From contig CAXXFF010000002.1 in the NCBI GenBank assembly GCA_963676835.2, forward strand, positions 1,875,465 through 1,939,464: a stretch of 64,000 nt of DNA, read 5' to 3'. A program made the position numbers and the translations under genes. The notes beneath the pieces are model-generated. The model made no database searches, had not been told where the DNA came from, and saw only the letters and a list, made by a program, of their open reading frames with translations. The DNA comes from Marispirochaeta sp. (lineage in GTDB: Bacteria; Spirochaetota; Spirochaetia; JC444; Marispirochaetaceae). This document shows, piece after piece, positions 1 through 64,000 of this stretch; positions within the stretch are counted from its first letter, which is position 1; every line of letters starts with the position of its first letter.

Positions 1-265
1 GATTTCACATCTATTAAACAGCAAGCCACATGAGCAGCAGGCGTACAAATCCTGCCTTGGTGTGCTGAACCTGGCAAAGGATGCCGGATCACACCGGCTG
101 AACTGGGCCTGCCGACGTGCGTTGAACTACTCGAGAATCAGTTATCGGGATGTTCGTGCATATCTGGATGAAATCATGCGACAAGAAAAGGATGAACAGC
201 AGAACAAACAGGTGTTTCTCTTCGCCGATCACAAGAACCTGCGGGATTCTGCAATCTACAAATGA
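1..265 (+). CDS. istA: IS21-family transposase IstA, C-terminal part (truncated by window edge)
   Basis: Frame open from position 2: ...HEQQAYKSCLGVLNLAK...RLNWACRRAL, typical IstA C-terminus; directly upstream of istB. Confidence 0.85.
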   Translation, partial: ISHLLNSKPHEQQAYKSCLGVLNLAKDAGSHRLNWACRRALNYSRISYRDVRAYLDEIMRQEKDEQQNKQVFLFADHKNLRDSAIYK

Positions 266-273
266 GGTAACCG

Positions 274-1014
274 ATGAATAATAATCAGGCGACAATCAAC
301 AAGATGACCGAGATGCGTCTCCACGGAATGGTACAGGCCTTCCGTACACTGCAGGAGACCGGACGCCATATGGATCTTACAACCGATGAGGTTATCAGCT
401 ACCTTGTCGACTCAGAATGGGATGAGAAACACAATCGCCGACTGGCGCGCCTTGCCAATGCGGCCCGTTTCCGCTATAAGGCAGCGATTGAAGATATCGA
501 CTATACCTTCGACCGGAATCTGGACAAAAACCAGATCTTAAGACTTGCAGCCTGCTCCTGGATATCCCGGGGGCAGGACCTGCTCATCACGGGTCCGACC
601 GGAGGAGGAAAAAGTTTTCTTGGATCGGCTTTCGGACATCAGGCATGTCAGTATGGGTATACCGTCGCTTACTTTTCCACAACGCGTTTATTCAATGAAA
701 TAGCGGCGGCAAGGGATGATGGAACCTACCTGAAGCACTTGTCACGCATAATGAAAAACAAGCTGGTCATTATCGATGACTTCGGTCTGGAACCGCTGGA
801 GCATACTGCACGGATGGCATTTCTTGAAATCCTTGAAGATCGACACCGGAGAAAATCTACGATAGTGATCGCCCAACAGCCGGTAGAAAACTGGCACAGC
901 ATTATCGGTGACCCCACGATTGCCGATGCCATAATGGACCGTCTTGCCTTTCATTCTCATAGAATTGTAATAACCGGGGACTCGGTAAGGAGGAAACTCT
1001 ATGCTGTAGATTGA
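274..1014 (+). CDS. istB: IS21-family helper ATPase IstB
   Basis: Walker A GPTGGGKS, Walker B LVIIDDFG, DPTIADAIMDRL motif. Confidence 0.95.
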   Translation: MNNNQATINKMTEMRLHGMVQAFRTLQETGRHMDLTTDEVISYLVDSEWDEKHNRRLARLANAARFRYKAAIEDIDYTFDRNLDKNQILRLAACSWISRGQDLLITGPTGGGKSFLGSAFGHQACQYGYTVAYFSTTRLFNEIAAARDDGTYLKHLSRIMKNKLVIIDDFGLEPLEHTARMAFLEILEDRHRRKSTIVIAQQPVENWHSIIGDPTIADAIMDRLAFHSHRIVITGDSVRRKLYAVD

Positions 1015-1142
1015 CGCAAAACGGACACCTGATCATACTGAAGACGAGGATTTACTTCCTTCAGGCAGCTGTCCGTTTTCCGCCGGAATCACTGTCCGAA
1101 ATCATCGGAATACACATAACTGTAAACTAATGTCCTGACTTG

Positions 1143-1238
1143 AAAAAAGCCCCAATCTTTTGAATGGAACAAAAACTGAAGCCGAAGGGCTGGGCCAGCG
1201 GTTTGCAAAGCAACACCGCGAACCAAGTCAGCGGCAGG
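1143..1238. repeat. ~95 bp imperfect direct repeat, second copy at 5547-5645
   Basis: Shared core gaatggaacaaaaactgaagccgaagggctgggccagcggtttgc at both sites. Confidence 0.85.
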
Positions 1239-1611
1239 ATGGCGCGAAGCTGAGCAGTCCATGGATGGACAAAAGCGAAGCCGGGCGGCAAACCTTAAGG
1301 CAATAATTATATTCATCCCTTTTCCATTGCTTTCCACGACCGCACTACATAGACCGATCGACTGCTCCGCTGATGCAGATGATTGAAATTCCAATAACAT
1401 AACATTATTTGACTGGATACGGTTTATCAGGTTTTAAAAATGTTCCAAAAATCTACATGTAATCCGGCAGATTCTAAAAAAATTGGAAGAGAGAATGCAA
1501 TTCTTCTCGGGGTAGGTGTAGCTTGACCATAAATTGTAGATTGTATACATTGTGTCGACATGTAGTAGTGATAGAATTGGTAAATGAAGAATCGTGCAGA
1601 AGGAGATAATC

Positions 1612-2781
1612 ATGAAAATTACGGAAATAGAAACTTTTATATTACGGGTACCTTTAAAAGGAAAAACCTTTCTTTCCTCCCAGTGTTCCTTCCCGGAACG
1701 TAACAGCCTTCTGGTTAAAATAACTACAGATAACGGCCATATCGGCTGGGGAGAGGGTGGCCAGTACGGACCACCGGAACCGGTTAAGGCTTGCATCGAT
1801 CATGTTCTTGGCCCCCGATTGCTGGGTCAGGATCCCATGAACCGGGTTGTGCTCTCCGAGCAGATGTATGCGGCAACTCGCGATTTTGGTCAGCGGGGGC
1901 CTTATATTGAAGGTATCAGTGCGCTGGATATTGCCATGTGGGACATTGCCGGCAGATATCTGAATCAGCCTGTAAGCGTCCTTCTCGGCGGTGCCTACCG
2001 GGAAAGTATTTCCGCTTATGCTACAGGAGGCTACTATCCGATTGCGGATTTTGAAGATGGAAAAGTCGACTACGAATCACTACGGTCCGAGGCTGAGGGG
2101 TATCTGAGAAAGGGCTTTACCATGATTAAAATGAAGATAGGACTCCTGTCTCTGGAGGAAGATTATAACCGGGTTAAGACGATTCGGGATGTTGTCGGCC
2201 AGGATTTTAAAATCATGATCGACTGTAACCATGCCTATAACGCAGCATCAGCCGCAAAAATGATCCGTCTCCTGGAGTCGCTGAAGATCGAGTTTCTGGA
2301 AGAACCTGTGCCTCCTGAGGACCTTACAGGATATTCACGGCTCCGTGAGTGGTCTCCAATTCGTATTGCCGGGGGGGAATGTTTTTATACCGGCTACGAT
2401 TTTCGTACAACTCTGGAGAAAGGGGCAGTAGATATTCTGCAGCCTGATATCTGTGTAACCGGTGGGTTTACAGAATTCTTGAAAATTCGTTCTCTCGCGT
2501 TTGTGTATAACACCATGCTAATACCCCATGTCTGGGGATCTGGAATTGCCTTTGCCGCTGCACTCCAGGCGATAAGCACAATTCCGGCGTTTCCATACAC
2601 CGCTAATAATGTTCCCCTGCAGAATGTTCCCATGGTAGAATTTGATCAAAGCCCCAATCCTCTACGGGATGAACTTCTGGTGGAAAAGTTTGTATTGGAG
2701 GAGGGGAAGGTGGCGGTTCCCTGTAGAGCGGGGCTTGGAGTTACCATTGATCCGGATGTACTTGAGAAATATGCAGTGTGA
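1612..2781 (+). CDS. Mandelate racemase/MLE-family enolase, similar to D-galactarolactone cycloisomerase (Gci)
   Basis: GWGE, RDFGQRG, AYATG, KMKIG, DCNH, EEP, GGE, PHVWG, EFD..PNP motifs; AGGAG RBS before ATG 1612. Confidence 0.85.
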   Translation: MKITEIETFILRVPLKGKTFLSSQCSFPERNSLLVKITTDNGHIGWGEGGQYGPPEPVKACIDHVLGPRLLGQDPMNRVVLSEQMYAATRDFGQRGPYIEGISALDIAMWDIAGRYLNQPVSVLLGGAYRESISAYATGGYYPIADFEDGKVDYESLRSEAEGYLRKGFTMIKMKIGLLSLEEDYNRVKTIRDVVGQDFKIMIDCNHAYNAASAAKMIRLLESLKIEFLEEPVPPEDLTGYSRLREWSPIRIAGGECFYTGYDFRTTLEKGAVDILQPDICVTGGFTEFLKIRSLAFVYNTMLIPHVWGSGIAFAAALQAISTIPAFPYTANNVPLQNVPMVEFDQSPNPLRDELLVEKFVLEEGKVAVPCRAGLGVTIDPDVLEKYAV

Positions 2782-2802
2782 ACGGTTATGGTTAAGCCTG
2801 GT

Positions 2803-3456
2803 CTATGACTGGTACCGGATTAATGCATCCCGGGTGTTACGGATATGCAGACGCATGGCACTCTCGGCTGCTTCCGGTCCGGTCCGCAGCCCCTGTAATA
2901 TTTGAAGGTGTTCGACGTAGGATTCTTCAATCCGCTTCGGAATCAAGGCCGCATCCCTGTGCTCCTTGTCGAGAAGAGTCCGGTAGTTATTCAGAATTTC
3001 CTTTATACGCCTGTTCTGGGAGATTTCTATAATCAGGCGGTGAAGTTTTTCTCCGGCTTCTTCGGCAGCACTCTGGAAAATGGAAATTTCTGATTCAATG
3101 CGTGCGGCAGTGAACTGTACTTCAAGTTCTGCAAGCAGTTCTGGCGATAATCTTCCGGCAGACAAAGAGGCTGCCATGCCTTCAATGGCTTCACGGATCT
3201 GAAACAGCTCAATGATATCGTGTAGGCTTATCCGACGGATGAATGCACCTTTGCGGGGAATTATCTCGACGATTCCCTCCTTCTCAAGCTGGAGAAATGC
3301 TTCCCGCACCGGAGTTCGGCTAATTTGCAGCCGGGTGGAGATTTCAACCTCGTTGAGTGGATCCCCCTGGTTCAGTTCGTTTGCCAGGTAGAGTGAGGAG
3401 AGATGGTCGTAGACCTGCTGTTTCAGGGATTGTGGCTTTCTGTTTTCAGGCAGCAT
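2803..3456 (-). CDS. GntR-family (FCD) transcriptional regulator
   Basis: SRTPVREA wHTH; REAIEG and EH..I FCD motifs. Confidence 0.9.
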   Translation of the reverse strand: MLPENRKPQSLKQQVYDHLSSLYLANELNQGDPLNEVEISTRLQISRTPVREAFLQLEKEGIVEIIPRKGAFIRRISLHDIIELFQIREAIEGMAASLSAGRLSPELLAELEVQFTAARIESEISIFQSAAEEAGEKLHRLIIEISQNRRIKEILNNYRTLLDKEHRDAALIPKRIEESYVEHLQILQGLRTGPEAAESAMRLHIRNTRDALIRYQS

Positions 3457-3510
3457 TTTTTCGTGTATATTCCTCTCAATCTGACATTAAAAATGCCTGA
3501 TAGAAACTAT

Positions 3511-4116
3511 TTATACCACATTTGCGCGCAGAGATCGAATCGCGGCCTCAATATCACCGACTTCCACTGCTTTTAGAATATTTTGATGCTCAGTTACCCT
3601 GTGATTTAGATCACGCAAACTTGAATAGCTGGGAATAGTCCTGTTTCGTACCATTTCCCACAGATTAAGCACATGATCTTCCGGGTGAAGAACAATAAAG
3701 AACCGGTGAAAGCTGATATCAGTTTCAATATACTCATCCAGATTATCATTATTGGCAGCCGATTCCATCCCGGATAATATTTCTTTCCAGGCAGGAAGAT
3801 AGTTTTCCTTCAGATTCTGCCATACCTTGCGAAGCACAAACTCCTCAATTTCAAGACGAATATGAATAATAAGATCCACAACCTCCTGTTCTGGTGATCC
3901 TGCTACCTTTGTTCCTACATTGGGGGTCATTTCCACTATGCCCTCCCGCATAAGCAGCTGCAGGGCCGCACGGATTGTCCCCCTGCTTACTTCAAAGCGG
4001 TCTGAAAGCTGCTGCTCTTTTAGCAGAGTGTTCCGCGGGAGGCTCCCGGAGAGTATCTCTATGCGTATTCTATACGCTATCTGTTCAGAGATGGTTCTGT
4101 AAATACCTCGTGCCAT
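3511..4116 (-). CDS. GntR-family (FCD) transcriptional regulator
   Basis: VSRGTIRAAL wHTH; D..FH and EH..I FCD motifs. Confidence 0.9.
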   Translation of the reverse strand: MARGIYRTISEQIAYRIRIEILSGSLPRNTLLKEQQLSDRFEVSRGTIRAALQLLMREGIVEMTPNVGTKVAGSPEQEVVDLIIHIRLEIEEFVLRKVWQNLKENYLPAWKEILSGMESAANNDNLDEYIETDISFHRFFIVLHPEDHVLNLWEMVRNRTIPSYSSLRDLNHRVTEHQNILKAVEVGDIEAAIRSLRANVV

Positions 4117-4195
4117 ATAATTCCTTCCTGATGGATTAAATTACCCTGTTAAAGCGAGGTTGTCTATCTTAATGCTAATTGACAATTGTTGACAA

Positions 4196-4224
4196 TTGAC
4201 AATAGGGGCATGCTGTAATAGTAT
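4196..4224 (+). promoter_or_regulatory. Sigma70-type promoter for the 4254 enolase
   Basis: TTGACA (4196-4201)-N17-TAGTAT (4219-4224), then AAGGAG RBS. Confidence 0.6.
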
Positions 4225-4253
4225 TTCCTGAGAACAAACTAAGGAGATAAACT

Positions 4254-5399
4254 ATGAAAATTGTAAGTGTTGAGGCATTCCCTGTGGAATTTCCCCTGAA
4301 GGTTCCTTCCCGGGATGCCACCGGAATATGGAACAGCTGGAATACGGTTATTATTAAAATCACCGCAGCTGATGGAACCTGCGGCTACGGAGAAGCTGGC
4401 CCTATACACGGCGGTGGAATCCCCATTTTCACAGCCATTGTTGAGCACAGACTGGCTGGGCTTCTCTTGGGGGAAAACCCTTTTGACCGAGAGCGGATCT
4501 ATGAAAAACTTCTCGGCAGAGGATCAGGTGCCTATGCTCTCGGTCAAAAAGGAGCTATTGTCACCGCAATAGCTGGAGTAGATATTGCTTTGTGGGACCT
4601 CACTGGAAAGATCCTGAAAACACCGGTCTACAACCTTCTCGGAGGCTGTGTTTATGAAAAAATTCCCGCATATGCCTCTGGTTTCTTTGGCAAAGACGGG
4701 AGGGCGCTTACTGCGGAAGAGTGCGCAGAAGAAGCCAGGTGTTATGTTGATCAGGGGTTCAAAGGTGTTAAGATGAAGGTCGGTTTCGGGCGGGATCGCG
4801 ACCTTAAGAACCTGGCAGCAGTTCGTAAAGCTCTGGGACCGGATCTGGGCATTATGGTGGATGCCAACCAGAGCTATTCTTATCATGATGTTCTGAAAAC
4901 AGCCAATGAGCTTGCAGCATTTGATCTTACTTTTCTTGAAGAACCTCTTCCCATTAACGATCTGGATGGTATGGCATCCCTGGTGCAGAATACTGCAACC
5001 CCCATCGCTGCAGGCGAGAATTATTATACCCGGTACGAGTTTCGGGAAGTGATAGCACGACGAGCAGTAAATATTATTCAGCCGGATATTATTCATGCCG
5101 GAGGTATCGCAGAAACAAAAAAGGTCGCATCCATGGCACTGGCCCATAATATACCCCTGGCGCCTCACATTCATGCGACAGTCGGTGTCCCTGCAAGCAT
5201 CCATCTACTTGCCTCATGTTCAAATACTCTCGCCGCGGAATATATTACCTCCGGCGGTTCCTATGACCTGCGGCTTGCCATGTTCGGAGATTGCTGCCTT
5301 GTGGATAAAGACGGATATGTTCCCGTACCTCAGGAGCCGGGGCTTGGCATACGGATGAACGAGGAGATCTTTGAAAGATTTAGGCCGAAGAAAAAATAG
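4254..5399 (+). CDS. Mandelate racemase/MLE-family enolase (acid-sugar dehydratase-like)
   Basis: GYGE, DIALWD, KMKVG, DAN, EEP, GEN, QPD, PGLG motifs. Confidence 0.9.
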   Translation: MKIVSVEAFPVEFPLKVPSRDATGIWNSWNTVIIKITAADGTCGYGEAGPIHGGGIPIFTAIVEHRLAGLLLGENPFDRERIYEKLLGRGSGAYALGQKGAIVTAIAGVDIALWDLTGKILKTPVYNLLGGCVYEKIPAYASGFFGKDGRALTAEECAEEARCYVDQGFKGVKMKVGFGRDRDLKNLAAVRKALGPDLGIMVDANQSYSYHDVLKTANELAAFDLTFLEEPLPINDLDGMASLVQNTATPIAAGENYYTRYEFREVIARRAVNIIQPDIIHAGGIAETKKVASMALAHNIPLAPHIHATVGVPASIHLLASCSNTLAAEYITSGGSYDLRLAMFGDCCLVDKDGYVPVPQEPGLGIRMNEEIFERFRPKKK

Positions 5400-5452
5400 C
5401 TGGTAATCAATATTGCTGATAAAAAGGTTCAACTCTTAGCACTGGAATGATC

Positions 5453-5722
5453 GGCCAGCGGTTTGCGAAGCAACACCGCGAGCCCGAGATTGTGGCAGGG
5501 TTTTCTGAAGGAAAATCCCGAGAACAAGCGAAGGAAGCCCGACTACAAAAAAAGCCCCATTCTTTCGAATGGAACAAAAACTGAAGCCGAAGGGCTGGGC
5601 CAGCGGTTTGCCGAAGGCAACACCGCGAGCCGAGTCAACGGCAGGGTTTTCCCGGAGGGAAAATCCCGAGAGTTGACGAAGAAGCCCGAAAAAGAAAAGG
5701 GTTCCGCTCTTTCGAACGGAAC
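5453..5722. repeat. Two imperfect tandem ~145 bp units downstream of tRNA-Pro
   Basis: ggccagcggtttgc..gcaacaccgcgagcc..ggcagggtttt..aaaatcccgaga..aagcccga starts at 5453 and again at 5598. Confidence 0.75.
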
Positions 5723-5740
5723 CCTTTTCTTTTTCGGGCT
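5683..5740. terminator. 24-bp perfect inverted repeat (terminator-like) overlapping the tRNA 3' end
   Basis: agcccgaaaaagaaaagggttccg / cggaacccttttctttttcgggct with a 10-nt loop. Confidence 0.65.
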
Positions 5741-5807
5741 GGGCGGATTTGAACCGCCGACCCCTTGTCCCCCAGACAAGTACGCTAAACCACTGCGCTA
5801 CAGCCCG
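5734..5807 (-). tRNA. tRNA-Pro (GGG), CCA not encoded
   Basis: Minus strand CGGGCTGTAGCGCAGTGGTTTAGCGTA CTTGT-CTGGGGG-ACAAG GGGTCGGCGGTTCAAATCCGCCCAGCCCGA folds as a cloverleaf. Confidence 0.97.
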
Positions 5808-5958
5808 ATGTGAGCACCAAAATAGCACAATGGCAGAAGGAATGTCAACTCATTACAGCAGGCAAATTGTATCTCCCTTCTTCCTGACTTTTTACCTTTG
5901 TCTTTACCTCAGAAGAGTATACTGGTAGACTTTGGTTTAACCTGAATGGGAGAAAAGT

Positions 5959-7134
5959 ATGTCCCGTAAATATGTTGATTTCCTTCAAACCGTTTCATTT
6001 TTCAGTCACCTGGATACCCAATATCTTGAAGAACTTGCCCGCTACTGCCGGGAGACCATATACAAGCCGGGAGAGCTGATTTTCCGGGAAGGGGATATTG
6101 CCGACCGCTTTTTTATTCTCATGGAAGGCCAGGTTGAGGTCTGGAAGAATTACGACAGCCCCAGTGCGGATCTGCTTACAGTCCATGGTCCGGGTAAACC
6201 CTTCGGCGAAATGGCGCTTGTTGATTCTCTTCCCCGGTATGCCACCCTCAGAGCCCGGGTTGAATCAACTACCCTGGCTGTGCATGAAGATGACTTTATG
6301 ACCCTTATTAGTGAGAACTCCGCGGTGGCCCTTGCTGTTATCAGGTCTCTTTCGGCCATGGTGCGGAGATCTAACGACAGTCTTCTTGAAGACCTCAAAA
6401 ACCGTAACCAGGAGCTGGAATTCGCAGTTCGGGAACTCAGAGAAGCCCAGGATCAGCTTATCCGGCAGGAACGCTTAAGCAACCTGGGGAAGTTCTCATC
6501 CATGATTCTCCACGATATCCGTAACCCTATTTCCATTGTTCAGGGCTACGCCGAAATCCTCAAAAGGTCTGAAGATCTTCCTGAAAAATATATCGAATAT
6601 GCGGAGAATATCATCAGTGAGTCCGACCGGCTGGCAGGGCTTGCCAATGAGTTTCTGGACTATTCCAGAGGGGAAATCCGCCTTGATTTTTCTCCTGTAG
6701 AGCTGGAACCCTTTATTCATAAGCTTGAATCGGTGGTGCGGCGCCGTTTTGGTTCCAAAAAAGCCGAGCTTAAGTTTGAGGTTGAGGGAATCCGCACTGC
6801 AATATTTGATTCAGCCCGTATTTTTCGGGTGCTGGTTAATCTCACAGAAAATGCCCGTAAAGCCATGAGCCGGGAAGGGGAGCTTCTCGTACGCTTCGAT
6901 ACCACCGATGAGTCTTTAAGGATTCTGGTTAAAGATTCAGGCGAAGGGATGAGCGAAGAGGTTGTAAAGCATGTGTTTGAGCCCTTCTATTCTTCATCCA
7001 GTCAGGGGGGAACCGGCCTTGGTATGCTTATCGTAAAGAATATTATCGATGCCCATCATGGGGATATCCTTATCTCATCCACCCCTGGTGAAGGTACGGA
7101 AATCACCATCCATCTCCCCTTGAGAAAGGTATAG
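5959..7134 (+). CDS. Soluble histidine kinase with N-terminal cyclic-nucleotide-binding domain
   Basis: cNMP domain (IFREGD, FGEMAL..PRYAT); H-box LHDIRNP; N-box NLTENA; DSGEG, FEPF, GTGLG. Confidence 0.92.
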   Translation: MSRKYVDFLQTVSFFSHLDTQYLEELARYCRETIYKPGELIFREGDIADRFFILMEGQVEVWKNYDSPSADLLTVHGPGKPFGEMALVDSLPRYATLRARVESTTLAVHEDDFMTLISENSAVALAVIRSLSAMVRRSNDSLLEDLKNRNQELEFAVRELREAQDQLIRQERLSNLGKFSSMILHDIRNPISIVQGYAEILKRSEDLPEKYIEYAENIISESDRLAGLANEFLDYSRGEIRLDFSPVELEPFIHKLESVVRRRFGSKKAELKFEVEGIRTAIFDSARIFRVLVNLTENARKAMSREGELLVRFDTTDESLRILVKDSGEGMSEEVVKHVFEPFYSSSSQGGTGLGMLIVKNIIDAHHGDILISSTPGEGTEITIHLPLRKV

Positions 7135-7136
7135 CA

Positions 7137-8057
7137 ATGGCTAAGAAGAACAGTAACCAGCCTCTGTTGATTCTTGTTGGCGGGCTTGTCCTGGTGCTGG
7201 CCATGATAACCGGTTTGACCAATGTTGATGTCGATTCCATGCTAGACAGCATAACCAGTACTATAAGTGAAGCTGCAGGGGGGAGTTCCGGAAACAGTTC
7301 GGAAAATGTTGACCGGGGTAAGAGTTCAGACCTGTCCGGTTCTCTTGGTGATGATATTGCTGCCTTTCTCAAAAATCCCGAATCCCTTGCTCTGCCTCCG
7401 GAACTTCCGGGCGTACTGCTTACCCGGGAAGGATTTATCGTTGTCTACAGTATGGATTATATGGTGCCGCTGTGGGTTGGCTATGAGCTGACCGGGGAGG
7501 AGGTGGAAGGGGATCTTCCTCGTGAGGATGGTTTCCGGAAGGATCCTGAACTTGGTTCTGACGCACCTTCTTCTGCGGATTATACCGGTACAGGTTATGA
7601 CCGGGGCCATATGATTCCCGCAGCGGATGCTAAATGGTCACAGGACGCCATGGAAGACAGTTTTCTCATGTCAAATGTAGTGCCGCAGATTCCCGAACTA
7701 AACAGGGGAAGCTGGAAAGATCTGGAAGAAGCAATACGAAATCTGGCTCTTGATGAGAAGTCTCTTATTGTAATCACCGGACCGGTTATTGCAGATAAAG
7801 AATATCCTGTACTCGGTGATTCCGGAGTTATTGTTCCCGAGTATTTCTTTAAAGTAATTCTGGACTACTCCGAACCCGGAGTTTCCGCCTGGGGATTTAT
7901 ATTCCCCAACAGGGAAGAGGCTCTGGAAGGCCGGAAATACTCGGATTTTATGTTTTCTATTGATCAGGTAGAACAGTACACCGGCTACGATTTCTTTGCT
8001 CCCCTCCCGGACGAAATGGAAGATGCCCTGGAGAAGAGCAAAGGTCCTGTATTCTAA
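7137..8057 (+). CDS. DNA/RNA non-specific endonuclease (NucA/EndoG family), N-terminal membrane anchor
   Basis: YDRGHMIP, F.MSNVVPQ...NRG.W..LE motifs. Confidence 0.93.
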   Translation: MAKKNSNQPLLILVGGLVLVLAMITGLTNVDVDSMLDSITSTISEAAGGSSGNSSENVDRGKSSDLSGSLGDDIAAFLKNPESLALPPELPGVLLTREGFIVVYSMDYMVPLWVGYELTGEEVEGDLPREDGFRKDPELGSDAPSSADYTGTGYDRGHMIPAADAKWSQDAMEDSFLMSNVVPQIPELNRGSWKDLEEAIRNLALDEKSLIVITGPVIADKEYPVLGDSGVIVPEYFFKVILDYSEPGVSAWGFIFPNREEALEGRKYSDFMFSIDQVEQYTGYDFFAPLPDEMEDALEKSKGPVF

Positions 8058-10861
8058 TTTTCCGGCAACTGTCGCAGCTGAATCAGATTGTCCGTGTCAA
8101 GCATTGCGGCAGCAGTCCGCCGGACAGAATCGGCATCAACTATAGAACGGTATTCTTCCGGGGTAAGCAGATCTTCCGGGTTTCGCCCTTCTTTAAAGGC
8201 GGATTCAAAGAAACCGGTCCAGAAGCTGTTCTGTTCCAGCTGTTCTTCGTAGGAACGCATGTATGCCTCTTCCACGTTGTTAACAAAGCGTTCCTCCGGT
8301 CCCTGTTCAGCAAGTTCCTCACAGACCGCAAGCACTGCCTGTGTCAGTTCCTCCACCCGGTCCGGATCAGAACCGAAATATATTCCCGCCTCTGTGTATT
8401 CATAGGGAACAGTATGTAGATCTGCCCAGGCGGAAATACTGTAGGTTCCTCCCATCTCCTCCCGTATTCGTTCTCCCAGAATGTTATCCAGAATGGAAGC
8501 TGTTGCGCTTATAAGCACTGCCTTTTCCGGCGTCCATGTATCCTGGTAGTTGAACATCAAAAGCTGGGTTGCCTGGTTTTCTATTCCCTTTTGTATTGTC
8601 TCTGCCACAGGACGTTCTACAGGGCGGATTCCGTTATCCTGTACATTTTCCCGTTTGTGCGAAGCGGGCAGCGCTGCCAGATAGATTTCCGCCAGCTTTC
8701 GCACTGTCTGTAGGTCGGTGTCCCCGGTGACTATTACGGTAAAATCCCCGGCATTGGCAAAACGGTCGTTGTAGACCTGTTCTGCAGTATTCAGGTCCAT
8801 TTCCGACACTTTTTCCAGTGTAAAGGGCTCTCTTCTTGGGCTTCCACTGCTGAGGATCTGTGTGAGGGTGTCCGAAAAAAGGGTACGGGGAGATTTGTCG
8901 CGGTTGGATACAGAGGCGGCTATCCGGGACTGTACCGATTGGAATGCTTCCTGATCAAAGCGCGGCGCAGTAAACGCCAGATGAATCAGCTGAAACAGAT
9001 ATTCAAGATCTTTTGTAGAGGATGATCCGCTAAAGCCTTCGTAATAGGCACCTATATAGCTGGAGAACTCGGCATCCTTGTCGGCAAGAAACTTGTCCAG
9101 TTCCTGGGCGGTAAAATCTCCCAGGCCGCTCTCTTTCTGAATCAGTACTGCCGTGCGTGCTGCGGTCAGTTCCTCCAGGGGCAGCAGGCTTTCTCCTCCG
9201 GGACTGAAGGCAGAGAGAATGACCCGGTTGGTGTCAAAATCGGTCTGCTTAAAGCCCAGGCGCAGACCATTGGACAGGGTCAGCAGGCTCATATCCACCG
9301 CGGGATAGTATTCTTCAGAAACAATCGAGCCCGGTGCGGGCAGCGCGGGAACAAGCTCCGAGGCTATGGCTTCTTCGCTGTAGGGGGGAACATTCAGGCT
9401 GGCTGTTTCTTTCCTTATGCTGCGGATATCTTCTGCAGTAGGGGGGGCCTCACCTTCGGGCAGGATCAGGCTGATCAGGGTGCCCTGTGAAGGAAAGAAC
9501 TCGGCGGTCAGTCCCTCTACTTCATTGAGACTGACCAGGGGAATCTCCGTCATAAAGAGATTGTGTTCATATTCAATTCCGGGCATTCCGGTTTTTTCAA
9601 GATAGTAGTCCCCGATCTCTTTCACGATACTGGAGGACTGCCGGTTTTCCCGTTCCAGCCAGGCGTTTTCAATAGCCTTGAGCACCCGGGCCTTTTCTCT
9701 GTCCAGTTCGCTTTGGGTAAAGCCGTGAAGCTGTACCCTCCGTACTTCGGTCAGCAGCTCCTTCAATGACCGGAGTAGAGTCTCTCCCGGGGCTCTGGCA
9801 GAAAGATAGCTCAGCTCAACCGGCCGGAGGTAGCGGTAGTTGGTTCCGCCTGCCCGCAGAAAAGGAGGCTCCACCTCTTTCGTGCGGTCTTCAAGGCGGG
9901 AGTTGAGCATGTTCCAGAAGAGAATTTCCCGTATGGTCTGCTGATAATCCTCTCTTGTTTCGAGCTGCCGGGGCTCCATGGGAGTAAGCAGTTCGGCTCT
10001 TCCCATGGTCAGTTCCGGATCGGTAAGAACGATTTCCCGGTTTTCCGATATAAAGGGAACAGAGTATTCCGGCCGTTTTTCGGCATTTTCGGGTGCCGGA
10101 TAATCAAATGCATTGCGGATAAGCTCTTCTGCCTTTTCCGAACTGATATCACCGGCTACGGCGACAGCCATGTTGGCTGGAATATACCAGGTGGAATAAA
10201 AGTCCCTGATGCGCTCGGCCGGGGTATTCATTACATCTTCCATATCGCCGATGGGCTTCCGCTCTGCATAACGGGAGCCTTTTAGCAGTTCCGCTATCTG
10301 TTTGTCCCGGATTCGTGCCTCGGCACTGCGCCGGAGCCTCCACTCTTCCCTGACAACAAGTCGTTCATCATCAATGGCTTTCTCCTCAAGCAGAAGGCCA
10401 TTTGCCCAGTCCCTCAGCACGATAAAGGCTTTTTCTACGGCTTCAGGATTATCCGCCGGGAGTTCCAGCTGATAGACGGTTTCATCATAGGTGGTATATG
10501 CATTCAAATCCGGACCAAATTCCATGCCCTGGGCTTCAAGAAACTCTTCAAGGTGATTTGCAGCAAAGTGTTCACTGCCGTTAAAAGCCATATGTTCCAA
10601 CAGGTGAGCGATCCCTTCCTGATCGTCATCTTCCAGGATGGAACCGGCATTAACAAATAGTCTGAGAACTATGCGGTTTTCCGGTTCATGGTTTTCGCGG
10701 ATAAAGTAGGTAAGGCCGTTGGCAAGGGTTCCCCGGCTTACCTGGGGATCAAAGGGAAGGGGAGTTGTGTCATGTGGTTGAAGACCGGCACAGCTGCCGG
10801 CAAGGATAACCAGTAGTACGGCGGCTGCCGCGGTAAACAGTACTTTTGGCAGTTTTACCAT
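8054..10861 (-). CDS. pqqL: M16-family zinc protease (PqqL-like), probable lipoprotein
   Basis: HLLEHMAFNG inverted zinc motif, NAYT..DETVY, lipobox LAGSC; AGGAG RBS before ATG at 10861. Confidence 0.88.
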   Translation of the reverse strand: MVKLPKVLFTAAAAVLLVILAGSCAGLQPHDTTPLPFDPQVSRGTLANGLTYFIRENHEPENRIVLRLFVNAGSILEDDDQEGIAHLLEHMAFNGSEHFAANHLEEFLEAQGMEFGPDLNAYTTYDETVYQLELPADNPEAVEKAFIVLRDWANGLLLEEKAIDDERLVVREEWRLRRSAEARIRDKQIAELLKGSRYAERKPIGDMEDVMNTPAERIRDFYSTWYIPANMAVAVAGDISSEKAEELIRNAFDYPAPENAEKRPEYSVPFISENREIVLTDPELTMGRAELLTPMEPRQLETREDYQQTIREILFWNMLNSRLEDRTKEVEPPFLRAGGTNYRYLRPVELSYLSARAPGETLLRSLKELLTEVRRVQLHGFTQSELDREKARVLKAIENAWLERENRQSSSIVKEIGDYYLEKTGMPGIEYEHNLFMTEIPLVSLNEVEGLTAEFFPSQGTLISLILPEGEAPPTAEDIRSIRKETASLNVPPYSEEAIASELVPALPAPGSIVSEEYYPAVDMSLLTLSNGLRLGFKQTDFDTNRVILSAFSPGGESLLPLEELTAARTAVLIQKESGLGDFTAQELDKFLADKDAEFSSYIGAYYEGFSGSSSTKDLEYLFQLIHLAFTAPRFDQEAFQSVQSRIAASVSNRDKSPRTLFSDTLTQILSSGSPRREPFTLEKVSEMDLNTAEQVYNDRFANAGDFTVIVTGDTDLQTVRKLAEIYLAALPASHKRENVQDNGIRPVERPVAETIQKGIENQATQLLMFNYQDTWTPEKAVLISATASILDNILGERIREEMGGTYSISAWADLHTVPYEYTEAGIYFGSDPDRVEELTQAVLAVCEELAEQGPEERFVNNVEEAYMRSYEEQLEQNSFWTGFFESAFKEGRNPEDLLTPEEYRSIVDADSVRRTAAAMLDTDNLIQLRQLPEN

Positions 10862-11033
10862 AAAGGGACTCCTGAAATAATTCCTTCGCAATTAGAAAGG
10901 TAACACCAATGGGGTAAATAGCCAACAGCTGTTTTTATGCGGCAAAAGGTAGAACTCTGCTATTTCAGGCAAAAAAATGTCCCTGCTGGCTGTAAAGCAC
11001 CGCAGGGACATTTCCATTTTTCGATGGAAAATT

Positions 11034-12146
11034 TTATTTGAGGGTTTCCTTGAGGATGACAAGCATTCTGCGGATGGGTTCCGCTGCTCCCCATAAAAGC
11101 TGGTCTCCCACGGTAAAGGCTGACAGGTAGTCATCTCCCATACGCATCTTTCGCAGTCTTCCCACAGGAGTTGAAAGGGTTCCGGTAACAGCCGCGGGAG
11201 TAAGTCCCTTCATGGAGGCTTCTTTGGTATTGGGGATAACCTTTGCCCATTCATTATGCTCTGCCAGCATGGATTCGATCTCATCCAGGGGTGCATTTTT
11301 GTTCAGTTTGATGGTCAGTGCCTGGCTGTGACAGCGCATGGCGCCGATACGTACACAAAGTCCGTCTACGGGAATTCCGGGATTAAGATCGAGGATTTTA
11401 TTGGTCTCCACATATCCCTTCCACTCTTCCTTGCTCTGACCAAGGTCAACCTCGCTGTCGATCCAGGGGATCAGACTTCCCGCAAGGGGGACGCCGAAAT
11501 TATCCGTGGGATAACTTCCGGAGCGGAGATTCTCTGTTACCTTACGGTCGATCTCAAGAATTGCCGAGGAGGGATTTGTCAGAAGATCATGTACCGATCC
11601 TTCCAGGGAGCCCATCTGGCTCAGAAGTTCCCGCATGTTTTTTGCTCCGGCGCCTGAGGCCGCCTGGTAGGTCATGGAGGTTATCCATTCAACCAGGCCG
11701 GCTTTGAACAGTCCGCCCAGGGCCATCAGCATAAGGCTGACCGTGCAGTTGCCTCCAACATAATCTTTAACACCCGAGGCAAGAGCCTTGTCGATAACAT
11801 GCCGGTTAACCGGGTCGAGTACAATAACGCTGTCGGATTTCATCCGCAGGGTAGATGCTGCATCAATCCAGTATCCCTGCCAGCCTGCCTTGCGAAGCTG
11901 TGGGTGAATATCGCTTGTGTAACCGCCGCCCTGGCAGGTAACAATAGCGTCCATGGTTTTAAGGGTATCAATGGAAAAAGCATCCTGCAGTTCCGGTGTG
12001 TCGATTCCCACATCCGGTGCCTTCTGTCCTACCTGGGAGGTTGAAAAGAATACAGGTTCAAAACCGCTGAAATCTTTTTCTTCCAGCATCCGGTCCATCA
12101 ATACAGAGCCGACCATTCCCCGCCAGCCGATGAATCCTACGCGCAT
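11034..12146 (-). CDS. asd: Aspartate-semialdehyde dehydrogenase (E. coli-type)
   Basis: [41 protein letters not shown]. Confidence 0.97.
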
Positions 12147-12262
12147 ATACTGCTCCTGAAACAATTATCCGGCCCGAAACAGGCCGGTGGTGTGCCTAAA
12201 CGTGAGGGAGTTTATCATAATTATCAGCAGATCTTCAAGTTAGGCAGATTTTAAAGAATTTG

Positions 12263-13015
12263 TCAGTCCCTTAAGGTTCCTCCGTTAACCATCATGCTTT
12301 CGGCGGTAATAAAGCCTGCCCGGGGACTTGCCAGATAGGCTGCTGCAAAGGCTACATCTTCAGGTTTTCCCAGCTTCTTGAGGATACTGTTGTCTATAAA
12401 CTTCTGGTTTTCCTTGTCTCCTGCAGCGGCTGCCATTTCCGTCATAATTCTTCCGGGACATATTGCATTAACAGTGATGCCGTCTGCTCCAACCTGCTGG
12501 GCAAGGTTTCTGGTAAAGCCTAAAACCCCGGCCTTTGAGGCAGCGTAATGGGCTGCTGCAACGGTTCCCCCGTTTTTACCGGCTTCTGAAGCAAGGTTGA
12601 TAATTCTGCCGTATTTCTGTTTCCGCATAATAGGCAGAACTGCCTTGGCAAAAAGAAACTGGCCGCGGAGGTTAACATTGAGGACGAGATCCCACTCATC
12701 GGAACTTATTTCTTCGATAGGGTGGAGGGGATGAATGCCGGCATTATTGACCAGGATATGTACGCCGCCGAAGCGCTCTGCAACTTTTTCGACAAAAGCG
12801 TCAATTTCATCCTGTTTCGCGATATCGACGGTATCGAAGAGAATGCCTCCTTCAGCATTTACCGTCAGCTCTGCGGCGGTTTTCTGAAGATTATCCTTCA
12901 ATAAGTCGCAGAGGGCAACTGATGCTCCCCTGGCTGCCAGTTCGGTGACGATTGCTTTTCCTATACCTCTTGCACAGCCGGTAACTATTGCGGTGTATCC
13001 CTGTAAGTCATTCAT
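12263..13015 (-). CDS. SDR oxidoreductase (FabG-like)
   Basis: TGCARGIG, NNAG, YAASK. Confidence 0.9.
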   Translation of the reverse strand: MNDLQGYTAIVTGCARGIGKAIVTELAARGASVALCDLLKDNLQKTAAELTVNAEGGILFDTVDIAKQDEIDAFVEKVAERFGGVHILVNNAGIHPLHPIEEISSDEWDLVLNVNLRGQFLFAKAVLPIMRKQKYGRIINLASEAGKNGGTVAAAHYAASKAGVLGFTRNLAQQVGADGITVNAICPGRIMTEMAAAAGDKENQKFIDNSILKKLGKPEDVAFAAAYLASPRAGFITAESMMVNGGTLRD

Positions 13016-13047
13016 TTCTGTTTTCTCCTTTGTGTAAATATACGCAT

Positions 13048-13086
13048 AAAAAAACCTTCCGAAACAATGTTCCGGAAGGTTTTTTC
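13048..13086. terminator. Intrinsic terminator
   Basis: aaaaaaaccttccg...cggaaggtttttt hairpin. Confidence 0.7.
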
Positions 13087-13183
13087 TGCCGTACGGCCAC
13101 GGGAGATGACTGACTAAGCGGGTGAAACGGCTCCCGCGCGTCTATGCCGTCGGCGCATTATTCTTGTTGTATGCTGAAAACTA

Positions 13184-14149
13184 TCAGCAGCACTTGCATT
13201 TGCGGGAGATAGCCTTTTTGGCACCTGCTACAATTGCTTCGGTGGTCAGACCGTATTTAGCGATAAGTGTATCATAGGGTCCGGACTCGGTGAAAGTATC
13301 CTGAATACCGACATATTCAACAGGAACAGCACAGTTTTTGGAAAGAGATTCCGCAACTGCTGAACCGAAACCGCCGTAGATATTGTGCTCTTCTGCAGTT
13401 ACAACTGCACCGGTTTTGTTGGCACTTGCTGCAAGAAGCTCATCATCAATGGGCTTAACGGTGTGAATGTTAAGAACCTCAGCGGAAATACCTTCTGCTT
13501 TGAGCTTTTCTGCTGCTTCAATAGCCATTGTTACAGGAATACCGGATGCAGCAATAGTCACATCGGTTCCCTCTGCAAGAACGCGTCCCTTGCCGGTTTT
13601 GTATCCCGCATCATCCATTTCGATGAGGGGGGTAGCATTACGGCAGGCACGAATGTAGGTTGGTCCTTTGGCAGTAAGTGCTTCTTCCAGGGCTTCCTTC
13701 ATTTCAGTTGCATCGGCAGGAACGATTACCTTCATGTTGGGAAGTGCGCGCATGATGGCAATATCGGTAATTGCCTGGTGGCTGGCACCGTCGAAGGAGT
13801 CGGAAAGACCTGCATAACCGCCCACAATAATGACCGGCAGCTCGTTGTAACACATAACGTTACGGATCTGGTCGGTACATTTCAGAGCCAGAAAGAGTGC
13901 AAAGGTGCTGATTACGGGACGGTAGCCGCAGGTTGCGAGACCGGAAGCCACGTCTGCCATGTTTGCTTCGGCTACACCGACGTTGAAGAAACGCTCGGGG
14001 TATGCTGCACCGAAAACACCGGTTTTGGTTGAAGAAGAAACGTCTGCATCGAGAACAACCAGTTCGGGATGAGTTTTTCCAAGCTCTACAAGGGCTTCGC
14101 CGAAGGCGTCGCGCATTGCGACCATGGTATCGGTAACTTTAACTGCCAT
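13184..14149 (-). CDS. Split transketolase, C-terminal (pyrimidine-binding) subunit
   Basis: GVAEANM, DGASHQ, KPID, EEH. Confidence 0.92.
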   Translation of the reverse strand: MAVKVTDTMVAMRDAFGEALVELGKTHPELVVLDADVSSSTKTGVFGAAYPERFFNVGVAEANMADVASGLATCGYRPVISTFALFLALKCTDQIRNVMCYNELPVIIVGGYAGLSDSFDGASHQAITDIAIMRALPNMKVIVPADATEMKEALEEALTAKGPTYIRACRNATPLIEMDDAGYKTGKGRVLAEGTDVTIAASGIPVTMAIEAAEKLKAEGISAEVLNIHTVKPIDDELLAASANKTGAVVTAEEHNIYGGFGSAVAESLSKNCAVPVEYVGIQDTFTESGPYDTLIAKYGLTTEAIVAGAKKAISRKCKCC

Positions 14150-15006
14150 TATTTTGCCTCCAGTGCCGCAAGACCGGCTTCGAGTTCAGGACGGGCAATT
14201 GCGTATACATCGTCTGTAACAGGCGCACCGTGCCACTTGTTGGTGTTCTCCATGGACTTAACACCCTTACCTTTGATGGTGTCAAAGATAATTACGGAAG
14301 GACCGGCTTTTTCGGAATCAAGCCATTTGAAAGCCTCTGCAATAGAGTCCATGTTGTGTCCGTCGAAGCTCTTGGGAGCAACTCTCCAGCCGAATGCCTT
14401 GAAGCGTTCTGACAGGTCATCAAGAGGCATAATTTCTGCAGAAGTACCGTCAAGCTGTACCTTGTTGTAGTCAACGAGAAGAACCAGATTCTCGGGTTTG
14501 AACTTTGCCGCACCCATGATTCCTTCCCAGCTGGTACCTTCATCAAGACAGCCTTCGCCTACGATTACATAGGTTTTGAAGTCTTTCTTTGCAAGGCGTC
14601 CGCCGAGAGCCATACCCAGACCAACAGAAACACCATGACCAAGGGCTCCGGTAGACATGTCCACACCGGGGGTCTTTTTCATACAGGGGTGTCCCTGGAG
14701 ACGGCTGTTCAGTTCACGGAAGGTGTTGAGCTCTTCTTTGGGGAAGTAGCCTTTCTCCGCAAGAACAGCATACAGCATTGTTGATGCGTGTCCTTTGCTC
14801 AATACCAGCCGGTCCCGGTCTTCCCATGCGGGATTTTCGGGTTTTACGTTCATCCGTTCAAAATAAAGATAGGTAAGAATGTCTGCTACAGACGCTGCTC
14901 CGCCCCAGTGGCCGGTGCCTTTGTCATGCAGTACATCCAGTACTTCTATCCGAAACTGTTGTGCAAGTCGTGCCAGTTCAGCAGACCTGCCGGTAACTGT
15001 TTGCAT
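14149..15006 (-). CDS. Split transketolase, N-terminal (TPP-binding) subunit
   Basis: DRLVLSKGH, LQGHP, STGALGHG, GEG..EG..WE; stop overlaps next start. Confidence 0.92.
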   Translation of the reverse strand: MQTVTGRSAELARLAQQFRIEVLDVLHDKGTGHWGGAASVADILTYLYFERMNVKPENPAWEDRDRLVLSKGHASTMLYAVLAEKGYFPKEELNTFRELNSRLQGHPCMKKTPGVDMSTGALGHGVSVGLGMALGGRLAKKDFKTYVIVGEGCLDEGTSWEGIMGAAKFKPENLVLLVDYNKVQLDGTSAEIMPLDDLSERFKAFGWRVAPKSFDGHNMDSIAEAFKWLDSEKAGPSVIIFDTIKGKGVKSMENTNKWHGAPVTDDVYAIARPELEAGLAALEAK

Positions 15007-15033
15007 AGTGCATCCTCCATACAAAATATGTTG

Positions 15034-15708
15034 CTAAAATCTATCCAGTTTAACCGCGGCCTCTCGGGACGCGATTATATGACTGCGCATGTAATTTTCC
15101 GCCGTGTCCGGATCCCTGTTGGTAAAGGCATCGAGAATTTTGAGATGCTCATTATTTGTGTGGGTTGCCCGTGACGGCGTTTTCCCCGCCAGAATACGGA
15201 CCCGCAAATGGAGATCCATAATATCCTGGTAGGTTCTGATAAGGGTTTCATTCTCGGTGGACTGAATAAGGAAGTCATGAAAATCCCTGTCCATATGAAA
15301 CCATGTTTTGTAGGAACTTTCCGCAAGGGAGTTGTCGCTGAAATGGCGGCGGAACTCCTCTATTCGCTCTATATCGATTGTGGGGCATATCTGCCGAGCC
15401 ACTGCAGGCTCGATCATCAGGCGGATTTCAAATATCTCATATACGCTTTTCAGGGATATCTGGCTGGCAAAGGTTCCCTGTCTGGGGTAGATTGTTACCA
15501 GCCTGTCCCGCTGAAGCCGCAAAAGTGCTTCCCTGATTGGGGTTCGGGATGTTCCAAACTCGTCACTGAGGCTGCTTTCAACAATAAGGCCGCCGGGAGG
15601 AATATCTCCGTCAATTATGCGCTCTTTTATGGTTGCGTAAATTGAGTCCTGCAGCACGCCTTTACGCTGAGGATCCGCAGCATTGGAAGTTCCGGTATTG
15701 TCTGACAC
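15034..15708 (-). CDS. GntR-family (FCD) regulator
   Basis: SRTPIREAL; D..FH; EH..I. Confidence 0.9.
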   Translation of the reverse strand: MSDNTGTSNAADPQRKGVLQDSIYATIKERIIDGDIPPGGLIVESSLSDEFGTSRTPIREALLRLQRDRLVTIYPRQGTFASQISLKSVYEIFEIRLMIEPAVARQICPTIDIERIEEFRRHFSDNSLAESSYKTWFHMDRDFHDFLIQSTENETLIRTYQDIMDLHLRVRILAGKTPSRATHTNNEHLKILDAFTNRDPDTAENYMRSHIIASREAAVKLDRF

Positions 15709-15824
15709 ACAGCCCCGCTATTTTGGTCTATTAATTGAAAAATATATCTTGTACACGACAGATATATCAGTATAATATCTAATAGTGATTACACTGTCAA
15801 TTGAAACAGGAGGTATTTTTTGAT

Positions 15825-16772
15825 ATGGCTGTGTTGGTAACAGGTGCCGGTGGTTTTCTCGGCAAAGAAATAATTAACAGAATACTTGATTCAGGCCGGG
15901 ATGTACTGGCCTTCGATTTTGCGGAACCTAATCCGGATACACTGAAAGCCTGGGGCGACCGGGTGGAATTTATTCAGGGAGATATCCGGGATAAGTCCAT
16001 GGCTTATCATCTTGTACGGAAGTCCGGTACAGAAGACCCCATTATTCATCTTGCTGGAATCCTCACTGCAGGATGCGACAGGGATCCTGCCATGGCAATT
16101 GCGGTTAATATCAATGGCCTCAATAATGTGCTTGAGGCTGCAGTAAAGTACGGAAACCGCAGAACTGTTCATGCAAGTACCATTGGAGTGTACGGCCGCG
16201 GACTTCCCCAGCCCATACTTGAGGATATGCCCGCGGAGCCCGACGGCTGGTACGGCTATACAAAATGGATGGGTGAACACATGGGGCTTCTCTACGAGCG
16301 CCGCCATGGTCTGGATTTCCGGGCAGCAAGGTTTGCCGCGGTTACCGGTCCCGGACGTACTGCGGTAGGTTCAGCCAGTCTTTTTACTTCATACATTGCG
16401 GAAAAGCCTGCTCTGGGTGAAGTCTATGAAATTGAAGTTGCAGAGGATACTGCTTATCCTGTTGTCTATATCAAAGACGCTGCAGATGCTCTTTTCAAGA
16501 TTACTTTTGCAGAATCCGCCCCCAGCAGGGTCTATAATGTTTCATCAGGCCGGGTTATTGTTTCTGATATGATTAAAACTGTTAAGGAAATAATTCCTGA
16601 TGCAAAATACACTTACAAGCCGGATGAAGTTATCATGGCGGTTGTGAGCGGCTATAAAGAGTGGCATATCAGTACTGAGCGGATTGAGAAGGAACTTGGC
16701 TGGACGCCCAAGTATACTCCTGAGGTAATGGTTAAGGATATTATTACTGAAGCCCGGAAAATGAAGGGCTGA
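15825..16772 (+). CDS. Extended-SDR NAD-dependent epimerase/dehydrogenase (threonine or erythronate dehydrogenase-like)
   Basis: VTGAGGFLG, HLAG, YGYTK; AGGAGG RBS. Confidence 0.85.
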   Translation: MAVLVTGAGGFLGKEIINRILDSGRDVLAFDFAEPNPDTLKAWGDRVEFIQGDIRDKSMAYHLVRKSGTEDPIIHLAGILTAGCDRDPAMAIAVNINGLNNVLEAAVKYGNRRTVHASTIGVYGRGLPQPILEDMPAEPDGWYGYTKWMGEHMGLLYERRHGLDFRAARFAAVTGPGRTAVGSASLFTSYIAEKPALGEVYEIEVAEDTAYPVVYIKDAADALFKITFAESAPSRVYNVSSGRVIVSDMIKTVKEIIPDAKYTYKPDEVIMAVVSGYKEWHISTERIEKELGWTPKYTPEVMVKDIITEARKMKG

Positions 16773-16791
16773 TTTTTATCGTTCATTAATT

Positions 16792-16831
16792 AAAAAGGCC
16801 GCGGGTGGTTTTAAAGCACTCCGCGGCCTTT
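16792..16831. terminator. Bidirectional terminator between convergent genes
   Basis: aaaggccgcgg...ccgcggccttt. Confidence 0.7.
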
Positions 16832-16860
16832 ATTTTCTGTTTGAATTGTTTTCTCCGGAT

Positions 16861-17697
16861 TTAGAACCTGATTCCTTTCCGTATGTGTTCAACTGCTTCT
16901 AATGAGGGAGCAGCAATAAACTGTCCGGGCATCTTCCAGAGCTTCTCACTTGTTTTATCCAGAATATAGTTATCCGAATTTACCCTGTCGTCCATTACTC
17001 TGCCGTCAGAAAAGTGTATTACGAATCCTGCATTGCGCAGCAGGGGAATTGAGCCGGCGATATCCCAAAGTTTGAGATTCCCGACGAACGCCAGAAACCG
17101 GCCCATTAGCATGTAGGTAAAGGGTACAACTGCACATCCCAGGGCCTGTACCGGGTTGGGCATGGCATATTGTCCCTGACGAAGTACATCATTGGTAATG
17201 GCTATTATGGTTTTATCGTTCGGCGGGTGTTTTACTATCTTAAGGGGTTGTAGATCAGGCTTTTCATTTATTCCGCAGCGTGCATAGAGAACGGTGTTTT
17301 CGCCGGTAAGAAAATATTCCCCGCTTACGGGAAGGAAAATTGCACTTTCGGTGAGGATTCCCTGCTGCATAAAGCCGATTGAGATTCCCCAATGAGAAAG
17401 ATGATGCGCATAGGGTGCGGTTCCGTCGATAGGGTCTACAACCCAGGCGGTTTCCTGAAATGCCCTGTCCATATATTCGGAAGACTTGGTGTCGATTGTC
17501 TCTTCTCCGATCATATAACTGCCTTTTTCAGGCTGGTCAAACACGGCAGCCAGATGATTTTCCACGGCATGATCAGCCCGGGTTACCAGGCTCAGATCAT
17601 CCTTTACATCTATACCGGGGTCATCAAAGTAGGCGAGGGCGGTTTTTCCGCATTCCTGCAGCAACTGCAGAATTGTCTCGGTATTCCAGCGTGTCAT
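16861..17697 (-). CDS. Inositol monophosphatase family protein
   Basis: LVTRAD, GEE, WVVDPIDGT, WDIAG. Confidence 0.9.
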   Translation of the reverse strand: MTRWNTETILQLLQECGKTALAYFDDPGIDVKDDLSLVTRADHAVENHLAAVFDQPEKGSYMIGEETIDTKSSEYMDRAFQETAWVVDPIDGTAPYAHHLSHWGISIGFMQQGILTESAIFLPVSGEYFLTGENTVLYARCGINEKPDLQPLKIVKHPPNDKTIIAITNDVLRQGQYAMPNPVQALGCAVVPFTYMLMGRFLAFVGNLKLWDIAGSIPLLRNAGFVIHFSDGRVMDDRVNSDNYILDKTSEKLWKMPGQFIAAPSLEAVEHIRKGIRF

Positions 17698-18347
17698 CAG
17701 CTCATCTGTCCCCGGACAACCTTCTGCATTATTCTCACCTTCGAGTTCTGCAGATGTTCTTCCAGTATCTCAACCGCCCGCTCTGTATCACGGACGCAGA
17801 TGGCGTCTATAAGGTTGAGGTGCTCATCACAGGTGCTGAGCCGCACCTCGTCATCCCGGAACCCCAGTTCACGGAAGGTCTGAATAAGATGGTAGAGCTG
17901 ATTCACCATGTTGATCAGTCGCCTGCGGCCGCAGTTTTCCACCAGATAGGTATGCAGCTCAGCGTCCACCTCTGCATGCCCCATGGCATCCCTGGTTTTA
18001 ACCACCTCTTCAATCTTTTTGCGAATTTCTATAAGCCGCTGAATGCTGAGGGCGGGAATGGAAAAACGCAGAGCAAGAGCTTCCAGTGATTTTCGTATCT
18101 CGTAGATATCTTCAAGGTCATCAGCGGTAAAGGGAAAGGTTTTTGCCCCCCGGTTCGGAATAAGCTGGATCAGCTGATCCTGTTCGAGCCGTTTGAGCAC
18201 ATTACGGACAGGAGTCCGGCTGGTGCCGAACTCCTTTGCCAGAGAATCTTCCCGGAGAAAATTCTCCGGGGGATAATAGTTATGAATTATACGGTCAAAG
18301 AGGGCCGTATATATATCGTGGCTTGCCTGATTCGTTGGTTCTCTCAT
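17697..18347 (-). CDS. GntR-family (FCD) regulator
   Basis: SRTPVR; EH..LIDAI; ATGA overlap with E1 stop. Confidence 0.9.
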   Translation of the reverse strand: MREPTNQASHDIYTALFDRIIHNYYPPENFLREDSLAKEFGTSRTPVRNVLKRLEQDQLIQLIPNRGAKTFPFTADDLEDIYEIRKSLEALALRFSIPALSIQRLIEIRKKIEEVVKTRDAMGHAEVDAELHTYLVENCGRRRLINMVNQLYHLIQTFRELGFRDDEVRLSTCDEHLNLIDAICVRDTERAVEILEEHLQNSKVRIMQKVVRGQMS

Positions 18348-20518
18348 TTCCAAGCTCGTTTGGCCATGGCAAACAGCTGCTCCTCTATCTCGGAATCCTG
18401 AAGGATTGCCGCCTCTTCCAGCTTTCTTGATACTGAATTAGGCACATTGAGAGATGAGAGGCAGCCGGGAGGTGCGTCCAGATAGTCGAAACAGCGGGTG
18501 CTGACCTCATGTGCAATTCGGGCACCGATGGTCTGAGCACCTGCAGCCTCCTCCACGATGGCCAGTACTCCTGTCTTCTGAACTGATGCACTGATTGTAT
18601 CATAGTCAATAGACGGTAAATCAAGAGTTCTCAGGTCAATTATTTCCGCAGAAACCCCTCTTTCTGCAAGTTTAGCTGCCACACCGCGCACTCTTTCACT
18701 CATTACACCGTAAACGAGCACGGTTATTTCATCCCCGGGAACAAGCACGTTTGCCTTTCCGAAGGGAATACAGTAGTCAAGATCATCGGCGGGAACGTCA
18801 AAACGTTTGCCGTAGAGGCTGTGGTGCTCAAGGAAAACCACGGGATCCTTGGATTTCATGGCAGTATTAAAGAGACCGATATAGTCCATGGCATTACCGG
18901 GTGCAACCATTCTCCAACCGGAGAACATTGCGAAAAGGGCTACAGGATCCATGGAATGCTGTCCCCCGTAACCGACACCGATGGCGATTCTGGTTCTGGC
19001 GATGATCGGCAGGTCGGTGGAACCGCCGTACATATGCCGGGCTTTGGCAATCTGGTTGAAAAGCTGGTCTCCCGCTACAAGGGCAAAGTCGGGAAACATA
19101 ATTTCGCTTATGGTTTTGAGGCCGTTCATGGCGGCACCGCCGGCAATTCCGACAAATCCTGCTTCAGAAATAGGGGTATTTACAATCTGCTCGGGAAATT
19201 TCTCCGGCAGACCTTTTGTTGCACCGTATGCACCACCGCCGAAGTTGGCAATCTCTTCACCAAACTCGTAAACAGTTTTGTCCTTTTCCATCCAGCGCCC
19301 TGTAACCGCGGCAATTGCATCGGAGTAACGCATTTTTGCAGTAGCTCCGCTGTAGGGTTCCTGAATATAGGGAAGGCCTTCCAGCTCTTTTCCGTCGGAG
19401 CGCATCCCTTCACCGGCAGTTTCCGCTGCAGGCCAGAGGGATTCCCGGATAATAGTTTTATCTTCTCCTTCTACACAGAAGTCCACTGCCTTGGAAACAG
19501 CTTCTTTTGCAAGAGCAATAATCTCATCAATGGCAGCCTGGGATAACAGTTCCTGTTCAAGCAGCTGTGAAGGGAAGTTCTTTACAGGGTCTATTGCCAG
19601 CCGACGGGCCTCTTCTTCCTTGTCTCTATAGCCATAGGAACTGCCGGGAATGTCGCCTGCGTGGTGGTAATGGCGCCAGCACTTTGCTTCAACGATCGCA
19701 GGCTTGCCGCCGCCGCGGATGTCGGAGGAGACCTTTTTCATCAGGTTGTAGATTCCGGCTGTATCTGCACCGTCTACAACATATCCGTCCATATTATAGG
19801 ACGAGGCTCTGATTGAAATATCATTTACAGCACATACATCTTCGTTTCTTGTGCCGACGGCAAACTCATTGTTCTCAACAAAGAAAATAATCGGAAGCTT
19901 CCAGGCTCCTACCATGTTAAGGGCTTCGTGGAAGGCCCCCTGGTTGGCCGCACCGTCACCGAAGTAGCAGACAACAATATTATCTGTTCCGAGCTTCTGT
20001 TCAGCATAGGCTGCTCCGGCTGCAAGCGGAATACCACCGCCTACGATTGCATTGGATCCGTAGAAACCGGCCTCTTTCCAGCGCAGGTGCATTGAGCCTC
20101 CCCGGCCGCCGCAGTAACCGGGAGCAAGTCCTAATATCTCCGCGAAGGAGCGGTTTACTACTTCCTGTGCATTTACCGGGAATTCGTTTTTGGTAGGATT
20201 CCATTTTCCATCCAGCACATAATTAAGGGATTTGCTGAGGAACTGGTGGTGGGCACGATGGCTGCCGAATACCTTATCTCCTGCAGTGAGGGGGCCGATA
20301 CTGGCTGCAGCTACAGCCTCCTGGCCTACACTGGAATGTACGGGTCCCCAAACAGCATCAGCATTCTTGAGCCTGAGAAGTTCCATTTCAAAAAAATGTA
20401 TCAGGTTCATTTCAAAGAGCAGTCTTGCGGAAGTGCCTGCTCCAAGTTTTTTGAGGTCATTTCCATCTGAAGACCATTTCTGCCAATTGAAATCAGGGGA
20501 CAGTTTGTTCTTTTTCAT
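18344..20518 (-). CDS. Fused alpha/beta E1 of a 2-oxoacid/acetoin dehydrogenase-type TPP enzyme
   Basis: HSSVGQEA, GRGGSMH, GDGAANQG...NN TPP motif, TPISE, GQHS, DLRTL. Confidence 0.9.
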   Translation of the reverse strand: MKKNKLSPDFNWQKWSSDGNDLKKLGAGTSARLLFEMNLIHFFEMELLRLKNADAVWGPVHSSVGQEAVAAASIGPLTAGDKVFGSHRAHHQFLSKSLNYVLDGKWNPTKNEFPVNAQEVVNRSFAEILGLAPGYCGGRGGSMHLRWKEAGFYGSNAIVGGGIPLAAGAAYAEQKLGTDNIVVCYFGDGAANQGAFHEALNMVGAWKLPIIFFVENNEFAVGTRNEDVCAVNDISIRASSYNMDGYVVDGADTAGIYNLMKKVSSDIRGGGKPAIVEAKCWRHYHHAGDIPGSSYGYRDKEEEARRLAIDPVKNFPSQLLEQELLSQAAIDEIIALAKEAVSKAVDFCVEGEDKTIIRESLWPAAETAGEGMRSDGKELEGLPYIQEPYSGATAKMRYSDAIAAVTGRWMEKDKTVYEFGEEIANFGGGAYGATKGLPEKFPEQIVNTPISEAGFVGIAGGAAMNGLKTISEIMFPDFALVAGDQLFNQIAKARHMYGGSTDLPIIARTRIAIGVGYGGQHSMDPVALFAMFSGWRMVAPGNAMDYIGLFNTAMKSKDPVVFLEHHSLYGKRFDVPADDLDYCIPFGKANVLVPGDEITVLVYGVMSERVRGVAAKLAERGVSAEIIDLRTLDLPSIDYDTISASVQKTGVLAIVEEAAGAQTIGARIAHEVSTRCFDYLDAPPGCLSSLNVPNSVSRKLEEAAILQDSEIEEQLFAMAKRAWK

Positions 20519-20743
20519 TCGTTCTGCTTCTCTCTTTTTTCTGGGCGTTGTATGTGAAAACCACCTTTAATGGTGATTGAACTACCATGCGTCATAGTAG
20601 CTTTATCGGGTATATTGTACGTTAAAACTTGTGTACTTGCAACAAAATGATGTATAATAGGCGTAAATTGTATACTCATTTGGGGTATTTTGTTTTAAAA
20701 CAGGGGTTGAGGATGTCACAAACCCTTAAAAAAGGAGATTGTT

Positions 20744-21475
20744 ATGATGGAGCTTGAAAACAGAGTTGCACTTATCACCGGTGGAGCGAGAGGTATTGGT
20801 GCTGCTATTGCAGAACTGTTTGTGGAACGGGGAGCCGCCGTTGTTCTTGCGGACGTAAACAAGGCAACGGTTGAAGAAACCGCTGCAAAACTTCGGGAAG
20901 GCGGGGCAAAGGCTCTTGGTCTTCAGGTGGATATTACCGACCGCAGCTCGGTTAAGGTAATGGTGGATGCTGCCATAAAAGAGTATGGAAAAATCGATAT
21001 TCTTATTAATAATGCCGGTATTGCTAACTTTAAAAATGCAATGGAAGGTACCGATGATGAGTGGGACAAGGTTATTCTTGTGAACATGACAGGTACTCAG
21101 AATGTGTGTAAGGCTGTCATTCCTCACATGGAAAAGGCCGGCTACGGCAAGGTTGTTTCCATCTCATCCATGGCTGCCAGGGTAGGTGGGTTAAAGGTTG
21201 CAACGGACTACACTTCTTCCAAGGCAGGAGTAATCGGAATAGCAAAATCCTGGGCCCGTTATGGTGCTTCAAGGGGCATACTTTCCAACGCCATTGCTCC
21301 GGGACCAACCGCTTCAGATATGGCAGCTGATAACTTTGATGTTTCTACCATGCCTCTGGGAAGAATCGGTCAGCCGAAAGATATTGCCTATGCGGCCCTG
21401 TTTCTTTCTTCCTATATGTCTGACTACATTACCGGAATTACCCTGGATGTAAACGGCGGCCAGTATCTTCCCTGA
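20744..21475 (+). CDS. SDR oxidoreductase (FabG-like)
   Basis: TGGARGIG, NNAG, YTSSK. Confidence 0.9.
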   Translation: MMELENRVALITGGARGIGAAIAELFVERGAAVVLADVNKATVEETAAKLREGGAKALGLQVDITDRSSVKVMVDAAIKEYGKIDILINNAGIANFKNAMEGTDDEWDKVILVNMTGTQNVCKAVIPHMEKAGYGKVVSISSMAARVGGLKVATDYTSSKAGVIGIAKSWARYGASRGILSNAIAPGPTASDMAADNFDVSTMPLGRIGQPKDIAYAALFLSSYMSDYITGITLDVNGGQYLP

Positions 21476-21561
21476 TAATATGCCACACCATGACTGTCGT
21501 TTTATGATAGAATTGGGAGCTGTTTTTATACCTTTCTGATGAAAGAAGGAGTGAATTGGAT

Positions 21562-22881
21562 ATGAGAGTAAATATGCGGGAGAGCAAGTTTGACCGCAAC
21601 GGTGTTGTGGAGAGGATGGTGGGAAGCACCCCGCTGCCCAAAATGATAAAGGTTCGGCAGAAGCTGAACGACGAGAAACTGAACGATATCCCCGGTGAGA
21701 TCAAAAAGCAGATCAACCTGGATAAAATCAAGGCAACAGTAAAACCGGGAATGTCCATCGGAATAACCGTAGGAAGCCGGGGTATTGCCAATCTTGCCTT
21801 ACTGGTAAAAGAAACTGTAGCAGCACTGAAAGCGCTTGGTGCAGAACCTTTTGTCTTTCCTGCCATGGGAAGTCACGGAGGTGGAAATGCTCAGGGGCAG
21901 AAAGAGATGATTGAAGGCTTCGGTGTTACCGAAGAGTACATCGGATGTCCCATCAAAGCCACCATGGAAGTTGTTCAGATTGCTACCCTTGATGACGGCC
22001 GCCCTGTTTACCTCGACAAATATGCATCCGAGGCCGATGGCTATATTCTTCTCGGCCGGGTAAAGGCTCATACCGCCTTCCGGGGCGAGTATGAGAGCGG
22101 AATGCTCAAGATGCTTGCTATCGGGGCGGCGAAGCACGAGGGTGCACTTGCCTGTCACAGTCAGGGATTCCGCAAGATGGCGGAAAATGTTCCAGCCTAT
22201 GGAATGGCTATGCTGAACAACTCCAACATGCTGTTCGGTCTGGCTATTATTGAAAATGCCCATGATGAAACAAACCGGATTATTGCTCTTACCAAAGAAG
22301 AGATACCGGTAGAAGAGCCTAAACTGCTTATTGAAGCAAAAGAGAAGATGGCTCAGATCTATTTTGATGATATTGATGTCATGGTTGTAGATGAAGTAGG
22401 TAAAAACCACTCCGGCGACGGAATGGACCCCAATATAACCGGAAGCTACCAGACTCCCCAGGCTCAGGGACCTCCCAACGTATACCAGTATGTAGTTCTT
22501 GGCCTGTCCGAAGAGACCCACGGAAATGCCATGGGAGTCGGTATGGCTCATTTTACCACCAAACAGGTATTTGACGAGGCCGATTACGATACCATGTATC
22601 CCAACGCCCTTACTGCCCGGGTTGTTCTTGCGGTACGGATGCCCATGGTTCTGAATACCGATAAGCTTGCAATTCAGGCTGCTACTTATGTGGTAAACGG
22701 TAATGGATACCTTGAGCCGAGAATTGTCCGGATTAAGAGCTCCAGTCATGTTGGTGAAATCTGGATTTCCGAATACATGCTGGAAGAGGCAAAGAAAAAT
22801 CCCAATATCGAGATAATCGGCGAAGCTGAAGATTTTGATTTCGATTCAAAAGGTGAGCTGAAAGAGAAGGGCGGACACTGA
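21562..22881 (+). CDS. Lactate racemase (LarA)-superfamily protein, probable hydroxy-acid racemase/epimerase
   Basis: ITVGSRGIANL, PAMGSHGG, RVKAHT, GKNHSGDGMDPN motifs; start could also be TTG 21556. Confidence 0.75.
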   Translation: MRVNMRESKFDRNGVVERMVGSTPLPKMIKVRQKLNDEKLNDIPGEIKKQINLDKIKATVKPGMSIGITVGSRGIANLALLVKETVAALKALGAEPFVFPAMGSHGGGNAQGQKEMIEGFGVTEEYIGCPIKATMEVVQIATLDDGRPVYLDKYASEADGYILLGRVKAHTAFRGEYESGMLKMLAIGAAKHEGALACHSQGFRKMAENVPAYGMAMLNNSNMLFGLAIIENAHDETNRIIALTKEEIPVEEPKLLIEAKEKMAQIYFDDIDVMVVDEVGKNHSGDGMDPNITGSYQTPQAQGPPNVYQYVVLGLSEETHGNAMGVGMAHFTTKQVFDEADYDTMYPNALTARVVLAVRMPMVLNTDKLAIQAATYVVNGNGYLEPRIVRIKSSSHVGEIWISEYMLEEAKKNPNIEIIGEAEDFDFDSKGELKEKGGH

Positions 22882-22907
22882 GTTCTGCTCTGATTTTTGC
22901 TGATACT

Positions 22908-22936
22908 GAAACCCCGGCTAAACGCCGGGGTTTTTT
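22908..22936 (+). terminator. Intrinsic terminator
   Basis: aaaccccggc-taaac-gccggggtttttt. Confidence 0.75.
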
Positions 22937-22945
22937 ATACCCTGC

Positions 22946-23148
22946 GTACCACAGGCCCGAAGGGCCGAGGAACGCAGGGCGGAGAAGCGTGGCTTTGCGG
23001 AGCAAAACGCGCGGTCCGGGGGTGTACCACAGGCCCGAAGGGCCGAGGAACGCAGGGCGGATAAGCGTGGCTTTGCGGAGCAAAACGCGCGGTCCGGGGG
23101 TGTACCACAGGCCCGATGGGCCAAGGAACGCAGGGTGGATGAGCGTGG
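22946..23148. repeat. 78-bp tandem repeat, ~2.6 copies, REP-like
   Basis: gtaccacaggcccga...ggtccgggggt units start at 22946, 23024 and 23102. Confidence 0.9.
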
Positions 23149-23339
23149 TTTTTAGTATATGAATACTATGAAATTAAGAATTGGATATCGGTTAACTTAG
23201 TCTTTTAGGTATTAATAAGCATACATGAATGGACGTGATGCTGGTCGAGAATCAGGTGGAAGAAGCGGACCGCACGTTTGCCTTCGGCAAGCCGCTCTCG
23301 TCCGCCCCGCGTCCCTCCTTTCAGTCCGGTACGCGGGGG

Positions 23340-23373
23340 AAAAAAAACCCGTGAAGCTTTCGCCTCACGGGTC
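23340..23373 (-). terminator. Intrinsic terminator after dctM
   Basis: A-run followed by cccgtga...tcacggg stem. Confidence 0.65.
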
Positions 23374-23395
23374 TTGAGATCATCAGAAGTATTCC

Positions 23396-24691
23396 TTAAT
23401 CGATAAAACCGGCCAGCCTTGGCAGGAAGAGAACGATTTCGGGGATGTAGGTAATTGCAAATACCGCAGCCATTTCCGCTGCAACAAAGGGCATTACCTT
23501 GGGAACCATTTTCTCTACTGAACACTTGGCAATGGGGACCGCTGTGAACAGACATACACCTACCGGAGGAGTGGTAAGACCGATGTTGAGGTTTACCAGC
23601 ATGATAAGTGCAAAGTGAAGAGGATGGATTCCATATTCCATTGCCAGGGGCAGCAGAATGGGGGTAAGCATGATAACCGATGCAGAGATTTCCATTACCA
23701 TTCCCATAAAGAAGAAGAGAATGTTAACCGCAAACAGGAAGAGATACTTGTTTGAGATCAGGGAAGTAATGAAGTTTGCAACGTGCTCGGGGATATGCTC
23801 AATGGTAAGAACCATACTGAAAAGCTGGGAACAGGATACAATCAGAAGGATTGTCGCACCAACTTTTCCCGCATCGATCAAACTGTCGATCATAAGCTTC
23901 ATACTAAGGGTTTTATAGTAGAAAACACCAACCAGGAAGGCATAGAGACAGGCGATTGCTGCAGCTTCTGTGGGAGTAAAAATACCGGACAGAATACCAC
24001 CGATAATAATTACAGGAACCAGCAAGGCTACGATTGAACGGCGAACTATTCCCGCAGCTTCCTTGAAGGGTATGCGCTCAGTTCTTTTGGGGTGATTGTA
24101 CTTGATGGCATATACATACGCCAGAATCATAAGCGAGAGAGCAACTGCAAGACCGGGAAGGAAGCCACCCACAAAGAGTGCTCCAACTGATTCACCGGTT
24201 ACTGAGCTGTAGATAACCATGATAATACTCGGCGGGATAATCGGTCCGATTACTGAAGACGCCGTGGTTACCGCCGCTGCATATTCGGCTGAATATCCTT
24301 CCTCTTTCATTGCAGGAATCAGGATGGAACCGATAGCTGCGGTATCCGCAACGGCCGCACCGGTAAGACCTGCAAATGCGATACTTACAACGATATTAAC
24401 CTGTGCAAGGGCTCCCCGAACACGGCCGACCAGCAGCTGTGCAAAGTTAACCAGGTCACGGGTAATACCGGTATGGTTCATAATGTTACCGGCAAGCACA
24501 AAGAAGGGCAGAGCCAGAAGAACATAGTTGTCTATACCACCGAAGAGCTTGGAAGCGATTGCAACCAGAGGCAGTCCCTGAAAAAAGATCAGGTAAAGAA
24601 GTGGTACCAGTCCAAGTACAAAGGCGATAGGTACGCCGATGACAAGGAGAAAAACGAATAATACTACCATTATCTGTACTGAAATATGCAT
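23396..24691 (-). CDS. dctM: TRAP transporter large permease
   Basis: LLALPFFVLAG, G.A.AD, IIPPS, FTPTEAA, TPPVG. Confidence 0.95.
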   Translation of the reverse strand: MHISVQIMVVLFVFLLVIGVPIAFVLGLVPLLYLIFFQGLPLVAIASKLFGGIDNYVLLALPFFVLAGNIMNHTGITRDLVNFAQLLVGRVRGALAQVNIVVSIAFAGLTGAAVADTAAIGSILIPAMKEEGYSAEYAAAVTTASSVIGPIIPPSIIMVIYSSVTGESVGALFVGGFLPGLAVALSLMILAYVYAIKYNHPKRTERIPFKEAAGIVRRSIVALLVPVIIIGGILSGIFTPTEAAAIACLYAFLVGVFYYKTLSMKLMIDSLIDAGKVGATILLIVSCSQLFSMVLTIEHIPEHVANFITSLISNKYLFLFAVNILFFFMGMVMEISASVIMLTPILLPLAMEYGIHPLHFALIMLVNLNIGLTTPPVGVCLFTAVPIAKCSVEKMVPKVMPFVAAEMAAVFAITYIPEIVLFLPRLAGFID

Positions 24692-24705
24692 AGTATACCT
24701 CTATC

Positions 24706-25221
24706 CTAAAAATCGTGTCCGCCGGAAAGAAGATACTCTTTGTCATCTCCCTTCTCGGTAAGCAGGCCGGTGGTAAAGTACATCATGTGAATCAGCATGA
24801 ACAAAGACCCGATGGGTATGTTCAGCTTAACCCAGGTCATCGGGATGCGGATGATCGCACCAAGCTGACGGCGGGCAACATATGCGGCTTTAAAACCGTA
24901 GATAATGACAACCACGAGGAACAGGATAATAGTGATATATCCTATTACAAGGGAGAGTTTTCTGAGTGCAGGTTTCATGCGGGTAATAAAAAATTCGATA
25001 CCGATATGAGCACGCTCTTTCATTGCAACCGAAGCTCCAATGTATCCCATGCCGATCAGCATCCAGCGCATAAGTTCCTCATTCCACGAAAGGGACTGCA
25101 AAAAGACCCTGAAAAAGACGCCGAGAATCGCGAGGAAGGTTACCCCGAGAACGTACGCCAGCAGGATCCACTTGGCGGCTATATTGGTATAGTCGCTGGC
25201 TTTCTTCAAATACTGAATCAT
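24706..25221 (-). CDS. dctQ: TRAP transporter small permease
   Basis: Four TM segments, W.EEL.R, HIG.E. Confidence 0.9.
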   Translation of the reverse strand: MIQYLKKASDYTNIAAKWILLAYVLGVTFLAILGVFFRVFLQSLSWNEELMRWMLIGMGYIGASVAMKERAHIGIEFFITRMKPALRKLSLVIGYITIILFLVVVIIYGFKAAYVARRQLGAIIRIPMTWVKLNIPIGSLFMLIHMMYFTTGLLTEKGDDKEYLLSGGHDF

Positions 25222-25344
25222 TCTGTTTTCTCTCAATAAGTAAGTGTGGGAGACTCTTTATACAAGAGTAAGGGCAGTCCGGTCCTTTTGGGGACCGGAC
25301 TGCCATATATCCTTCTACAGGATGTATTTAACTAAGAGGTGAGA

Positions 25345-26499
25345 TTAGCGTCTCCAGCCTGCAGAGGCTTCAGCGCGCTTAACATCTTCTACGAAAGCAT
25401 CAACAAGTTCCGCTCCGAGTTCGCCCTTCAGGTAATCGATAACTGCGGGCTGTGCAACTTCCTGGAACTTTGCCTTTTCTCCAGCTGTGGGGAAGTAAAC
25501 TTCCATCTGAGCTGCAACTTCTTCGAACTTAACAATGTTGGAAACCATTTTCTCAGCAGTGTTGTTAGCTTCTACAGAAAGACGGGCACCAGCAAGGAGA
25601 ACCTGCTGTACACCGATGGGAAGGCTGTTGAATTTGTCAGCGTTCATTACCATAACGTTTTCAGACCATACGTGGCCGTCCATTGTCAGGTATTTCTGAA
25701 CTTCCTGGATTTTTCCGAGGAAGATGGAAGAAACGGGGTTCTCTTCACCGTCTACAACACCAGTCTGGAGAGCAGTGTAGAGCTCGTTCCATGCGATGGG
25801 TACTGCAGATGCGCCGAGAGACTCAACCATTTTTACGTATACGGGGCTCTGCATAACGCGGAACTTGATTCCCTTCATGTCTGCGGGAGTCTTGATGGGG
25901 CGTACGTTGTTGGTGAAGTTTCTCCAACCATTCTGACCCATTCCGAGGTATTTCAGGCCGGTTTCTTTTTCCATGTTGTCCATGAGGTCTGCCCATACTT
26001 TGCTTTCCCGGAAGAAAGTAGTAGTGATGTCGTCATTGGCGAACAGGTAAGGAATGGTGAAAATCTGGAAGGGAGCATAGAAAGTTCCCAGTGAACCGGT
26101 TCCGATGTTGATGTCCAGTGAACCGTTCTGTACCATTTCACAAGTTTCGCGGTAGCTACCGAGAGATCCGGCACCGAAAAGCTCAAGCTGAACCATTCCG
26201 CCAGTCTGAGATTCTACGAAGTCCTTGAACATAACTGCCATGGCATGCTCGGGATCGGGTACGTTAGCTGATTTGGGCCAAAGTACGGGGTCGTCATAAG
26301 ACATGCGCAGAGTAATGGGTTTTGAAGGCATTGTCATGTCAATGAATGCTGGGATTGCGCCTTCAGAGGAGGACATTGCGGGGGCTGCTGCTGCAGGTGC
26401 TGCTGCTGCGGGTGCTTCCTTAGCGCAGGAAAAAGCCAGCAGTGACAGTGTTACCAAGAGAGCAATGGTGAGCTTTCCTAACCATTTTCCTTTTGTCAT
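25345..26499 (-). CDS. dctP: TRAP substrate-binding lipoprotein with Ala/Pro linker
   Basis: Lipobox LAFSC, KFRV, ELYTALQTGVVDGEEN. Confidence 0.93.
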   Translation of the reverse strand: MTKGKWLGKLTIALLVTLSLLAFSCAKEAPAAAAPAAAAPAMSSSEGAIPAFIDMTMPSKPITLRMSYDDPVLWPKSANVPDPEHAMAVMFKDFVESQTGGMVQLELFGAGSLGSYRETCEMVQNGSLDINIGTGSLGTFYAPFQIFTIPYLFANDDITTTFFRESKVWADLMDNMEKETGLKYLGMGQNGWRNFTNNVRPIKTPADMKGIKFRVMQSPVYVKMVESLGASAVPIAWNELYTALQTGVVDGEENPVSSIFLGKIQEVQKYLTMDGHVWSENVMVMNADKFNSLPIGVQQVLLAGARLSVEANNTAEKMVSNIVKFEEVAAQMEVYFPTAGEKAKFQEVAQPAVIDYLKGELGAELVDAFVEDVKRAEASAGWRR

Positions 26500-26781
26500 A
26501 CATACACTCCTTTTCTGTGTATTTAAGTAGAATATCCTGTGGAAATCACAGGCCGTGTAACCGTTATACTACGACTTTTTGCTGGAGTCAATTTTTTTTT
26601 GTATGACATCTTATAACAAAAGCCTATTTTTTATATTTTTTGTAAATACAGGGAAAAAGCAGGGAATATTGTATACAGTTTTCGTCTGCCGTCCCCGTTT
26701 TTCCTCAGAATGTCGTGTACTGTATTTTTTGCTATGCAAATTCGCAAAAGCAAGTGTAAGATAGTGCCCTAGGATTATTAA

Positions 26782-27459
26782 ATGAAAGATAGCGAACAAC
26801 GCCAGACAAAGCATGAAATCTATACCACCCTCTTTGACCGGATAGTGCACAATAAATATCCCGAGGAAACCTGGCTCAGGGAGGATATTCTTGCTGCAGA
26901 GTTTAATGTCTCACGTTCTCCGGTACGGAGTGTGCTGCGGGATCTCGAACAGGATCATCTCATAGAGATTCTTCCCAAACGAGGAGCCAGGGTATTTCCT
27001 TTTACCGCTGATGACCTTGAGGATATTTATGAGCTGAGGAGAGATCTTGAACTCCTTGCCATGAAACGCTCCGCCCACTCTCTCAGTATCCAGAGGCTCC
27101 TCGAGCTGAAAGCCGATATTCTCGGGATGAAAGGAATAGTGCATCCTGTTGAGCATGCCAGAGCGGACAGCGCTCTCCATTCCTATATTATCGAATCCTC
27201 CGGCCGCCGGCGCCTTATTCTTATGCTTAAGCAGCTGTACCGGCTTACCCAGACTTTCCGGGAGCTCAGCCTTATAAATGAAACCTCACGTAATGCAACT
27301 ATCGACGAACATATAAATCTGATAGATGCATTGTGTATCAGGGATCTGGATAAAGCGGCAGAACTGTTAACAAGGCATATTGAAAACAGTAAAATTCGGG
27401 TGCTGACTCTGGTTATTCAGGGGAAAATGAAGGAGTCAGGCTCTAAGGTCACCGGCTAA
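26782..27459 (+). CDS. GntR-family (FCD) regulator, close paralogue of 17697-18347
   Basis: SRSPVR; shared FPFTADDLEDIYE segment. Confidence 0.9.
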   Translation: MKDSEQRQTKHEIYTTLFDRIVHNKYPEETWLREDILAAEFNVSRSPVRSVLRDLEQDHLIEILPKRGARVFPFTADDLEDIYELRRDLELLAMKRSAHSLSIQRLLELKADILGMKGIVHPVEHARADSALHSYIIESSGRRRLILMLKQLYRLTQTFRELSLINETSRNATIDEHINLIDALCIRDLDKAAELLTRHIENSKIRVLTLVIQGKMKESGSKVTG

Positions 27460-28385
27460 ATAACATTCACCTCTATTGATGCTTTCTGCAATAATGTAAC
27501 TGCCCTGTCTACTGTTTCCGAATCTGCTGCGGGAATTGCATCCCCCGGGTTTCTGCGGCCGAGGTGTCCATATTTTTCTGTTCCAAGGGTATGGTGGGGG
27601 AGCAGATCAACCTGACTGATGTTTAAGTCTGAGAACAGGCGAATCATAGCGTTCAGTTCGTCATCTGTGGTATTTATCTCGGGAATAAGGGGAATCCGTA
27701 TTCTGATTTTTGTTCGGTACTTCCCCATGGCGGTTTGAAGGTTGTTAAGAATAACTGAGTTGGTTTTTCCGGTGTATTTTTTATGGGTAGCAGGAACTGC
27801 TGTTTTAATGTCAAAAAGCAGTAAACTTGCAGTTCGGCAGACTTCCTGCATTACATCCCATGCTCCATCTCCGCAGGTATCTACGGCGGAATGAACTCTA
27901 TGGTCTTTCAATTTCTCAAGCAGGGAGAGGGTAAACTCCGGCTGAAACAGTGGTTCGCCGCCTGAAAGTGTAACCCCTCCTCCGGATTCCTCGAAAAATG
28001 GTTTGTCTTTAATAAGCTCATCAAATATTTCTTCCACGCTAACTGTTTTGCCTGCAACACTTAACGCATCTGTTGGACATTTTAATGGGGCTTCATGCAG
28101 GAAGAAATCGGAGGTTCTGGCTCTCTGAGGGATTAGTACTTTTCCTTCTTTGTCTTTTTTTACGCTTGCATTAACTCCTGTGCTGGAGTAGAGGGTGCAA
28201 TCCGGGAGGCATAGAGTTCTGTTATACATCAGTTCCGGGAAGCTGTTCTGACTTTCCGGATTCGCACACCAGATACACCGGAGAGGACAACCTTTCAGAA
28301 AAATTGTGGTGCGTATGCCGGGGCCGTTGTGAAGGCTGAAAGTCTGGAGGGCAAATATGCAGCCCTTTGGTGTGCTATGTGACAT
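27456..28385 (-). CDS. Radical SAM activating enzyme of the glycyl-radical-enzyme family
   Basis: GPGIRTTIFLKGCPLRCIWCANPE (CX3CX2C), GGVTLSGGEP, DIK. Confidence 0.93.
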   Translation of the reverse strand: MSHSTPKGCIFALQTFSLHNGPGIRTTIFLKGCPLRCIWCANPESQNSFPELMYNRTLCLPDCTLYSSTGVNASVKKDKEGKVLIPQRARTSDFFLHEAPLKCPTDALSVAGKTVSVEEIFDELIKDKPFFEESGGGVTLSGGEPLFQPEFTLSLLEKLKDHRVHSAVDTCGDGAWDVMQEVCRTASLLLFDIKTAVPATHKKYTGKTNSVILNNLQTAMGKYRTKIRIRIPLIPEINTTDDELNAMIRLFSDLNISQVDLLPHHTLGTEKYGHLGRRNPGDAIPAADSETVDRAVTLLQKASIEVNVI

Positions 28386-28394
28386 TCCTGCTGC

Positions 28395-30761
28395 CTAAAA
28401 CTGCGACATTTCTGCCCTGGATATTATTTCGTTCTGAACTTCCATGCTCAGCTGGTGCCAGTTTGTCACGTAGGCGGCTACACGAATAAGCAGGTCCGGG
28501 TATTTTTCCGGGCTTTTTTGGGCATCCTTCAAAATAGATGGGTCGATCACATTAAACTGAATATGAAATCCACCGAGGCGAAAATAGGTACGGATAAGGT
28601 CTTCAAGGTTTTTCTGTCCGTTTTTTGTGGAGATCAAACCTTTGTTCAGCTTCATGTTCAGCAGGGTTCCGTTTATTGCCTTATGGTGAGGCAGTTTTGC
28701 CTGGCTGGATAAGATGGATGTTACCTCCCCCTGCTTAAGGTACTGAGATGGAGAGCTTGCATCCGACAGGGGTGCAGCCGCTTGTCTTCCGTCCGGGGTT
28801 GCCCCTACCAGCTTTCCGAAGCCTACATGAGAGGTAAGGCTGTAGAGGCTCACAGTGTAGAGACCTCCCCAGATATCCCTATAATCTTCTGCAGTGTCAC
28901 AACAGAGATTGAACAGATTGACTGCAATGGTGTTGGAATTCTCCGAATCACTGCCGAAGCGGTCTGTTTTGTTTAAAAGTGTCTGCCGAAGAACCTCTTC
29001 ATTCATAAAATTGTTATTGATTGTCTTTACCAGATCCTGGAGAGAAATTATCTGCTTTTCATAGACAAACTCTTTCAGAGCTGACAGTGAATCACATACC
29101 GTGGCGAATCCAACCATCTGCACACCGGTATGATAGGAAACGGCTCCGCCGTTGTTTACATCTTTGCCGCTTTGCATGCAGCCCTGCACTAGAAGAGATT
29201 CATAGGGTTCCGGCCAAAGATCCCGGTGAGCCTTCTGCAGGCAGGTAACTCCTTCAACAACGGAAGCGAAAAGAGAGGATAACTGCGCTTTAAAAGCCTG
29301 CATAAAAAGGGAATAGTCCGTGAGTTCCGCCGGTTCTCCCGTTGTCGGTCCCAATTGTCTCCCGGTGAGGGGATTTCGCCCGTTATTCAGGGTGAGTTCC
29401 AGGCATTTCCCCAGATTAATCAGTGCAGCATCTGCCCAGGTCCAGGTTTTACCCTGGACGCCGTATTCTACACAGCCGATAAAAGCCCATTCGCTTAAGG
29501 CGGTGTCTTCTGGTAGACCTGCCTCAATATACATTTTGCTTCCTATATGATAGTTGAAGAATTTTGGCTTGGAGTTTTCTGCCACCAGCGCCACCGAGGC
29601 ACTGTAAAATGCAGGATCCATTTCCTCTGTCCAGAGAAGGCCGATATCCGGCTGATACAGATGGACTTTTTTCTCCGCTTCAAGAAAAAGAAAGGAGAGC
29701 TCATCGGTATCATCATTTCCGTTGGCAGTGAGGCCTCCCAGCTGAACCGGCTGGCCCACGGGAAAACCGCCATAGTTTCCAGCTGCAGCATTATTGTAAA
29801 GCTTGAGGATGTCGTTTGTTTTAAAGAAAAAGCTGACCAGCAGATTCACCGCATGGTCTCTGTTCAGTTTTCCCCTGTCCAGGTCCCTTTGATAGTAGGG
29901 CTGCAGCATAGACGCAATCCGGCCCAGGGTAACCCCGTAACCGTTGGAATCGATATAGCAGATTACATGAGTAAGCCATATACTCTGCAGGGCGGATTCA
30001 AAGCTGTCCGGGGGATTCCAGGGAACCTTCCGGCAGTTTTCTGCAATGGCTTTCAGCTCTTCTGCCCGAGTGGTATCTGCTGTTTCAGACAGTGATTCTG
30101 CAAGATGAGCGTATCTTTCTGCGAAACTGCGCACCGCTCGGGTAATAATAAGCACGCTTTCATAAAACTCTGCGCTTTCCGGAGCCAGGCTGCTGCTTTT
30201 CAGATAAGTCTCCGCTTCGGAATCGAGACCTGAAAAACCTTTCTTCAGAATCAGGGCATAGTCGGGCAGAAAGTGTCCGGTTCCGCAGGTAAGCATGTTT
30301 TCTGCAGAGAATAATCCCTCTTTCCGCATCTGGAGAATCTGTTCCGGGATATCAGACAGCCCGCGGTCTCTGAGGGTTCTACCTTCCCACCATGGCAAAA
30401 GCTGGCGAAGCTCCTGTTTAACCTCATCTGAGACGGCGAATTTATCCCCCGGCCGTGTTTCGTAGCTGTCCAGTTCGTTAAGAATGAAATCGACTCCCCC
30501 TTCGGGAAAGATTGGTGCAGAAACCGGTTCCGGCCCGAGGTTTCCTGCCATAAGCTCCCAGGGTTGAATATAGATTGTCATTTTTTCAAGGATATCGCGA
30601 AGCGCATAGGCTCTGAGGAGAAGCGGTGATACTTCTTCATTTTTCCGGTAGGTTTCGGTAATGATTCGCGCCCGTTCGGAGGTGAGGGACGGTTTCAGCA
30701 GCCTGGAGAGATAATAATTACGTGTTTCCTGCAGACGAATCTCATTTGCAAACCAGCTCAT
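28395..30761 (-). CDS. Glycyl-radical-enzyme (PFL-like) homologue with Ala at the radical position; candidate alanyl radical enzyme
   Basis: 788 aa from MSWF; GCVE Cys loop (Cys430); GATPDGR; HIQFNV; YPDLLIRVAAY in place of RVAGY. Confidence 0.88.
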   Translation of the reverse strand: MSWFANEIRLQETRNYYLSRLLKPSLTSERARIITETYRKNEEVSPLLLRAYALRDILEKMTIYIQPWELMAGNLGPEPVSAPIFPEGGVDFILNELDSYETRPGDKFAVSDEVKQELRQLLPWWEGRTLRDRGLSDIPEQILQMRKEGLFSAENMLTCGTGHFLPDYALILKKGFSGLDSEAETYLKSSSLAPESAEFYESVLIITRAVRSFAERYAHLAESLSETADTTRAEELKAIAENCRKVPWNPPDSFESALQSIWLTHVICYIDSNGYGVTLGRIASMLQPYYQRDLDRGKLNRDHAVNLLVSFFFKTNDILKLYNNAAAGNYGGFPVGQPVQLGGLTANGNDDTDELSFLFLEAEKKVHLYQPDIGLLWTEEMDPAFYSASVALVAENSKPKFFNYHIGSKMYIEAGLPEDTALSEWAFIGCVEYGVQGKTWTWADAALINLGKCLELTLNNGRNPLTGRQLGPTTGEPAELTDYSLFMQAFKAQLSSLFASVVEGVTCLQKAHRDLWPEPYESLLVQGCMQSGKDVNNGGAVSYHTGVQMVGFATVCDSLSALKEFVYEKQIISLQDLVKTINNNFMNEEVLRQTLLNKTDRFGSDSENSNTIAVNLFNLCCDTAEDYRDIWGGLYTVSLYSLTSHVGFGKLVGATPDGRQAAAPLSDASSPSQYLKQGEVTSILSSQAKLPHHKAINGTLLNMKLNKGLISTKNGQKNLEDLIRTYFRLGGFHIQFNVIDPSILKDAQKSPEKYPDLLIRVAAYVTNWHQLSMEVQNEIISRAEMSQF

Positions 30762-31561
30762 TATTCTGTTCCTTTTTTTTCGGTATGTTTCGTTTCCCGG
30801 GAGGCAAAGAATTCTGCCAGCCTTTTTTGAGTATCTCCCGAAGCCATGGCGGCGGAGGAGGCTGCAGCTTCGGCAAAACACATCTCTGTCTCTTTCAGGG
30901 CTGAGGCAGTGTTTATGCACTGCTTTATCATGGCTATGGATATGTGACTGTTGGCAGATACTGATGTATTGAACTGCTGAATGTGTTCGGAAAGGTCTTC
31001 TTCGGTCCCGTAAAAATTGATCAAGCCCGCAGCGAAGGCTGTTTCTGCAGAAATAGTTCTGCCCGTGAAAAGCAGTTCCTTTGCGAAAGGTGCCCCGGTT
31101 CTTAAAGGGACACGGAAAGTGCCTCCCCAGCCGGGAATAAGCCCAAGCCCTGCTTCGGGCATGGCAAACCTGGCGGAAGTTTCGGCGTAGATAAAGTCGC
31201 AGGCAAGGGCAAGTTCCAGCCCTCCGCCGGCTGCGATTCCCCGGACCATAGCCACTACGGGAATTTCAAGGGACTGCAGTCTATTAAATACTGCATGCCC
31301 TCTTTTTACCCAGGGGCGAATACTCTCATGATCTATCTCCTGGAGGGCTTTCAGATTTGCTCCTACCAGAAAATACTTTGGTTCACTGCTTTCAATGTAC
31401 AGAACCCTGATATCCGGAACTGCTGCAGCAGCCTTTTCTATGGCATTTTCCAGCATCTCCAGAGATTCATAATCAAGGGTCGGGGGCTTGCCTGGAGGAT
31501 CAACGGATAAAAGAATCCGTCCGGTCTGGCCTGAAATTTCAAGGCTGATCACTGTTTTCAT
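30761..31561 (-). CDS. Enoyl-CoA hydratase/isomerase (crotonase family)
   Basis: GANL, G.A.GGGLELALACD, PE..LGLIPGWGG; TAATG coupling to the GRE homologue. Confidence 0.92.
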   Translation of the reverse strand: MKTVISLEISGQTGRILLSVDPPGKPPTLDYESLEMLENAIEKAAAAVPDIRVLYIESSEPKYFLVGANLKALQEIDHESIRPWVKRGHAVFNRLQSLEIPVVAMVRGIAAGGGLELALACDFIYAETSARFAMPEAGLGLIPGWGGTFRVPLRTGAPFAKELLFTGRTISAETAFAAGLINFYGTEEDLSEHIQQFNTSVSANSHISIAMIKQCINTASALKETEMCFAEAAASSAAMASGDTQKRLAEFFASRETKHTEKKGTE

Positions 31562-31571
31562 TATTGCTACC

Positions 31572-33113
31572 TCAGCTGAAAAAACGGGTATCCATGGTTT
31601 TCAGATTTGATGAGATAAGCGGGCGGAAATCCATGTTGGCGAGAATATCTCTCTCAAGATCTATGCCGGGAGCAATTTCTGTCAGCATCAGTTCTCTATT
31701 ATGCAGACTGAAGACCGCCCGCTCCGTGACATACAGAACCGGCTGTTTACGCTTGTCTGCATAGCCGGCACTGAAAGTACGCTGGGCCACTCCGGAAACA
31801 AACTTCCTGATTTCACCTTCATGCTCTATGGTAATCTTTCCGTTACCGCTTGTGCATTTAAGCCCCTTTGCGGTAAAGGTGCCGCAGAACACTACTTTTC
31901 CGGCATTCTGGGTAATATTGATAAAACCGCCGCATCCTGCCAGCATACTGCCGACCTTGCTTGAGTTCACATTTCCGGCGCTGTCCACCTGGGCCATGCC
32001 CAGGAAGGCAAGATCCAGCCCGCCACCGTCATAAAAACTAAACTGTGAATCCATGGGAATGATTGCTTCGGGATTATAGGCCATTCCGAAAACCACGCCT
32101 CCCGCCGGTCGACCGCCGATGGACCCCTGTTCGACTGTCAGGGTCAGCTGGTCTAAATAGCCATCTTCTGCTGCAACCGCGGCGACTCCGTCGGGAACGC
32201 CATAGCCAAGATTAACCACTGCACCGGAAAAAAGTTCCTCCGCTGCTCTACGGGCAATAATTTTTTTCGGTCCCGCCGGGAGGGGCGGAATGGTTCCCAG
32301 AGGAGTTTTGACTCCACCGTTAAAGGCGGGTTCATAGCTGTGGAGACAGGTCATTGTCTGTTCCGGGTCTACTACAATGTTATCTACGTATATGCCGGGG
32401 ACAATTACCTCCCGGGGATTGAGAGTTCCCGGCTCTGCCAGGTATTTCACCTGGGCTATAACGGTTCCGCCGCTGTTTTTTACCGCCTGGGCAATGGCAC
32501 GGGCTTCAAGCATCGGACCATCTTCCTCGCAGGTAATGTTTCCTTTGAGGTCTGCTGTTGTGCCTCGAATAAAGGCTGCATCTATATGAAAGCGGGGAAA
32601 AAAGAGCCATTCCTCCCCCTTGATCTGAATTACCTCTACCAGATCCTCTGTTGTTATCGTATTGGTTTTTCCCCCCTCCAGACGGGGGTCGACATAGGTA
32701 TTAAGTCCGATTTTGGTTATAACCCCCGGGGTTTTTCCTGCCACGGCATGATACATATGGGATAAAACGCCCTGGGGAAAGTTGTATGCTTCCACCTGAT
32801 TGGACAGGATCAGCCTGCCCATGGCAGGGGACATGCCGAAGTGTCCGGAAATATCCCGTTTGACCAGGCCGGGGTGGGCGAGGAAATCAATTCCTGTCCC
32901 TTCCCTGTTGCCGATACCGGTAGAGTGGATAATGGTAATCCCTGAAGGAGTTGAATTATCCCGGTAATGCTCTCCCAGAGTCCGGAGCAGGAGTGAGGGT
33001 TCACACACTCCGCCACCGGACCCGTGAATGGCAAGGGTCATTCCGTTTTTAATTTTTGAAGCAGCCTCCATTGGCGTAAGCACTTTTGTCTTCATTCTTT
33101 TATTCTCCTCCAT
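31572..33113 (-). CDS. Family I acyl-CoA:acetate/propionate CoA-transferase (YdiF/Pct-like, fused subunits)
   Basis: AYNFPQG, DPRLEGG, NLGYGVP, VEQG catalytic Glu, GGFINI, YVTERAVF. Confidence 0.92.
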   Translation of the reverse strand: MEENKRMKTKVLTPMEAASKIKNGMTLAIHGSGGGVCEPSLLLRTLGEHYRDNSTPSGITIIHSTGIGNREGTGIDFLAHPGLVKRDISGHFGMSPAMGRLILSNQVEAYNFPQGVLSHMYHAVAGKTPGVITKIGLNTYVDPRLEGGKTNTITTEDLVEVIQIKGEEWLFFPRFHIDAAFIRGTTADLKGNITCEEDGPMLEARAIAQAVKNSGGTVIAQVKYLAEPGTLNPREVIVPGIYVDNIVVDPEQTMTCLHSYEPAFNGGVKTPLGTIPPLPAGPKKIIARRAAEELFSGAVVNLGYGVPDGVAAVAAEDGYLDQLTLTVEQGSIGGRPAGGVVFGMAYNPEAIIPMDSQFSFYDGGGLDLAFLGMAQVDSAGNVNSSKVGSMLAGCGGFINITQNAGKVVFCGTFTAKGLKCTSGNGKITIEHEGEIRKFVSGVAQRTFSAGYADKRKQPVLYVTERAVFSLHNRELMLTEIAPGIDLERDILANMDFRPLISSNLKTMDTRFFS

Positions 33114-33140
33114 ATCTGCATTACGCCGGGTGAAGAAACC

Positions 33141-34445
33141 TTAGACGAACAATTCCGGCATGAATAATTTGGGAATGCCAAGGGTAATGGAGGGAAAAAC
33201 AATAATAAGAACAAGAACCGCCAACATAGCCAGCAGGAATATACCAATCTCCTTAAGAGACTTCATGGCATTGATGCCTGCGATCTCACTTGATATAAGC
33301 AGGCAGAGTCCGTAGGGCGGAGTAACCAGACCAAAGGCCAGAGAGATAACGCCTACAATAGCGAAGTGTAGAGGATGGATTCCGACATGGGCGGCAATGG
33401 GTGCGAGCAGTGGTCCAAGAATGACAATGGCTGGAACCGAATCGAGAAAGGTTCCGACCAGAAGGAAGATCCCGACGAAAATCATCAGCATCAAGGTTGG
33501 AGATGTTGTTATACCTCCAAGAAGGCCAACCAGAAAGTTTGGAATCTTATAGTAGGCAAGGACCCATCCGTATATCGATGCGGTACCAACGGCAAACAGT
33601 ACAATCGCGGCAAGCTGCGCTGTATCCAGCATGAGCTGGATAAATTTATTGAACGAGACCGTGCGGTAGATAAACATTCCCAGTATAAGAGAGTAGATTA
33701 CGGCAACCAGTGAAGCTTCTGTGGGGGTAACAAAGCCGAAAACTATACCGCCGACAATAATTATCGGAGTAAAGAGAGCGAGAATTGCTCCCTTGAAGCT
33801 GGCTACGAACTCTTTCAGGCTGAAACCGGATTCCCTCGGATAGCCTCGCTTGAGGGCGAAATAGAGCACCAGAGCCATCTGGAAGAGAGCGATCAATACT
33901 CCGGGAACAAAGCCGGCAAGAAACAGTCCGGCAACGGAAGTGCTCATTACACCTCCCCAGACCACCATGGTTATGCTGGGGGGAATAATGTTTCCCATAA
34001 CTGCGGAACAGGCGGTAACAGCAACGGAAAACTGCTTGTCATACCCTTCCTTTTCCATTGCGGGTATAAGAACCGAACCGATACCCGCGGCATCAGCATT
34101 GGATGAGCCGGAAATTCCTGCGAAGAGCATGCTTACTGCCACGTTTACATGTCCAAGACCCCCGGGAAGCGGTCCGACAATGGAACGGGAAAAGCGTATG
34201 AGACGGTCGGTTATCTTGGCTTCATTCATTACAACTGCAGCAAGCAGGAAGAAGGGAATCGACAGCAATATAAAGGAACCGTACTGCACCATCATGCGCT
34301 GAAGCAGCATAAGCGGGGTAACCCTCGGGGTTAATATAAGAATCGGGATGACGGCGAAGGCCAGGGTAAAACTGACCGGAACGCGGAGTATAATAAGCAC
34401 AATAAGTAGAGTGAACATTATGGCAGCAACAGTGGCAGCAGTCAT
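33141..34445 (-). CDS. dctM: TRAP transporter large permease
   Basis: SGSSNAD, IIPPS, TPTEA, TPPYG. Confidence 0.95.
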   Translation of the reverse strand: MTAATVAAIMFTLLIVLIILRVPVSFTLAFAVIPILILTPRVTPLMLLQRMMVQYGSFILLSIPFFLLAAVVMNEAKITDRLIRFSRSIVGPLPGGLGHVNVAVSMLFAGISGSSNADAAGIGSVLIPAMEKEGYDKQFSVAVTACSAVMGNIIPPSITMVVWGGVMSTSVAGLFLAGFVPGVLIALFQMALVLYFALKRGYPRESGFSLKEFVASFKGAILALFTPIIIVGGIVFGFVTPTEASLVAVIYSLILGMFIYRTVSFNKFIQLMLDTAQLAAIVLFAVGTASIYGWVLAYYKIPNFLVGLLGGITTSPTLMLMIFVGIFLLVGTFLDSVPAIVILGPLLAPIAAHVGIHPLHFAIVGVISLAFGLVTPPYGLCLLISSEIAGINAMKSLKEIGIFLLAMLAVLVLIIVFPSITLGIPKLFMPELFV

Positions 34446-34996
34446 TTGTTGTTTTCTCCTTCATCCTTGGAATTTTCATTGTGATGAATGGTGTACGAAT
34501 CAGACATGTGATGTTCCGATAGTCTCCGGGCAAAGATATCTCTGTATAGTTGTTGCAGAAGGAAGAGCAGCCATGAGAATCCTGCAATCGGAACAGAGGC
34601 ATAGAGAAACCCAAGATTTATGCCCGTGAGTTCTGATGTCTGGATAAGCCCCCACTCTTTAAAGAAACGGTAGCCGTATCTTACGAATACATAGGTAACG
34701 GTGAAGGTCACAATGTAATAGATGATCTTCAGGAGCACGTCGAACCAGACTGGAAGATTTTCACCGAAAATATCGATGAAAAAATGACGTGAATCACGAA
34801 CTCCAATGATCGAGCCGATAAAGACCATCCATATCAATGAAAAATTCGTTACTTCCAGGGTCCAGAAAAAACGGGGAATAAAGGGAATATATCTGCCGGC
34901 AACGGTCAAGCCGACTGCGGCGAGCAGTACGAACATCAAAAAGATCAATAAGCCGGTAAGGAACCGTGAATAGAGATCGATAAGCTTAGAGACCAC
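34442..34996 (-). CDS. dctQ: TRAP transporter small permease
   Basis: Four TM segments, WTLEV, HF.ID; position between dctP and dctM. Confidence 0.88.
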   Translation of the reverse strand: MVSKLIDLYSRFLTGLLIFLMFVLLAAVGLTVAGRYIPFIPRFFWTLEVTNFSLIWMVFIGSIIGVRDSRHFFIDIFGENLPVWFDVLLKIIYYIVTFTVTYVFVRYGYRFFKEWGLIQTSELTGINLGFLYASVPIAGFSWLLFLLQQLYRDIFARRLSEHHMSDSYTIHHNENSKDEGENNK

Positions 34997-35067
34997 AGCA
35001 TTGCTCCTTATATGGAAAAAGCAGGCGGAATTTACTCCGGCCTGCTTTAAGATTAGTTGGTTTCAGA

Positions 35068-36084
35068 TCAGTCCATGGACTGGATTTTCTCAAATATATC
35101 GAGAGCACCAACCTCTTTCGCATACTCCCGGACAACAGGAAGCGCGCGCTCCTGGATTATCTTATTGTCAGCATCGCTCAACTCAATGACTTTCAGCCCA
35201 TGATTCTTCTCCAGGTTGGCGATTATCTCCTGGGCTTCGGCAACTTCGGTTTTACGGTGCCAGCGGCCTGCATCAAGCCCTGCTTTAAGAATGGCGTCCT
35301 GCATATCCTGGGGAAAACTCTCCAGACGGGGCTGTGAGAAAGCGAGAATCCTGGTTGTAATCTGATGGCGGGTCATAACATAGTAGGGTGCAACTTCGTA
35401 GAACTTCATACCTTCCAGACCGGCGGGTTCATTCTCGAGGCCGTCTACAACGCCGGTTTTAATTGCGTTATATACCTCCATGTAATCAAGAGGAGTGGGG
35501 TTGACGCCGACAGCTTCAAATACCTTTGCATGCAGAGGCGAGCCCTGAACCCGCAGATCGATCTTTCCAAGGTCATCTACAGATTTGATAGGCTGATTAA
35601 GAATAAGGCTGCGGGCTCCGCCACCACCGTATCCGATGAAGTTGACACCTTTTTCGATCATTGTGTTTCTGATCGGATCAAGGGCGCCGGCTTCAAGGGC
35701 GTTTTCCCAGTTTGACAGACTCTTGAAAAGAAATGGTGCATCGATAACCGGGGCGGTTTTGTCCCAGGTTGCAGCCCATGCGGGGGAAACAACGGCAAAG
35801 TCTACCGATACTCCCTGCATCATAAACTCAAGCATGTCTTTCTCGGTTCCGATTGAACCGGAATGGTGCAGCTCGAATTCGACATCGACGGAACCGTCGT
35901 AATACTCATTGAAGAGTTCGACAAACTTTTCCATGGCACGATAGTAAACGTGACCTTCAGGCAGCATAACGCCTCCAACGAGGGTTATCTTTTCCGGTGC
36001 AGCGCCTGAATCCTGTGCGCCGCCGGCAAACAGTCCCAGTGACAGTACCGACATAACCAGAACCAATACAATAAATTTTTTCAT
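35068..36084 (-). CDS. dctP: TRAP substrate-binding protein
   Basis: Signal peptide MKKF..FAGG, LRVQ, EVYNAIKTGVVDGLEN, FYEV. Confidence 0.93.
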   Translation of the reverse strand: MKKFIVLVLVMSVLSLGLFAGGAQDSGAAPEKITLVGGVMLPEGHVYYRAMEKFVELFNEYYDGSVDVEFELHHSGSIGTEKDMLEFMMQGVSVDFAVVSPAWAATWDKTAPVIDAPFLFKSLSNWENALEAGALDPIRNTMIEKGVNFIGYGGGGARSLILNQPIKSVDDLGKIDLRVQGSPLHAKVFEAVGVNPTPLDYMEVYNAIKTGVVDGLENEPAGLEGMKFYEVAPYYVMTRHQITTRILAFSQPRLESFPQDMQDAILKAGLDAGRWHRKTEVAEAQEIIANLEKNHGLKVIELSDADNKIIQERALPVVREYAKEVGALDIFEKIQSMD

Positions 36085-36128
36085 AGATCCTCCCTTGCGA
36101 ATTGACTTCACGGCAGTTACCGTATTTA

Positions 36129-36145
36129 ATTGGAACGTTACAATA
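36129..36145. promoter_or_regulatory. LacI-type operator ATTGGAACGTTACAATA
   Basis: Quasi-palindrome centred on AACGTT; exact reverse complement at 38131-38147. Confidence 0.75.
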
Positions 36146-36326
36146 GAAACGATATCAGCCATGTTTTCAGCTGTCAAGAAAATAGTTGATATCAGCCGGA
36201 TTTTGGGGTATAACAGGAAACCTGTGTCGATGTACTGCTGGTTTTAGTGAAATTAATTTAAAAACCTGTTATTTTCACCCCTAAGCCGGTTTTATCGTTC
36301 CAACTCTGACAGGCACGGCGGGAAAT

Positions 36327-37343
36327 ATGAAAAGAGGAAAGCGGGTTACTATCAAAGATATTGCAGAGCATGCGGGGGTATCAAAATCAACGGTATCGCT
36401 GGTTCTGCAGAACAGTCCACTGATTCCGGAGGCAACCTCTGAGAAGGTCCGGAAATCCATTGACGCCCTTGGCTATGTCTATAACAGGGCGGCTGCCAAC
36501 CTCAGAACCAAACGATCCCATATAGTGGGAGTTATTATCTCTGATATCGGCAACCCTTTTTTCAGCGAGCTGGTGACCACCATAGAAAACAGCCTTGAGC
36601 CCCATGGGATTGTGGTAATGCTTACCAATATTGCCGAAAGTCCGGAACGGCAGCGCAAGGCAATTTCCACGCTTATGGAGCATAACGTGGACGGACTTTT
36701 CCTGAGTCCCGCGAGAAACTCAACCGTCGATGATCTTGGGCCCCTGAAAAACAGCTCCATTCCGGCTGTGTTTGTAAACCGCTATGTTGCTGATTACGCC
36801 TGTAACTATGTGGGCGGTGATAATATCCTTGGTACGCGGATGGCTGTGGAGTATCTGCTTGATCAGGGCCACCGGGAGATAGCCTTTATTGGAGGGGATG
36901 AGGGGTCATCCTCCCGGAAAGAGCGGGTACAGGGCTATCTGGATGCTTTTGCAAAATATGGGATTGATCCCCCGGAGGGCTTGAATATACATACCACCGG
37001 TAACCGTAAGGGGGGGTACGCCGGGGTCCGTAGTCTGCTTGAGTCCGGAGTCCGGCCTACTGCCGCTTTCTGCTATAACGATGTTATAGCTCTGGGTGTT
37101 ATGCTGGGGCTGGAATCCAAGGGGATTCATCCGGGGGGGGATTTTGCAGTTTTCGGCTTTGATGATATTTCCGAGGCGGAACTCTGGACGCCGTCTCTTT
37201 CTACGGTGGCGATATCTCCCGAGACTCTGGGAAAGCGTGCGGCAGCACTGATGATTGAGAAAATAGAAAACAACAGCACAAATGAAAGAATCCTTGTTTC
37301 TCCCCGCCTTATGATCCGCGAGTCTTCCGTGGGCAGAAAATAA
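36327..37343 (+). CDS. LacI-family transcriptional regulator
   Basis: VTIKDIAEHAGVSKSTVS HTH, GFDD..P.LST. Confidence 0.95.
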   Translation: MKRGKRVTIKDIAEHAGVSKSTVSLVLQNSPLIPEATSEKVRKSIDALGYVYNRAAANLRTKRSHIVGVIISDIGNPFFSELVTTIENSLEPHGIVVMLTNIAESPERQRKAISTLMEHNVDGLFLSPARNSTVDDLGPLKNSSIPAVFVNRYVADYACNYVGGDNILGTRMAVEYLLDQGHREIAFIGGDEGSSSRKERVQGYLDAFAKYGIDPPEGLNIHTTGNRKGGYAGVRSLLESGVRPTAAFCYNDVIALGVMLGLESKGIHPGGDFAVFGFDDISEAELWTPSLSTVAISPETLGKRAAALMIEKIENNSTNERILVSPRLMIRESSVGRK

Positions 37344-37380
37344 AACGGCCGCGATTGCGGCCGTCTGCTGTTTCCCGTTT

Positions 37381-38112
37381 TTAATACATAAACAGACCGC
37401 CGTTCACATCAATGGTGGCACCGGTGGTAAAATCGTTTTCAATAAGATATTTGACCGCCTGGGCAATATGAATGGCCTGGCCGTTTCTTTTAAGGGGTGT
37501 ATTTTCCCTGAAGGTTTTCATCTTTTCCGGGGTGGAAACCTTTTCATGGAAAGGTGTTTCTATAACCCCCGGGGCAACAGCATTGACCCGTATTTTCGGA
37601 GCCAGTTCAGCGGCAGCACCACGGGTAAAAGTATCGAGGGCTCCCTTGCAGGCACCATAGATTGTCGCCGACGGCGCGCCGTGCCGCATGGCAATACTTG
37701 TCATGTTGATAATAACCGGATCATCTCCTTTTTCCAGCAAGGGAACACAGAGGGAGGTTATTTTCATTGTTGAAAAAGTATTCAGAGAAAAGGTCTCTAT
37801 CATAAAGTCCCAGTCGAGTTCGTTAATCGGCTGACGGTGAATAAGCCCTCCGGCATTGTTTACCAGAACATCCACCACGGGGAATAATTTTGCGCATTCA
37901 GCTACAAAGCGTTCACATTCCTCCGGTTTGGACAGGTCAGCCTGAATCAGGTGGGCTTTGCCGCCTTTAGCCTCCACATCTGCGGCCACTTTTTCAGCCG
38001 GCGCTTTCGATGAGTAGTAGTGAACAATAATTTCATTTTCAGGAGCAAGCAGCCGTGCGGTGTCTGCACCAATACCCGTACTTGCTCCTGTAATAATAAT
38101 TTTTTTTCCCAT
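37381..38112 (-). CDS. SDR oxidoreductase, resembles deoxy-hexoseulose-uronate (DEH) reductases
   Basis: TGASTGIG, NNAGGL, YGACKG, PG.I.TPFH. Confidence 0.8.
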   Translation of the reverse strand: MGKKIIITGASTGIGADTARLLAPENEIIVHYYSSKAPAEKVAADVEAKGGKAHLIQADLSKPEECERFVAECAKLFPVVDVLVNNAGGLIHRQPINELDWDFMIETFSLNTFSTMKITSLCVPLLEKGDDPVIINMTSIAMRHGAPSATIYGACKGALDTFTRGAAAELAPKIRVNAVAPGVIETPFHEKVSTPEKMKTFRENTPLKRNGQAIHIAQAVKYLIENDFTTGATIDVNGGLFMY

Positions 38113-38130
38113 ATAAGCTCCTTGAGAATG

Positions 38131-38147
38131 TATTGTAACGTTCCAAT
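38131..38147. promoter_or_regulatory. Second copy of the LacI-type operator, upstream of the SDR
   Basis: TATTGTAACGTTCCAAT is the reverse complement of 36129-36145. Confidence 0.75.
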
Positions 38148-38387
38148 AAGAATGTACCCCATCAAGGATGATTTGTACAAGGGAAAAAACAGCGAGAATT
38201 CAATACAGGTGTGATGTAAAAGGAGGGAGGGCCGGGCATGCATAACGCGTCGTTTGCGCGCTGAGACGGTGCACCGCCCCGTCTCAAAGAAGGAGTGCCC
38301 TGCAATGCATCCCACCTGGAGGCGTTTTGGCCTGGAATAAGGAGGCGGTGCAGTGCACCGCCTGTGCTGATGTCCGGCTTTTTGCTG

Positions 38388-39737
38388 TTAGGCCAGCTCT
38401 TCGATGTATTTCTTTGCCAGGAGGGCTGCTCCGCGAAGGGAGGACTGGTCGCGGTAGACATAGTTGCAGTCCCGCATCCAGAGTTTCTTGGCCTGTATCG
38501 TCAGATCGTTGGCGGCGCCGCCGGTGATGAACATATCGTCCTTCAGGGGAATTTCCAGAGAGATCTCTTTCAGGTGTTCCCGCTGATACTCCGCAAGTCC
38601 CCGTACCAGAGCTGCCAGGAGTTCATCTCTTCTGGTTTCCTGGTTCATGCCGGTAAACTCGGCTTTCAATGGATCCAGGGAGTAGCGTGAACCCATGAGG
38701 TAGGGAACATAGCGTACATTGCTGGTTTTGTGCATCCACTTGTTCAGGGCTTCGGGCATAAAGTCGGACCAGAACTGGTCGGGTGTCATTTCCGAGCAGA
38801 AAACCTGCTGGAACCATTCAAAAGCCTTTCCTCCGGCATTCATTACATAAAGGGTAAGCCAGCGGTCGGGCAGAACGTGGGCCCTGATGTTGTATTCAGT
38901 TGAAGGGTAACACTTGGGAAGACAGACCAGTGATATTTCGCAGGTTCCGTTTACATTAATGGACTGGCCGGGTTCGTTTACTCCTGCATCATATGCAGCC
39001 AGGGCCGCATCGTTTCCGCCGATGATGACGTATGGCTGTTTTTTAAAGCCAAGTTCCTGTGCCAGCTCTTTCTTTACAACACCGGCGCTGTCGTAGGAGT
39101 GGATTACCTTCGGTAGACGGTCTATGGAGAGATCAAAAGCTGAGGCAATCTCCTCATTCCAGGTAAGATCATTTTTGGTTGTATTATAAAGGGCGCTCAG
39201 AGATGCGGAAGATGGATCAATGGCAAAGTTTCCGGTAAGCCATTTGGCTACGAAGGTATTGGAGTGTCCGAAGCATGCTGTTTTCTCATAGGCCTCCGGT
39301 TCATTCTCCTTGATCCAGAGGATACTGGCCAGAGAACATCCACCTGCAACGGGCATGTTTGAAGTATCTGCCAGAATCTTTTCAAGTCCGACTTTCTTGA
39401 TAATATCAGCTGCCTGTTTGCGAGAACGCTGATCCAGCATCAGAATTGCCGGATAAGTGGCATTGCCGTCGGCATCCATGGCACTGAGACCGGGAGTTGT
39501 GCCGGACAGGGCCAGAGCATCAATATCGGCTATCAGGTCTGCCATGGCTTTGCATCCGTTGCGGAAGGCAATCTGCCATTTTTCCTGCTCGATATCACCG
39601 AATGTTCCGTCGTTGTAGACGTTTACATCATAGGGTTCGGAGTACTCTTTAATCTGCTCCAGATCTCCCGAGGCATTCTCTTTAAAAACCCCCATTTTCA
39701 TGGACGTGGTTCCGATGTCTACTCCAAGAATGTTCAT
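38388..39737 (-). CDS. FGGY-family carbohydrate kinase
   Basis: LGVDIGTTS.K, DQR, GGND, TGG. Confidence 0.9.
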   Translation of the reverse strand: MNILGVDIGTTSMKMGVFKENASGDLEQIKEYSEPYDVNVYNDGTFGDIEQEKWQIAFRNGCKAMADLIADIDALALSGTTPGLSAMDADGNATYPAILMLDQRSRKQAADIIKKVGLEKILADTSNMPVAGGCSLASILWIKENEPEAYEKTACFGHSNTFVAKWLTGNFAIDPSSASLSALYNTTKNDLTWNEEIASAFDLSIDRLPKVIHSYDSAGVVKKELAQELGFKKQPYVIIGGNDAALAAYDAGVNEPGQSINVNGTCEISLVCLPKCYPSTEYNIRAHVLPDRWLTLYVMNAGGKAFEWFQQVFCSEMTPDQFWSDFMPEALNKWMHKTSNVRYVPYLMGSRYSLDPLKAEFTGMNQETRRDELLAALVRGLAEYQREHLKEISLEIPLKDDMFITGGAANDLTIQAKKLWMRDCNYVYRDQSSLRGAALLAKKYIEELA

Positions 39738-39833
39738 CTGCCGCTCCTTTTTGCTTGTTGTTGTAAGTTCAGTTATAAAAGTAATCCCTCCGGCTTACGC
39801 GGAGGGATTGAGCGCCGGCTGAGCCGGCGTGTA

Positions 39834-40796
39834 TCAGGCAATAAAATTCTTTACTGAATCTTTTATCTGATCCGACTGCAGTCCATAGAGACCCAGAAGC
39901 GCATCGTAGGGTCCGTTGGATGCATACAGATCGTTCACGCCGATCCGGAGTACCGGTACCGGGTGTTTTGCAGAACATACTTCTGCTACTGCACTGCCGA
40001 GTCCGCCGGAAGTGTAGTGCTCCTCAACAGTTACAATGCGACCGGTTTTCTCCGCTGCTTCAAGAACAAGCTCCTCATCCAGAGGCTTGATGGTGTGCAT
40101 GTCTATCAGGCATACACTTACACCTTCTGCTTCGAGGGCCATAGCTGCGGTAACCGCATTTGCCAGCATGGTGCCGGTTGCTATTATGGTTACATCAGAT
40201 CCGTCCATCAGGGTTATTCCCTTACCGGCTTTAAACTCAACATCTTCGGGGTAAATGCCGGGCATGGGAGGACTTCCGATACGCAGGTATACAGGTCCGT
40301 CGATTTCTGCTGCGGCCTGCACTGTTTTGTGAATGCTCACGGGATCGCCGGGGTTGAGGATTGTAACACCGGGAATGGTGCGGATAATTCCGTAGTCATC
40401 CAGTGAGTGGTGGGTCGGTCCCAGATGGGAGTAGGTAAGACCCGCACAGCGGCCTACAACCTTGGCATTCTGGTTCATATATCCCAGGTCATTTCGAAAC
40501 ATCTCGTAGGGACGGGCAGTTACGAAAGGTGCAATGGCTGCGTAAAAAGGAATAAGCCCGGTGGAGGCCATTCCTGCTGCATATCCTACTGCTCCCTGCT
40601 CCATAATTCCGAACTCAAAGTGACGCTCGGGGAAGGCCTGGGCAAAGGGGCCCATGCCTGATCCGGAGGAGCTGTCGGTGGATATGGCAACAACTTTGGG
40701 ATTTTTATCTCCTGCTGCTTTCAGGGCTTCTCCGAAGACCTTTCGGGGATCCTTGGCTTCGGTAAAGGTTCTGTTCCAGTTGGTAATCTTCTTCAT
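39834..40796 (-). CDS. Split transketolase, C-terminal subunit
   Basis: GIMEQ, GPTHHS, KPLD, EEH. Confidence 0.92.
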   Translation of the reverse strand: MKKITNWNRTFTEAKDPRKVFGEALKAAGDKNPKVVAISTDSSSGSGMGPFAQAFPERHFEFGIMEQGAVGYAAGMASTGLIPFYAAIAPFVTARPYEMFRNDLGYMNQNAKVVGRCAGLTYSHLGPTHHSLDDYGIIRTIPGVTILNPGDPVSIHKTVQAAAEIDGPVYLRIGSPPMPGIYPEDVEFKAGKGITLMDGSDVTIIATGTMLANAVTAAMALEAEGVSVCLIDMHTIKPLDEELVLEAAEKTGRIVTVEEHYTSGGLGSAVAEVCSAKHPVPVLRIGVNDLYASNGPYDALLGLYGLQSDQIKDSVKNFIA

Positions 40797-41665
40797 TATG
40801 CACCTTTCCCCGCGCTTGCAAGAGCTTCTTTCATTTTCTTAAGGTCCGCATCTGCTGCAGCCAGTTCATCGGCATTGGCCTTCCAGTAGTGGTAGGCTGC
40901 CTTGCCTTCTGCAAAAGCGAGTCCCTTGGATTTTACCGTGTCGGCAATAATTACCGAGGGTTTTCCTTTTTCGAAGGGAACTGCGTCGAGGGCGGCAGTG
41001 ACTGCTTCAATGTCGTTTCCGTCTATGGTTTTAACACTCCAGCCGAAGGCCGCCCAGCGGTCTTCCAGGGGTTCGTAACTCATTACTTCTGTGGTTTTTC
41101 CGCCGATCTGCAGGCCGTTACGGTCTACAAAGGCCACCAGGTTGTCCAGCTTATGGAATGACGCGGCAGCAGCAGCTTCCCAGTTGGAACCTTCCGCCTG
41201 TTCGCCGTCGCCCATAAGAACATAGACGTTATTATCTTTTTTCTGGGCCTTAAGGCCCATGGCCATTCCGCCGGCGATGGAGAGACCGTGGCCGAGGGCT
41301 CCGGTATTCGCCTCAACACCGGGCTGCTTCTGCATGCTCGGGTGGCCGGGGAGGGGTGATTTCAGATCACCGTAGGTATCGAGGTAATCATCGGGCAGGA
41401 AGCCTTTCTCTGACAGTGCTGCATAGAGAATAAGGCATTTGTGTCCTGCGGAGAGAATAAATCTGTCTCTGTCTTCCCAGTCAGGTTTTTTCGGGTCAAC
41501 CTTCATGGTTCGAAAATAGAGGGCAGTCATAATTTCGGTGGCCGAGAGGGCCCCGCCGAGGTGACCGGATCCGGACGCTTTTATCATGCGCAGAACCCGC
41601 TCACGGAGGGCAAGGGCCTTCCCTTCCAGTTCAAGTTTTTCTGTGGCAGTCAAGCTCATCTTCAC
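40796..41665 (-). CDS. Split transketolase, N-terminal subunit
   Basis: DRFILSAGH, GHP, TGALGHG, GDGE..EGSNWE. Confidence 0.92.
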   Translation of the reverse strand: MKMSLTATEKLELEGKALALRERVLRMIKASGSGHLGGALSATEIMTALYFRTMKVDPKKPDWEDRDRFILSAGHKCLILYAALSEKGFLPDDYLDTYGDLKSPLPGHPSMQKQPGVEANTGALGHGLSIAGGMAMGLKAQKKDNNVYVLMGDGEQAEGSNWEAAAAASFHKLDNLVAFVDRNGLQIGGKTTEVMSYEPLEDRWAAFGWSVKTIDGNDIEAVTAALDAVPFEKGKPSVIIADTVKSKGLAFAEGKAAYHYWKANADELAAADADLKKMKEALASAGKGA

Positions 41666-41668
41666 ATC

Positions 41669-42118
41669 CTACTTGCTATGCGCTTCGGCATAGTCGGTAA
41701 TTGCTTTAACCTTGGGTTCAGACCGGCACCCGTCTTCCCATTCCGCTTCCAGGTAGGTTTTCACCATCTGTACTGCGATAACAGGCCCGATTGTCTGAGC
41801 TCCCATGGTCATTACATTGGTGTTGTTGCTCTTGATTGCCCGCTCTGCTGAGTAAACATCGGTACAGAGAGCCGCATAACAGCCGGGGACCTTGTTGGCA
41901 GCAATGCTTACACCGATACCGGTACCACAGATGATGATTCCTCTGTCGTATTCACCTTTGGCAACTGCTTCACCCACTTTGAATGCCACGTTGGCATAAA
42001 TGGGGTCATCACTTCCCATATCAGCATATTCATAACCCCAGTCGTCAAGACTCTTTTTGATGATCTCTTTTAAATCGCTTGCGTTCGGGTCACAGCCGAT
42101 GGCGACTCTCTTTTTCAT
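41669..42118 (-). CDS. rpiB: RpiB/LacAB-family sugar-phosphate isomerase
   Basis: IGCD, GIIICGTGIG.SIAANK, NN.NV..MG. Confidence 0.85.
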   Translation of the reverse strand: MKKRVAIGCDPNASDLKEIIKKSLDDWGYEYADMGSDDPIYANVAFKVGEAVAKGEYDRGIIICGTGIGVSIAANKVPGCYAALCTDVYSAERAIKSNNTNVMTMGAQTIGPVIAVQMVKTYLEAEWEDGCRSEPKVKAITDYAEAHSK

Positions 42119-42143
42119 GTTTACTCCTTCTATTTATAAACGC

Positions 42144-43493
42144 CTATTTTGCTCCATTGGCGGCGTTCATAAATCTTCTCTGGTAAGATACTACCTGGTT
42201 TGCGCTGGTGAAACGGGCCAGATACTGCGGTTCGGCAGTTATAACGATCCGGTCGGTCATGTCGACAAACTCTGGCTCAGCCAGCAGACGGTCGATATCC
42301 GGATAGTTGTAATCACCTTCCATACTGCAGATAATCAGCTTTGTTTCAGGCAGGTTGACCTGTCTCAGCATGCGTAAATTATGCCGAACGCCATCGAGGC
42401 CGTCAATACGCTCATCTGTGTCTGCGCCTCTCTCTTTTACAATCCGGCGGCCGGTTTTCATTACCTCGATAAGATTGAGATCTGCATCGCCCTTGGCAAG
42501 GTAGTCGGTTTTAACCATGTAGGCCCGCAGGTCTTCCAGGTATTTCGCGTCTTCGGTCAGGTCGAAGATATCAAGAAACTTCTTGATTTCTGTGGTCTGG
42601 GTAAGCCGGTGACGGACGAAGCTGTTGATAAAGTAGGGCTTGGCCTGAAGAGCCATGGCGGTCTGCCAGGGTTCAAACATCAGAGTAAAGTTGATTCTGA
42701 ATCCCCGCTCCCGCAGCATCATGGCAAGGTTGTGGCCTCTGAGGGCGTCTTCAGTACTGCCTTTGGTGAAGTGGTTGCTGAAAAGTTTATCACCTTCGAG
42801 CAGTTCACCGACATTATCTCTGTTTACCGGTCCTGTGTGGGGAATCTTGACAACTACCCGGTAGTCGGAGAGCATTTCCCGGAAATGTTCAGCCTCTTCA
42901 ATGATTTTCTCGGGGTCATCGAAGGGGTTGTTCACTTCTACGCTTATATCACAACCGGGGCCGAGGATATCGCCCAGGGCTTTCATTACTTCATCCCGGT
43001 CTTTGTACTTGTTGCCTATGTTGGCTTTGGGGTTATTGATAAACAGATCGTAAACAATACCGGGGTTACAGGTAAGGTTTGCCAGCTGATTGCTGATGGC
43101 TGCTACTTCGTAGGGGTTTGCGCTGTCCGCGGAAAAGAGGTAGTTTGTCGCCCGTTTCTGTCCGTTCTTGTCGTAGCAGATGTCCCTGACGAGGTCTGCG
43201 CGAAGAACACCTTCTGCTTCGAGGTTGAGGTCGATGCGGAATCCTGCGGGGGTTTCCTTTTCGGGAGTAGGGAAGGTATCCATAACCTTCTTGAAATTCT
43301 CAGTTACTCCGATGTGGCGTACCAGGGGCCAGATTTCCCGGTACTCTTCCCAGCGAATGGGCATGTCGAGGATATGGTTAAGGTATTTTGCGTCCTCATT
43401 TATCAGGCTGGTTTCTTCGCCTGTAAGGGAGCGCAGGTTTGCAGTAAGGTTGGGCCGTAAAGGTGCCGTGCGGCCGAGGTTGGAAAGATCCAT
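42144..43493 (-). CDS. Long transaldolase/FSA-family protein
   Basis: F.ADSA, TCNP, VKIP Schiff-base Lys, INFTLMF; GGAGG RBS before ATG 43493. Confidence 0.75.
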   Translation of the reverse strand: MDLSNLGRTAPLRPNLTANLRSLTGEETSLINEDAKYLNHILDMPIRWEEYREIWPLVRHIGVTENFKKVMDTFPTPEKETPAGFRIDLNLEAEGVLRADLVRDICYDKNGQKRATNYLFSADSANPYEVAAISNQLANLTCNPGIVYDLFINNPKANIGNKYKDRDEVMKALGDILGPGCDISVEVNNPFDDPEKIIEEAEHFREMLSDYRVVVKIPHTGPVNRDNVGELLEGDKLFSNHFTKGSTEDALRGHNLAMMLRERGFRINFTLMFEPWQTAMALQAKPYFINSFVRHRLTQTTEIKKFLDIFDLTEDAKYLEDLRAYMVKTDYLAKGDADLNLIEVMKTGRRIVKERGADTDERIDGLDGVRHNLRMLRQVNLPETKLIICSMEGDYNYPDIDRLLAEPEFVDMTDRIVITAEPQYLARFTSANQVVSYQRRFMNAANGAK

Positions 43494-43520
43494 GGATTTC
43501 CTCCGTATATCAGTCAAATT

Positions 43521-43568
43521 AAGTGGATAGGCCACTTGGTGCTTACTGTAATTGGTGGATAGGCCACC
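43521..43568. promoter_or_regulatory. Paired palindromic operators GTGGATAGGCCAC (probable HutC/GntR sites)
   Basis: Identical 13-mers at 43523 and 43555; degenerate third copy near 43649. Confidence 0.65.
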
Positions 43569-43719
43569 TGTCAAGTAAAAAGGGTGATTTCCCCTGTTTT
43601 TCCCGAAAATTTCAGGGTAATCAGGCGGTTATTAAAGAAAAGGTGATCAGTGGCTTGGCCATTTAGTTGATTTTGCTCAAGCTATAGGTTACACTGTTCC
43701 CAAGGCGGTAGTATTTCAG

Positions 43720-44480
43720 ATGATAAATAAGGACCCGATATATCAACAGCTTAACCGACTCCTCAGAAGAAAGCTCACTTCCGGGGAGTATCAGGTGGGC
43801 GATAAGTTTCTTACGGAAAGAATGATCTGTGAACAGTATGATGTGAGCAGGGCGACGGCAAATAAATCTCTTTCAAGCCTTGTCTCTGAAGGGTTGCTGG
43901 AATTCAGAAAGGGCGTCGGTACTTTTATCCGCTCGAAGCCGACGGCGGGTAAACTTTTAAAGCTTAACAGTTTTACCGAGAATGCCAGGCTGGCCGGGTA
44001 CGATACGAAATCATCGGTTCTTCGCTTTGAACGCCTCAAGGCACGGGTTATTGAACCTATTATTGCAGAGAAGCTGCAGGTTAATCCTGAAGATGATATT
44101 TACCATATAGAGCGGCTGAGAACTGCAAACAAAGTGCCCATGATTCTGGAAAACCGCTATATCGTAACCAAATTCTGCCCCGATTTGTTTGAGCAGAGCC
44201 TTCAGGCTCACTTTATCAGCTGTTTACCGATAAATATGATCTGAATATTACCGGCACCGATGAAACCATAAATGCCGTATCTCTAACAAAAGAAGAAGCT
44301 GATCTTCTGGATATAGAAGAGGGGAAAGCCGGTTTTCAGGTAACCGCCATGGGGTATATAGATGACTATATTCCTCTCTGGTGGGAACGAACCATTCATA
44401 AGCCCGACGCTTTTGAATACCGCTGTCAAATCCGTCCGAATCAGGGCCAGCAGGAACTGAAAGGGCATCTTAAAATCTGA
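43720..44480 (+). pseudogene. GntR/HutC-family (UTRA) regulator with a 1-nt frameshift
   Basis: wHTH and start of UTRA in the 43720 frame; UTRA continues in another frame from ~44205 (GSLYQLFTDKY...EEADLL...WWERT) to TGA 44480. Confidence 0.8.
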
Positions 44481-44513
44481 TTTTTATCACAGGATATTTT
44501 CAAGGAGATTCAA

Positions 44514-45416
44514 ATGGACTACAAAAGCAAACTGGACGGTGTATTTCCGCCCTGTGTATCAGTTTTCGAAGAGGGAACAGAAGAGGTTTCCTACACCAAG
44601 ATCAGGGAAAACCTGGAAAAATACAATGAAACCTCTATCCGGGGTTTTATGCCTCTGGGAACCAATGGTGAGTTTAAAAGCCTGAGTGATGAAGAATCGC
44701 TGAAGGTTATAGAAACCTACACACGCTACAGAAAACCTGAAAAGAGCATTCTTGCCGGAGCCGGCCGGGAATCGGTTAAAGCAACAGTGGAACTGATAAA
44801 GAAATATGCCGGTTTCGGTGTGGACTTCGCTTCTCTTCTGCCGCCTCATTACTTTGCATCCGCCATGGATCATGATGCCCTGGTACGGTATTACACCAGT
44901 GTCGCAGATGCTTCTCCCATTCCTGTTCTGCTTTACAATATTCCCAAGTTTGCCGGCGGGGTTCTTATTACTGAAGAGCTGATTAAGGCGGTTGCCAACC
45001 ACCCTAACATCGCAGGAATGAAGGATACCTCTTCCGAGCCGATTGTGCCTTACATTAAGGCTGTTCCTGAAGGATCAAACTTTTTTATCCTTGCAGGTAC
45101 GATTAATAAGTTCTTTGAAGGACTGCAGAACGGTGCCATCGGCGGAGTACTCTCCATTGCCGACTATCTGCCGGAAAAATGCTGTGAACTGCAGCAGATT
45201 TATGAGTCCGGAGATACTGCCAAGGCTGCGGATTTTGATGTCTGGATCCGGACTGTAAGTTCCAAGGCTGCAGGGAAGTTCGGGGTACCCGGAGTTAAAG
45301 CCGCCATGGACATGGTCGGCTATAACGGCGGCGCACCCCGTCAGCCTCTGAAGCCGCTTTCTGATGAGCAGAAAGCAGGCCTTAAAGCAGCCCTCGATGC
45401 AGAAGGTCTGCTGTAA
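44514..45416 (+). CDS. DHDPS/NAL-family aldolase (HOGA/KDG aldolase-like)
   Basis: GTNGEF, LLYNIP, GMKDTS. Confidence 0.88.
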   Translation: MDYKSKLDGVFPPCVSVFEEGTEEVSYTKIRENLEKYNETSIRGFMPLGTNGEFKSLSDEESLKVIETYTRYRKPEKSILAGAGRESVKATVELIKKYAGFGVDFASLLPPHYFASAMDHDALVRYYTSVADASPIPVLLYNIPKFAGGVLITEELIKAVANHPNIAGMKDTSSEPIVPYIKAVPEGSNFFILAGTINKFFEGLQNGAIGGVLSIADYLPEKCCELQQIYESGDTAKAADFDVWIRTVSSKAAGKFGVPGVKAAMDMVGYNGGAPRQPLKPLSDEQKAGLKAALDAEGLL

Positions 45417-45428
45417 GTTCTAAAGAGG

Positions 45429-46118
45429 CTATATGCTGAATCCGTCGTCTTCCTTGTCTGAGGATGACGGCGGAGACGGCTTTTTCGGTTCCGCTTCCCG
45501 GTCAGTCTGTTCCGTGCTTCCTTGCCGATCAGGTTCCGGCCGGCTGTCGTCTCCGTCACCGCTGTTATTCCGTTTTGCCGCAAGAAATCCCAGGGCGGTA
45601 ATAATTCCCAGAACCTTTAAAAGAACCTGAATCAGTATCAGTCCGGCTATTCCGTATAAAAGGTAGGGAGTAAAACGCAGTATCTGCCATATCAGGGTCA
45701 TTCCCGGCTGAAGTATGCCGAAATCGGGGTGTTGTGGATCGTAGTAGACATCCACAGTCCCTCCCACCGGGTAATCGTTGAGCTTTCTTTGTGCCAGAAA
45801 GCGGACAGATGTAGATGATGTTCCGCCCATATCGAATGAGGATGTACTGTACTCTTTTCCGTCAATCCTGTAGCTGACAGATACCCGGGCGGAGTACATC
45901 TGCTGAGTTTTTCCGTCATGTCTCTGGGTAAAAGAATCAATTTCAGCTTCGGTAACGGTGCCGGGAACGCTGGGCCACTGTTCTGACTCTTTGGTTGCCT
46001 TGATCAGGTCGGTGGTAAAAAAACTTAGAACAAAGCCGAAACCGACCAGAAAAACTGCCGTCAGCAGACCTGCTTTCTGAGACTTTCTGCCGCTGTTTCC
46101 GGCGGTGGATATCTGCAT
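45429..46118 (-). CDS. DUF3592-like membrane protein
   Basis: TM, W....G.V, Y..G..V.VYYDP..P, TM pattern. Confidence 0.7.
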   Translation of the reverse strand: MQISTAGNSGRKSQKAGLLTAVFLVGFGFVLSFFTTDLIKATKESEQWPSVPGTVTEAEIDSFTQRHDGKTQQMYSARVSVSYRIDGKEYSTSSFDMGGTSSTSVRFLAQRKLNDYPVGGTVDVYYDPQHPDFGILQPGMTLIWQILRFTPYLLYGIAGLILIQVLLKVLGIITALGFLAAKRNNSGDGDDSRPEPDRQGSTEQTDREAEPKKPSPPSSSDKEDDGFSI

Positions 46119-46135
46119 GCTGTACCTCTCTTTAC

Positions 46136-46915
46136 TTACATCCTGTTAATAATGCTGCTTAAATTGCCTATGGGTTTGTTGCCGGTGCCGCCGCTGGCTG
46201 GAAGGTTTTTGAGCAGAGACTGAGCCATCCTTGAGGCTGGAGTGCTCTGCAGCAGTACAGTTCCCCTTCCTTTAAGAGTTGTAACAAAGAGTCCTTCACC
46301 GCCGAAGAGCATGGAGCCAATATTTCCTGCAGGTGCTATGTCGTAGTCAATTCCGTCGGTAAAAGCCACGAGGCTTCCGGTATCCACCCGGAGCATTTCT
46401 CCGTTCAGCTGTTTCTTTATTATCTTTCCGCCGGCATGGACAATAAACTTGCCGTCTCCCCGGGCCCGCTGAAGAATAAAACCTTCTCCTCCGAAAAATC
46501 CCGATCCCAGCTTTTTTGTAAAGGTAACAGAAATGCTTGTTCCTTTGGCGGCACAGAGAAAAGCATCCCGCTGGCAGGTTATGGCGCCGCCGATTTTTGC
46601 CAGATCAATTCCGACAATGCTTCCTGGTATATTCCCTGCAAAGGCGACGGTTTTGCGGCCGGATCCTGTATTGGTAAAGTGGGTAAGAAAAAGGCTTTCT
46701 CCGGAGAGAACCCGTTTTCCTGCGGAAAAGAGCTTTCCCATAAGCCCCTGGTCGGGGTTTGACCCGTCCCCCATTTTTGCTTCCCAGGAAATGCCTTCTT
46801 CCATATATACCATGGCGCCGGCTTCGGCAATCACCGTTTCGCCCGGATCAAGGACAATATCCACATACTGAACGCCTTCTCCGAGAACCTCATAATCTAT
46901 TTCATGACTGGCCAT
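46136..46915 (-). CDS. AIM24/TIGR00266-family protein
   Basis: [19 protein letters not shown] repeats. Confidence 0.88.
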
Positions 46916-47002
46916 AACATCTCCTTTTTTCTTTTTATGGTTTCCTGTCTTTTTACAGAAGAAAAAGACACATACAAGTATATCATAATCCTCAGGGTGA
47001 AT

Positions 47003-47034
47003 AAAAAAAGCTGCCGGTTTTGCCGGCAGCTTTT
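47003..47034 (-). terminator. Intrinsic terminator after dctM
   Basis: aaaaaaagctgccgg-tttt-gccggcagctttt. Confidence 0.75.
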
Positions 47035-47076
47035 CCATCATTTTTTACATAGGTTGTTTACATGAAATCCCCACAC

Positions 47077-48351
47077 TTACTGAAAGATGAGCCTTGGGAG
47101 CCACATGGAAATGGGCTCGATAAAGGTAACCATCAGAAGAACCGTAACCAGAGGAATGAGAAAGGGAAGAGTAGCCTTGGCGCATTGCTCAAAGGGTACT
47201 TTCGCCACCCTGGAAAGAACGTAGAGAACCATACCTACCGGCGGTGTCAGAAGGCCGATCATAAGGTTGAGCACCATAATAACCCCGAAGTGAATGGGGT
47301 CTACTCCAAGCTTTACAACGGCAGGAAGCAGAACGGGGGTGAGAATGGTAATGGCCGCAATGGTCTCCATAAAGAATCCGACAATAAACAGAATAATATT
47401 GATCAGCATCAGCACAACAAACTTGTTGGTGGAAACCCCTAAAAGAACAGCGGCAAACTTTTCGGTAACCTGGTTGGCCGTAAGAATCCATGCAAAGATG
47501 GAAGCTCCCGCAACAATCAGCATAATAACCGCAGTGGTCTCAATGGTCTCCATACTTACCGCCATAAACTTGCGGAGATTCATGGTGCGGTAGACAAAGC
47601 CCAGTATAAGGGCGTATACAACCGCCGCAATAGCAGCTTCTGTAGGAGTAAAGATACCGGTGGCAATACCGCCGATGATAATAACCGGGGTAAAGAGTGC
47701 CGGAAGGCCTTTAATAAAGGTCTGTCCCAGCCGTTTAATGCTGAAAGTAGCATCCTTGGGGTAGTTTCTCTTTTTGGCGTAGTAGTAAACCATTATGGAG
47801 AGAGCAAGCCCCATGAGCAGCCCCGGAACAAATCCCGCAATGAAGAGTGCTCCGATGGAACTGGATGCCATAACCCCGAAGATAACCATGGGGAGACTCG
47901 GCGGAATAATGGGCCCGATGGTCGCGGAAGATGCGGTAACAGCAACCGAGAAGTCCCGGTCGTAGCCTGCATCGTCCATGGCCTTGATTTCAATGGTTCC
48001 AAGACCACCGGCATCGGCAACGGCCGCACCGGACATACCGGAAAAGATAATACTTGCGCCGATGTTAACGTGTCCCAGTCCTCCGGGAAGCCAGCCTACC
48101 AGGGCCTTGGCAAAATCAAAGATCTGATTGGTAAGTCCCGCGGCATTCATGAGGCTTCCGGCCAGTATAAAGAAGGGAACCGCCAGAAGAGGGAATGAGT
48201 CAACGCCGTTAACCATGCGGTGAAGAATAACGAAATCGGGAACAGCATTGGTCAGATAAACCCAGATCATGGAGGATCCGCCCAGGGCAATGGCGATTGG
48301 AGCGCCGATTACAATGAGCACGAACATGGAAATAAAAAGTACAGCAATCAT
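47077..48351 (-). CDS. dctM: TRAP large permease (copy A)
   Basis: SGAAVAD, IIPPS, FTPTEAA, TPPVG. Confidence 0.95.
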   Translation of the reverse strand: MIAVLFISMFVLIVIGAPIAIALGGSSMIWVYLTNAVPDFVILHRMVNGVDSFPLLAVPFFILAGSLMNAAGLTNQIFDFAKALVGWLPGGLGHVNIGASIIFSGMSGAAVADAGGLGTIEIKAMDDAGYDRDFSVAVTASSATIGPIIPPSLPMVIFGVMASSSIGALFIAGFVPGLLMGLALSIMVYYYAKKRNYPKDATFSIKRLGQTFIKGLPALFTPVIIIGGIATGIFTPTEAAIAAVVYALILGFVYRTMNLRKFMAVSMETIETTAVIMLIVAGASIFAWILTANQVTEKFAAVLLGVSTNKFVVLMLINIILFIVGFFMETIAAITILTPVLLPAVVKLGVDPIHFGVIMVLNLMIGLLTPPVGMVLYVLSRVAKVPFEQCAKATLPFLIPLVTVLLMVTFIEPISMWLPRLIFQ

Positions 48352-48373
48352 AATGTAAGTTCCTCCTCTTGCC

Positions 48374-48937
48374 CTAATCTATGGGTTCCGGCAATGGTGC
48401 GTCCGGATCGTTGATGACAGGAATGTAGCCGGATTTCCAGTGTTTCCATGCAAGCTGGATACTGCGGATAGTCATAATTATGAATCCTGCCATAACCGGA
48501 AAGTAGACATAGGTCATGGGCAGGGGCAGAGAGGCCATGCGTTGGTTTTTCATAATCGGGATAATCCTGATGGAAAGGTACATTCCTACTGCGAAGAAGA
48601 GGATTTTGATGATATCCACCATGGTGGACATTACTCTTCCCACAAGAGGGGGAAGAAAGCGGTAGAATACTTCGACATAGATATGGCCCCTTTTACGGAC
48701 GGCCATAACAGAGCCGAGAAAACCGGTACATATAAGAAGATAGCGGGCAACCTCTTCGGTCCAGACAATGGATGAATTGAGAACATAACGGGAGAAGAAC
48801 TGGGCGAATACCACAGCCGCAAGGGCCCAGAAAACCAGCAGGACCACATAGTCCTCTATGGCGTAATCCTTGAAGTGGAACTCGTAGGTGTTTTCCTCTA
48901 TTTTACCCTTTTCTATATGAGTGTCGTTGGAACTCAT
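48374..48937 (-). CDS. dctQ: TRAP small permease (copy A)
   Basis: QFFSRYVLN, WTEEVARY, HI.V. Confidence 0.92.
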   Translation of the reverse strand: MSSNDTHIEKGKIEENTYEFHFKDYAIEDYVVLLVFWALAAVVFAQFFSRYVLNSSIVWTEEVARYLLICTGFLGSVMAVRKRGHIYVEVFYRFLPPLVGRVMSTMVDIIKILFFAVGMYLSIRIIPIMKNQRMASLPLPMTYVYFPVMAGFIIMTIRSIQLAWKHWKSGYIPVINDPDAPLPEPID

Positions 48938-49006
48938 GAAAAAATACTCCTCAAAAAAAGCGCGGGGAGGAGGTCCCCGCGCAGGATACTTTAAAGAATG
49001 AAATTA

Positions 49007-50011
49007 TCAGTTTGCCAGAGCCTGAAGTTTTTCATACTGCTCGATAGACCATGTGGCCCGTTCTCCGCCTTTAAGCTCGGGAGACACGATATCGATAAAG
49101 GGCTGGCGGTCTACAGGGTTTACTATTACACCCTTCTCTTCGAACCAGGACACAAGGTCCTGTTCTGCCTGCCGGATTTCTTCAGAACAGTTAAAGGATG
49201 ACTGTTTGAAGGTTTTGGTGAAAATCGCTTTCTCCTCATCGGAAAGGCCTGCCCAGATTTTTGGAGATACTATAGTCAGGATTCCGCTGGTTACGTGCTG
49301 GGTAAGATTGATGTATTTCTGTACTTCATAGAACTTCTTTGCCTGGATAGTGGGCAGCGGGTTTTCCTGTGCATCCACAACACCCTGCTGCAGGGCAAGA
49401 TAAACCTCGGCGAAAGCGATAGGTGCGGCATTGGCGCCTACTGCATTGGGGAACATAAGGTGAAGCGGTGCGTTGGGAACACGGATTTTAAGGCCCTTCA
49501 TATCTGCTGGTGTATTGATGGGCTTATTTGAAGTAACGCACCGGGTTCCGTAGTAGATAACGGAAAGAGGACGTGCGCCTCCGGAGGCCTTTTCGTAACC
49601 GTCAGCGAGTTCTTCGAAGAAGTCACTTTCAGCTACATTCATGAAATGCTGATAATCTTTGAACATAAAAGGAGCTTCAAGCATGGCAATAGGACCGTAG
49701 GTACGACCTGCGAAGGAACCGCCGGTGTAGATAAGGTCGATGGTGCCAAGGCTCAGTGCCTGGTTGATATCAGCCTCTTTTCCAAGGGAAGATGCCGGAT
49801 ATACTTCAATTTCAAATTTGCCGTTGGTCTGTTTTTTAATTTCGTCCGCTGCCCAGAGTGCCCATGTGTGATAGGGTTCACTGGATTCATAAACGTGGGC
49901 CAGTTTCAGATTGATTGGTCCGTCAGCTGCTGCTTGCTCTCCCTGTCCATTGGCAAACATAAGTGCCGTACTTACCAGAATCATGGTAACAACGAGTAGG
50001 GTTTTTTTCAT
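49007..50011 (-). CDS. dctP: TRAP substrate-binding protein (SiaP-like, copy A)
   Basis: KIRVP, EVYLALQQGVVDAQEN, FYEVQ. Confidence 0.93.
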   Translation of the reverse strand: MKKTLLVVTMILVSTALMFANGQGEQAAADGPINLKLAHVYESSEPYHTWALWAADEIKKQTNGKFEIEVYPASSLGKEADINQALSLGTIDLIYTGGSFAGRTYGPIAMLEAPFMFKDYQHFMNVAESDFFEELADGYEKASGGARPLSVIYYGTRCVTSNKPINTPADMKGLKIRVPNAPLHLMFPNAVGANAAPIAFAEVYLALQQGVVDAQENPLPTIQAKKFYEVQKYINLTQHVTSGILTIVSPKIWAGLSDEEKAIFTKTFKQSSFNCSEEIRQAEQDLVSWFEEKGVIVNPVDRQPFIDIVSPELKGGERATWSIEQYEKLQALAN

Positions 50012-50269
50012 ATTCTCCTTTTCCTCCGAAAAATAGTTTTTACAGAAACCGATCGTTCAAGAAATGGTTAACCAATTTCTGTTGTGTAGATATTGTATTT
50101 TCAGGAGAAAAGATCTGGCTATGTCGATTTTTTACCTTTTTTGCGTGAAATTTACTTTTTTATGGTTTTCCGCAGTTTTTACAGCACTGTCAGCGTATAT
50201 TGACTGGTTCCGGGAAGCCTGGAACCGTCAAATCAGGACCAAAATAAGATTTTGGCGTAGTAGTAGACT

Positions 50270-50689
50270 CTAAAAATCCTGTTCCAAGGGATTAAGCAAC
50301 AATACACCGCGATAATTTTGACCTGCATTCAGGTCTTCCGAAAATACAAATTCGCACTTTGCTTTTTCTGCGGCTGCAATGATCAATGAATCCCAAAATG
50401 ACAATTGAGAAATAACACTTATGTCTATTGCTTCTTCGATTAATGGTAAATCATTGTTCACAACTTCCATATTTTGAAAATTATGAATAATGTTTTTTAC
50501 AATTATTGGTTCTGCGTTGAGTTTTTTGGTGGCAACAACAAAGAACTCTTTTATAACCTGTGTTGATATTACGGGATGATGTTTATTGATTATTTGTTGT
50601 AAAACAGCTCTTGCCCGTTCATGCTTTTGTTTATCTGTTGTATCAAGGGTATATACCAGAATGTTAGTATCAATGAATATTTTAGACAC
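50270..50689 (-). CDS. vapC: PIN-domain (VapC-like) toxin
   Basis: FIDTNILVY, STQVIKE, SFWDSLI, SED; probable GTG start overlapping antitoxin stop. Confidence 0.88.
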   Translation of the reverse strand: MSKIFIDTNILVYTLDTTDKQKHERARAVLQQIINKHHPVISTQVIKEFFVVATKKLNAEPIIVKNIIHNFQNMEVVNNDLPLIEEAIDISVISQLSFWDSLIIAAAEKAKCEFVFSEDLNAGQNYRGVLLLNPLEQDF

Positions 50690-50906
50690 GATATAGCTCT
50701 TCTCTTGTCCATTTATTTTCACTCGATGATACCTGGATTTTATCCATTAACGTAAATGTATCGCTTAGCCATTTATCTTTTTGAGGTATTACTGTCTGCT
50801 CTATTAATTTTCTTACAAGAACATTAAACGACATATCATGGGCACGAGCGTATTCTCTACCAGCCTGTAAAATATCGTCATCAATAGACAGGGTAATGTT
50901 TTTCAT
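50682..50906 (-). CDS. Ribbon-helix-helix antitoxin (VapB-like)
   Basis: 74 aa, MKNITLSID...WTREELY, immediately upstream of the PIN gene. Confidence 0.82.
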   Translation of the reverse strand: MKNITLSIDDDILQAGREYARAHDMSFNVLVRKLIEQTVIPQKDKWLSDTFTLMDKIQVSSSENKWTREELYRV

Positions 50907-51017
50907 AACAGACTCCTTTACACAGTTTATGTGCGCACAATATGTATGTCAATAATACTTAAAACTGTCCACAATGATTATACTTTCAAAGAAATATTTC
51001 TATCTTCCTGATCTGCT

Positions 51018-51052
51018 GAAAAAAAAGCCCTGCAAAATTCCTGCAGGGCTTT
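51018..51052 (-). terminator. Intrinsic terminator after dctM copy B
   Basis: aaaagccctgca...tgcagggcttt. Confidence 0.7.
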
Positions 51053-51071
51053 GATGGGTTAAAATGAATAC

Positions 51072-52346
51072 TTACTGAAAGATGAGCCTTGGAAGCCACA
51101 TGGAAATGGGCTCGATAAAGGTAACCATCAGAAGAACCGTAACCAGAGGAATGAGAAAGGGAAGGGTAGCCTTGGCGCATTGTTCAAAGGGAACTTTCGC
51201 CACCCTGGAGAGAACATAGAGAACCATACCTACCGGGGGGGTGAGAAGACCGATCATGAGGTTGAGCACCATAATAACACCGAAGTGAATTGGATCAACT
51301 CCAAGCTTTACAACAGCAGGAAGCAGAACGGGGGTGAGAATGGTAATGGCCGCAATGGTCTCCATGAAGAATCCGACAATAAACAGAATAATATTGATCA
51401 GCATCAGCACAACAAACTTGTTGGTGGAAACCCCTAAAAGAACAGCGGCAAACTTTTCGGTAACCTGGTTGGCCGTAAGAATCCATGCAAAGATGGAAGC
51501 TCCCGCAACAATCAGCATAATAACCGCAGTGGTCTCAATGGTCTCCATACTGACCGCCATAAACTTGCGGAGATTCATGGTGCGGTAGACAAAGCCCAGT
51601 ATAAGGGCGTATACAACCGCCGCAATAGCAGCTTCTGTAGGAGTAAAGATCCCGGTGGCAATACCGCCGATGATAATAACCGGGGTAAAGAGTGCCGGAA
51701 GGCCTTTAATAAAGGTCTGTCCCAGCCGTTTAATGCTGAAAGTGGCATCTTTGGGGTAGTTTCTCTTTTTGGCGTAGTAGTAAACCATTATGGAGAGAGC
51801 AAGCCCCATGAGCAGCCCCGGAACAAATCCTGCAATGAAGAGTGCTCCGATGGAACTGGATGCCATAACCCCGAAGATAACCATGGGAAGGCTCGGGGGA
51901 ATAATGGGCCCGATGGTCGCGGAAGATGCGGTAACAGCAACCGAGAAGTCCCGGTCATAGCCTGCATCGTCCATGGCCTTGATTTCAATGGTTCCAAGAC
52001 CACCCGCATCGGCAACAGCGGCACCGGACATACCGGAAAAGATAATACTTGCGCCGATGTTAACATGACCCAGACCGCCGGGGAGCCAGCCTACCAGAGC
52101 CTTGGCAAAGTCAAAGATCTGATTGGTGAGGCCCGCCGCATTCATCAGGCTTCCGGCCAGGATAAAGAATGGAACAGCCAGAAGGGGAAATGAGTCTACG
52201 CCGTTAACCATACGGTGGAGAATAACGAAATCGGGAACTGCCTTGGTCAGATAAACCCAGATCATGGAGGACCCGCCCAGGGCAATGGCGATTGGAGCGC
52301 CGATTACAATGAGCACGAACATGGAAATAAAAAGTACAGCAATCAT
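51072..52346 (-). CDS. dctM: TRAP large permease (copy B)
   Basis: Protein appears identical to copy A except residue 35. Confidence 0.95.
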   Translation of the reverse strand: MIAVLFISMFVLIVIGAPIAIALGGSSMIWVYLTKAVPDFVILHRMVNGVDSFPLLAVPFFILAGSLMNAAGLTNQIFDFAKALVGWLPGGLGHVNIGASIIFSGMSGAAVADAGGLGTIEIKAMDDAGYDRDFSVAVTASSATIGPIIPPSLPMVIFGVMASSSIGALFIAGFVPGLLMGLALSIMVYYYAKKRNYPKDATFSIKRLGQTFIKGLPALFTPVIIIGGIATGIFTPTEAAIAAVVYALILGFVYRTMNLRKFMAVSMETIETTAVIMLIVAGASIFAWILTANQVTEKFAAVLLGVSTNKFVVLMLINIILFIVGFFMETIAAITILTPVLLPAVVKLGVDPIHFGVIMVLNLMIGLLTPPVGMVLYVLSRVAKVPFEQCAKATLPFLIPLVTVLLMVTFIEPISMWLPRLIFQ

Positions 52347-52368
52347 AATGTAATTTCCTCCTCTCGCC

Positions 52369-52950
52369 CTAATCTATTGGTTCCGGCAGGGGTGCGTCCG
52401 GATCGTTGATGACGGGAATGTAGCCGGATTTCCAGTGTTTCCATGCAAGCTGGATACTGCGGATAGTCATGATTATGAAGCCTGCCATAACCGGAAAATA
52501 GACATAGGTCATGGGCAGGGGCAGAGAGGCCATGCGCTGATTTTTCATAATCGGGATAATCCGGATGGAAAGGTACATCCCAACTGCGAAGAAGAGGATC
52601 TTGATGATATCCACCATGGTGGACATTACTCTTCCCACAAGAGGGGGAAGAAAACGGTAGAAAACCTCGACATAGATATGGCCCCTTTTACGGACGGCCA
52701 TAACTGAGCCGAGAAAACCTGTACATATAAGAAGGTAGCGGGCAACCTCTTCGGTCCAGACAATGGACGAATTGAGAACATAGCGGGAGAAGAACTGGGC
52801 GAATACCACAGCCGCAAGGGCCCAGAAGACCAGAAGGACCACATAGTCCTCTATGGCGTAATCCTTGAAGTGGAACTCGTAGGTGTTTTCTTCGATTTTT
52901 CCCTTATTTTTGTTGTCTGCATCCTGGGGCTGATTGGTATCATCTGGCAT
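52369..52950 (-). CDS. dctQ: TRAP small permease (copy B)
   Basis: Appears identical to copy A after the N-terminal tail. Confidence 0.92.
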   Translation of the reverse strand: MPDDTNQPQDADNKNKGKIEENTYEFHFKDYAIEDYVVLLVFWALAAVVFAQFFSRYVLNSSIVWTEEVARYLLICTGFLGSVMAVRKRGHIYVEVFYRFLPPLVGRVMSTMVDIIKILFFAVGMYLSIRIIPIMKNQRMASLPLPMTYVYFPVMAGFIIMTIRSIQLAWKHWKSGYIPVINDPDAPLPEPID

Positions 52951-53036
52951 ACAAGCAACTCCTTTGTGTGTTGATAAAAAGCAGAACGCGGGGACATTGT
53001 GTCCCCGCGTATGGATAGTTAAAATCTTAAAAAGGT

Positions 53037-54056
53037 TTAGTCGGCCAGAGCCTGTACGGCTTTGTACTGATCAACAGTCCAGGTCATTCTGGGGTTGGAA
53101 GTGTCGGTCAGACTGGGCATTGCAGCATCCATAAAAAGGCTGCGCTGAACATCTTCGTTAACAGTAATACCCTGCTCACGGAACCAGGGAATAAGGTCAA
53201 CTTCTGCTTTGTCGATGTCGGCAGATGCTTTTGCTGCGGCCTGCTGGAATACCTCATCAAAGAGAGCCTTGTCACTGTCGGAAAGCTTGTTCCAGGTGTT
53301 TGAACCTACGATGGTAACCAAGTTGTTGACAATGTGTTTTGTCATGTTGATGTATTCCTGTACTTCGTAGAATTTCTTGGCCTTGATGGTGGGAAGGGGG
53401 TTTTCCTGTGCATCAACAACACCCTGCTGCAGTGCAAGGTAAACCTCTGCGAAAGCGATAGGTGCAGCATTGGCGCCTACTGCTTCGGTGAACATAAGGT
53501 AAAGAGGTGCATTGGGAACACGAATCTTAAGGCCTTTCATGTCTGCAGGAGTATTGATGGGTTTGTTGGATGTAACACAGCGGGCACCATAGTAGGTCAG
53601 TGAGCTGATATGGTTTCCGCCGGAAGCTGCTTTGTATCCTTCACCGAACTCTTTAAGGATGTCGCTGCCGGCAAATTTCTGCCAGTGGGCAAAGTTCTTG
53701 AACATGAAAGGTGCTTCGGACATGGCAATGGGGCCGTAGGTATTACCGATGAAAGCTGCACCGGCGTATACAATGTCTACAGTTCCAAGGCTCAGGCCCT
53801 GAACAATGTCTGCTTCCTTACCAAGGGAAGAAGCGGGATACACTTCGATGTTGTAGCGTCCGTCTGTCCGTTTTGCAACTTCGTCGGCCGCCCACAGGGC
53901 GTATTTGTGATATGCTTCACTGGTTTCATACACATGAGCCCACTTCAGGGTTACAGGTTCTGCTGAACCGCCGTCTGCGGATTCTCCCTGACCATTGGCG
54001 AAAACAGTTCCGGCGGCAATCATCAGGATAAGTAAAGCTAACATAAGTTTTTTCAT
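53037..54056 (-). CDS. dctP: TRAP substrate-binding protein (copy B)
   Basis: Same motifs as copy A but clearly diverged. Confidence 0.93.
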   Translation of the reverse strand: MKKLMLALLILMIAAGTVFANGQGESADGGSAEPVTLKWAHVYETSEAYHKYALWAADEVAKRTDGRYNIEVYPASSLGKEADIVQGLSLGTVDIVYAGAAFIGNTYGPIAMSEAPFMFKNFAHWQKFAGSDILKEFGEGYKAASGGNHISSLTYYGARCVTSNKPINTPADMKGLKIRVPNAPLYLMFTEAVGANAAPIAFAEVYLALQQGVVDAQENPLPTIKAKKFYEVQEYINMTKHIVNNLVTIVGSNTWNKLSDSDKALFDEVFQQAAAKASADIDKAEVDLIPWFREQGITVNEDVQRSLFMDAAMPSLTDTSNPRMTWTVDQYKAVQALAD

Positions 54057-54266
54057 TTTGACCTCCTTAAGTCAATTGAATAGCTGAATACAATCTTCTC
54101 ATGACATAACTCAGGGGTCAAGAAAAACTCTTTGTTTGTATACTAAATCATGATATACTGTCGCAACTTATCGATATTTTTTTACTTACACCCAAATCAG
54201 CCGGTGTAGGTTCTTTCCTGACAAATAAATAGTGCTCTGGAAAGAATTGCAAATGGAGGGCCGTAA

Positions 54267-55247
54267 ATGGCAGCAATGAAAGCAGTAATAGTTGATGACC
54301 GCTACGAAAGTCATCATCTTGAAAAAGAGGAATTTGCCCAGGTAGGGGCGGAAGTTGTTGAGCTTACAACCACCAATCCCTCGGAAGACGAAATCCTGGC
54401 AGTCTGCAAGGATGCAGATGCGATAGTAGTGAACCTTGCGGATATTACCGGAAACGTAATCCGCGGACTTGAGAAATGTAAGGTTATTGCCCGCTACGGC
54501 GTAGGTTTTGACAATGTTGATGCAGCGGCTGCAACAGAAAAAGGCATTAGGATTGTTAACGTTCCCGATTACTGTATGGAAGAAGTTTCCGATCAGGCCA
54601 TGGCTCTGTTTATGGCAGGTGCACGGCAGATCCGTTACCGTGACAGCCTGATCCGCGGCGGTGGATGGAATACCGATGGAATCGGACCCATGTACCGTCT
54701 TGCAGGACGGAAATTCGGAATTGTCGGCTACGGACATATTCCCCGGGCACTGCACAGGAAGCTTAAGGGATTCAATTTTGCAGAAATTCTCATCTCCGAT
54801 CCCTTTGTTCCTGAAGCAGATGTTAAGGCTGCCGGTGGTACTCTAGTTGATTTCGATACCCTTATTAAAGAAGCGGACTTTGTTTCCATCCATGCACCCC
54901 TTATGGATTCAACAAAACACATGTTCAATGCTGATGTATTCAAGAAGATGAAAAAGACCGCCGGAGTAATCAACACTTCCCGGGGTGGTCTTATCGATAC
55001 CAATGCTCTGGTTGATGCCCTGAAAAACGGAGAAATTGCCTGGGCAGGTCTTGATGTGCATGAGCAGGAGCCGGTTGCGAAGGATTATCCTCTCTTTGAA
55101 ATGGAGAATGTAGTTCTTTCCGACCACAAGGGATTCTACTCTGAAGAATCTCTGCAGGATCTGCAGATGAAGGCTGCCCGTTACGCCGCACAGGTTCTCA
55201 AGGGAGAAACTCCTGCAAGCGTTGTTAACAAGGCTGTACTTAAGTAG
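54267..55247 (+). CDS. D-isomer-specific 2-hydroxyacid dehydrogenase (CtBP/SerA-like)
   Basis: RYGVGFDN, GYGHI, INTSRG, LDV.EQEP, H..FYS. Confidence 0.9.
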   Translation: MAAMKAVIVDDRYESHHLEKEEFAQVGAEVVELTTTNPSEDEILAVCKDADAIVVNLADITGNVIRGLEKCKVIARYGVGFDNVDAAAATEKGIRIVNVPDYCMEEVSDQAMALFMAGARQIRYRDSLIRGGGWNTDGIGPMYRLAGRKFGIVGYGHIPRALHRKLKGFNFAEILISDPFVPEADVKAAGGTLVDFDTLIKEADFVSIHAPLMDSTKHMFNADVFKKMKKTAGVINTSRGGLIDTNALVDALKNGEIAWAGLDVHEQEPVAKDYPLFEMENVVLSDHKGFYSEESLQDLQMKAARYAAQVLKGETPASVVNKAVLK

Positions 55248-55258
55248 AACTGATTTTA

Positions 55259-55424
55259 CTTAAAGGCACTTCTAAAAACGTAGTATTTTTGCCATAGCCT
55301 AGGAGGATAGATTTTATAGCGCCCGCACCCTGCACCAAAATTGTTTTGGTGCAGGGGAGGACCGCGGGAAATCTTGACGACGCAGGATATGGAGAAAAGA
55401 GTAGTTTTTAGAGGTGGCCTTAAG
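55259..55424. mobile_element. MITE-like non-autonomous element
   Basis: Terminal inverted repeats cttaaaggcacttctaaaaac / gtttttagaggtggccttaag (18/21 match), TTAA at both ends, internal hairpin, no ORF. Confidence 0.6.
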
Positions 55425-55431
55425 AAGATAT

Positions 55432-55528
55432 TAGCCGCCGGAGAGAAAATCCCCGGCGGCTTTTTTATGGGTTTCCGGCTGTGGTGAAATAAAATAAGCC
55501 CTGTGCTGTTGAAGCCCAGGGCTTATTT
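55432..55528. terminator. Two back-to-back terminators of convergent genes
   Basis: agccgccgg..ccggcggctttttt and aaataagccctg..cagggcttattt. Confidence 0.65.
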
Positions 55529-55551
55529 ACCTGTATGGATGAAAAAGGAGC

Positions 55552-56358
55552 TTACACTCCAAGCGCCGAGGTGATTCCGCCGTCTACCGGCAGCACTGCT
55601 CCGGTAATGAAGCTTGCCGCATCGGATACAAGAAATACAACGGCAGCACCTATTTCATCGGGAGTACCGTAGCGGTGCATGGGCACCTGATTCATCACGG
55701 TCTTTCCCCTTTCGGTGGGTTCTCCGGTTTTTTCATCAAAGAGGAGGAAGCGGTTCTGCTCGGTAAGCAGGAATCCCGGTGCAACTGCATTGACCCGGAT
55801 GTCCGCGGAGTAGGTCTGGGCCATATGTACCGCCAGCCACTTGGTGAAGTTGTTGGTCGCCCCTTTTCCATTGGAGTAGGTGAGCGCCCGGCTTACGGGA
55901 AGTATCCCTGTAATGGACGATATGTTTACAATAGCTCCGTGTCCCTGTTTGGCGAAAACCCTTCCTGCAGCCTGTGATCCCATGACCGCGGAAAGATAGT
56001 TCAGATCCATTACCTTGCGCATATCCTCAGGTAGGATATCAAAGAACTCAAGATCTTCTGAAGTGGTGGTAGCCGGGCGGCTGCCGCCGGCACAGTTAAC
56101 CAGGATGTCCAGGCCGCCCAGAAGCTCAACGGATCTGTCCGTGGCCTTCTGAATAGATGCGGCATCGGTTACATCGCAGACAACGGGGTAGGCCTTGTCG
56201 GTTCCGATCTCTTCTGCTTTTTTTTGTGCGTTCTCTTCAAAGATGTCCCATATAGCAACTTTTGCACCTTCGGAGGCAAGTATTGATGCAATACTGCCGC
56301 CGATTACGCCGCCGGCGCCGGTGACGATCGCTTTTTTCCCTTCAAGACCTAGGTTCAT
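55552..56358 (-). CDS. SDR, similar to SDR-type D-mannonate oxidoreductase (UxuB/YjmF)
   Basis: TGAGGVIG, Y...K..NFTKWLAVH, PGF.LTEQNR.LL. Confidence 0.8.
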   Translation of the reverse strand: MNLGLEGKKAIVTGAGGVIGGSIASILASEGAKVAIWDIFEENAQKKAEEIGTDKAYPVVCDVTDAASIQKATDRSVELLGGLDILVNCAGGSRPATTTSEDLEFFDILPEDMRKVMDLNYLSAVMGSQAAGRVFAKQGHGAIVNISSITGILPVSRALTYSNGKGATNNFTKWLAVHMAQTYSADIRVNAVAPGFLLTEQNRFLLFDEKTGEPTERGKTVMNQVPMHRYGTPDEIGAAVVFLVSDAASFITGAVLPVDGGITSALGV

Positions 56359-56783
56359 GTCTGGCGAACCTCAACAATCTCTCCGTCGGGCCCCTTGAAA
56401 AAACAGATCCAGACGCCGGGGCGGTACTCTACGGGTTCGCTTAAGAATTCAACTCCATGATCAACCAGCATCTGGTAATCTGCACGGGTATCGGTGGATT
56501 TCAGGCTGAAGTGGATAAGACCGTTGTCCGCCTGGGTAAAGTCTGCAGGCATGGGCCGTCCCACGGGGGTAAGGTACTGAAAAAGTTCCAGCATAACATC
56601 GCCCAGATAGAGGTGGGCAATTCGGGGGGCTGCTCCCGGCAGGGCAACAACCTTGGGCTGAGGCAGCTTGGGGTCCGGTTCGAGCCGCATCTTAACTTCA
56701 AAACCGATCAGGTCCCGGTAAAACTCGATTGAACGTTCTATGTCTTTTACGCTCAATGCTACATGTTCCAGTTTTGTAAACAT
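56355..56783 (-). CDS. VOC/glyoxalase-family protein
   Basis: HVALSV.D.ERS..FY, LELF, HF, GPDGE.VE. Confidence 0.88.
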   Translation of the reverse strand: MFTKLEHVALSVKDIERSIEFYRDLIGFEVKMRLEPDPKLPQPKVVALPGAAPRIAHLYLGDVMLELFQYLTPVGRPMPADFTQADNGLIHFSLKSTDTRADYQMLVDHGVEFLSEPVEYRPGVWICFFKGPDGEIVEVRQT

Positions 56784-56855
56784 ATAATATGCTCCTAAAA
56801 ATTTATTAAAACAGAACGGCCATAGGTCTTTCTGCATAGTCCATTGTTCAGCGGA

Positions 56856-58025
56856 TCAGCTTTTTTTATACTTTTCCAGTATCTCACGGTTTACCCGCAC
56901 CCCCAGTCCCGGTGCTGTTGGTATATCCAGCCGTCCTGCCTTCAGTTCAAACCCGCCGCACAGTTCATCTCTGAGGGGGTTTGGATTTCGGTCATACTCA
57001 ACTGCCGGTTCTGTTTCCAGGGGCACAGGAAATGCCCGGTAAGGTGTTTCCGGTATCAGGGCAATTGCCTGGAGAGAGGCCGCCAGGGCAATCCCTGAAC
57101 CCCATACATGGGGCATTACCAGCAGGTTTCTGCTTGTAGCCAGGGCTGTGATCTTCATAAATTCACTTAAGCCCCCGCATGCGGATATATCCGGCTGCAG
57201 AATATCAACAGCTTCTTTTTCTATTAAAGTACGGAATCCCCAGCGGGTATATTCACATTCACCTCCGGAGACTGCAATATCAAGGGCATCCCTTACCCGC
57301 TTATATCCGTCTAAATCTTCCGGAGGAACCGGTTCTTCAAACATGCGGTAGCCGTATTCTTCCAGTATCCGCCCCGCCCGAATTGCATCATCCGCCCGGT
57401 AGGCATGGTTTGCATCGGCCATCAGAACGGGTTCATTCCCGACGGCATTCCGGACTGCTGCAATCCTCAGCCGGTCCTTGTCTATGGGCCAGAGGCCTAT
57501 TTTTATTTTCAGCATGGAGAAGCCTGCTTCAATATAGCTTTCTGCTTCCCTGCTTACCGCATCCACCACGGCAGTTTCATCCTGAACGTCTGCACCCCGG
57601 TAGTAGCAGCCCGTTGCATAGGCAGCGACACTGGTCCGGAACGGGCCGCCAAGGAGAGTATATGCCGGAACTCCGAGATCCTTTCCTTTCAAATCCCACA
57701 GGGCCACATCGAGGGCACTTATGGCTTCTATATACGGGCCGGTGCGGGAAAAATCTTTTGTCGTAGCATAGAGTTCTTCCCATATTCGTCCTACTTCGTG
57801 AACCTTCCGGCCGATCAGCCGCGGTGCAAGAATCTCATCGATAACTGCTGCCACCGGTTCAGTCGGCCCCCATTGACCGCCTTCTCCCCAGCCGCTTATA
57901 CCGTCTTTGGTAATGATCTCCACGATCATGCTGGTTCTTTCGGGAAAGGCTGCCTGGGATGAATAAAAGCGGGCACTCCCCAGGGGGGCTTTGAGCTGAT
58001 GGGTTACGACACGGGCAATGGTCAC
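56856..58025 (-). CDS. Mandelate racemase/MLE-family enolase, Gci-like; paralogue of 1612-2781
   Basis: SSQ..FPER, GWGEGGQ, AYATG, KIKIG, DANH, PHVWG, PNPLRDEL. Confidence 0.87.
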   Translation of the reverse strand: MTIARVVTHQLKAPLGSARFYSSQAAFPERTSMIVEIITKDGISGWGEGGQWGPTEPVAAVIDEILAPRLIGRKVHEVGRIWEELYATTKDFSRTGPYIEAISALDVALWDLKGKDLGVPAYTLLGGPFRTSVAAYATGCYYRGADVQDETAVVDAVSREAESYIEAGFSMLKIKIGLWPIDKDRLRIAAVRNAVGNEPVLMADANHAYRADDAIRAGRILEEYGYRMFEEPVPPEDLDGYKRVRDALDIAVSGGECEYTRWGFRTLIEKEAVDILQPDISACGGLSEFMKITALATSRNLLVMPHVWGSGIALAASLQAIALIPETPYRAFPVPLETEPAVEYDRNPNPLRDELCGGFELKAGRLDIPTAPGLGVRVNREILEKYKKS

Positions 58026-59110
58026 TACATTCCAACCAGGGGTTTAAGACGGGCGATTTCTTCCTTATCAGAAACCATTATGTAGATATAAAGACCCTTG
58101 GAATCCAGATTATCCATCAGGAGTTTCAGCTCATCTTCAGTAAAGGATCCTCTGATAATAAGGGGACGGTCTGCTTTCTGCACCATCTGGAAGTAGGGGA
58201 CCATCTCGGTCAGAGGTGGCCCACCCACATCATTGTTGATTTCAAATGCCCTGAGATATTCATTCTCCAGCAGGTGGTGAAGGATAAACATGGAAGTGGC
58301 ATGAAGGTGCATGAAGCTGTTATTGAAGTTTGACGCAACCTGTCTGTCCACCTTGCTGAGATAGTTTTTATACAGATCCGGTGATATTACCGCAACAGCA
58401 TCTTCCTGCAGGCGGACTATGGAGTCTGGTGCCCACAACTGATACTGGGCGTCATAATAGCCGCCATGGAAGAGGGGGATCCGGTCCCAGGCTGCTTTGG
58501 TTATACTTATAAAAAACTCTCCCAGTCGAGTCAGAAGATCCAGGGCCTTATCAGGTTCCAGCATCAGGTCGATGGCAGTCTGTTCATGACCTCTCAGGGA
58601 TACCGCGTAATCCAGCGGGCCGAGAAGTGTCCCGTGAGAAACGGGGTATCTGCCGTCTGAACTTTTTACCAGCCGGTCGATAAATTCAAGATAGATATTA
58701 AACCATGGGCTCTCTTTGTGGCTTTCCAGGCTTACATCCTGCAGGTCTTCCCATGCCATGTCCCTATCCACTGCGACTATATTGCCCGGAAGAACCCGCA
58801 TCTGGCTGCCGAGGGTTCCTGCTCCCCAGAAAATAGCCTGGGATGGTGATGCGCCTCGGAGAATATCATCTTCTATTACCTCTCCTTCGCGGAGCAGTTT
58901 TTCCTGGTCATCGATAAATTCAGCCGGACGGACCAGATCATTGGTCAGGAAGGTATCCTTCTGCCAGGATGCGGATGCCTTGAATTCATCAAGGGGAAAC
59001 CAGCTCTTGAAGGAAAATCCAACCAGAGGACGAGATACGGAAGCCCTGTCCCAGAACCGTTTATAGCCCTCTATTTTTTCCGGATTGTTGCCAAAGGGAA
59101 ATGATGCCAT
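58025..59110 (-). CDS. Uroporphyrinogen decarboxylase/methyltransferase-like TIM-barrel protein of unknown function
   Basis: GPLD...LRG, D...EP, QED...ISP..Y, HLH motifs. Confidence 0.6.
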   Translation of the reverse strand: MASFPFGNNPEKIEGYKRFWDRASVSRPLVGFSFKSWFPLDEFKASASWQKDTFLTNDLVRPAEFIDDQEKLLREGEVIEDDILRGASPSQAIFWGAGTLGSQMRVLPGNIVAVDRDMAWEDLQDVSLESHKESPWFNIYLEFIDRLVKSSDGRYPVSHGTLLGPLDYAVSLRGHEQTAIDLMLEPDKALDLLTRLGEFFISITKAAWDRIPLFHGGYYDAQYQLWAPDSIVRLQEDAVAVISPDLYKNYLSKVDRQVASNFNNSFMHLHATSMFILHHLLENEYLRAFEINNDVGGPPLTEMVPYFQMVQKADRPLIIRGSFTEDELKLLMDNLDSKGLYIYIMVSDKEEIARLKPLVGM

Positions 59111-59210
59111 CTCTACTCCTGCGCGAAACGTGGAAGATTGTATACTACAGGGGTAAATCTTAGGGCGAAAAGTAATATCTGTCAATTTAATTGTGTGATG
59201 ATAATAAAAT

Positions 59211-59240
59211 GATCCCCTTCCGTTTAAGCGGAAGGGGATC
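59211..59240 (-). terminator. Hairpin/terminator downstream of the protease gene
   Basis: gatccccttccg-tttaag-cggaaggggatc. Confidence 0.65.
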
Positions 59241-59302
59241 GGGTAAAAGACTCGGACAAAGGACTCAAGAAAGGGGTGGCAGGTGACAGTCCTGGAGGGA
59301 GG

Positions 59303-60763
59303 CTATCGTACGAGTCCCAGTATAATGTCCGACTGCTGACGGGTTACTTTGAAAATCAGTTCATCAGAATCTTCGCTGTTAAACTCACGGTAGAAATCCT
59401 GCAGGCCGCCTATTTTTCTGTTATTAACCTGCCGGACAATATCTCCGGAACGGAAGCCTGCGGTATAGGCCGGTGACCCTTCTGCAACAGCACCTATCAA
59501 TACCTTGCCGGCACTGTTTTCAATATTCAGCTGGGTGCGGATTTCGTCGGTAATCCCCACTACTGTCATACCCGGCCAGAGGTGGGCGGTGTCTGCCTGG
59601 ATCTCATCCTCTGTTGCGCGTATGGCCAGCCGCACCCGCAGTGTCTCTTCCCGGCCGTTGCGGATAATGTCGAAGCGGTAGGTTTTATTCGGTACCAGAG
59701 AAGCAACCTGCTGCATAACCTCTTCGCTGGATTCGATGCTGCGGTTATCTATAGAGACAATAAAGTCTCCCGGGAGGATTCCGCTTTTCATTGCCGGTGA
59801 ATCCTTGTAGACGCTGAATACAAAGGCTCCGCTGCGGCCTTCTATTTCCATGCCGGTGAGGATATTGTCAGAAGGGGTTCCCATGGATATTCCCAGCCAT
59901 CCGTATTCAACCTTACCGGAAGAGATCAGGTCGTCTATGGTCTTTTTGGCATTGTTTATGGGAATTGAAAAGCCCAGGCCGATACTGCCGCCGCTCTGGG
60001 AGGCTATCCAGGTGTTTATGCCGATTACCTGACCTTCGATGTTTACCAGGGCTCCTCCGGAGTTCCCTGGGTTAATGGCCGCGTCGGTCTGAATGTAGTC
60101 GGTGAGGCTGTTGTTGCCGTCAGGTCCTCCGGTACGGCCCAGGGCACTGATGATGCCGGAGGTAAAGGTAGAAGAAAAGCCGAAGGGGCTGCCCACTGCA
60201 AAGGCAATGTCGCCTACCTGTACTTTGGATGAATCTCCCAGCTCCGCCACGGGAACTTCTTCGTAGGTTTCAAATTTTACCAGGGCCAGGTCCTTTCTGG
60301 GATCAGCTCCCACCAGGGTGCCCGAAAAGGTCCTGCCGTCGTAAAGGTGGACGGTTATCTCATCTGCATTGCCGGCGACATGGTTGTTGGTCAGAACATA
60401 CACCTGGTTTCCGGATTTTCTGACAATAACACCGGAGCCGAGCCCTTCCTGTCTGAACTCTCTGGTCTGCGGTTCCTGCTGCTCCTGCTGGCTTCCGGGA
60501 TTCTGCTGTCCGAAAAAGAACTGAAAGGGGTTAACCGGATTAACCACCTGTTTCTGTACTATATCCACCACATCGATGTATACCACCGAGGGCAGTACTT
60601 TCTGGGCGATCTGTCTGGTTTCATTCTGCTGCAAGGCCAGGCCGGGAGTCTCCTGCTGCTGGTTATACAGGGCTCTGGAATAGCCGTCTCCCTGGGCAAA
60701 AACAAATGATCCTGCTGTAAATACAAGAATAAGTACTGCTGCTGTTATCTGTTTCCGTTTCAT
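59303..60763 (-). CDS. degP: HtrA/DegP (Do) serine protease with two PDZ domains
   Basis: GLGSG, TNNHV, QTDAAINPGNSGG, GWLG. Confidence 0.93.
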   Translation of the reverse strand: MKRKQITAAVLILVFTAGSFVFAQGDGYSRALYNQQQETPGLALQQNETRQIAQKVLPSVVYIDVVDIVQKQVVNPVNPFQFFFGQQNPGSQQEQQEPQTREFRQEGLGSGVIVRKSGNQVYVLTNNHVAGNADEITVHLYDGRTFSGTLVGADPRKDLALVKFETYEEVPVAELGDSSKVQVGDIAFAVGSPFGFSSTFTSGIISALGRTGGPDGNNSLTDYIQTDAAINPGNSGGALVNIEGQVIGINTWIASQSGGSIGLGFSIPINNAKKTIDDLISSGKVEYGWLGISMGTPSDNILTGMEIEGRSGAFVFSVYKDSPAMKSGILPGDFIVSIDNRSIESSEEVMQQVASLVPNKTYRFDIIRNGREETLRVRLAIRATEDEIQADTAHLWPGMTVVGITDEIRTQLNIENSAGKVLIGAVAEGSPAYTAGFRSGDIVRQVNNRKIGGLQDFYREFNSEDSDELIFKVTRQQSDIILGLVR

Positions 60764-60888
60764 ACTGGTATCCTCCTAAAGAATTTCTCTCTGAATAGAG
60801 GATACTGTCCCAAGCTTTCGTCTACCTTTCCGTTTAATTACAGTGTTGTAATGTTTTCTTCGGTTTTACTGGAAATAGAAGCAGGGCA

Positions 60889-60929
60889 TAAAAAAAGGGA
60901 AGCCGGTATTCAGGAGGAACCGGCTTCCC
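60889..60929 (-). terminator. Intrinsic terminator after pdxA
   Basis: A-run followed by gggaagccgg...ccggcttccc stem. Confidence 0.75.
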
Positions 60930-60961
60930 TAAAGAAGAGTTAATACTCCCGCTGCGTATGG

Positions 60962-61972
60962 TTAGTCCGCGTTGGAAGCAATTTTTACAGCAATATTAAA
61001 GGCATGACGGGTAGCTCCAACATCTGCCTTGCATTTACCGGCAATATCAAAGGCTGTGCCGTGGGCCGGTGTTGTAATGGGTACCGGAAAGCCTGCGTGG
61101 TAGGTAACACCCCGGTGGAATCCCATAAGCTTGGTGGCAATCTGGCACTGATCGTGATACATGGCTATAACCGCATCAAACTGTCCGTCTCTGAGCTTGA
61201 TAAAGAGGGTGTCCGAAGGGAATGGACCGTCTACGGTAATTCCCTTCTCTTTTGCCGCGTTTACCGCAGGTTCAATAAATTTGCCTTCCTCGTCTCCGAA
61301 GAGACCATGCTCTCCATTGTGGGGGTTCAGGGCTGATACCGCCAGGCGGGGAGCGTCGGCTTTATACGCCTGCATTGCATCGTTTACAAATTCAATTGCC
61401 TTGAGCACGCTTTCTTTGCTGATCATGGAGGCTACATCTTTAATGGCCACGTGGCTGGTAACCCGCATGGTCCAGGACTCGTCGAGGATGTTAATCTCTT
61501 CGAGGCCCTTGTGTCCCGGGAACTGTTCTTTGAAAAGTTCCAGCTCACTGCCGTAGGGAGAACCGCCTTTGTGCATAGCCTCTTTGTTGAGAGGTGCAAA
61601 AAGATAGCCGTCTACAAGCCCGTCATTGATAATCTTGAAGGTAAACAGCAGGGTATCCAGAACCGCTTTACCGGAGCGGGCATCTACTTTGCCTACTTCA
61701 ACAGTTTTGGGATCCAAAGTCGGAAAATCGAGGAGAAGAAAATCTCCTTCTGTTGTGCTTATCTGCTCGGGGGTAGATATGAGTTTCGGCTGGGGAGGAT
61801 TTACCTGTGCCGCTGCAACGCCGGCTTCCCACTGTCGGGCATCGCCGATGATCACAATCTGTGCCTGGGTAAAAACTGAGCTGTCTGCCGTCAGTCGGGC
61901 AATGAGCTCTGCGCCTATTCCCGCAGTATCTCCCAGGGTTACTGCAATGCGCGGTTTCTTGTCATTAGACAT
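60962..61972 (-). CDS. pdxA: PdxA-family dehydrogenase (probably catabolic PdxA2 type)
   Basis: TLGD.AGIG.E, APLNK, LNPH.GE, MYHDQ, HGTAFDIAG. Confidence 0.88.
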   Translation of the reverse strand: MSNDKKPRIAVTLGDTAGIGAELIARLTADSSVFTQAQIVIIGDARQWEAGVAAAQVNPPQPKLISTPEQISTTEGDFLLLDFPTLDPKTVEVGKVDARSGKAVLDTLLFTFKIINDGLVDGYLFAPLNKEAMHKGGSPYGSELELFKEQFPGHKGLEEINILDESWTMRVTSHVAIKDVASMISKESVLKAIEFVNDAMQAYKADAPRLAVSALNPHNGEHGLFGDEEGKFIEPAVNAAKEKGITVDGPFPSDTLFIKLRDGQFDAVIAMYHDQCQIATKLMGFHRGVTYHAGFPVPITTPAHGTAFDIAGKCKADVGATRHAFNIAVKIASNAD

Positions 61973-62178
61973 CTGTATTTTCCTCTCTTAAAAGGCAGTT
62001 AATATCTTGAATCGATCTGTTATCAGACCGCCGTTATTTTCAAACGTATTTTGTCTGCAGGATTCTAAATTCCTGCGGGTTATTATTTCCGGTCGGATAA
62101 TGCCGGGATAAAATCATTTTAAAAGTGCTGCCGGGCAGCTGGATTACTATGAGAGAGCCCCCCCCCCTCCCTTTATGA

Positions 62179-62213
62179 GATTCATGATTCATGATTCATG
62201 ATTCATGATTCAT
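62179..62213. repeat. (GATTCAT)5 microsatellite inside an imperfect hairpin
   Basis: Five exact 7-mers, flanked by ccctccctttatga / tcataagaggggaggg and a C10 tract. Confidence 0.9.
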
Positions 62214-62254
62214 AAGAGGGGAGGGCTCCCGGTGAGCATGCAAAGCAATACTAA

Positions 62255-63211
62255 TTATTTTGCAGCTGAATATTTGTCTTCGAATTCCTGCATGTAAGCT
62301 GTTGCTTCCGGTGCGGGGATGAAGCGGTTGGTAAGGAGGAACTTGTTCAGGTAGCCTTCTTTCCATTCGGGTGTTTCAACAACCTTTGCGAAAACCCCAG
62401 TCCAGAACTCAACAGCTGCTTCGGGCATTTCCATGGGACCTGCGATTCCGCGGAAAACTGTAAGCTCAATGTTGAGACCGAGTTCCTTGAGGGTAGGTGC
62501 ATCAAAGGGTGCGTCAAAGCGGTCTTTGGTAGCTGCAATTACAGGAACCAGCTCGCCGCTCTGTACCAGCTCGTAGGAAGCTGCGGGCTTTGCGATAACT
62601 ACATCGATGTCCCGTCCCAGAGCCTGGGTAAGGGCTTTACCGGTAGAGTCGCTGACCAGGTACTCAGTGTTGGCAGCGCCTGACTCTTCAACAATCTTGT
62701 TGTAGAGGTTGATGTCGTCGCCCTTGGAACCACCGAAGATTACCCGTTCGCCGGATTTGATGGCGGCCATGATTTCTTCACCGGTCTGGTACTTGTAGTC
62801 CTGGTGTACGAGCAGAATCTGACCGTCGTTAGCCATAACTGCAAGGGCGGTAAGATCGTCAAGATCTCCCTTCTCAATCTGTACCAGGGGCTGCAGGTCT
62901 CCATTATTGAAGGTCAGCAGGGTATGTCCGTTGCTCTTGGTGCGGCTTACTTCGCGGCGTCCAACAGCTCCGCCACCATCAGTTTTGTAGTTGATGATGA
63001 TGTCGGCATCAACAAGATTGTATTTCTTGATGATTTCAATGATGTTCTGGGTGAAGATGGAAGATCCACCACCGGGGCTTGAAGTACAGTACCAGGTAAC
63101 CTGTTTCGTGGGTGCCCATGCACCATCACCGGCAGATTCCTTGGAACCTTCTGCGAAGACGAGTCCCGCTACAGCTACAATAAACAACACAGCAAGTAAT
63201 GTTCGTTTCAT
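62255..63211 (-). CDS. tctC: Tripartite tricarboxylate transporter substrate-binding protein
   Basis: PGGG, GGGAVG, PTLKELG, FRG..GP..MP. Confidence 0.88.
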   Translation of the reverse strand: MKRTLLAVLFIVAVAGLVFAEGSKESAGDGAWAPTKQVTWYCTSSPGGGSSIFTQNIIEIIKKYNLVDADIIINYKTDGGGAVGRREVSRTKSNGHTLLTFNNGDLQPLVQIEKGDLDDLTALAVMANDGQILLVHQDYKYQTGEEIMAAIKSGERVIFGGSKGDDINLYNKIVEESGAANTEYLVSDSTGKALTQALGRDIDVVIAKPAASYELVQSGELVPVIAATKDRFDAPFDAPTLKELGLNIELTVFRGIAGPMEMPEAAVEFWTGVFAKVVETPEWKEGYLNKFLLTNRFIPAPEATAYMQEFEDKYSAAK

Positions 63212-63227
63212 CCTAAACTCCTTTCTT

Positions 63228-64000
63228 TTAGGTTGATTTTTTTATCCTTCCGATTACCCAACGGATAGCCGGAGAGCATACAGTGATTAAGAGAAATCCG
63301 ACGAGAACCAGCGAAATAGGCTTCTGGAAGAAAATAAGCATACTTCCGTCGGAAATCTGAAGGGCCTGGCGGAAGTTCTTCTCCATGGTGGGAGCAAGAA
63401 CGTAGGCCAGAAGCAGGGGCGCGATGGGATACTTGAACTTCTTCATGAAGAATCCCACTCCTCCGGCAATCAGCATGATGACGATTCCGTAGAGAGAGTT
63501 GTTCGCGCTGTAACTACCCATGATACAGATAGTTGTAATAATGGGGATCATGATTTTTGCCGGAACCTTGAGGATCTTGATAAGGAAAGGCACAATCATG
63601 AGGGCAACAAAAAGGGTGATTATGTTTGCTACATATAAAGAAGCAATAACTCCCCAGGTAAACTCGGGCTGGGTCTGGAAAAGCCGGGGGCCGGGATTAA
63701 GTCCGTACATGAGCAGACCACCCAGAAGTACCGCGCCGGTTCCTGATCCGGGAATACCAAGAGAGAGGAGGGGTGCAAATGCACCGGCGGCGGCACCGTT
63801 ATTTCCGGCCTCCGCTGCTGCAACGCCTTCAACCATTCCGGTTCCAAGCTTGTCGCCGTTCTTTCCGACTCTCTTCTCCAGCAGATAGCTGAGGAATGCT
63901 CCGGTAGTTGCACCCGCACCGGGAACAACACCGATTATGGTTCCAAGAACACCGGAGCGCAGGGCAGGGGGCAGTATCCGTTTTGCTTCATCCTTGGTAA
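63228..64000 (-). CDS. tctA: Tripartite tricarboxylate transporter permease TctA (5' part outside window)
   Basis: PGAGAT, EAGNN, PLLSLGIPGS, PGP.LF. Confidence 0.92.
   Translation of the reverse strand, partial: TKDEAKRILPPALRSGVLGTIIGVVPGAGATTGAFLSYLLEKRVGKNGDKLGTGMVEGVAAAEAGNNGAAAGAFAPLLSLGIPGSGTGAVLLGGLLMYGLNPGPRLFQTQPEFTWGVIASLYVANIITLFVALMIVPFLIKILKVPAKIMIPIITTICIMGSYSANNSLYGIVIMLIAGGVGFFMKKFKYPIAPLLLAYVLAPTMEKNFRQALQISDGSMLIFFQKPISLVLVGFLLITVCSPAIRWVIGRIKKST

What the first reader, a model, noticed from the sequence alone, without database searches (positions are those of the whole stretch)
27456..38147. Complete uptake-activation-radical pathway around the Ala-radical enzyme
dctP-dctQ-dctM, family I CoA-transferase, crotonase, Ala-GRE and activase are co-oriented with gaps of 27 bp or less after dctQ, including a TAATG overlap. 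They are divergent from a LacI gene and linked to an SDR by a shared operator. Inference: an anionic, probably polyhydroxy carboxylate is imported, CoA-activated, and processed by dehydration plus radical elimination or C-C cleavage. I do not recognise this gene set as any characterised GRE pathway, and it offers a route to the unknown substrate.
Basis: partly seen in the sequence, partly recalled or inferred. Interest (0 to 1): 0.85.

Follow-up and report, generated by a model that had tools for sequence, protein, structure and literature searches.

The report
Alanyl-radical enzyme in sugar-acid regulon
An anaerobic spirochaete carries an intact gene for a rare radical enzyme with alanine where glycine normally sits, a class with no known reaction, inside a co-regulated gene set that likely imports and breaks down six-carbon sugar acids, which gives a testable shortlist of substrates.

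Summary
dctPQM, a family I CoA-transferase, a crotonase, the radical enzyme and its activase are tightly co-oriented. A 14-bp LacI-type operator occurs exactly twice in the genome, before dctP and before the SDR.

The enzyme (RVAAY, Ala763, Cys430) is an alanyl-radical enzyme (ARE). It falls in the same clade as the EPR-validated DgARE (42% identity). That class was published in 2024 and had no known reaction in a 2026 review.

- The full gene order was seen only in one genus and a near-identical locus.
- In another spirochaete family the CoA-transferase orthologue is in 9 of 12 genomes, the ARE in 1.
- The best-linked partner is the SDR: in a distant class, 1 of 102 genomes has the ARE, the same genome alone has the SDR, and the two are adjacent.

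The DctP, the SDR, cycloisomerase-family neighbours and KDG kinase/aldolase neighbours point to uronate or anhydro sugar acids. Best guess (0.4): the ARE cleaves a C-O bond of a free sugar acid, giving a deoxy-keto acid that the SDR reduces towards KDG, in parallel to the CoA branch. No substrate was tested.

The parts
27456..28385 (-). Radical-SAM activase (ARE-AE), 309 aa; CX3CX2C at C33/37/40; most auxiliary Fe-S cysteines lost
   Evidence: TIGR02494 298 bits vs cut-off 174; cysteine pattern vs six relatives; dN/dS 0.11
28395..30761 (-). Alanyl-radical enzyme (ARE), 788 aa: Ala763 in RVAAY, Cys430/Glu432, His163, Asp444, Tyr640, His645, clade-invariant Lys400
   Evidence: model pLDDT 85, TM 0.93 to glycerol dehydratase; dN/dS 0.06
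30761..31561 (-). Crotonase-family enoyl-CoA hydratase with both catalytic-position glutamates (E116, E136); TAATG overlap with the ARE
31572..33113 (-). Family I CoA-transferase, YdiF-like, Glu328 in TVEQG
   Evidence: PF01144; 2AHU E 1e-133
33141..34445 (-). TRAP large permease DctM
   Evidence: PF06808
34442..34996 (-). TRAP small permease DctQ
   Evidence: PF04290
35068..36084 (-). TRAP solute-binding protein DctP, 338 aa, conserved Arg178; nearest solved relative is the Sulfitobacter protein 4NX1/4OVP (38%)
36130..36143 (.). LacI-type operator 1, just downstream of the predicted -10 box of the operon
36149..36177 (-). Predicted sigma-70 promoter TTGACA-17-TATCGT with an extended -10 TG
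   Evidence: consensus scan only; the region as a whole has no more such matches than shuffles (16 vs 13.1)
36290..36303 (.). Weaker operator copy before lacI (2 mismatches)
   Evidence: counterpart at the same place in L003, L004, L046, L048
36327..37343 (+). LacI-family repressor
37343..37366 (.). Predicted bidirectional terminator hairpin between lacI and the SDR
37381..38112 (-). Short-chain reductase (S139/Y152/K156), related to SDRs of uronate-catabolic clusters; the gene most tightly linked to the ARE across lineages
38133..38146 (.). LacI-type operator 2, exact inverted copy of operator 1, 20 bp upstream of the SDR start

Best explanation
The locus is an intact, co-regulated gene set whose alanyl-radical enzyme likely cleaves a C-O bond in a free six-carbon sugar acid, giving a deoxy-keto acid that the SDR would reduce towards 2-keto-3-deoxygluconate (KDG). 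Shown: gene order, shared operator, Ala/Cys motifs, clade membership with DgARE and purifying selection. Inferred: (1) LacI represses dctPQM-CoAT-ECH-ARE-AE, the SDR and a second, paralogous TRAP elsewhere in the genome; (2) the TRAP imports a ring-shaped sugar acid (hexuronate or anhydro-aldonate); (3) the activase installs the Ala763 radical, which relays to Cys430, with Glu432 as base and His163/Asp444 assisting the leaving oxygen as in glycerol dehydratase; (4) lead candidate reaction, about 0.15 on its own: H abstraction at C5 and loss of the C4-OH of a mannuronate-type uronate, giving a DEH-type 4-deoxy-5-keto-uronate; (5) SDR reduction, then KdgK and Eda. The CoA-transferase and crotonase are inferred to be a more widespread parallel branch doing beta-elimination on the CoA ester of a related acid, not the step that feeds the ARE.
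For: Active site: H163, C430, E432, D444 and Y640 align with glycerol dehydratase H164, C433, E435, D447 and Y640 (roles of C433/E435/H164 from PMC13450708 section 5.6) and are invariant in 23 of 23 subclade members. SDR link: orthologues of 62-96% in 5 of 5 ARE-bearing genomes tested. In the class of G411, ARE 1 of 102 and SDR 1 of 102, same genome, co-oriented neighbours. SDR orthologues lie near kduI in G410 and G513, and in G410 beside kduD, TRAP, kdgK and eda. The nearest solved DctP and SDR both come from a Sulfitobacter-type cluster cupin-SDR-ALDH-dctPQM-uxuA-sugar kinase; the ligands of 4NX1/4OVP, D-taluronate and D-mannuronate, are recalled, as titles were cut off. AREs of the sister subclade sit by KDPG aldolase and KDG-kinase-like genes (L014, L016, L018; aldolase also in L017). 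An enolase-family enzyme whose best solved hits are the ring-opening cycloisomerases DauB and AtGCI (PMC5698469 passages) is inside the module in G410, G514, G515 and G523 and near the ARE in G409. The own genome has homologues of kdgK (68%), eda (61%), kduI, kduD and a KdgF-like cupin.
Against: No substrate, activity or expression was measured. DctP and SDR are only 37-38% identical to the Sulfitobacter proteins, and the SDR's hits at E<=1e-30 also include FabG and glucose 1-dehydrogenase, so the uronate assignment is contextual. The SDR is in 5 of 12 genomes of the G410 family where the ARE is in 1, so it does not need the ARE. The genome has UxuA and ManD homologues, which could handle mannuronate without a radical step. 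The ARE is translationally coupled to the crotonase here, and the same CoA-transferase orthologue is in 4 of 5 ARE genomes tested but 0 of 400 sampled Spirochaetota above 53% identity, which also fits a sequential link. An AroE-like dehydrogenase follows the crotonase in several relatives, hinting at a cyclitol acid. The carboxylate-anchoring residue is not identified; K320, K400 and H645 are candidates from alignment only.
Confidence: 0.4

Rival explanations
1. The ARE is a ring-opening isomerase like PflD/YbiW: it cleaves the ring C-O bond of a non-reducing anhydro sugar acid to a deoxy-keto acid without loss of water. This is the nearest variant of the best explanation; its probability is the share specific to ring opening.
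For: H163, F333, E432, D444, Y640 and H645 match E. coli PflD at all six positions; PflD chemistry from PMC13450708 section 5.7. A cycloisomerase-family enzyme is in the module. Non-reducing substrates would explain why ordinary uronate isomerase routes are not enough.
Against: Only 33% identity to PflD, and the ARE clade does not group with PflD or YbiW. The SDR context points to aldehyde-bearing 5-keto-uronates.
Confidence: 0.2
2. Linear pathway of the first reader: the imported acid is CoA-activated and dehydrated by the crotonase, and the CoA ester is then the substrate of the ARE.
For: TAATG coupling and one operon; the order is kept in L003, L004, L008, G402 and G405. G409 and G410 hold both the module and an ARE at separate sites, and in G409 a paralogous TRAP near the ARE carries the same operator-like word as the module. 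The ARE occupies the slot that an AroE-like dehydrogenase holds in G409, G410, G522 and G523, which could be replacement of one step.
Against: CoA-transferase orthologue in 9 of 12 versus ARE in 1 of 12 genomes of the G410 family, though these are fragmented MAGs. No crotonase precedes the ARE in 14 loci outside the genus, some on short contigs. G411 has ARE and SDR but no CoA-transferase or DctP match, in an incomplete MAG. Among GREs only the formate lyases are known to use CoA (own knowledge).
Confidence: 0.13
3. The substrate is a cyclitol carboxylate (quinate, shikimate or dihydroshikimate type); the CoA branch handles shikimoyl-type esters and the ARE dehydrates the ring diol.
For: An AroE-family dehydrogenase directly follows the crotonase in G409, G410, G522 and G523, a MaoC-like protein flanks lacI in G409 and G410, and a second AroE-like gene lies downstream of the ARE in G409. 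The nearest solved CoA-transferase is YdiF, whose E. coli neighbours ydiB and aroD are recalled.
Against: No orthologue of the AroE-like protein (best hit 30%) or of MaoC was found in the own genome. The AroE-like protein has lost two positions recalled to bind the shikimate carboxylate (alignment). SDR, DctP and KDG-pathway neighbours are uronate-type.
Confidence: 0.12
4. The ARE is a terminal-diol dehydratase for a short polyhydroxy acid or aldonate, giving an aldehyde that an Fe-dependent alcohol dehydrogenase reduces.
For: Best sequence and fold matches are glycerol and propanediol dehydratases. An operator-like site precedes a YqhD-like Fe-ADH in G000 and G404.
Against: That site was not found in G402, G405 or G406, and G000 and G404 are close kin. 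GD His281/Ser282 and Tyr339 are replaced by Y275/G276 and F333.
Confidence: 0.08
5. The ARE-AE pair is an insertion at the end of a CoA module and acts on an unrelated compound.
For: ARE neighbourhoods vary widely (also PMC11528403). In G410 the ARE-AE pair stands among unrelated genes. The activase is the fastest-diverging gene of the locus.
Against: dN/dS 0.06; retained in place in 5 of 6 genomes of the genus; G401 and G403, which lack the ARE, also gave no CoA-transferase or DctP match; ARE-SDR adjacency recurs in another class.
Confidence: 0.07

Closest known systems
DgARE, alanyl-radical enzyme of Desulfoscipio geothermicus (Fu et al. 2024, PMC11528403); here P0266
   Same: Ala at the glycyl position (A762 vs A763, both RVAAY), Cys-loop CVE, adjacent activase, same clade; N155, M156, T158, H163, K320, Y322, F333, K400, W440, W442, H645 shared
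   Different: 42% identity; C159/G, Y275/L, D444/N, Y640/F, T643/S differ, so the substrate may differ; DgARE has no known reaction and its neighbourhood could not be seen
B12-independent glycerol dehydratase (1R8W) and propanediol dehydratase
   Same: Fold (TM 0.93); C430/E432/H163/D444/Y640 equivalents
   Different: 35% identity; Gly radical; His281, Ser282 and Tyr339 replaced; no polyol or microcompartment genes in the locus
GRE isomerases PflD and YbiW (1,5-anhydro-alditol-6-phosphate ring opening)
   Same: PflD shares H163, F333, E432, D444, Y640, H645 positions
   Different: 33% and 32% identity, separate clades, Gly radical, PTS and aldolase context rather than TRAP
Uronate/DEH catabolism (DEH reductase A1-R/A1-R', KdgF, KduI/KduD, KdgK, Eda; Sulfitobacter cupin-SDR-dctPQM-uxuA cluster)
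   Same: Related DctP (38%) and SDR (37%) occur together; SDR triad and cofactor motif present; downstream KDG enzymes in the genome
   Different: Known routes make DEH with polysaccharide lyases, not with a radical enzyme or a CoA ester; identities are too low to assign function
Ring-opening cycloisomerases DauB (5OLC) and AtGCI (4GGB)
   Same: Best solved relatives of the enolase-family gene inside related modules
   Different: Not part of the window's operon; its homologues lie at window 1594-2781 and 56856-58025 without the operator
E. coli YdiF (2AHU)
   Same: Nearest solved CoA-transferase, E 1e-133, catalytic Glu aligned
   Different: No acyl-CoA dehydrogenase or ETF genes in this locus

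Membership tests
Aminoacyl radical enzymes, ARE clade (Fu 2024) | GRE homologue with PFL-like domain and barrel fold | tested here: met
   PF02901 E 8.6e-175, PF01228 E 3.7e-24; TM 0.93 to 1R8W
Aminoacyl radical enzymes, ARE clade (Fu 2024) | Ala in place of Gly in RVXG[FWY], not a sequencing error | tested here: met
   RVAAY, A763, GCC; Ala in 73 of 73 clade members
Aminoacyl radical enzymes, ARE clade (Fu 2024) | Conserved catalytic Cys | tested here: met
   C430, invariant in 73 of 73
Aminoacyl radical enzymes, ARE clade (Fu 2024) | Adjacent radical-SAM activase with CX3CX2C | tested here: met
   9 bp downstream; C33/37/40
Aminoacyl radical enzymes, ARE clade (Fu 2024) | One clade with DgARE | tested here: met
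   FastTree 0.96 for the node joining them among 323 sequences; IQ-TREE quick SH-aLRT 97 on a 34-sequence subset
Aminoacyl radical enzymes, ARE clade (Fu 2024) | Stable alanyl radical by EPR after activation | not testable with these tools
   shown for DgARE only
Characterised GREs (HypD, PflD, HpfG, HpsG, CutC, IAD, HPAD, PFL) | Family HMM score above its curated cut-off, and a Gly radical | tested here: not met
   best 486 vs 1100 (HypD), 482 vs 1109 (PflD family), 461 vs 1000 (HpfG), 443 vs 1050 (CutC)
GRE C-O eliminases/isomerases (works like) | CXE motif and His164-equivalent | tested here: met
   C430-V-E432, H163
GRE C-O eliminases/isomerases (works like) | C-O cleavage activity on a defined substrate | not testable with these tools
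   no assay
DEH reductase (A1-R type SDR) | TGxxxGxG motif and Ser/Tyr/Lys triad | tested here: met
   S139, Y152, K156; generic to SDRs
DEH reductase (A1-R type SDR) | Sequence closeness or context that assigns DEH reduction | tested here: inconclusive
   A1-R' (4W7I) E 7e-31 among 12 mixed hits; orthologues near kduI in 2 of 5 loci of the G410 family
Family I CoA-transferase | CoA_trans domains and catalytic Glu | tested here: met
   PF01144 twice; TVEQG E328 aligned to YdiF
Crotonase hydratases | Two catalytic glutamates | tested here: met
   E116 and E136 aligned to 5Z7R

The most novel reading that the evidence does not exclude
This locus holds the first assignable reaction of an aminoacyl radical enzyme: a radical hexuronate dehydratase or ring-opening enzyme that makes a 4-deoxy-5-keto-uronate straight from a monomeric sugar acid, beside an equally undescribed CoA-transferase/crotonase route that does the same beta-elimination on a stereoisomer, both draining through one SDR into KDG.
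Probability: 0.2. Interest if true: 0.85.

Novelty: new variant of a known kind. Interest (0 to 1): 0.64.

Why it matters
A June 2026 review states that no function has been found for any aminoacyl radical enzyme (PMC13450708), and the discoverers name varied gene contexts and few isolates as the bottleneck (PMC11528403). This locus supplies a footprinted regulon with two easy ligand sensors (DctP and LacI), a partner reductase that travels with the ARE, and a 64% orthologue in a named species (Marispirochaeta aestuarii, P0004 cluster). That turns an open question into a short screen of sugar acids. If the prediction holds it would add new radical chemistry, and possibly a CoA-dependent sugar-acid dehydration, to anaerobic carbohydrate turnover in sediments and digesters.

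Tried and rejected
- Sequencing-error or pseudogene reading of the Ala: rejected (73 Ala homologues in one clade, dN/dS 0.06).
- Membership of a characterised GRE family: rejected.
- C-C cleavage (PFL or decarboxylase type): not favoured; single-Cys CVE loop and much lower scores to PFL, HPAD and IAD.
- Fe-ADH as a core regulon member: site seen only in G000 and G404.
- The window's operator in distant ARE loci: no convincing site in L005-L014, L017, L018 or L020, one 3-mismatch hit in L006; L015, L016 and L019 were not scanned. G409/G410 show a different palindrome, derived from those same genomes, so one search is partly circular.
- L019 (38% identity, split, motif not visible) was left out of the neighbourhood counts.
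- Earlier scan notes: nothing in 3 look-ups.
- The EFI TRAP ligand paper was not held (searches 46 and 53 empty), and PDB titles were cut before the ligand name, so the 4NX1/4OVP ligands are recalled.
- The Fu 2024 supplement (ARE list, contexts, pocket models) was unreadable; it may already list the M. aestuarii orthologue.
- Searches for this gene set in print: searches found no description; subscription journals are mostly not covered.
No complex prediction was run.
- The AU test of one Ala origin did not run for lack of time.
Full report
1. Observation. The seven genes are intact and co-oriented on the minus strand, with gaps of 71, -4, 27, 10, -1 (TAATG) and 9 bp. Pfam and NCBIfam confirm DctP, DctQ, DctM, a family I CoA-transferase, a crotonase, a PFL-like enzyme and a GRE activase, plus a divergent LacI and a convergent SDR. 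The 14-mer before dctP (36130) recurs as an exact inverted copy before the SDR (38133) and nowhere else in 4.43 Mb; 0.037 matches are expected. It lies just downstream of a predicted TTGACA-17-TATCGT promoter. A degenerate version hit the lacI/dctP and SDR positions in 4 of 4 congeneric genomes, with 0 control hits. In the own genome it also precedes a paralogous dctP (54% identity) and an Fe-alcohol dehydrogenase; the latter site was seen only in G000 and G404.

2. The enzyme. It has 788 aa, RVAAY with Ala763 and GCVE with Cys430. Homologues at 45-85% identity with an intact C-terminus all carry Ala. A profile search of 1.84 billion representatives and a further alignment search extended the set and returned the Desulfoscipio geothermicus protein P0266. 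It has Ala at 762, matching the DgARE A762 of Fu et al. (PMC11528403: main text read, parts 1-4 of 7; supplement unreadable). P0266 is 42% identical to the window protein. In a 323-sequence FastTree the two fall in a clade of 73 sequences, all Ala (support 0.94; 72-member core 1.0). An IQ-TREE quick tree on 34 of these sequences agrees. Fu et al. reported 17 AREs. So this is a member of a published class, not a new radical type. No function is known for any AARE (PMC13450708: passages, outline and sections 5.6 and 5.7 read). The enzyme misses every specific GRE cut-off. It models as a GRE barrel (pLDDT 85; TM 0.93 to glycerol dehydratase, 35% identity) and is under purifying selection (dN/dS 0.06 against L003; activase 0.11).

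3. Active site, from alignment only. H163, C430, E432, D444 and Y640 align with glycerol dehydratase H164, C433, E435, D447 and Y640, while H281/S282 and Y339 are replaced. H163, F333, E432, D444, Y640 and H645 also match E. coli PflD. These positions are invariant in the 23-member subclade (54-85% identity). K400 is invariant in all 73 Ala-clade members and present in 7% of the Gly enzymes of the earlier alignment. This favours C-O cleavage (dehydration or ring opening) over C-C cleavage.

4. Is the gene set conserved? The full order lacI | dctPQM-CoAT-ECH-ARE-AE with the SDR is in L003, L004, G402 and G405; L008 has the same order from dctP onward. The ARE was found in 5 of 7 genomes of the family. 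The two without it (G401, 81% complete; G403, 12% contaminated) also gave no CoA-transferase or DctP match. In 400 other sampled Spirochaetota there was no ARE at E<=1e-200, no DctP at E<=1e-60, and 24 genomes with CoA-transferase homologues of at most 53% identity. Two other spirochaete lineages (G409, G410) carry an ARE and, elsewhere, lacI | dctPQM-CoAT(66%)-ECH followed by an AroE-like dehydrogenase, with a MaoC-like gene after lacI. In G409 a paralogous TRAP near the ARE carries the same palindromic word as that module. This much supports a functional tie.

Against a strict sequence of steps: in the family of G410 the CoA-transferase orthologue (64-68%) is in 9 of 12 genomes and the ARE in 1 of 12, in fragmented MAGs. 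There the module reads lacI | dctPa - enolase-family enzyme - dctPQM - CoAT - ECH - (AroE-like). In 14 ARE loci outside the genus no crotonase precedes the ARE; several contigs are short, and L019 was excluded.

5. Clues to the substrate.
(a) The nearest solved DctP is the Sulfitobacter protein 4NX1/4OVP (38%), whose ligands D-taluronate and D-mannuronate are recalled. Its gene sits in cupin-SDR-ALDH-dctPQM-uxuA-kinase. That SDR is 37% identical to the window's SDR, and its aligned sequence closely matches 4YQY, the window SDR's top solved hit. The other three plasmid contexts viewed each have an oxidoreductase beside the DctP but no uxuA.
(b) SDR orthologues (62-96%) are in 5 of 5 ARE genomes tested. 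In the class of G411, 1 of 102 genomes has the ARE and 1 of 102 the SDR; it is the same genome and the genes are neighbours. In the G410 family the SDR is in 5 of 12 genomes, always after an IclR gene where seen, and near kduI in two. The DEH to KDG route is from PMC8778563 (passages).
(c) The sister subclade (45-49%) sits by KDPG aldolase, KDG-kinase-like, RraA and aminotransferase genes.
(d) The enolase-family gene's best solved hits are the cycloisomerases DauB and AtGCI (PMC5698469 passages).
(e) Against: AroE-like and MaoC-like partners and the YdiF likeness hint at a cyclitol acid, but no orthologue of either partner was found in the own genome. The genome also has UxuA and ManD homologues that could bypass a radical step for mannuronate.

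6. Mechanism. I commit, at 0.4, to import of a ring-shaped six-carbon sugar acid, radical C-O cleavage of the free acid by the ARE to a deoxy-keto acid, SDR reduction and entry at KDG, with CoA-transferase plus crotonase as a parallel beta-elimination branch for a related acid. The single most specific candidate, mannuronate-type uronate to DEH, is about 0.15. Gene content, operator, motifs, clade and selection are shown; every chemical step is inferred. Rivals: ring-opening isomerase 0.2, linear CoA route 0.13, cyclitol acid 0.12, terminal-diol dehydratase 0.08, passenger 0.07.

7. Novelty. The enzyme is a new member of the ARE clade. The regulon context was not found in print, but the unread Fu supplement may list the M. 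aestuarii orthologue (P0004 cluster, 64%). The value is that it makes the stated open question of AARE function testable.

Noticed in passing
P0126, P0288 and P0335 (trees): Ala-motif enzymes outside the main ARE clade: P0126 and P0288 group with a Gly enzyme (P0180, SH-aLRT 99) as sister to the Thr enzymes (96), and P0335 (Ca. Aerophobetes) groups with YbiW (100). This suggests at least three Gly-to-Ala origins, against the single ARE clade in Fu 2024, and a possible Ala lineage beside the Thr clade. AU test not run.
   Followed up: partly
window 27456-28385: The activase keeps only 3 cysteines in the ferredoxin-like insert, where more distant ARE activases (L005, L006, L009, L014) keep two full clusters' worth; it is the fastest-diverging gene of the locus (63% to L003).
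   Followed up: partly
L042, L043, L158, L159, L161 (G409, G410 family): An ARE-independent module lacI | dctPa - cycloisomerase-family enzyme - dctPQM - CoA-transferase - crotonase - AroE-like (with MaoC-like after lacI in two genomes). It looks like an undescribed CoA-dependent sugar-acid or cyclitol pathway in its own right.
   Followed up: partly
L009 335-8504 and L011 1720-7530: AREs encoded in tandem with one or two canonical Gly GREs behind a single visible activase, raising the question of whether one activase serves both Ala and Gly targets.
   Followed up: no
L018 9980-12329 and L020 2090-4424: ARE genes split into two ORFs (frameshift or assembly error); the enolase-family gene in L005 is also frameshifted.
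   Followed up: no
G000:C2:963265-965178 (L001): A second GRE in the genome with the motif KVAGY (Lys for Arg), above the TIGR01774 cut-off but in no specific family, with its own activase.
   Followed up: no
window 21556-26499: A second TRAP (dctP2QM2, divergent from GntR 26782-27459) converging on a nickel-pincer isomerase of group 22 (NF052515, 510 bits, above cut-off); this arrangement is kept in L003, G402 and G405.
   Followed up: no
window 38388-43574: Operon of a long transaldolase-like protein (476 aa), RpiB, split transketolase and FGGY kinase upstream of the SDR; conserved in the genus and without the operator.
   Followed up: no
window 1594-63836: The whole window is a sugar-acid island: four TRAP systems, three enolase-family dehydratases, many GntR/FCD regulators, PdxA-like and TctABC genes; a KdgF-like cupin and ManD lie a few kb before the window start.
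   Followed up: partly
window 274-1014 and 50270-50722: IS21-type IstB gene at the window start; a PIN-domain gene in a low-GC stretch between two paralogous TRAP operons (47077-50011 and 51072-54056).
   Followed up: no
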